This document shows, piece by piece, positions 1 through 20,000 of a stretch of DNA of 20,000 bases. The stretch is from an uncultured virus (IMG/VR IMGVR_UViG_3300010379_000002) (taxonomy: Duplodnaviria > Heunggongvirae > Uroviricota > Caudoviricetes), in the IMG/VR virus record IMGVR_UViG_3300010379_000002; one strand, 5' to 3'. The stretch's first letter is position 1. Each line of letters starts with the position of its first letter. Below the pieces are notes generated by a model, which saw only the letters and a list, made by a program, of their open reading frames with translations, ran no database searches and was not told the DNA's origin. Made by a program: the position numbers and the translations under genes.

Positions 1-142
1 CCAGCAAGGGATGGTTGCTTTGCGAGCGGGCGTATCATGGCGAGCGCAGCGAGTTTTGGAAAGAGACGTGCCCGGATTGCCACGGCTCCGGGAAGAACTT
101 GCTTGGCGGAGCGGCTGACGCGACGGTGCAGGCTGCGGGGGC

Positions 143-171
143 TTGACAGGCAAAACGGACCGAACTAAGTT
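143..171 (+). promoter_or_regulatory. sigma70-like promoter
   Basis: TTGACA (143-148), 17-nt spacer, TAAGTT (166-171), intergenic. Confidence 0.6.
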
Positions 172-288
172 AGCCTGACACAAGGTTCGCTGCGATGATC
201 CAAGCACTCACTGCCCAGGAGGCTCGGCATGAAGAACTAACCCCACGTCTCATTGTAGATCAGAGCTATGTTGATGAACAGATGATAT

Positions 289-324
289 GGGCCGCTTCCC
301 GGACTTGGACCGGGGGCGGCCTTT
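289..324 (+). terminator. probable intrinsic terminator
   Basis: GGCCGCTTCCCGG...CCGGGGGCGGCC hairpin followed by TTT. Confidence 0.5.
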
Positions 325-328
325 GCTC

Positions 329-358
329 TTGACAAGACGCCCGCTGTCTGAGTAGTGT
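329..358 (+). promoter_or_regulatory. sigma70-like promoter
   Basis: TTGACA (329-334), 18-nt spacer, TAGTGT (353-358), upstream of the long + strand gene array. Confidence 0.55.
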
Positions 359-386
359 GCCCGCCGACAACCGAAGGGGAAGTCCC

Positions 387-905
387 ATGGAAAAGCGAAA
401 TGATTTTGGTCCCGCCGCGATTGTGTTCGCGCTCGGTCTCGCCATCGCCGCGATGTTGTGGGCAGTTAAGCCGTCGCACAGCGCCGAACTCGACGGCGGC
501 ACCGTGCTTAAGTATGCCATCGCTCTGCCCGGCGACGGCGGTACGAAGGTCGTCGCCACGGAGATACCGGCAAGACCGTGCGTCGGACCGACCTGTTTGC
601 TCCCCTGGAAGATCGGGATCGCGATGGGTCTCAAACCGGGACCCGATGAACCGCCGGTCTTGATGACATATGGCGTCGTTCAACAAGGCTTCGAGACAGA
701 AGCCGAGTGTCGAGGTAAGAAGGGTCTCGGCGATCCGCGCCTCAAGAAAATCAACTCCACATTCCAGGCGAAGATGTCACAGAAGCTCGGTTTGCCGCCG
801 GAGGCTATCGTCATCTTTATGGACTGCCTTGACTCGACCAAGATTCCCCCGCCCCCATCGAAGAAGCCCGAGCCGAAGTTGGCGCCGGGGGAGGAAAGAA
901 TTTAA
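387..905 (+). CDS. hypothetical secreted/membrane-anchored protein
   Basis: MEKRNDFGPAAIVFALGLAIAAMLWAVKPSHSA signal-peptide-like N-terminus; purine-rich RBS upstream. Confidence 0.7.
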   Translation: MEKRNDFGPAAIVFALGLAIAAMLWAVKPSHSAELDGGTVLKYAIALPGDGGTKVVATEIPARPCVGPTCLLPWKIGIAMGLKPGPDEPPVLMTYGVVQQGFETEAECRGKKGLGDPRLKKINSTFQAKMSQKLGLPPEAIVIFMDCLDSTKIPPPPSKKPEPKLAPGEERI

Positions 906-907
906 CC

Positions 908-1351
908 ATGTACGGACAGCGTTATCAAGGTGAGCCGTGTCGGCGCGGCCACTCAGGCGAACGCTACGTCAGTAACGATGGATGCGTTGATTGTGTGCTG
1001 CAATGGGCATCCGCTCGGCGTCGCACTAGAGGCGAGAAAGTTCGCCCTACGGGATCGGTCAATGAGCTACACCGCGAAGCTAAAGCGCGCCGAAAAGGAT
1101 ACGCGCCTCCGCCGCGTGAGGTAGATTGTCCGCCGCGTCCGGCAGATGGTAAGTGCCAAAGTTGCAAACGAGTGCGCCCGCTAGTGCTCGACCACGATCA
1201 TTTCACCGGAGCGTTTCGCGGCTGGACTTGTCGCCATTGCAACGTCGGGATTGGCGTGCTAGGTGATACCGTAGCGGACTTGCAGCGGGCACTCGCTTAC
1301 CTGCTACGCCACTATGCTCCTGAGTACGAAATAAGAACAGATACGCGATAG
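908..1351 (+). CDS. endonuclease VII-like HNH (His-Me finger) homing endonuclease
   Basis: CQSC...LVLDHDHFTGAFRGWTCRHCNVGIG...GD...LQRALAYL; N-terminal PCRRGHSGERYVSNDGCVDC Zn-like motif. Confidence 0.85.
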   Translation: MYGQRYQGEPCRRGHSGERYVSNDGCVDCVLQWASARRRTRGEKVRPTGSVNELHREAKARRKGYAPPPREVDCPPRPADGKCQSCKRVRPLVLDHDHFTGAFRGWTCRHCNVGIGVLGDTVADLQRALAYLLRHYAPEYEIRTDTR

Positions 1352-1353
1352 TT

Positions 1354-1542
1354 ATGGTTCAGGTACGCAAAAGTTCGAAATTGAAGCCCGGTCCGCGTCA
1401 CCGCAGCGCCGAAGCGAAGGCGCTCGCCTTGAAGCACTTTCGTCAGCGCAAGTTGCCGAATAAGAAGCGGGACGTGGCTCAAAGCCTACAACATCCCGAC
1501 GATTGGGATTGGTATCCAGACGAGGGCGATCATGGTTGTTGA
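1354..1542 (+). CDS. small basic protein, weak ArfA-like motif
   Basis: AKALALKHFRQRKLPNKK resembles the ArfA FRQRxxxNKK segment; acidic tail. Confidence 0.5.
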   Translation: MVQVRKSSKLKPGPRHRSAEAKALALKHFRQRKLPNKKRDVAQSLQHPDDWDWYPDEGDHGC

Positions 1543-1702
1543 GCGGCTCACCGATTCTCGATACCGCGAACTCGTGTTACTTAGGGACAACATCCCCGCC
1601 GACTTGCTATGGGCGTGGCGGAATTGTTGTTGGAGTTCCGCATGTCAGAGCGGCAAAGCCAAAACCTGTCAACGCTGTTGGGAGAAGCGCGATGGCTGTT
1701 GA
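1532..1702 (+). CDS. small Cys-rich hypothetical protein (56 aa)
   Basis: Read manually: MVVERLTDSRY...CCWSSACQSGKAKTCQRCWEKRDGC; overlaps both neighbours. Confidence 0.5.
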   Translation: MVVERLTDSRYRELVLLRDNIPADLLWAWRNCCWSSACQSGKAKTCQRCWEKRDGC

Positions 1703-2165
1703 AGGTTTCGCGACGCCCGGCGGCGCCAAAGAGACGATGGTCGCCAACATTTCAACCACAACGCGCTTCCCTGTGGAGCGCGCCGACAACGCAACGAGGC
1801 CCCCAATGACCCGCGAACCGTGGGATGAGGACGACGAGCCGGCACCCCCGCCGCCTCCGCCGCCCGCTCCTGTTACTATCTCGAAAGCCCGCACCCCCTT
1901 GCGCGATGCGCTTGAGGCACAACTCGCTGCGAAGCGAGCGCAGAGTCCAGGAGGCGGCACCGGAGGCGCGCCGCGTGGCAATCCCGCTGTCTCGCACACA
2001 CCGAGCGCGATGCGAATGCAACTTGAAGCGGAGCTTATGCGGCGACAGGGCGGCGCCCCGCCTATGAGACCGCGTGTCATCCACGCAGGCGGCGGTGGCG
2101 GTTACGATCCGCCAGAGGGTGTTGGCTCCGGCGCGCCTCCGCCCGGCGGCGTGAAAGTGCGATGA
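1692..2165 (+). CDS. Pro/Gly-rich low-complexity hypothetical protein
   Basis: GGAG RBS at 1681, ATG 1692; poly-Pro tract; LRDALEAQL and MRMQLEAEL helical repeats. Confidence 0.65.
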   Translation: MAVEGFATPGGAKETMVANISTTTRFPVERADNATRPPMTREPWDEDDEPAPPPPPPPAPVTISKARTPLRDALEAQLAAKRAQSPGGGTGGAPRGNPAVSHTPSAMRMQLEAELMRRQGGAPPMRPRVIHAGGGGGYDPPEGVGSGAPPPGGVKVR

Positions 2166-2359
2166 TCCACGAGGATGTGGTCACTTTGCTCGACACTCTT
2201 GCGTTTGGGGTCGTCGTCAGCATGGCTGTGTATCGCTCGATTGACGCTGTTTGGATCGGCGACTGGATCGGCATCTGGCGCGTGCTCGAAGTTCTTGTAG
2301 CTTTCGTCGTAGCCATCGTAGGCGCAAATCTCATAGGACAACATCTATGGGCGGGTTAA
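2162..2359 (+). CDS. small two-TM membrane protein
   Basis: ATGA overlap; two hydrophobic segments. Confidence 0.6.
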   Translation: MIHEDVVTLLDTLAFGVVVSMAVYRSIDAVWIGDWIGIWRVLEVLVAFVVAIVGANLIGQHLWAG

Positions 2360-2775
2360 GTCGGCGCAGTCTGTTCGCGGGATTGTTTACGGCGCCAGTC
2401 GCTATTGCAGCCGGGATGCCGCTCGGCATGTGGGAGCGGTTTCGGACGTATTGTGTTGGGTTCAGTGGGATCGTCCCTGTCGTCAACATGACGGTCGAGA
2501 ACACGGGGGAGTCTGCCTATGCAGCGCACAAGCGGCAATATCCATTTGGTGCGTACAAGACGGCGCGGGGTCAAACTATCGGTCGAGCCAGACACGCGGC
2601 GCTCAACCACGAACTCATGCAAGAGTACGGTTTGCCTGAGTTTCGAGACCTGAGCGCGTGGTCCAGGAACGTGCTTGAACAGGGGCGGGTATGTACGTGT
2701 TCCCGTCCGAACAGTCCTACGGCGAGCGTGTCGCACGGGAGTATTACGGATGGCAATAGTAGGCGATCTGATTAG
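2347..2775 (+). CDS. hypothetical protein with Tat-like N-terminus
   Basis: MGGLSRRSLFAGLFTAPVAIAAG. Confidence 0.55.
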   Translation: MGGLSRRSLFAGLFTAPVAIAAGMPLGMWERFRTYCVGFSGIVPVVNMTVENTGESAYAAHKRQYPFGAYKTARGQTIGRARHAALNHELMQEYGLPEFRDLSAWSRNVLEQGRVCTCSRPNSPTASVSHGSITDGNSRRSD

Positions 2776-2998
2776 TGCAATCGAAACGCTCCGAACAAGG
2801 GTGGTCGATCAAGACTCTCCGCGTCTTTATATGAACGATGCCGAGTACGTGTACTTCAAAGCGCACGAGTGGATTGACTTTGGAATCGGCATCGAGAAGC
2901 GCCGATTCACGAATGCGCAATGCTGTGCGGATACCGGCATTCCGGCGCATGTCGAAGTTCTTGTAACTCCGCCGACGTATCCAGGAGCGGCAACATGA
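2750..2998 (+). CDS. hypothetical protein
   Basis: GGAG RBS at 2738, ATG 2750, ATGA-coupled to next gene. Confidence 0.6.
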   Translation: MAIVGDLISAIETLRTRVVDQDSPRLYMNDAEYVYFKAHEWIDFGIGIEKRRFTNAQCCADTGIPAHVEVLVTPPTYPGAAT

Positions 2999-3156
2999 TC
3001 GAGGAAGCACTTTACTGTCTCGTCCGCATCGCCTTCGATCTGACGCGCCCGCTGTTAGCGGCGGAGCATCGCTGGAACCGGAACACGTGCGACGCGGTGC
3101 ACAATCTTGACATCGCACTCTTGGAGTTGGAGCACGCACATGGGCGACGTGGTTGA
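2995..3156 (+). CDS. hypothetical protein
   Basis: ATGA overlap, GGAG upstream. Confidence 0.5.
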   Translation: MIEEALYCLVRIAFDLTRPLLAAEHRWNRNTCDAVHNLDIALLELEHAHGRRG

Positions 3157-3559
3157 GTTCAAGAGGCCGAGCAAGCCGAGGACCCCGAGCAAGTTCGACG
3201 AGCTTTTTGGTTTCGCCGACCTGCCAGACGAGGACTACGAACAAATCCAAAAGACGCTGCAAGTGATCTTTGCCATGAGTGAGGACGAGGAATCTGTGAA
3301 TGTGATCCCGTTCCCGACGCGCCGCGACTTGGCTGAGGATGCGGCGGTTGAACTCGTCCGGATGATCGCCGACCGGCACGTCGCGGCTGGACTGCGACCG
3401 ACGCACGCGCTTAAGCGGATCAATCCAAAGGGCGAACCATTCATCGGTCGGTGCATTCTGTGCGGGCGCTCCGGCTTCACGGCAGAGGACGCACACAAGG
3501 ACTGCACCTATGGACGACCTGAAAACAGCCCTGAAAATCCTGTGGGACGGCGCGCGTAA
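3140..3559 (+). CDS. hypothetical protein with C-terminal CxxC
   Basis: GGAG RBS; MGDVVEFKRP...GRCILCG...DC. Confidence 0.65.
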   Translation: MGDVVEFKRPSKPRTPSKFDELFGFADLPDEDYEQIQKTLQVIFAMSEDEESVNVIPFPTRRDLAEDAAVELVRMIADRHVAAGLRPTHALKRINPKGEPFIGRCILCGRSGFTAEDAHKDCTYGRPENSPENPVGRRA

Positions 3560-3578
3560 GGATCCGATCAACGGCGCG

Positions 3579-3680
3579 ATGCTCCCGCTCATTGGCGTCG
3601 CCATTCTACTTTGGCTTTGGTGTCTGGGGTGGTTGACTTGGGATGTGATCCATGTGCTCGTATGCCATGATCTGTGCTGA
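3579..3680 (+). CDS. tiny hydrophobic protein (33 aa)
   Basis: MLPLIGVAILLWLWCLGWLTW...; fills the gap in the array. Confidence 0.35.
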   Translation: MLPLIGVAILLWLWCLGWLTWDVIHVLVCHDLC

Positions 3681-3855
3681 GCGCGCCTACACGATGCGCC
3701 TTAACGGCTTCACGTCGTCACTACGGTATACGTTCCCGGAGTGTGTTGCATTCATGCGGCGGATGCCGTACAAGCCAAAATCAAACTACAACGAAAAGGT
3801 CAAGATCGAAGTCTTGTTTGACGACGTGGTGATTTATACCGACATCCGATCATGA
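3667..3855 (+). CDS. hypothetical protein (start uncertain)
   Basis: ORF track; ATGA-coupled to next gene. Confidence 0.5.
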   Translation: MICAERAYTMRLNGFTSSLRYTFPECVAFMRRMPYKPKSNYNEKVKIEVLFDDVVIYTDIRS

Positions 3856-4049
3856 CGATAGACGAGGACATTGAGCGTCTCGAAGGTCCGCGCTGGTTGG
3901 TACTGGCACTACAAAGCGCCGAGACGAAGATGTGGAAACGCTCGTACCTGATGGCGCTCTACGCGCTCAACGTGGTACGGAGCCGCGCGCCTAAGCCGCA
4001 GCCCATGACGTTTTTCTACGACCCGCCGGGCAGTGAGTGGCGCGGCTGA
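3852..4049 (+). CDS. hypothetical protein
   Basis: ATGA overlap. Confidence 0.55.
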   Translation: MTIDEDIERLEGPRWLVLALQSAETKMWKRSYLMALYALNVVRSRAPKPQPMTFFYDPPGSEWRG

Positions 4050-4278
4050 TATGGTTAAGCGCGTCACGAAGTACCGGCGATACGTTCCCGCATATCGGAA
4101 AGACCTGCGCTGGCGAGCGACAACATGCAACCCGGCTTGGATTTTCGCGTTCCTCGAAGCGCGTGACCGGCTCCTTCGTTATAACTATCTCAGCAAAGTA
4201 GATATAACTGGTTTCGGCGGCTGGAAGGTTAACAGGGTGAGCCGGGCCGAGCTTGACAGGTTCTTTTCAGACGAGTAG
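4033..4278 (+). CDS. hypothetical basic protein (start uncertain)
   Basis: ORF track, fits the array. Confidence 0.5.
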   Translation: MSGAADMVKRVTKYRRYVPAYRKDLRWRATTCNPAWIFAFLEARDRLLRYNYLSKVDITGFGGWKVNRVSRAELDRFFSDE

Positions 4279-4318
4279 ACATCGCCGCACGTCAAACCCC
4301 TACGAGGAGAAGTCCCCT

Positions 4319-4441
4319 ATGACGATCTTACGATTGGTTGCATCCATTGTCGCCATCACGGCGGTCCTTACGTCGGGGCTGATGCAGTTCGTCGAGTCAC
4401 TTGCAAAGTCCGCGCCCGCAGCGATGGGAGGGCTTAAGTGA
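4319..4441 (+). CDS. small membrane protein
   Basis: AGGAG RBS; MTILRLVASIVAITAVLTSGL. Confidence 0.5.
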   Translation: MTILRLVASIVAITAVLTSGLMQFVESLAKSAPAAMGGLK

Positions 4442-4566
4442 CCCTCCCCACCGAACCGGGTGAGCGACTTGCCGCCGAGGAATACGAAATCATCAAAATG
4501 GTGATCGTGACTCTCGGCGTGGGAGCCGCCCTCGTGTTCTTGCTTGGCGGTCTCGGTCTGCTATGA
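4438..4566 (+). CDS. small membrane protein (42 aa)
   Basis: GGAGG RBS, GTGA overlap; hydrophobic C-terminus VIVTLGVGAALVFLLGGLGLL. Confidence 0.5.
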   Translation: MTLPTEPGERLAAEEYEIIKMVIVTLGVGAALVFLLGGLGLL

Positions 4567-5075
4567 AAACGGGGCGCACGCGCACCAAGCGTGCGCCTTC
4601 CCTTACCTGTTACGACTTGTACTCGGCATACGCCGATGTGCTCACGAGGAAAACGAAGATGCGTCTCATTGATTTCGTAGGTCCAGACAAAGGCTGGAAG
4701 CCGCGCTGGAATAAGCGCGTCGGCACGTACTGTTCGCCGCGCTGCGGCGCTGGCTGCACTAGAGCCGCTTGGCGGGAGGCATTTCAGGCTGGTAAGGCGC
4801 TCGCAGAGAAGATGGGCACCGGCTGGAAGTGGGTCGTTTGGGAAAACCTTGGCTGGCACTACAAAGCCGTCAAGGGCGTCGTCGAAATCTATCCGAATAT
4901 ACGGCACAAGAATCATCAGTTGAAGATCATCGGGTATACCTGCTTCATCAACAGCGCGCACCAATACATCGGAGACGGAAAATCGGCAAGCCTCGCGCTC
5001 GCGCGGGCGCTGTTGGGCGCGACCCGCGCCACCGACAAGATCATGAGTGACATAGGAGCGGCGGGAAATGGCTAA
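4563..5075 (+). CDS. phage hypothetical protein (alternative start 4659)
   Basis: YCSPRCGAGCT...WENLGWHY motif; GAGGA RBS before ATG 4659. Confidence 0.7.
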   Translation: MKTGRTRTKRAPSLTCYDLYSAYADVLTRKTKMRLIDFVGPDKGWKPRWNKRVGTYCSPRCGAGCTRAAWREAFQAGKALAEKMGTGWKWVVWENLGWHYKAVKGVVEIYPNIRHKNHQLKIIGYTCFINSAHQYIGDGKSASLALARALLGATRATDKIMSDIGAAGNG

Positions 5076-5562
5076 GATGCCGGAGCCGATCAAGACGAAA
5101 TCCGGCCGCACAATTCTGCCGGCGCCGCGTATGGAAAGCGAGACAGTGAGTCCGGCGAAGCGTCGCAAGCAATGGGGCACAGCATTTGCGGACACCGAGG
5201 CACGTGAACAGGTCGTTCGGCAGCGGACGCTCGCACAGCGTTGCATGATTCATGCCGACAAGATGCAAGGCGAAGGGTGGTACGTGACCGCGAATGTGCT
5301 GGCGGCTGCGGCGGAGGCGCTCGACGCCGCCGATACGCTGCGCAAGACTTTGCCGAGCCACTGGCACGATGATGCGGTTACGAACTTCGACGATGCGGTA
5401 AGTCCGCCCGGCATCGACGCGGGGACTGGTCTGCCCGGCGTTGGTTACCCGGCAAATCTTATCGACATGGAGACGCACTCTAAAGGTCGATCCGCGTGCA
5501 CGCCACAGCGACGGCGAAGTGCCGGGGCAAATCGCGGTCGGCGACTATCAGGTTCGTTTTAG
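5068..5562 (+). CDS. hypothetical protein
   Basis: AGGAG RBS, overlap with upstream gene. Confidence 0.6.
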   Translation: MAKMPEPIKTKSGRTILPAPRMESETVSPAKRRKQWGTAFADTEAREQVVRQRTLAQRCMIHADKMQGEGWYVTANVLAAAAEALDAADTLRKTLPSHWHDDAVTNFDDAVSPPGIDAGTGLPGVGYPANLIDMETHSKGRSACTPQRRRSAGANRGRRLSGSF

Positions 5563-5797
5563 TGAAAAAACCGCGCGGAAGGGACGGGAGGAGGGTTCCT
5601 GGGGTATTTATCTGCGAGACTACAACGTCCGGCTCGCTTTATTCGCCGAAAACAGTGCCAGCCTCCGCCGTGCATTGACCAAGATGTTCGATGCGGCTCA
5701 TGCGGCGAAGAAATCCGGGAGCGGGATACGTGGCATTATAGCGCGCTCGGAGGCATACTCTCCGCCGCGCCACAAGTCCGGGAGGATCAAGGATTGA
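5441..5797 (+). CDS. hypothetical protein (start uncertain)
   Basis: ORF track; the 3' part fills the gap before 5794. Confidence 0.45.
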   Translation: MVTRQILSTWRRTLKVDPRARHSDGEVPGQIAVGDYQVRFSEKTARKGREEGSWGIYLRDYNVRLALFAENSASLRRALTKMFDAAHAAKKSGSGIRGIIARSEAYSPPRHKSGRIKD

Positions 5798-5982
5798 GCG
5801 CAGCCCTTCGGTCGAGACGAATAGCGAACGAAAAAGCCGCGCGCGAGCGAGCGCGCGAGCGAGTACATATTCCGGAAAACCGCGTGTTGGATCGAAACTA
5901 TGTGATCCCGCTCGGCTTGCAATGCAAGTTGGTCTCGATTATAGTTCATATCGAGGAAGGCGGCACGGCTGACGGTAGTGAG

Positions 5983-6602
5983 CATGCTTATCCGGTTTAG
6001 ACATGCAGGAGCTAGATGTTGATGACTGATAAAATTGACGACGAAATGCGCAAGCGGCTGGCTGCCATACTTGAGGCTGGCATATCTGATGATACCATGA
6101 AGGCCATCAATAAGCAGGTCGAGCATATCCGGTGTGACATCGAGGATGATGTGATGTACCGGCTAAAGGACGATCTCGCCCCAAACCTCGCCGCTTTTGC
6201 TGCCGATATGGCACAGCGCGCCGTCGAAATGTTGCTTGAGGGTAATGACGATCAAATGCGGCGCTACCTGTCCTGCGAAAAGCGCGGCGAGGATGGTCAA
6301 TATATTGGGTGGACCGGGCGCTATGATCCAAAAGCATGGGGTGCGCGGCGGGATATTTCCGAACAGCACCCAATCATTCATGGCAAACTATTCGAGCAGG
6401 GGTGCGTTGCGCTGCGCAAGCGGATTGTGGACGCCCACCGCGAGTTGCTGGCAAACGAGCGCATTCTTGATCTTGAAGATCAGGTTAAATCACTGGTCGC
6501 CCAAGTGAACAAGGCTAACGCCGAGAAAGAAAGAATGTGGGAGCGTCTTGGTCATCTTGAAACGCGGGGATAGTAGTTGCATGTCTAAACCGGATAAGCA
6601 TG
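5983..6602. mobile_element. non-autonomous gene cassette 1 (620 bp)
   Basis: Perfect 25-bp TIR CATGCTTATCCGGTTTAGACATGCA (5983-6007 / 6578-6602); 8-bp direct repeat GTAGTGAG (5975-5982 / 6603-6610). Confidence 0.92.
6016..6573 (+). CDS. cassette 1 cargo, helical/coiled-coil hypothetical protein
   Basis: AGGAG RBS at 6007-6011; 185 aa; fills the element; no transposase motif recognised. Confidence 0.8.
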   Translation: MLMTDKIDDEMRKRLAAILEAGISDDTMKAINKQVEHIRCDIEDDVMYRLKDDLAPNLAAFAADMAQRAVEMLLEGNDDQMRRYLSCEKRGEDGQYIGWTGRYDPKAWGARRDISEQHPIIHGKLFEQGCVALRKRIVDAHRELLANERILDLEDQVKSLVAQVNKANAEKERMWERLGHLETRG

Positions 6603-6789
6603 GTAGTGAGGGCGGGCACCCGTTCGATTGGATCGCCCTTCGCGGGCTGCTCGCCGATCCCGAAGTTCGAGCCTGGGTTGCCGAAATGACTCGGCTCGGG
6701 TTCGCGCCAGTGAAACGCGAACGGGATCGGAGAATCGCAGACGCTTGGCGAGAGCACGATCAGAAAGTCGCAAAGGCTCGGAGGAAGTG

Positions 6790-7110
6790 ATGACTCAGGA
6801 ACAACTCGTGACAGAGGCCGACGAGGCGGACGACGATGCTTTCGATACCATGATGTCGGCGCTCGACGTGTTTTTCCATGTTGCCAAGTGCCCGAACCAC
6901 TCGAAAGAGGAACGGCAAGAGGCACTCAAAGAAGCGGCGGATGCTTTCGCAGCCTACGTCGGCTATGACCCGCTCACCGGACCGGAAAATGGGACGGAAG
7001 CTGCGGCGAGAGAAGTTGTCGCAGACCTTATCGAGAAATATGTACCGAAGGACGTAGTGCCGGACGGAATTCCGGTGCCAAACGCTCCGACCAGCAACAA
7101 GGTGCATTGA
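6790..7110 (+). CDS. acidic hypothetical protein
   Basis: GGAGG RBS, TGATG overlap. Confidence 0.65.
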   Translation: MTQEQLVTEADEADDDAFDTMMSALDVFFHVAKCPNHSKEERQEALKEAADAFAAYVGYDPLTGPENGTEAAAREVVADLIEKYVPKDVVPDGIPVPNAPTSNKVH

Positions 7111-7544
7111 TGTCATACACTCGGGCCGAAGCAGTCAAGATCATTAACGCCTACAACACCCTGCGCACATGGGCTTTGGAGATTGTCAGCGATGTGCCAT
7201 ATACGGCGTCGGTTGAGTATACCGACAACCCGTCTATCAGCATCAGCGGCGACGAAGTGATCCTGTTTTGGAAGGAATACGACTCGGACTATTACGGCAG
7301 CGGCTCTTTGGAGGAAAACGAAGCAAGATTCCCGGTCGCCGCCCTGGTATTCAATGCCAAAGAATTACGGGCTACGCGGGAGAAAGTGAAGGCGAAGGAG
7401 GCGGAGCGCCAGAAGAAAGTCCGCGCCGCCGAGCGGGCGGTCGAAAAGGATCGGCAAGACGCACGCGACCGCACCGAGTTCATCCGGCTCACCAACAAGT
7501 TTAAGCACGGGATCGAGTTCCCGGAAGGTGACACGAGGAGCTAA
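7110..7544 (+). CDS. hypothetical protein with C-terminal charged helix
   Basis: TGATG overlap. Confidence 0.7.
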   Translation: MSYTRAEAVKIINAYNTLRTWALEIVSDVPYTASVEYTDNPSISISGDEVILFWKEYDSDYYGSGSLEENEARFPVAALVFNAKELRATREKVKAKEAERQKKVRAAERAVEKDRQDARDRTEFIRLTNKFKHGIEFPEGDTRS

Positions 7545-7575
7545 GACAGCGGTACATCTACCCCAGGAAACAGTG

Positions 7576-7755
7576 ATGTTGAAAAAGCCACCGAACATGA
7601 GCGACGAGGATTTCGGCCGCTTCCTCGCCGACTGCGCACTCGGTCCGCTCAGTGGACCGATGGAGTTTGACCGGGGCAATGTTATCATCCTGTTAGCCGC
7701 AGCCGTGATAATCGGTGGGATCATCGTGGCGCATCTGTTAGGGTATATTTCATGA
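7576..7755 (+). CDS. small membrane protein
   Basis: AGGA RBS; C-terminal TM VIILLAAAVIIGGIIVAHLLG. Confidence 0.55.
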   Translation: MLKKPPNMSDEDFGRFLADCALGPLSGPMEFDRGNVIILLAAAVIIGGIIVAHLLGYIS

Positions 7756-8000
7756 CCCCTGTCCGCGTAATTGGCTATGATCCCGACACGAAGAAGCACT
7801 GGCAGGCGTTTCGTGGCGAGCGTAACAGCAAGGTATGGGCGTGGGTCGAGATTGCCCATGCCGACATCATGGATCACCCCGACACGGCGGGCGATATAGT
7901 TTTCGTGTTCCCGAAAGGCGGCGCGAAGGCTGCGCCGAAAAGTCCTCCGGCTGCTATGAAGATGGGACCACCTGTGCCAGCTATCGTAACCGAGGTATAA
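7752..8000 (+). CDS. hypothetical protein
   Basis: ATGA overlap. Confidence 0.6.
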   Translation: MTPVRVIGYDPDTKKHWQAFRGERNSKVWAWVEIAHADIMDHPDTAGDIVFVFPKGGAKAAPKSPPAAMKMGPPVPAIVTEV

Positions 8001-8007
8001 AATGAGA

Positions 8008-8438
8008 CATGCTTATACGGTTTAAACATGCGAACACAATAGGTGGAATATGAAAGACGCGAAAGGACACGGCAGCGACGCGCACTCCGCAGGCGTTGAA
8101 CAAGTTGGTCAGCCAAAGACCTACCAATGGACTAAGGATGCGAACGGGGTGCATCATCTTGTTATGGGCAACGAGTCGCCTATCGCCTCAGTTTTCAAAG
8201 CGGGGAGCGAAAATCCGCCGCTGTCGAGCGGGCCAACACCAAAGGGCTATTATTACGGGCAGCTTCACAAGGACTTCAATACTGGCGGCTCGCGTGCCGG
8301 GAATTGGGGTCTGCTCGGTAGCGTACAGGCGGCAAAACGATGGGTTGAGACGAAAGCTGCGAACAGTTGGGACGCGCCTAACATTAGCAATCCTGCGCAC
8401 AAGCGGTAGGGATTGCATGTTGAAACCGGATAAGCATG
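8008..8438. mobile_element. non-autonomous gene cassette 2 (431 bp)
   Basis: 24-bp TIR with 2 mismatches (8008-8031 CATGCTTATACGGTTTAAACATGC / 8415-8438); 8-bp direct repeat AAATGAGA (8000-8007 / 8439-8446). Confidence 0.9.
8050..8409 (+). CDS. cassette 2 cargo, hypothetical protein (MKDAKGHGS N-terminus)
   Basis: AGGTGG RBS; 119 aa; fills the element. Confidence 0.75.
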   Translation: MKDAKGHGSDAHSAGVEQVGQPKTYQWTKDANGVHHLVMGNESPIASVFKAGSENPPLSSGPTPKGYYYGQLHKDFNTGGSRAGNWGLLGSVQAAKRWVETKAANSWDAPNISNPAHKR

Positions 8439-8440
8439 AA

Positions 8441-10765
8441 ATGAGAGCCGATCCGTATCAGGCGCGTGCGCGCGAACTTTGCAAAGCAGACGGCAAGGAC
8501 CCGGACAGCCGAGTCTATTCGTTTGTAGGCATCAATGTCGATCACGGGACTCACGTAGATCAAAAACGGGGGCGTCCGGCGTGGTGTGACTACCGCGATG
8601 CGGCGCGCGCCGAACACAACAAGCGTGAGACCGACGCACTCGCCGAGTCTATCGCGACCTTCCGGCCGCAGGAACTTAAATACCAGGATCGACCACTCAT
8701 GGTCATGGGTCAGGATCACGATCAATCGACGCGCGATCAGATGCGCAATTGCATGAAGGTCGGCAATGTGGTCGGCGGCGCACTTTGCGCAGACGGGCAC
8801 TTGGGTTATGCGCAGTCAGTCGGCGGCATCATCGCCTATGAGGATCAGATCAGCGTGTCCGGCGTCGGCTTCGACATCGCCTGTTTAGACGAGGAGACCG
8901 AGTTTCTTCATCGTGATGGGTGGACTCGAATGGACCAGTGGAGCGGTCAATATGTTGCTCAGTATGACCCATACAGCGGATGTGCGTCTTTCGTGCAACC
9001 GGATGAATATATTGTGCGACCCGCCGAGCGTTTCCTGCATTTCAAGACGAAGTTTGGCATAGATCAGATGCTTACGCCGGATCATAGAATGCTAGTTTAT
9101 GCTCCCGGACCTAAGCGTGAGTTTGCTCAAGGTCGAGTTGTCATAGCGCAGGATTTTGCGGATCATCATAATAGTCTTGTTCTCGGCGTTGATGACCGGA
9201 TCAATACCATATTTGAAATACATCACCATGGCGAGGTTGCTTACACGGACGAGGAACTTGCGGTTATCGTAATGACCTGCGCGGACGCTTATCTTGAGCA
9301 TCGTGAGGGTCGAGGTATCGGAACCGCGATACTATCTCTTAAGAAAGATCGCAAGATACGACGTGCTCGACAGTTGTTGAACCTCGCGGGGGTGCCGTTC
9401 AGCGAGAGTGGCCCTAATAAGTTAGGCTACACGACATTTCGGTATATGGCATTTCCGGTCGGCAAGAAGTTGTGGGAGTTGTGGGGAGCCAGTCCTCGTC
9501 AGTTGCGGGTCATAGCTGACGAGGTTTTGTTGTGGGACGGTAATCTCGATGCGCAATGCTTCTACACCCGCGTTAAAGGGAGTGCGGATTTTATTCACTA
9601 CGCCTTTGCTGCGACCGGGCGGCGATCTGTCATGCGTCAGGATGGTGTCGATTATCGTGTCTTTGCTCAACCGAATACCAAGGTCGGGCTTAAAGCTACG
9701 CCGCACAAAGCGATTAAAGAAGTCGCGGCGACGCCCGGACAAAAAGCATTTTGCTTTCGGGTTCCAACAGGGTTCTTTGTAATCCGGCGAGGCGGTCAGA
9801 TCGCGGTCACCGGCAACTGCGGTAACATGGCAGTGCGGCTTGCTATGCCGTACTCAGTTGTCAAGGATCGGGTGTCCGATCTTACTCGGGAAATTGCAAA
9901 CACGATTTCATTCGGTGTCGGTCGCACCAATGACGAGCGCGTAGAGCATGAACTGTTTGACGACGCCGAGGCTTGGTATAAAGCCGACCGTGAGGACTTC
10001 AAAGGGAAGGCTCATGCGCAGCTTGGGACGGTCGGCGGCGGCAATCACTATGTTGACTTGTTCGAGGACGAGGCTGGTCTCGTGTGGATCGGTGTTCACT
10101 TCGGTTCGCGCAGTCTCGGGCATTCGTCCGCGAAGAAGTACATCGAAGCAGCCGGCGGCAAGGACGGCATCCACGTTCCGCCGACTGTGCTCGACCTAAA
10201 CAGCGAGCTAGGTCAACGATACCTAGCAGCCATGAGCCTTGCTGGCCGCTACGCTTATGCCGGTCGCGAATGGGTCGTCGAGCGCGTGCGCAAGATACTC
10301 GGCGGTCCCGCTGTGGTCGATACAGTGCACAACCATCACAACTATGCTTGGCTTGAGGAACACAACGGTCGCGCACTGTGGGTCGTGCGCAAGGGCGCGA
10401 CGCCCGCGTTCCCTGGACAGCGTGGCTTCGTCGGCGGCTCAATGGGCGACAACGCAGTGATTATCGAGGGCGCCGATAGCAACTACTCGCGAGCGATGTA
10501 CTTCTCGACGATCCACGGCGCCGGTCGGCTGTTTGGCCGAAAGGAAGCGAAGCGCCGCTTCGCGCGTCCCGAAATGGATGCATGGCTCCGTGACAAGGGC
10601 GTGTTTCTCGTCGGCGGCGACCTGGATGAGTCGCCGATGGCATACCGCCGTCTGCCTGATGTGCTCTCGGAGCACGTCGGTACGATCAGAGTGCTTCACA
10701 CCTTGCGACCATTCTCGGTCGTGATGGCTGGCGAAGGTGAGTACGATCCATACAAGGAAGGATGA
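8441..10765 (+). CDS. rtcB: RtcB RNA ligase with intein (alternative in-frame start 8417 inside the TIR)
   Basis: ADGHLGY, VGFDIA|CG, GTVGGGNHY, VHFGSR, HNHHNY, RKGATPA, STIHGAGR (His-GMP motif), DESPMAYR. Confidence 0.95.
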   Translation: MRADPYQARARELCKADGKDPDSRVYSFVGINVDHGTHVDQKRGRPAWCDYRDAARAEHNKRETDALAESIATFRPQELKYQDRPLMVMGQDHDQSTRDQMRNCMKVGNVVGGALCADGHLGYAQSVGGIIAYEDQISVSGVGFDIACLDEETEFLHRDGWTRMDQWSGQYVAQYDPYSGCASFVQPDEYIVRPAERFLHFKTKFGIDQMLTPDHRMLVYAPGPKREFAQGRVVIAQDFADHHNSLVLGVDDRINTIFEIHHHGEVAYTDEELAVIVMTCADAYLEHREGRGIGTAILSLKKDRKIRRARQLLNLAGVPFSESGPNKLGYTTFRYMAFPVGKKLWELWGASPRQLRVIADEVLLWDGNLDAQCFYTRVKGSADFIHYAFAATGRRSVMRQDGVDYRVFAQPNTKVGLKATPHKAIKEVAATPGQKAFCFRVPTGFFVIRRGGQIAVTGNCGNMAVRLAMPYSVVKDRVSDLTREIANTISFGVGRTNDERVEHELFDDAEAWYKADREDFKGKAHAQLGTVGGGNHYVDLFEDEAGLVWIGVHFGSRSLGHSSAKKYIEAAGGKDGIHVPPTVLDLNSELGQRYLAAMSLAGRYAYAGREWVVERVRKILGGPAVVDTVHNHHNYAWLEEHNGRALWVVRKGATPAFPGQRGFVGGSMGDNAVIIEGADSNYSRAMYFSTIHGAGRLFGRKEAKRRFARPEMDAWLRDKGVFLVGGDLDESPMAYRRLPDVLSEHVGTIRVLHTLRPFSVVMAGEGEYDPYKEG
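8882..9817 (+). mobile_element. intein in RtcB (312 aa) with probably degenerate LAGLIDADG endonuclease
   Basis: Starts CLDEETEFL; block B LTPDHRM; block C-like LAVIVMTCADA; block E-like EVLLWDG; ends FCFRVPTGFFVIRRGGQIAVTGN|C. Confidence 0.92.
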
Positions 10766-11091
10766 CAACGATGTTTTTGAAGATTATGTCGGGCGAGAAT
10801 GCACCTGACGGTGATACTCGCAAAACGTTTCGGATTCTCGACGACGTGACCGCAGCGGACTTTCGACGCGACTCGGATGGAAAGCCACACGTGGCGGTTA
10901 CGTTCCGCGACAAGCCCGGAGTTCCGCCGATAACGGAGACTTTCGATCCGAGCGGTAACTGCTACCTCTTGAACGATGGCGGTGACACCGTTGCCGCATT
11001 CGGGGTCTCGCCCTATGTGCCCCACAAGGGCGAGCGGGGGCAGACTGGTAAGATGGTTCCCGCTGGCGGCGCCAAAGAGACCGGTCTCTAA
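10762..11091 (+). CDS. hypothetical protein coupled to rtcB
   Basis: ATGA overlap; MFLKIMS...NCYLLNDGGDTV. Confidence 0.75.
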   Translation: MTTMFLKIMSGENAPDGDTRKTFRILDDVTAADFRRDSDGKPHVAVTFRDKPGVPPITETFDPSGNCYLLNDGGDTVAAFGVSPYVPHKGERGQTGKMVPAGGAKETGL

Positions 11092-11095
11092 AACG

Positions 11096-11129
11096 TCACC
11101 CGGCGCGGTATAGATACCGCGTCGGGTGA
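11096..11129. terminator. long hairpin, possible terminator or processing site
   Basis: TCACCCGGCGCGGTAT-AG-ATACCGCGTCGGGTGA, 16 bp with one G-U; no U-tract on the + strand. Confidence 0.5.
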
Positions 11130-11244
11130 TACAAAACCTCGGCTATAATCCCTCATTCATCCGATGTTAACTATCATCGCAAGTTCCGCTAGGTCGGGAC
11201 CGGCGTCGGGGCTATATTCCTGGCATGAGAAACAGGAGTAGGAA

Positions 11245-11481
11245 ATGCGTCTCAACAAGTGGGTCTACTGGCACACTGAATGCGATCCGACCTGGGCGGA
11301 CATTGCCAACGCTACTGGTCGCAATTCTGCCGGCTTGGGCGACGATCCGCCCGAAGAAATCGTCGCGGTCGGCGTCGCAATGGCGCGGCGCGGTGTCAAC
11401 CCGTACCGTATCGAGGAACCATCAACCGTCGCCGACTGCGAAGCGCACTTCGGTCCGGAGTCCAGCCATGACGCGCGCTGA
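11245..11481 (+). CDS. hypothetical protein
   Basis: AGGAG RBS. Confidence 0.65.
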   Translation: MRLNKWVYWHTECDPTWADIANATGRNSAGLGDDPPEEIVAVGVAMARRGVNPYRIEEPSTVADCEAHFGPESSHDAR

Positions 11482-11707
11482 ACCGTCACTAGATCGTGAC
11501 GGCAAAGACGTGTGGTACGGTCAGTATTGCACCGGTCGTTTTTGGCACACGGTTCGCCATGACGACGGTCAGGCTGTCTGTTTCAACTCCGAGCAGGAGG
11601 CTACCGTTGCCGCGCGCAATGAGCGGTTGATCCACTTGCACACTTCGCCTCGGCGCGCTCGGGCCGACGTTGAGGCTGAGCATTTAGCGGTCCGCTACGC
11701 AGGATAA
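11468..11707 (+). CDS. hypothetical protein
   Basis: GGAG RBS; MTRAEPSLDRDG. Confidence 0.6.
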   Translation: MTRAEPSLDRDGKDVWYGQYCTGRFWHTVRHDDGQAVCFNSEQEATVAARNERLIHLHTSPRRARADVEAEHLAVRYAG

Positions 11708-11717
11708 CACTATGAAC

Positions 11718-12603
11718 CATGCTTATCCGGTTGTCACACACAAACGCTGAGAGCCACTAGATGTTGTGTCGATTATGGAGCCGAAAATGACCGCGCGTAA
11801 AATAGCCATTGAAAACGAAATCTTACGCGGCATCGTAGGATCGACTTCTCATGGCACGGCCATTGACGGACAGGATGACCGGGATGAAATGGGCGTCTTT
11901 ATCGAACCGCCGGAATATGTCTGCGGTCTGACGCCGCTCGATCATTACATCTATCGGGATAAGCCAGAGGGCGTTCGTAGTGCGGCGGGAGACCTTGACC
12001 TTACGATGTATAGCCTTCGTAAGTTTTGCCGCTTGGCAGAGCAGGGGAACCCGTCTGTGGTCATCCTACTGTGGCTCCCGGAACATATTGTCAGGACCGA
12101 ACTAGGTCGCGCTCTTCTCAAGATGCGTGAGGCATTTATCAGTCGCGACTCCGGTAATCGCTTCCTTGGCTATCTCGTCGCCCAAAAGATGAAGATGAAA
12201 GGCGAGCGGACGGCCACCACGAAACGACCAGAACTGATCGAGAAATACGGCTACGATACAAAATTCGCGATGCACGCTCTCCGGTTGGCGTTTGAAGGCA
12301 TCGAAATGTTAACGCATCGCCGAGTCACGTTGCCGGTAACCGAGCCAAATCTTTCGATCTTGCGCGGCGTTCGTACCGGACAGTATGAACTTGGCGATGT
12401 ATTTGGGATGATCGACCGCGCGGAAGCACAACTTCGCGAGCTATTGAAGGATTGCAACTGGAAAACTGATCGCGCTCGGATCAACGCTTTCATGGTTAAG
12501 GCGCACCAAATCCACTGGCAATCCCGGTTTAGTAGACGTGGGTTTGGCCACCGCAGCCAGGGCCACAAGATGTAGGACTGTGTGTGACAACCGAATAAGC
12601 ATG
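11718..12603. mobile_element. non-autonomous gene cassette 3 (886 bp)
   Basis: 25-bp TIR with 1 mismatch (11718-11742 CATGCTTATCCGGTTGTCACACACA / 12579-12603); 8-bp direct repeat CTATGAAC (11710-11717 / 12604-12611). Confidence 0.92.
11787..12575 (+). CDS. cassette 3 cargo, Pol-beta superfamily nucleotidyltransferase (RlaP/Nuc-transf-like)
   Basis: VGSTSHG...DDRDEMGVF (GS...DxD), YSLRKF, GNPS, RPELIEKYGYDTKFAMHALRL; GGAG RBS at 11777. Confidence 0.88.
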   Translation: MTARKIAIENEILRGIVGSTSHGTAIDGQDDRDEMGVFIEPPEYVCGLTPLDHYIYRDKPEGVRSAAGDLDLTMYSLRKFCRLAEQGNPSVVILLWLPEHIVRTELGRALLKMREAFISRDSGNRFLGYLVAQKMKMKGERTATTKRPELIEKYGYDTKFAMHALRLAFEGIEMLTHRRVTLPVTEPNLSILRGVRTGQYELGDVFGMIDRAEAQLRELLKDCNWKTDRARINAFMVKAHQIHWQSRFSRRGFGHRSQGHKM

Positions 12604-12605
12604 CT

Positions 12606-12857
12606 ATGAACAGCGCGAAAAACTACATCGTCATTTGCCGTGCGGACACCGCGCCTGACGGCACCAAAGGCGAGTATGTTTGTGCCACGCATCGGCTGTT
12701 CGATGCCGAACAAGCCGCCGCCTACGCCATGACGGTCGCGCGCTCGCGCGAACCACGCATCGTGACCACCGCTGAATATCTGCAAGTCTGTGAACGCTTC
12801 CGCGAAAACGATTCGTTGCGCAGGCAGCTAGTAGATGTGGAGGTTCCTCTTGGGTGA
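12606..12857 (+). CDS. hypothetical protein; its ATG lies in the cassette 3 TSD
   Basis: ORF track; ATG within CTATGAAC. Confidence 0.65.
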   Translation: MNSAKNYIVICRADTAPDGTKGEYVCATHRLFDAEQAAAYAMTVARSREPRIVTTAEYLQVCERFRENDSLRRQLVDVEVPLG

Positions 12858-13068
12858 AGTTGTCCCGTTCCGACCGAAGCAGTTTGCTCCGTCAGTGCCG
12901 CCGCGAGTCTATGACACCGGTCCGCTGACGTGTGATGAGCTTTTGCGTGTCGAGGAACTTCTGCTTCGACCGCTTCCAACAGTATTCACGAACGGCAGCG
13001 CGTCGGACGAACCGATGCTACCGTGCCCGCTCACCGACGTTTCGTGGCTAGAGGATGATGTGTCATGA
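12850..13068 (+). CDS. hypothetical protein
   Basis: GGAGG RBS, TTG start, MGEVVPFRPK. Confidence 0.55.
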   Translation: MGEVVPFRPKQFAPSVPPRVYDTGPLTCDELLRVEELLLRPLPTVFTNGSASDEPMLPCPLTDVSWLEDDVS

Positions 13069-13364
13069 AGGACCCCGCATTTGAGTGTCACGACTGTCAC
13101 GCAGATACGTTCGCAGGTATGGAATACTACATGGTTGAGCACGATGTTTGGGCGAAAGCGAGTGCGGCGAAGCCGAAGAAGCACGGAATGCTTTGCATCG
13201 GGTGCCTCGAAAGTAGACTCGGACGACAACTCACACCGGCCGATTTCCCGACGCGCATTCCGCTCAATCATATGATCGCCTTCGATCCGCGCACGAGTGA
13301 CCGGTTATTGTCTCGGCTGCACGGCATCCCCGAGGCTGACGTGCGAAAGGCAGTTATCAGATGA
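13065..13364 (+). CDS. phage hypothetical protein with two CxxC motifs
   Basis: CHDC...EYYMV...VW...LCIGCLESRLGRQLTPADF. Confidence 0.75.
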   Translation: MKDPAFECHDCHADTFAGMEYYMVEHDVWAKASAAKPKKHGMLCIGCLESRLGRQLTPADFPTRIPLNHMIAFDPRTSDRLLSRLHGIPEADVRKAVIR

Positions 13365-13555
13365 ACCAGTCCCGCTTTCCCTGCCGTGAATGCGGCAAAG
13401 TTAAGGTCAAAGACGAGCGCACGCGCGCCGTCAAAGGTGGTTTCGTCTGCGGCGAGTGCACGCTGTTCCCCTATATGGATTTCACACACGCCGCGCGCGA
13501 ACCCGATCAAAGCTCTACAGGAAGCAACCGAACGGTTAACCAAGGACAAAACTAA
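13361..13555 (+). CDS. small Zn-ribbon-like protein
   Basis: CREC...CGEC; ATGA overlap. Confidence 0.55.
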   Translation: MNQSRFPCRECGKVKVKDERTRAVKGGFVCGECTLFPYMDFTHAAREPDQSSTGSNRTVNQGQN

Positions 13556-13558
13556 CCC

Positions 13559-13587
13559 TTGACCAGTCCGGGGCTTTGGACGACACT
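13559..13587 (+). promoter_or_regulatory. possible sigma70-like promoter
   Basis: TTGACC-N17-GACACT upstream of an AGGAGG RBS. Confidence 0.4.
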
Positions 13588-13616
13588 CAGGATCATCACT
13601 TTAGGAGGACGACGAC

Positions 13617-13820
13617 ATGAGAAAACTTCACCACACCGATCCCAAGTCTCTCGGACTTCTCAATGCCCGAGTGGCTGACGAACAAGCCCTTGCCTACGCG
13701 CAATCGAAGCGCAACGCCGCCGAGTGGGGGCGCCGGGCAGTTCAGGCTATTGAACGCGAGGACTATGCGTTGGCTGTAAATCTGGCGGCTCAGGCTAATC
13801 TTGAGTTAAAGCGCGCGTGA
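13617..13820 (+). CDS. hypothetical protein
   Basis: Strong AGGAGG RBS. Confidence 0.7.
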   Translation: MRKLHHTDPKSLGLLNARVADEQALAYAQSKRNAAEWGRRAVQAIEREDYALAVNLAAQANLELKRA

Positions 13821-13832
13821 GGTAGCGCGCTC

Positions 13833-13878
13833 GCGGCGAGCGCCCAATGCTCCGGGGGGCACTCGCCGCCTCCATTTT
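13833..13878 (+). terminator. GC-rich hairpin, possible terminator/attenuator
   Basis: GCGGCGAGCGCCC (13833-13845) / GGGCACTCGCCGC (13857-13869), 12 of 13 bp, then CTCCATTTT. Confidence 0.45.
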
Positions 13879-13889
13879 AAGGGAGTGTC

Positions 13890-14261
13890 ATGAGAGTCAA
13901 AGAACTTAAAGCGGCGCTCAAAAACCGGGCTGTGGTACTGGCTATGATCGCGTACAAACTTCTTCGCGTGCGCAAAGACAAGTCGCTCGGGCCGCTGTTC
14001 ATCAATCGAAGTCAGCGTATCCCGGTCGGCAAATGGATCGCCGCCGAGCCGCATCGGACGCCCGGCTACGCCTTTCGGCCCGGCTGGCATTGTTGCTCGA
14101 AGCCGGTCGCGCCGCACTTGTCAAAGAAGGGTCGGCGGTGGTACAAGATCGAAATCGGCATGATGCACTATGAGGAGCATCGCCGACCGCAGAGCCAAGG
14201 TGGTCTGTGGTATGTCGCGGAATTTATGAAAGTGATCGGACCCCTGCATCATGTCGTATGA
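13890..14261 (+). CDS. phage hypothetical protein
   Basis: GGGAG RBS; YKLLRVRKDKSLGPLFINR...GYAFRPGWHCC...APHLS...QGGLWY. Confidence 0.75.
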   Translation: MRVKELKAALKNRAVVLAMIAYKLLRVRKDKSLGPLFINRSQRIPVGKWIAAEPHRTPGYAFRPGWHCCSKPVAPHLSKKGRRWYKIEIGMMHYEEHRRPQSQGGLWYVAEFMKVIGPLHHVV

Positions 14262-14727
14262 GTACCACGGCGAAGCTCGGCGCGGGCACTACACCGCCGA
14301 ATATGAGATTTGGCGGGCGATGAAAGGGCGGTGCTATAACCCGAACAACATTTCATTCCCCCGCTACGGTGCGCGGGGCGTAAAAGTTTGTCGGCGGTGG
14401 TGTCGGTCATTTACCGCGTTCTTAACTGACGTGGGGCGGCGTCCGTCGTCTCGGCACTCTCTTGACCGCTGGCCGGACAAACACGGCAACTATGAGCCGA
14501 ACAATTGCCGATGGGCGACTCGACGTGAACAGGGCGCGAATACTCGCAGCAACAGATTGATTTCTTTCGGCGGCCGAACTCAGCATTTAGAAGATTGGGC
14601 GCGCGAGCTAGGAGTGAAGCACAGTATACTTTTCGAGCGAATAGAAAAGTGGCCGCTCCGCAAGGCACTCACGACACCAAAACGAAATCCGAATGATGGG
14701 TGGACCGGCTATAGGAGGGCGGCATGA
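14251..14727 (+). CDS. HNH-type phage homing endonuclease
   Basis: EYEIWRAMKGRCYNP...YGARGVKVC..W...SLDR...GNYEPNNCRWAT..EQ..N. Confidence 0.85.
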   Translation: MSYEYHGEARRGHYTAEYEIWRAMKGRCYNPNNISFPRYGARGVKVCRRWCRSFTAFLTDVGRRPSSRHSLDRWPDKHGNYEPNNCRWATRREQGANTRSNRLISFGGRTQHLEDWARELGVKHSILFERIEKWPLRKALTTPKRNPNDGWTGYRRAA

Positions 14728-15134
14728 AGCGCCCCGAAGGGCTGAGCAAACGAGACCTACTTGTGGGGGTTCTGGCCGGTGGCGCCGTCTCGGCCGACAT
14801 CCACCCGGCGCTCGACATCGCCGCGACCGCGTGCGAGCCGCTATTCGAGGATTACATCCCGGACATGCGGCGCTGGTATCCGATCATTGATCCGGCACAC
14901 GCCCGCGCCGCCATCGCCTACGCCGGTCGCGCTTTCCACCACGGCGCGCTCACGCCGGAGGAGTATGATTGGATTTGTGACAAGGCGCGCAAAGCAATCA
15001 TCCACGGCAAGCCGTCACGTAACTTCGCGCTCGCCGACTTTCCAGGTCGTCTCGGAGCGGGAAAAGTTCGAGAGATTGGTACAGGGCAAGAGGTAGTCAT
15101 AGTAGGAGAGGGCGATGATCCGCAAGCTGCATAA
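14724..15134 (+). CDS. hypothetical protein
   Basis: AGGAGG RBS, ATGA overlap; YPIIDPAHARAAIAY motif. Confidence 0.65.
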   Translation: MKRPEGLSKRDLLVGVLAGGAVSADIHPALDIAATACEPLFEDYIPDMRRWYPIIDPAHARAAIAYAGRAFHHGALTPEEYDWICDKARKAIIHGKPSRNFALADFPGRLGAGKVREIGTGQEVVIVGEGDDPQAA

Positions 15135-15438
15135 ACGCAAGACTCATACCGGTCTGACAAGAGAACAGTTGGTCAATGAGATTTACAGGCTAAACGATGA
15201 AATCGAGAAGGCGGCCAAATCACCAGCCGTCATCGTGCCACCGCTGCGCGCGGTCGAGTGGAACCTCGAAGCCGCCGCCCGCGTTGGCTATGAGGGCTTC
15301 TTGCGGCTTGCTACGAAAGACCGGGACTTAAACAAAGATGCCCGTGTCGTGGGATGGGAGAAGCTCGATCCGGACATCCGCGCGAACTGGAAAATACTCG
15401 CGCGAGAGGTTATCACCGCCGCCCTTAAACCCACTTGA
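15115..15438 (+). CDS. hypothetical protein
   Basis: AGGAG RBS. Confidence 0.65.
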   Translation: MIRKLHKRKTHTGLTREQLVNEIYRLNDEIEKAAKSPAVIVPPLRAVEWNLEAAARVGYEGFLRLATKDRDLNKDARVVGWEKLDPDIRANWKILAREVITAALKPT

Positions 15439-15464
15439 CGCGCGACCCGTTGAGTGCATAAGAT
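15435..15464 (+). promoter_or_regulatory. sigma70-like promoter
   Basis: TTGACG-N18-TAAGAT. Confidence 0.5.
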
Positions 15465-15484
15465 GCGACAGTGGAGTTCGGAAA

Positions 15485-15622
15485 ATGAGTGAAGGTCGCA
15501 AGATGATTTTGGTCGGCGTGGCGTTCTTGACGCTGCTCGCCGCCGTTACTTTTCTCGGTTTCGCATTCCAGGGAGTCTCCCTTCAACCGCACTACTACAC
15601 ACGAGCGGGGGACCCGATATGA
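15485..15622 (+). CDS. small membrane protein
   Basis: GGAG RBS; ILVGVAFLTLLAAVTFLGFAF. Confidence 0.55.
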   Translation: MSEGRKMILVGVAFLTLLAAVTFLGFAFQGVSLQPHYYTRAGDPI

Positions 15623-15969
15623 GCAAAACATTCGAGTTCGACGATGGGCAACCTTGCAACAGTTACGACACGCGCTCGGGGCGTGTTACGACATGGACCC
15701 GAGAAGAATTCGTGTACGCGGTCAACGCGTACAGTAAGACAAAGGGGCCTCGCCAAGCGGCTGCAATCATCCAACAGATTTGTGGTATGGCCGATCCGAC
15801 GATGGTCCCCTCCTATTCGTTTGGCGCCATCATCGGCATAATGGCTCAACAGTTAACCGGGCGCGAGGAGCGCGACCACGCGAGCAACTATCGGTCAAAC
15901 ATTCTCGGACGTGTTGGGCGACGGACTCACCCACTTCTCAAACTACCAGCCCCAAAGGACGATGCATGA
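15619..15969 (+). CDS. hypothetical protein
   Basis: ATGA overlap. Confidence 0.65.
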   Translation: MSKTFEFDDGQPCNSYDTRSGRVTTWTREEFVYAVNAYSKTKGPRQAAAIIQQICGMADPTMVPSYSFGAIIGIMAQQLTGREERDHASNYRSNILGRVGRRTHPLLKLPAPKDDA

Positions 15970-16331
15970 GTGAATTAGATTTCGGTCCGCCGATTCGGCT
16001 TCCCTGCTCTCCGTTTACTCAGTCGCCGCCAGCGGTGACAAAGCTCAAGCGCGGAGGCGTCGGCAAGCAAGGCAACAGCGGACCATCCGGCGCCGCTCGT
16101 CGCGTGCGCACACCCCCACGCGCCATGCGCAATAAGGTCGGCGTGCATGTTCCATGGCCCGACCGGGGTCCGGCGATTCGGGACCCGCGCGACCCGTTCA
16201 TCCTCGCGTACCAGGAGGCGCATCGTAATCCTGCGGTCGCCGTATCCCCTCGCAAGGCAGTCTTTGCGGCGGCGATCAAGAAACTCAAGCGTTTGGAGGT
16301 GCAACGCTTAGAGGCGCAAGCCAGTGAGTAA
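15966..16331 (+). CDS. basic hypothetical protein
   Basis: AAGGA RBS, ATGA overlap. Confidence 0.55.
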   Translation: MSELDFGPPIRLPCSPFTQSPPAVTKLKRGGVGKQGNSGPSGAARRVRTPPRAMRNKVGVHVPWPDRGPAIRDPRDPFILAYQEAHRNPAVAVSPRKAVFAAAIKKLKRLEVQRLEAQASE

Positions 16332-16623
16332 GTTGGAAAAACGTCTCCGGGAAATCGCCGAGCAGGGTGAGCTTGTCGGTCTCAGCATCGTTCCGGTTGC
16401 CGGAAAGGGACCGAATGATCTTGTATTTGTCGCGACCTACCAGCCAGCCACGCGCTACGGCGCCGCTGTCGCGCGAAATGCCGATCCGGTCACGGCAATG
16501 TTGGAGGCGCTCGACGGCGAACTGCCGCCAGAAGTTGGAGAATTAGTCACGCCGCTGACGCACACGCCGCGTAAAAAACCACAGGCCCCGGAACCACCGC
16601 CGGTCGAACCATGGGAAGTGTGA
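16324..16623 (+). CDS. hypothetical protein
   Basis: GAGG RBS, GTG start. Confidence 0.6.
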   Translation: MSKLEKRLREIAEQGELVGLSIVPVAGKGPNDLVFVATYQPATRYGAAVARNADPVTAMLEALDGELPPEVGELVTPLTHTPRKKPQAPEPPPVEPWEV

Positions 16624-16624
16624 A

Positions 16625-16975
16625 ATGGCATACGAGAAAATTTGGGGATCGACCGAGCCACTGATTGTCACGCCATTGCTCGAAGTGCATCGGCTGCGCA
16701 TCATTCCCAATCACCGCTGCTCGCTGCATGTCCACCGGTTCAAGTGGAACGCGTTTTACGTCTGTGAGGGAGAACTGTTCATCGACACCGTGGCGGGCGA
16801 CATGGGGAGCGCCGTCATATCCGTCCAGCTTGGGAGGGGCGATCACACGACGATAGCGCCGGGACTGCATCATCAGTTCCGCACCGGCTTGGAGCCGTGC
16901 ATTTGTTTAGAAATGTACTATACTGAGCCGCTGAGTGAGGACATCATTCGGCGCAACGTCGGGGGACCGGCATGA
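16625..16975 (+). CDS. cupin-domain protein (mannose-6-phosphate isomerase C-terminal-like)
   Basis: KIWG...CSLHVHRFKWNAFYVCEG...IAPGLHHQF...LE. Confidence 0.8.
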   Translation: MAYEKIWGSTEPLIVTPLLEVHRLRIIPNHRCSLHVHRFKWNAFYVCEGELFIDTVAGDMGSAVISVQLGRGDHTTIAPGLHHQFRTGLEPCICLEMYYTEPLSEDIIRRNVGGPA

Positions 16976-17112
16976 GGAAACGGCTCAAGAAAAAGAAGCG
17001 TTCATGTCCGCTGTGCAAGCCGCACAAGACCGGCGGCGAGAACCGTTGGGCGCCTAAAGAGCGCGACCGACTTGAGCGTGCGGAGCGCGAAATACGGAGT
17101 GCACATACATGA
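16972..17112 (+). CDS. small basic protein (46 aa) with CPLCKPHK
   Basis: Read manually; ATGA overlaps at both ends. Confidence 0.6.
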   Translation: MRKRLKKKKRSCPLCKPHKTGGENRWAPKERDRLERAEREIRSAHT

Positions 17113-17324
17113 TCGGCAAGCTCATAAAGATTTGGAGTTTGTGGGTGGTCACCAACTTGGCGGTGCTCATTGCCGAGGGTCTCCAATACATCGGTCTCTA
17201 CATTGAGTCGCAAACGCCGCTCGTGATCGCGGATGCGTGTATCCGCCGAGCCGACGAGCTTTTTGAGGCGCTGACTGTCGCGCGTCTGTACGCGGCGGCT
17301 GACCGAGAGTTCGAAGGCAAGTGA
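17109..17324 (+). CDS. hypothetical protein
   Basis: GGAG RBS, ATGA overlap. Confidence 0.55.
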   Translation: MIGKLIKIWSLWVVTNLAVLIAEGLQYIGLYIESQTPLVIADACIRRADELFEALTVARLYAAADREFEGK

Positions 17325-17530
17325 ATGGCTTGCCAGTGAAAATGCGCATAGAGTGGTATCGCAAAACGCAGCCGATGGGTCAGTGGCTCTCGGTGGTGGA
17401 TATGGTGACAGACTTGACGGCGGGACGCCTCGAACTGCAACCCGGCGACCGGATGACCATACTTGAGGACGAAAAACCGGCTCGGCGCGAAGGAAACGTG
17501 CTTCGGCCCGACTTTCACTTCCATAAGTAA
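17321..17530 (+). CDS. hypothetical protein
   Basis: GTGA overlap. Confidence 0.5.
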   Translation: MNGLPVKMRIEWYRKTQPMGQWLSVVDMVTDLTAGRLELQPGDRMTILEDEKPARREGNVLRPDFHFHK

Positions 17531-17624
17531 CCGGTTGCCTAGCGCGGGCACCCCGAGGATACGCTTCGGCACCGCCTAAAGTACGGATGGGCGCCGGAGC
17601 AAACACTTACAAGGGAGCCGCACT

Positions 17625-18032
17625 ATGGACAACGACCTGCTTGAGATACCTCCCTTTTTGGACCTTCGTATTCCTGAGAACCTCGCCGCGTGGAAAGAGG
17701 GGCGCCGTAACTGGCGCCCCGGCTCTCCCGCTGCGAAGCGCGCGGAGAAGCGCAAACAGAACTTCGACAGTCAAGGAAACCGACTGCCGGATAACATGGA
17801 CGAAGCGTCTTGGGCTTTCCTGCATCAGCTTGAAGGCGAGCAAGCGGCGAAAGCCAAGGCAGCGCAAGCCGAGCGTGACGAGTTAAAGGCAATCGAGCGC
17901 AACGCGCGGACGCAAGTCCGCGAGGAAGCTCGGGCGGCGAAGCGCGCCATGCGCGAGGCGGAGAAACAGCGCAAAGCCGAGGTCAAAGCCGCCAAGACCG
18001 AAGCCCGAGCCGCTAAGACTACCAAAAGTTGA
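17625..18032 (+). CDS. hypothetical protein with Ala/Lys/Glu-rich helical tail
   Basis: AAGGGAG RBS; DLLEIPPFL N-terminal motif. Confidence 0.7.
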   Translation: MDNDLLEIPPFLDLRIPENLAAWKEGRRNWRPGSPAAKRAEKRKQNFDSQGNRLPDNMDEASWAFLHQLEGEQAAKAKAAQAERDELKAIERNARTQVREEARAAKRAMREAEKQRKAEVKAAKTEARAAKTTKS

Positions 18033-18060
18033 CAAGAAACCGTACTTCGTTAACTGTACT

Positions 18061-18250
18061 GCGAGGTGGGTCTTGCGCTCCTCGGGGGCTTTGGCATATG
18101 GTCCGCCTGCTAGTTGGAGTGAGCCGCTCGCCGACCCGCAATGTGCACTAGCGGTCGGAGAAGGCGGGAGCGCAAGGACCGGCCGGTCCAAAGCCACGGG
18201 GCAACCCTAAGGCCACTAGCACGAACCGGTGTGACGATACACTTTTCGCC
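18061..18250 (+). ncRNA. candidate structured ncRNA, family unknown
   Basis: Intergenic gap after TTGACA (18029-18034) with several complementary segments, a possible pseudoknot and a GNRA hairpin. Confidence 0.45.
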
Positions 18251-18293
18251 CCGCGACCCGGTGATGTCGGTCAACCGCGACCTGTGTGAGTAA

Positions 18294-18452
18294 ATGGCAA
18301 CAGTCAAGAAAGGCATTTTGGTTCGGGCTGGCGAGTGGTGGAAGCATCTTCGCAAGCGTAAAGCTCATCGGCCGTTCTGGAAACGTCATCGGCTCGCGGA
18401 GAAGCGGGAGATTGGCGAGGAATTGAAACAGCGAGCGTATGAGGGCGACTGA
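18294..18452 (+). CDS. small basic protein (52 aa)
   Basis: MATVKKGILVRAGEWWKHLRK...FWKR; TGATG-coupled to next gene. Confidence 0.6.
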   Translation: MATVKKGILVRAGEWWKHLRKRKAHRPFWKRHRLAEKREIGEELKQRAYEGD

Positions 18453-18607
18453 TGAAATCTTTTGAAATAGTCGAGGAAGCGGTGAACCGCACTCGGCTCG
18501 AACTGAAAGAGACTGCTCACGTTGGGGGCGACGGTCCTAACATTCACGATGCTTTCGCGATCTTCGCCGCCAAGCTCGGCGAAGTTTATCAGGAGCAGAA
18601 GAAATGA
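18452..18607 (+). CDS. hypothetical protein (51 aa)
   Basis: TGATG and ATGA overlaps. Confidence 0.55.
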   Translation: MKSFEIVEEAVNRTRLELKETAHVGGDGPNIHDAFAIFAAKLGEVYQEQKK

Positions 18608-18837
18608 AGTCTCGCCTGCATCGTGCTCCCCGTGCGGACTCGCGCAAATGCGTTCAGATAGTCAGCCAGGGCGTCCCCGGTCGCTTCTCAAACGATGACG
18701 CGCACCGGCTCGTCACTATAGACCACGACGGGCAGTATTGTCCGAAGTTGGTTTTCAAGAAGTACCGCGCCGCGCATCCCGAGCATCCGGCGAATCACCG
18801 CATCAACTCGGAGGGGAAGATCGTCGCCGATGTCTAG
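18604..18837 (+). CDS. hypothetical protein
   Basis: AGGAG RBS, ATGA overlap. Confidence 0.6.
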   Translation: MKSRLHRAPRADSRKCVQIVSQGVPGRFSNDDAHRLVTIDHDGQYCPKLVFKKYRAAHPEHPANHRINSEGKIVADV

Positions 18838-18976
18838 CCTGTATCCGATCCTCAATCTCGACGCCGCCCCTCCTGGCCGAAAGTTGCCGCGAAAGACGTA
18901 CAGCTACGGCGACGACTCAATGCTCAACCGTTATCTCGGCGAGCCGGTCGATGCCGATTGGGCCGGTTTCGTGTGA
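18830..18976 (+). CDS. hypothetical protein (48 aa)
   Basis: Read manually; overlaps both neighbours. Confidence 0.45.
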   Translation: MSSLYPILNLDAAPPGRKLPRKTYSYGDDSMLNRYLGEPVDADWAGFV

Positions 18977-19356
18977 GTGAGAAGCTATGCGACATCAAGA
19001 TGTGCGACCTGCACCCGTTCTGTCAAGATCAGGGTTGCGAGGCAGACCCGACCGACTGCAAGCGTGTGCGCGATCTTAGATCAGGCGCCGCGCGACCGCT
19101 ATCGGACCATTGTCTCCGCCATCTTGACAATGGAATCGAATGCGATAATACAGATGCGGCGATAAAACAAGCTCTGGCGGCACCGCCGCCACGGCACACA
19201 ATCGCCGAGTTTAAGATCAAGCTCAAGGGAATGACCGACGAGGAATTGTTCGGTCAATGGTCAACGGAATACGATGCCAAGCGCAAGGATTTCACCGAAC
19301 TTGTCATCGCGGAAATGAACTTTCGAAAACTCAACCAGGAGGCTATCGTACTATGA
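18973..19356 (+). CDS. Cys-rich hypothetical protein
   Basis: GTGA overlap; several Cys/His in the N-terminal half. Confidence 0.6.
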   Translation: MSEKLCDIKMCDLHPFCQDQGCEADPTDCKRVRDLRSGAARPLSDHCLRHLDNGIECDNTDAAIKQALAAPPPRHTIAEFKIKLKGMTDEELFGQWSTEYDAKRKDFTELVIAEMNFRKLNQEAIVL

Positions 19357-19721
19357 TGACGTTCTTGAAACGAAACGCTTTGTTTATCTTCGCGGGCGCC
19401 CTGTTGCCCGGTATCGTGGTCTTCGCGTTCCTGTTCTACTTGGTCGCGTCCTTCGCTTTGCCAGCACACGTAGACACGACGTTCATCGCTCCCCCGACAA
19501 ACTCGGGGTGGATGATCGAGCAAAACGGCGTGCGCATTTGGGGTGAGGGCGCCCCGCCGAACCCCTACGTGCGACACGTTCCGCCGCCGGACGATCCAGC
19601 CGCCGCAGCCGCGCGCGAGCGCAAGTGGGTTGCCGAGTGCGACCCGAAGCTCGTCCGTGACCGCTACGGCGTGCAACGCTACACCTACGCCGCCGGCTGC
19701 GAGTTCGGAAGCCACCCATGA
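19353..19721 (+). CDS. membrane-anchored hypothetical protein
   Basis: AGGAGG RBS; N-terminal TM; WVAECDPKLVRDRYGVQRYTYAAGCEFG. Confidence 0.7.
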   Translation: MMTFLKRNALFIFAGALLPGIVVFAFLFYLVASFALPAHVDTTFIAPPTNSGWMIEQNGVRIWGEGAPPNPYVRHVPPPDDPAAAAARERKWVAECDPKLVRDRYGVQRYTYAAGCEFGSHP

Positions 19722-19873
19722 AGAACAGGCTCGCGTTTCGGCTCTATCGTTGGTCTGTCAAGTTCAATCGGTTCGCGTGGCGCATGTGGCAGTGGAGTGA
19801 GAACCTGCAAACACGCGCTCATGATAACTGGCTGTTCGATGAGTACAAGCAGAAGCACCGAAGGGATTACTGA
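19718..19873 (+). CDS. small Trp/Arg-rich protein (51 aa)
   Basis: ATGA overlap; read manually. Confidence 0.45.
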   Translation: MKNRLAFRLYRWSVKFNRFAWRMWQWSENLQTRAHDNWLFDEYKQKHRRDY

Positions 19874-20000
19874 TGGCACTGATTCGAGTTCACAAGTTTT
19901 AGCTCCGGGAGATATGCGATGTCACTGACACTGCAAGACATGCGCGCGGCTCTCAAAGGACAGATGCGAGCAGAGGAAGCTATTTTCTTCTTTTGTCTCG

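Follow-up and report, generated by a model that had tools for sequence, protein, structure and literature searches.

The window, meaning the whole 20,000-nt stretch that was analyzed, comes from a phage that is also represented by a 44,028-bp contig. Genes for a portal protein (phrog_145, 4.6e-106) and for a head scaffolding protein (phrog_206, 3.7e-36) are present on this contig. By the CheckV estimate this contig is 42% of the genome, with 58% unseen. The source phage is from peat and lake. Within the window, three transposase-less cassettes of the IS1595 type lie on the + strand: element 1 (620 bp, 5983..6602), element 2 (431 bp, 8008..8438), and element 3 (886 bp, 11718..12603). A search of the window for the end motif CATGCTTATCCGGTT, allowing up to two mismatches, returned exactly six matches (5983+, 6588-, 8008+, 8424-, 11718+, and 12589-), four of them exact and two with one mismatch. 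The expected number in the shuffled window is 0.04, and six were reached in 0 of 200 shuffles. The claim of an earlier sequence-only reading, that there are six ends with at most one mismatch each, therefore holds, and the terminal repeat (TIR) identities that it gave were reproduced when the three elements were aligned: 25 of 25 nt (100%) for element 1 (5983-6007 and 6578-6602), 22 of 24 (92%) for element 2 (8008-8031 and 8415-8438), and 24 of 25 (96%) for element 3 (11718-11742 and 12579-12603). As it had also described, each element is flanked by its own perfect 8-bp direct repeat (TSD), GTAGTGAG for element 1 (5975-5982 and 6603-6610), AAATGAGA for element 2 (8000-8007 and 8439-8446), and CTATGAAC for element 3 (11710-11717 and 12604-12611), and each has one co-oriented + strand ORF according to the ORF finder, encoding proteins of 185 aa and 119 aa and a nucleotidyltransferase, respectively.

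The Pfam scans of the window covered 37 ORFs (9 + 28) and revealed no transposase, which bears out the earlier statement that none is recognizable in the window. This extends to the 44,028-bp contig, where a six-frame search gave no match to PF12762 at E<=1. Thus, the combination expected of an autonomous IS1595 element (a transposase with an N-terminal zinc finger plus a DDE_Tnp_IS1595 domain) was found neither in the elements nor in the window or the 44-kb contig. A motif scan of the same contig, which had been proposed as a check, yielded no ends beyond the six in the window.

Cargo genes and insertion sites

The element 1 cargo (6016..6573, +; ORF finder) encodes a 185-aa protein of unassigned function, with no family match in Pfam or PHROGs. 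Its translation start (AGGAG at 6007-6011 and ATG at 6016) is inside the conserved end module (which includes AGGAGCTAGATG), and its stop codon (TAG, 6571-6573) is 4 nt ahead of the right TIR. The insertion appears to split a small phage ORF. The 5' part, of 63 codons with a TTG start (5794..5982, +), now reads five codons into the TIR of element 1 and stops at TAG 5998-6000, and the 3' part comprises 59 codons (6611..6790, +). Arithmetic on the coordinates shows that the frame of 5794..5982 carries on into 6611-6790 after discounting 628 nt. An in-frame ATG (6581) inside the right TIR could serve as a translation restart for the 3' part. The homologue search found no longer homologue that would represent the undivided ORF. 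Element 1 has ends of subtype GGTTTAGACATGCA, closely resembling those of L066, L043, and L188, which are autonomous copies (see below).

Elements 2 and 3 are located at gene junctions. The left TSD copy of element 2 overlaps the stop codon of the upstream ORF (TAA, 7998-8000), and the right copy contains the RtcB start codon (ATG, 8441). Cargo 2 (8050..8409, +; ORF finder) is a 119-aa protein without a match in Pfam or PHROGs that begins with the N-terminal leader MKDAKGHGS. The leader family has 27 non-self viral loci, one of which is the first passenger of the autonomous element L043. In addition, the first 25 nt of the right end of element 2 are those of the transposase-proximal end of L043 (25/25). 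The shared end and leader link element 2 directly to an autonomous element.

In element 3, the left TSD copy is 2 nt past the stop codon of the upstream ORF (TAA, 11705-11707), and the right copy contains the start codon of the downstream ORF (ATG, 12606). The cargo is an RlaP-type nucleotidyltransferase (PF10127, 5.9e-26; phrog_388, 1.5e-52). The ORF finder places it at 11766-12575 (GTG start at 11766, 269 aa), but the start is likely ATG 11787, giving 262 aa (11787..12575, +), with GGAG at 11777-11780. A 9-codon upstream ORF (ATG 11761 to TGA 11788-11790) overlaps this start. The 49-nt 5' end module (11718..11766, +), consisting of the terminal TIR and the subterminal block CTAGATGTTGTG, is 92%-96% identical to cassette ends in unrelated contigs. 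Few sequences in the lake metagenomes that hold the phage are repeated as often as this module: in three lake runs, the contig depth summed for the module's bin reaches 1807-2408 (elsewhere ~1-20), and the loose ends either side of it are highly varied (consensus agreement 0.43-0.5). This abundance suggests that cassettes of this kind contribute importantly, in quantitative terms, to gene flow between environmental phages.

The cargos are of phage origin, and capture of phage genes by the cassettes, as the sequence-only reading had proposed, is supported indirectly by relatives of the cargos that lack TIRs. Homologues of cargo 1 (49%-58% aa identity) occur in two other viral contigs and those of cargo 3 (44%-78%) at 10 loci in other viral contigs, and all of these loci (2/2 and 10/10) are without TIRs and have unrelated flanks. 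For cargo 2, there are 10 further leader-bearing genes on the phage contig itself, all TIR-less, so that the multigene family resident in the phage, with this cargo as a member, numbers 11.

Relatives in viral and bacterial genomes

The exact 15-mer end core was present in 150 fetched viral loci (~370 stretches are estimated for the collection). When + and - ends among the fetched loci were paired, 63 unique elements emerged; the 8-bp TSD is perfect in 46 and has one mismatch in four more. The autonomous copy with a DDE transposase that the sequence-only reading had suggested looking for does exist: six of the 46 perfect-TSD elements encode a full IS1595 transposase. These autonomous elements are 1.7-1.8 kb, share the 15-bp core and the 8-bp duplications, and carry passengers as well as an IS1595-family DDE transposase, in the order end - passenger gene(s) - transposase - end. 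Five of the six transposases match PF12762 (1e-28 to 7e-35) and PF12760, and the three tested against NF033547 (L015, L018, and L066) match it at ~1e-55; when aligned, the six are 60%-81% identical. In L026, L043, L045, L015, and L018 the transposase shares its pair of inverted repeats with a passenger, as in a transporter IS (tIS), whereas the window elements hold no transposase. One relative, L008, has an HNH domain where the DDE domain would be.

Thirty-nine of the 46 elements are transposase-less cassettes with differing cargos, including DNA methyltransferase or Mom genes (in five), TnpB, RNA-repair nucleotidyltransferase, and proteins of unassigned function. Their TSDs are A or T at positions 2, 3, 6, and 7 in 31-34 of the 39, and the flanks show a preference for a purine at -3 (34/39), A at +2 (25/39), and a pyrimidine at +3 (29/39). 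Several copies per contig are also seen in other viral contigs. The density and the cargo diversity of the window elements, both of which had been called unusual, were therefore overstated. Two contigs, L005 and L081, contain one 365-bp cassette in copies that are 98.3% identical, differ in their TSDs, and have unrelated flanking sequences; this transposase-less sister cassette has moved recently. The family is very large, and its members insert accessory genes singly between the genes of phages; we found no paper in the literature that describes its occurrence in phages.

The comparison with bacterial genomes covered the best 80 loci, nearly all from Alphaproteobacteria. Paired ends of the form C[ATG]TGC[CT]TATCCGGTT were found at 70 of these 80 (up to three mismatches to the 15-nt core), and 49 have perfect 8-bp TSDs, comprising 47 distinct 8-mers. 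Most of the perfect-TSD copies (42/49) are simple IS of 1.07-1.17 kb, and the simple ~1.1-kb form is multicopy in Alphaproteobacteria. Among named IS, ISAcr1 is the closest, with ends that match at 13 of 15 positions and a transposase of 64% aa identity.

Origin and proposed mobilization of the cassettes

Because the same ends and TSDs bracket IS1595 transposase elements elsewhere, we are confident that the window elements are non-autonomous, passenger-only, MIC-like derivatives of a phage-borne IS1595-family IS, closest to ISAcr1. The sequence-only reading, of transposase-less MIC-like cassettes moved in trans by a DDE enzyme, is thus supported, and the family can now be named (PF12762 plus PF12760/NF033547 on full-length relatives). 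The TIRs are common to the window elements and to transposase-bearing IS1595 members. An 8-bp TSD, listed among the criteria of the IS1595 family in PMC8101967, accompanies all three window elements and is perfect in each.

On this reading, each cassette entered whole through the action of an IS1595-type DDE transposase that binds the ~25-bp terminal repeats, with a second conserved block ~32-45 nt in. The ends are joined to cuts staggered by 8 bp in an AT-rich, roughly palindromic target, and gap repair generates the 8-bp duplication. Because the cassettes do not encode the enzyme, it must act in trans, and we infer that it could be encoded by a full-length copy elsewhere in the phage genome, beyond the sequenced part, or in a co-infecting phage or the alphaproteobacterial host chromosome. 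The cassettes would correspond to the full-length order minus the transposase, the cargo filling the space between the end modules in the orientation of phage transcription. With its ribosome binding site and start codon in or beside the end module, the cargo would probably be expressed by read-through from phage promoters.

An explanation that we consider very hard to credit, and that is already contradicted, is that, rather than being transposon ends, the repeats mark gene boundaries or have a regulatory role in the phage (as promoter, terminator, or operator stems flanking "morons"). It would account for insertions at gene boundaries and for cargos co-oriented with phage genes (statistics from crude ORF calls, with orientation decidable for just 12 of the 46 elements), and the ends of autonomous copies do contain a sigma-70-like promoter. 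However, perfect 8-bp duplications flank 46 of the 63 elements, IS1595 transposase genes lie between the same ends in phages and, at 47 different sites, in bacterial chromosomes, and the promoter- and terminator-like sites of the region show no concentration in the window TIRs. It is also quite improbable that other machinery (integron-like recombination, a homing endonuclease, or phage recombination at conserved ends) is responsible and that the link to IS1595 is coincidental. Recombination-based exchange could explain differing cargos between identical ~49-nt end modules, and the HNH domain of L008 might be read in this way, but the Pfam scans of the window ORFs revealed no integrase family and no integrase or homing endonuclease gene in or beside the cassettes. 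Moreover, duplications of a fixed 8 bp at many unrelated, AT-rich sites characterize DDE transposition; neither site-specific recombination nor homing has this signature. Recombination may nonetheless be a route of cargo exchange, but not of insertion.

A more serious alternative, although we lean away from it, is that the elements are real IS1595 derivatives but fixed relics, which entered an ancestor once and are no longer mobilized, without an active system. Their junctions are present in all three independent assemblies and in contigs of four further runs. Related phages had been suggested as a source of empty sites with a single 8-mer copy, and none turned up for the three insertions in collections holding relatives of the phage, because the only relatives there are the same phage (99.98%-100% identity) and all of its assemblies carry all three elements. 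Neither precise excision nor an empty allele was seen among 15 joints listed (of 15 + 14) from four runs, in a search of runs kept as contigs, which drop rare variants. Searches of viral contigs showed no second-site copy of the three cassettes, a transposase was absent from the 44 kb searched, and none of the 46 perfect-TSD elements is an autonomous copy with the exact end subtype of element 3. Against relics, the near-perfect TIRs and perfect TSDs argue for recent insertion, a sister cassette has moved recently, and the element 3 end module reaches extreme abundance in these same lakes, next to many flanks; in addition, more than half of the phage genome is outside the contig. We infer that the passenger-only cassettes are mobilized in trans, for which the sister cassette at two sites is indirect evidence, and that they may be active in the source phage today.

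To our knowledge, the acquisition of small accessory genes ("morons") by phages between conserved genes is poorly understood. Here an acquisition mechanism can be read from the sequence, in which an IS1595-type transposase would insert ready-to-express single-gene cassettes at gene junctions. More tentatively, and with its workings taken together, the cassettes might form a standardized transposon-based platform for phage gene exchange, a functional analogue of integron cassettes built on IS1595 ends. The ~49-nt end modules would bring their own translation start and stop signals and, given a transposase preference for AT-rich stop/start junctions, any ORF could slot into a phage operon and leave it intact. 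The sources of cargo would be phage genes, including leader-tagged multigene families (MKDAKGHGS) and DNA-modification or RNA-repair genes that may counter host defenses. Unrelated phages that share a habitat would then exchange the cargos, using enzyme from full-length copies in hosts or phages. The ends also serve as a practical search handle, retrieving a catalog of mobile accessory genes of phages in which counter-defense functions are likely over-represented.

Comparison with known systems

This kind of element is already known in principle, from IS1595 transporter IS and from mobile insertion cassettes (MICs). Siguier, Gagnevin and Chandler reportedly described in 2009 the IS1595 family and transporter IS with passenger genes. 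A MIC consists of IS ends around one or more passenger genes, has no transposase, and needs the cognate enzyme in trans. The mycobacteriophage elements MPME1 and MPME2 are ultra-small (~0.4 kb) and TIR-bounded, with 11-bp inverted repeats, one small conserved ORF, and no known 8-bp TSD.

ISAcr1-like IS1595 elements of Acidiphilium plasmids have ends of the form C.TGC.TATCCGGTT, 8-bp TSDs, and AT-rich targets, as here, and their zinc-ribbon plus DDE_Tnp_IS1595 transposase matches that of the full-length phage relatives at 64% aa identity. Similarly, PMC7835479 gives 8-bp AT-rich duplications, found experimentally, for ISEc69 of the same family. The full-length phage relatives resemble tIS, a concept set out in PMC7986276, in having passenger genes upstream of the transposase. 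In contrast to ISAcr1 and tIS, the window elements are without any transposase, are located in a phage, and have as cargo a single phage-type gene that is fitted exactly between end modules of ~45-49 nt.

The window elements have the anatomy of MICs (IS ends, a passenger gene, and no transposase), which are mentioned in PMC3281130. However, for MIC231 of Bacillus cereus the IS family is IS4/IS231 rather than IS1595, the hosts and replicons differ too, and here there are dozens to hundreds of differing single-gene cargos, in phages. MITEs are likewise non-autonomous, IS-derived, and bounded by TIRs and TSDs, but they are noncoding and usually less than ~300-500 bp, whereas an ORF of 119-269 aa fills each window element, so that each carries a full gene. 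Integron cassettes have attC, a nearby tyrosine-recombinase integrase, and no TSD, unlike the window elements, which have TSDs. Compared by description only, MPME1 and MPME2 are similar in being small, TIR-bounded elements with one small ORF that are scattered in phage genomes, and the window elements differ from them in their varied cargo and 8-bp TSDs.

Anatomy of the elements and the phage that carries them

The six shared ends described in the sequence-only reading hold up: CATGCTTATCCGGTT is found six times with no more than one mismatch, arranged as three plus/minus pairs. Shuffling gives an expectation of 0.04 occurrences, and six were reached in 0 of 200 shuffles. The TIR pairs of element 1 (5983-6602), element 2 (8008-8438) and element 3 (11718-12603) match at 25/25, 22/24 and 24/25 positions, respectively, and each element lies between two identical 8-bp direct repeats that are specific to it and carries a single plus-strand ORF that occupies nearly its whole length. 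Cargo 3, proposed to be a nucleotidyltransferase, is one (RlaP, PF10127, 5.9e-26; phrog_388 nucleotidyltransferase, 1.5e-52), and is the only cargo of the three that is named by Pfam or PHROGs; for cargo 1 (185 aa), nothing above noise was found in Pfam, PHROGs or the ESM Atlas. As also claimed, no transposase is recognizable in the window (0 of 37 ORFs scanned).

Elements 2 and 3 occupy gaps of a few bases between the stop codon of one gene and the start codon of its downstream neighbor. The duplicated 8-mer of element 2, AAATGAGA, contains the ATG (8441) of the RtcB RNA ligase gene, and that of element 3, CTATGAAC, contains the ATG (12606) of an 83-codon ORF. Element 1 splits a small ORF, the parts of which (5794-5982 and 6611-6790) form a single frame once 628 nt are subtracted. 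The first part now stops at a TAG five codons inside the TIR, and the second part shares its frame with an ATG (6581) that lies within the right TIR. A search for longer homologs of 5794-5982, representing the undivided form, gave none at E ≤ 0.01.

Two other assemblies, both with the elements, match the window at 99.98%-100% identity. In the first, a 44,028-bp viral contig (L151/G001; 99.98%-100% identical, CheckV completeness 42%), window 5964-20000 corresponds to contig 1-14037; the second is a metagenome contig of 24.9 kb (L172; 99.98% identical). The longer contig has genes for a portal protein (phrog_145, 4.6e-106) and for a head scaffolding protein, so the replicon hosting the elements is a phage. 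This contig contains the same six ends only, and no match to PF12762 was found at E ≤ 1 in its six frames. A 7.5-kb stretch is present in runs from seven studies (peat and lake water metagenomes), and megablast of window 5000-13500 against GenBank phages returned no match. The G+C content of the window is 57.6%, and the RtcBs closest to its own are from a Microcystis phage and a Sinorhizobium phage. We infer that the host may be alphaproteobacterial, which would fit the relatives of the transposase (see below).

Some other features of this phage should be recorded. RtcB (8441-10765) includes a probable intein of 312 codons (8882-9817), which begins with Cys, ends in GN and is followed by Cys. 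An RtcB on a 1.6-kb metagenome contig (L173) is 55% identical and lacks exactly this stretch; Pfam named no intein domain in the window RtcB at E ≤ 0.01, and its residues 141-396 match phrog_32482. There are also two endonuclease VII-type genes, one at window 908-1351 and the other at 11622-12359 of L268, a contig sequence of the same phage (PF02945, 2.9e-14; phrog_2633, 1.7e-18).

Transposase-bearing relatives and the structure of the ends

A scan of viral contigs for perfect copies of the 15-mer yielded 150 loci, and the whole collection is estimated to contain ~370 stretches. Each plus end was paired with the next minus end (no more than two mismatches, 100-5000 bp apart), and the resulting 92 pairs represent 63 unique elements of 184-1983 bp. 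Perfect 8-bp target-site duplications (TSDs) flank 46 of these, including the three in the window, and another four have TSDs with one mismatch; the remaining 13 are mispaired neighbors or nested copies.

The sequence-only reading had suggested looking for an autonomous copy with a DDE transposase, and six elements of other viral contigs with the same end core proved to be such copies. Seven of the 46 elements measure 1.7-2.0 kb, and six of the seven encode a protein of 343-366 aa. All five of these proteins that were scanned with Pfam have PF12760 (IS1595 zinc ribbon) and PF12762 (DDE_Tnp_IS1595) at 1e-28 to 7e-35, and those from L015, L018 and L066 also fall in NCBIfam NF033547, “IS1595 family transposase” (~1e-55). 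The six transposases align at 60%-81% identity, with many invariant columns. In the viral elements that bear them, the transposase gene is preceded by one to three small, co-directional passenger ORFs; that of L026 is a 216-aa C5-methylase-like protein. No autonomous copy with the exact end subtype of element 3 was found in the sample examined. The other 39 of the 46 elements have no transposase (hereafter cassettes), and 37 of them contain a single ORF of at least 40 aa. ISEc69, a member of the IS1595 family, is reported to have generated 8-bp AT-rich duplications in an experiment (PMC7835479).

One element that shares these ends and is flanked by a perfect TSD (L008 3001-4983, 1983 bp) encodes three or four small ORFs besides its main protein. 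This protein (307 aa) retains the zinc ribbon of IS1595 and the initial portion of the transposase, after which HNH_3 and HTH domains replace the DDE core.

A profile built from the six viral transposases matched an estimated ~1800 stretches in reference genomes. The best 80 of these loci (57%-88% amino acid identity) are nearly all from Alphaproteobacteria, mostly MAGs. In 70 of the 80, the ends pair up as C[ATG]TGC[CT]TATCCGGTT, and 49 of the 80 have perfect 8-bp TSDs, comprising 47 distinct 8-mers; these 49 copies comprise 42 simple IS of 1.07-1.17 kb and seven elements of 1.39-1.78 kb. Among annotated elements, the closest is “IS1595-like element ISAcr1” from plasmids of Acidiphilium (1080 bp, 64% amino acid identity), the ends of which match at 13 of 15 positions.

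When the 39 cassettes are oriented by their cargo, the ends are bipartite, with a terminal repeat of ~25 nt and a subterminal block at about 32-45 nt. The block reads CTAGATGTTGTG on the start side and CTACATCTTGTG, its imperfect inverse, on the stop side. In element 1, the start-side block contains AGGAG and the cargo ATG. In element 3, the ATG of this block (11761) opens a nine-codon ORF whose TGA (11788-11790) overlaps the likely cargo start (ATG 11787), and the TAG that ends the cargo lies within the stop-side block. For part of the family, the data agree with a translation start that is built into the end.

The passenger-proximal ends of all seven transposase-bearing viral elements compared (L018, L043, L026, L045, L015, L008 and L066) have TTGAC[AT] at positions 14-19 and, after a spacer of 17 nt, a hexamer that is TA-rich and −10-like; TGC directly precedes this hexamer in five of the seven. 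These motifs make up a built-in, inward-facing sigma-70-like promoter. The window cassettes do not retain the spacing between TTGAC[AT] and the hexamer, and a search for promoters and terminators gave seven promoter-like sites versus 3.7 expected, with none convincing at the ends and no concentration of such sites in the window TIRs. The window cassettes probably depend on read-through. Orientation could be called for only 12 of the 46 elements, and 11 of the 12 are co-oriented with their neighbors.

Target sites and mobility

The TSDs of the 39 cassettes are AT-rich at positions 2, 3, 6 and 7 (31-34 of 39), and their flanks are roughly symmetric (purine at −3 in 34/39, T at −2 in 18/39, A at +2 in 25/39 and pyrimidine at +3 in 29/39). 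A target that is symmetric and AT-rich is in keeping with a DDE transposase. In G+C-rich phages, such a preference would direct insertions to stop/start junctions. By a crude ORF test, 10 of 39 insertion points fall outside ORFs of at least 70 aa, compared with 8.2% of 7800 random positions; this is only suggestive of an intergenic preference because spurious ORFs are plentiful at such a G+C content.

The same 365-bp cassette was found on two different viral contigs (L005 and L081), with 98.3% identity, in opposite orientation, between different TSDs (CTATATTT and AATGGATA) and in unrelated flanks. In three lake metagenomes that contain the phage, summed contig depth rises to 1807, 2408 and 2031 in the bin with the 49-nt 5′ end module of element 3, compared with ~1-20 for other bins. 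The loose ends that lie immediately outside 11718 and immediately inside 11766 reach a consensus agreement of only 0.43-0.5, which points to many insertion sites and many cargos. Moreover, lake contigs join 11766 directly to 12563, indicating cassettes that have both end modules of element 3 and a different cargo. The module also occurs in unrelated viral contigs (92%-96% identical). The L005/L081 pair and the lake data are evidence that transposase-less cassettes move.

Relatives with empty sites were sought using the 7107-7544 protein against viral contigs and the RtcB N-extein against metagenome contigs. These searches gave only the same phage, with its elements present, and L173, which has no usable flanks. 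No empty site was found because the collections searched held no relative that lacks the elements. When the two flanks of each of the 46 elements were compared by BLAST with every locus retrieved, no match had the flanks adjacent, and no precise-excision joint was seen among 15 listed of 29 joints in contigs of four runs. For X12, 11775-12527 is uncovered, but this gap is uninformative because no contig joins across it.

Cargo origins and comparison with known systems

Homologs of cargo 1 occur at two loci (49%-58% amino acid identity) and those of cargo 3 at 10 loci (44%-78%) in other viral contigs. Similarity ends at the gene borders, and these loci have neither the end core at no more than three mismatches nor a convincing flanking inverted repeat. 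Cargo 2 (119 aa) begins with MKDAKGHGS, a leader shared by 10 more genes of the same phage, located in ~5.5 kb outside the window. One of these has 71% DNA identity to cargo 2, and TIRs flank none of the 10. Of 27 further viral loci with this leader, 26 have no end core nearby, and the other is the first passenger of an autonomous element in L043, the transposase-proximal end of which is identical to the right end of element 2 (25/25 nt). The cargos are thus ordinary phage genes now enclosed by IS ends. Recombination inside the conserved leader or the end modules would be one possible route to such wrapping or swapping of cargos.

The leaders of the 11 genes in this phage (window 8050-8083; L268 2518-7800, about 16.5-21.8 kb of the contig) read MKDAKGHGS(D/N/E). 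In most of these genes a Gly/His-rich stretch comes next, with G(V/I)xQ(V/I)G at its end, and the bodies beyond are unrelated and ~50-160 aa long. The leader may serve as a tag for targeting or processing.

Five of the 39 cassettes carry DNA-modification genes, encoding Mom, two N6/N4 methylases and two D12 methylases (L009, L034, L071, L013 and L037), in addition to the C5-methylase-like passenger of the autonomous copy in L026, and this recurrence hints at anti-restriction cargo. In a separate case (L062 1253-2408), IS1595 ends and a perfect TSD surround TnpB (OrfB_IS605 plus Cas12f1-like TNB) as the sole gene, so that an RNA-guided nuclease gene is inside the shell of a different transposon.

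Lacking a transposase, the window elements are not autonomous IS1595 family members, and because they are coding they do not qualify as MITEs. Our literature search, which covered few subscription journals, found no description of IS1595-derived cassettes in phages. The elements would work like mobile insertion cassettes (MICs), and they derive from IS1595 “transporter IS” (tIS), which combine a transposase with a passenger gene. The mechanism of the cassettes is ordinary; the points of interest are their scale, the standardized one-gene format and the phage setting.
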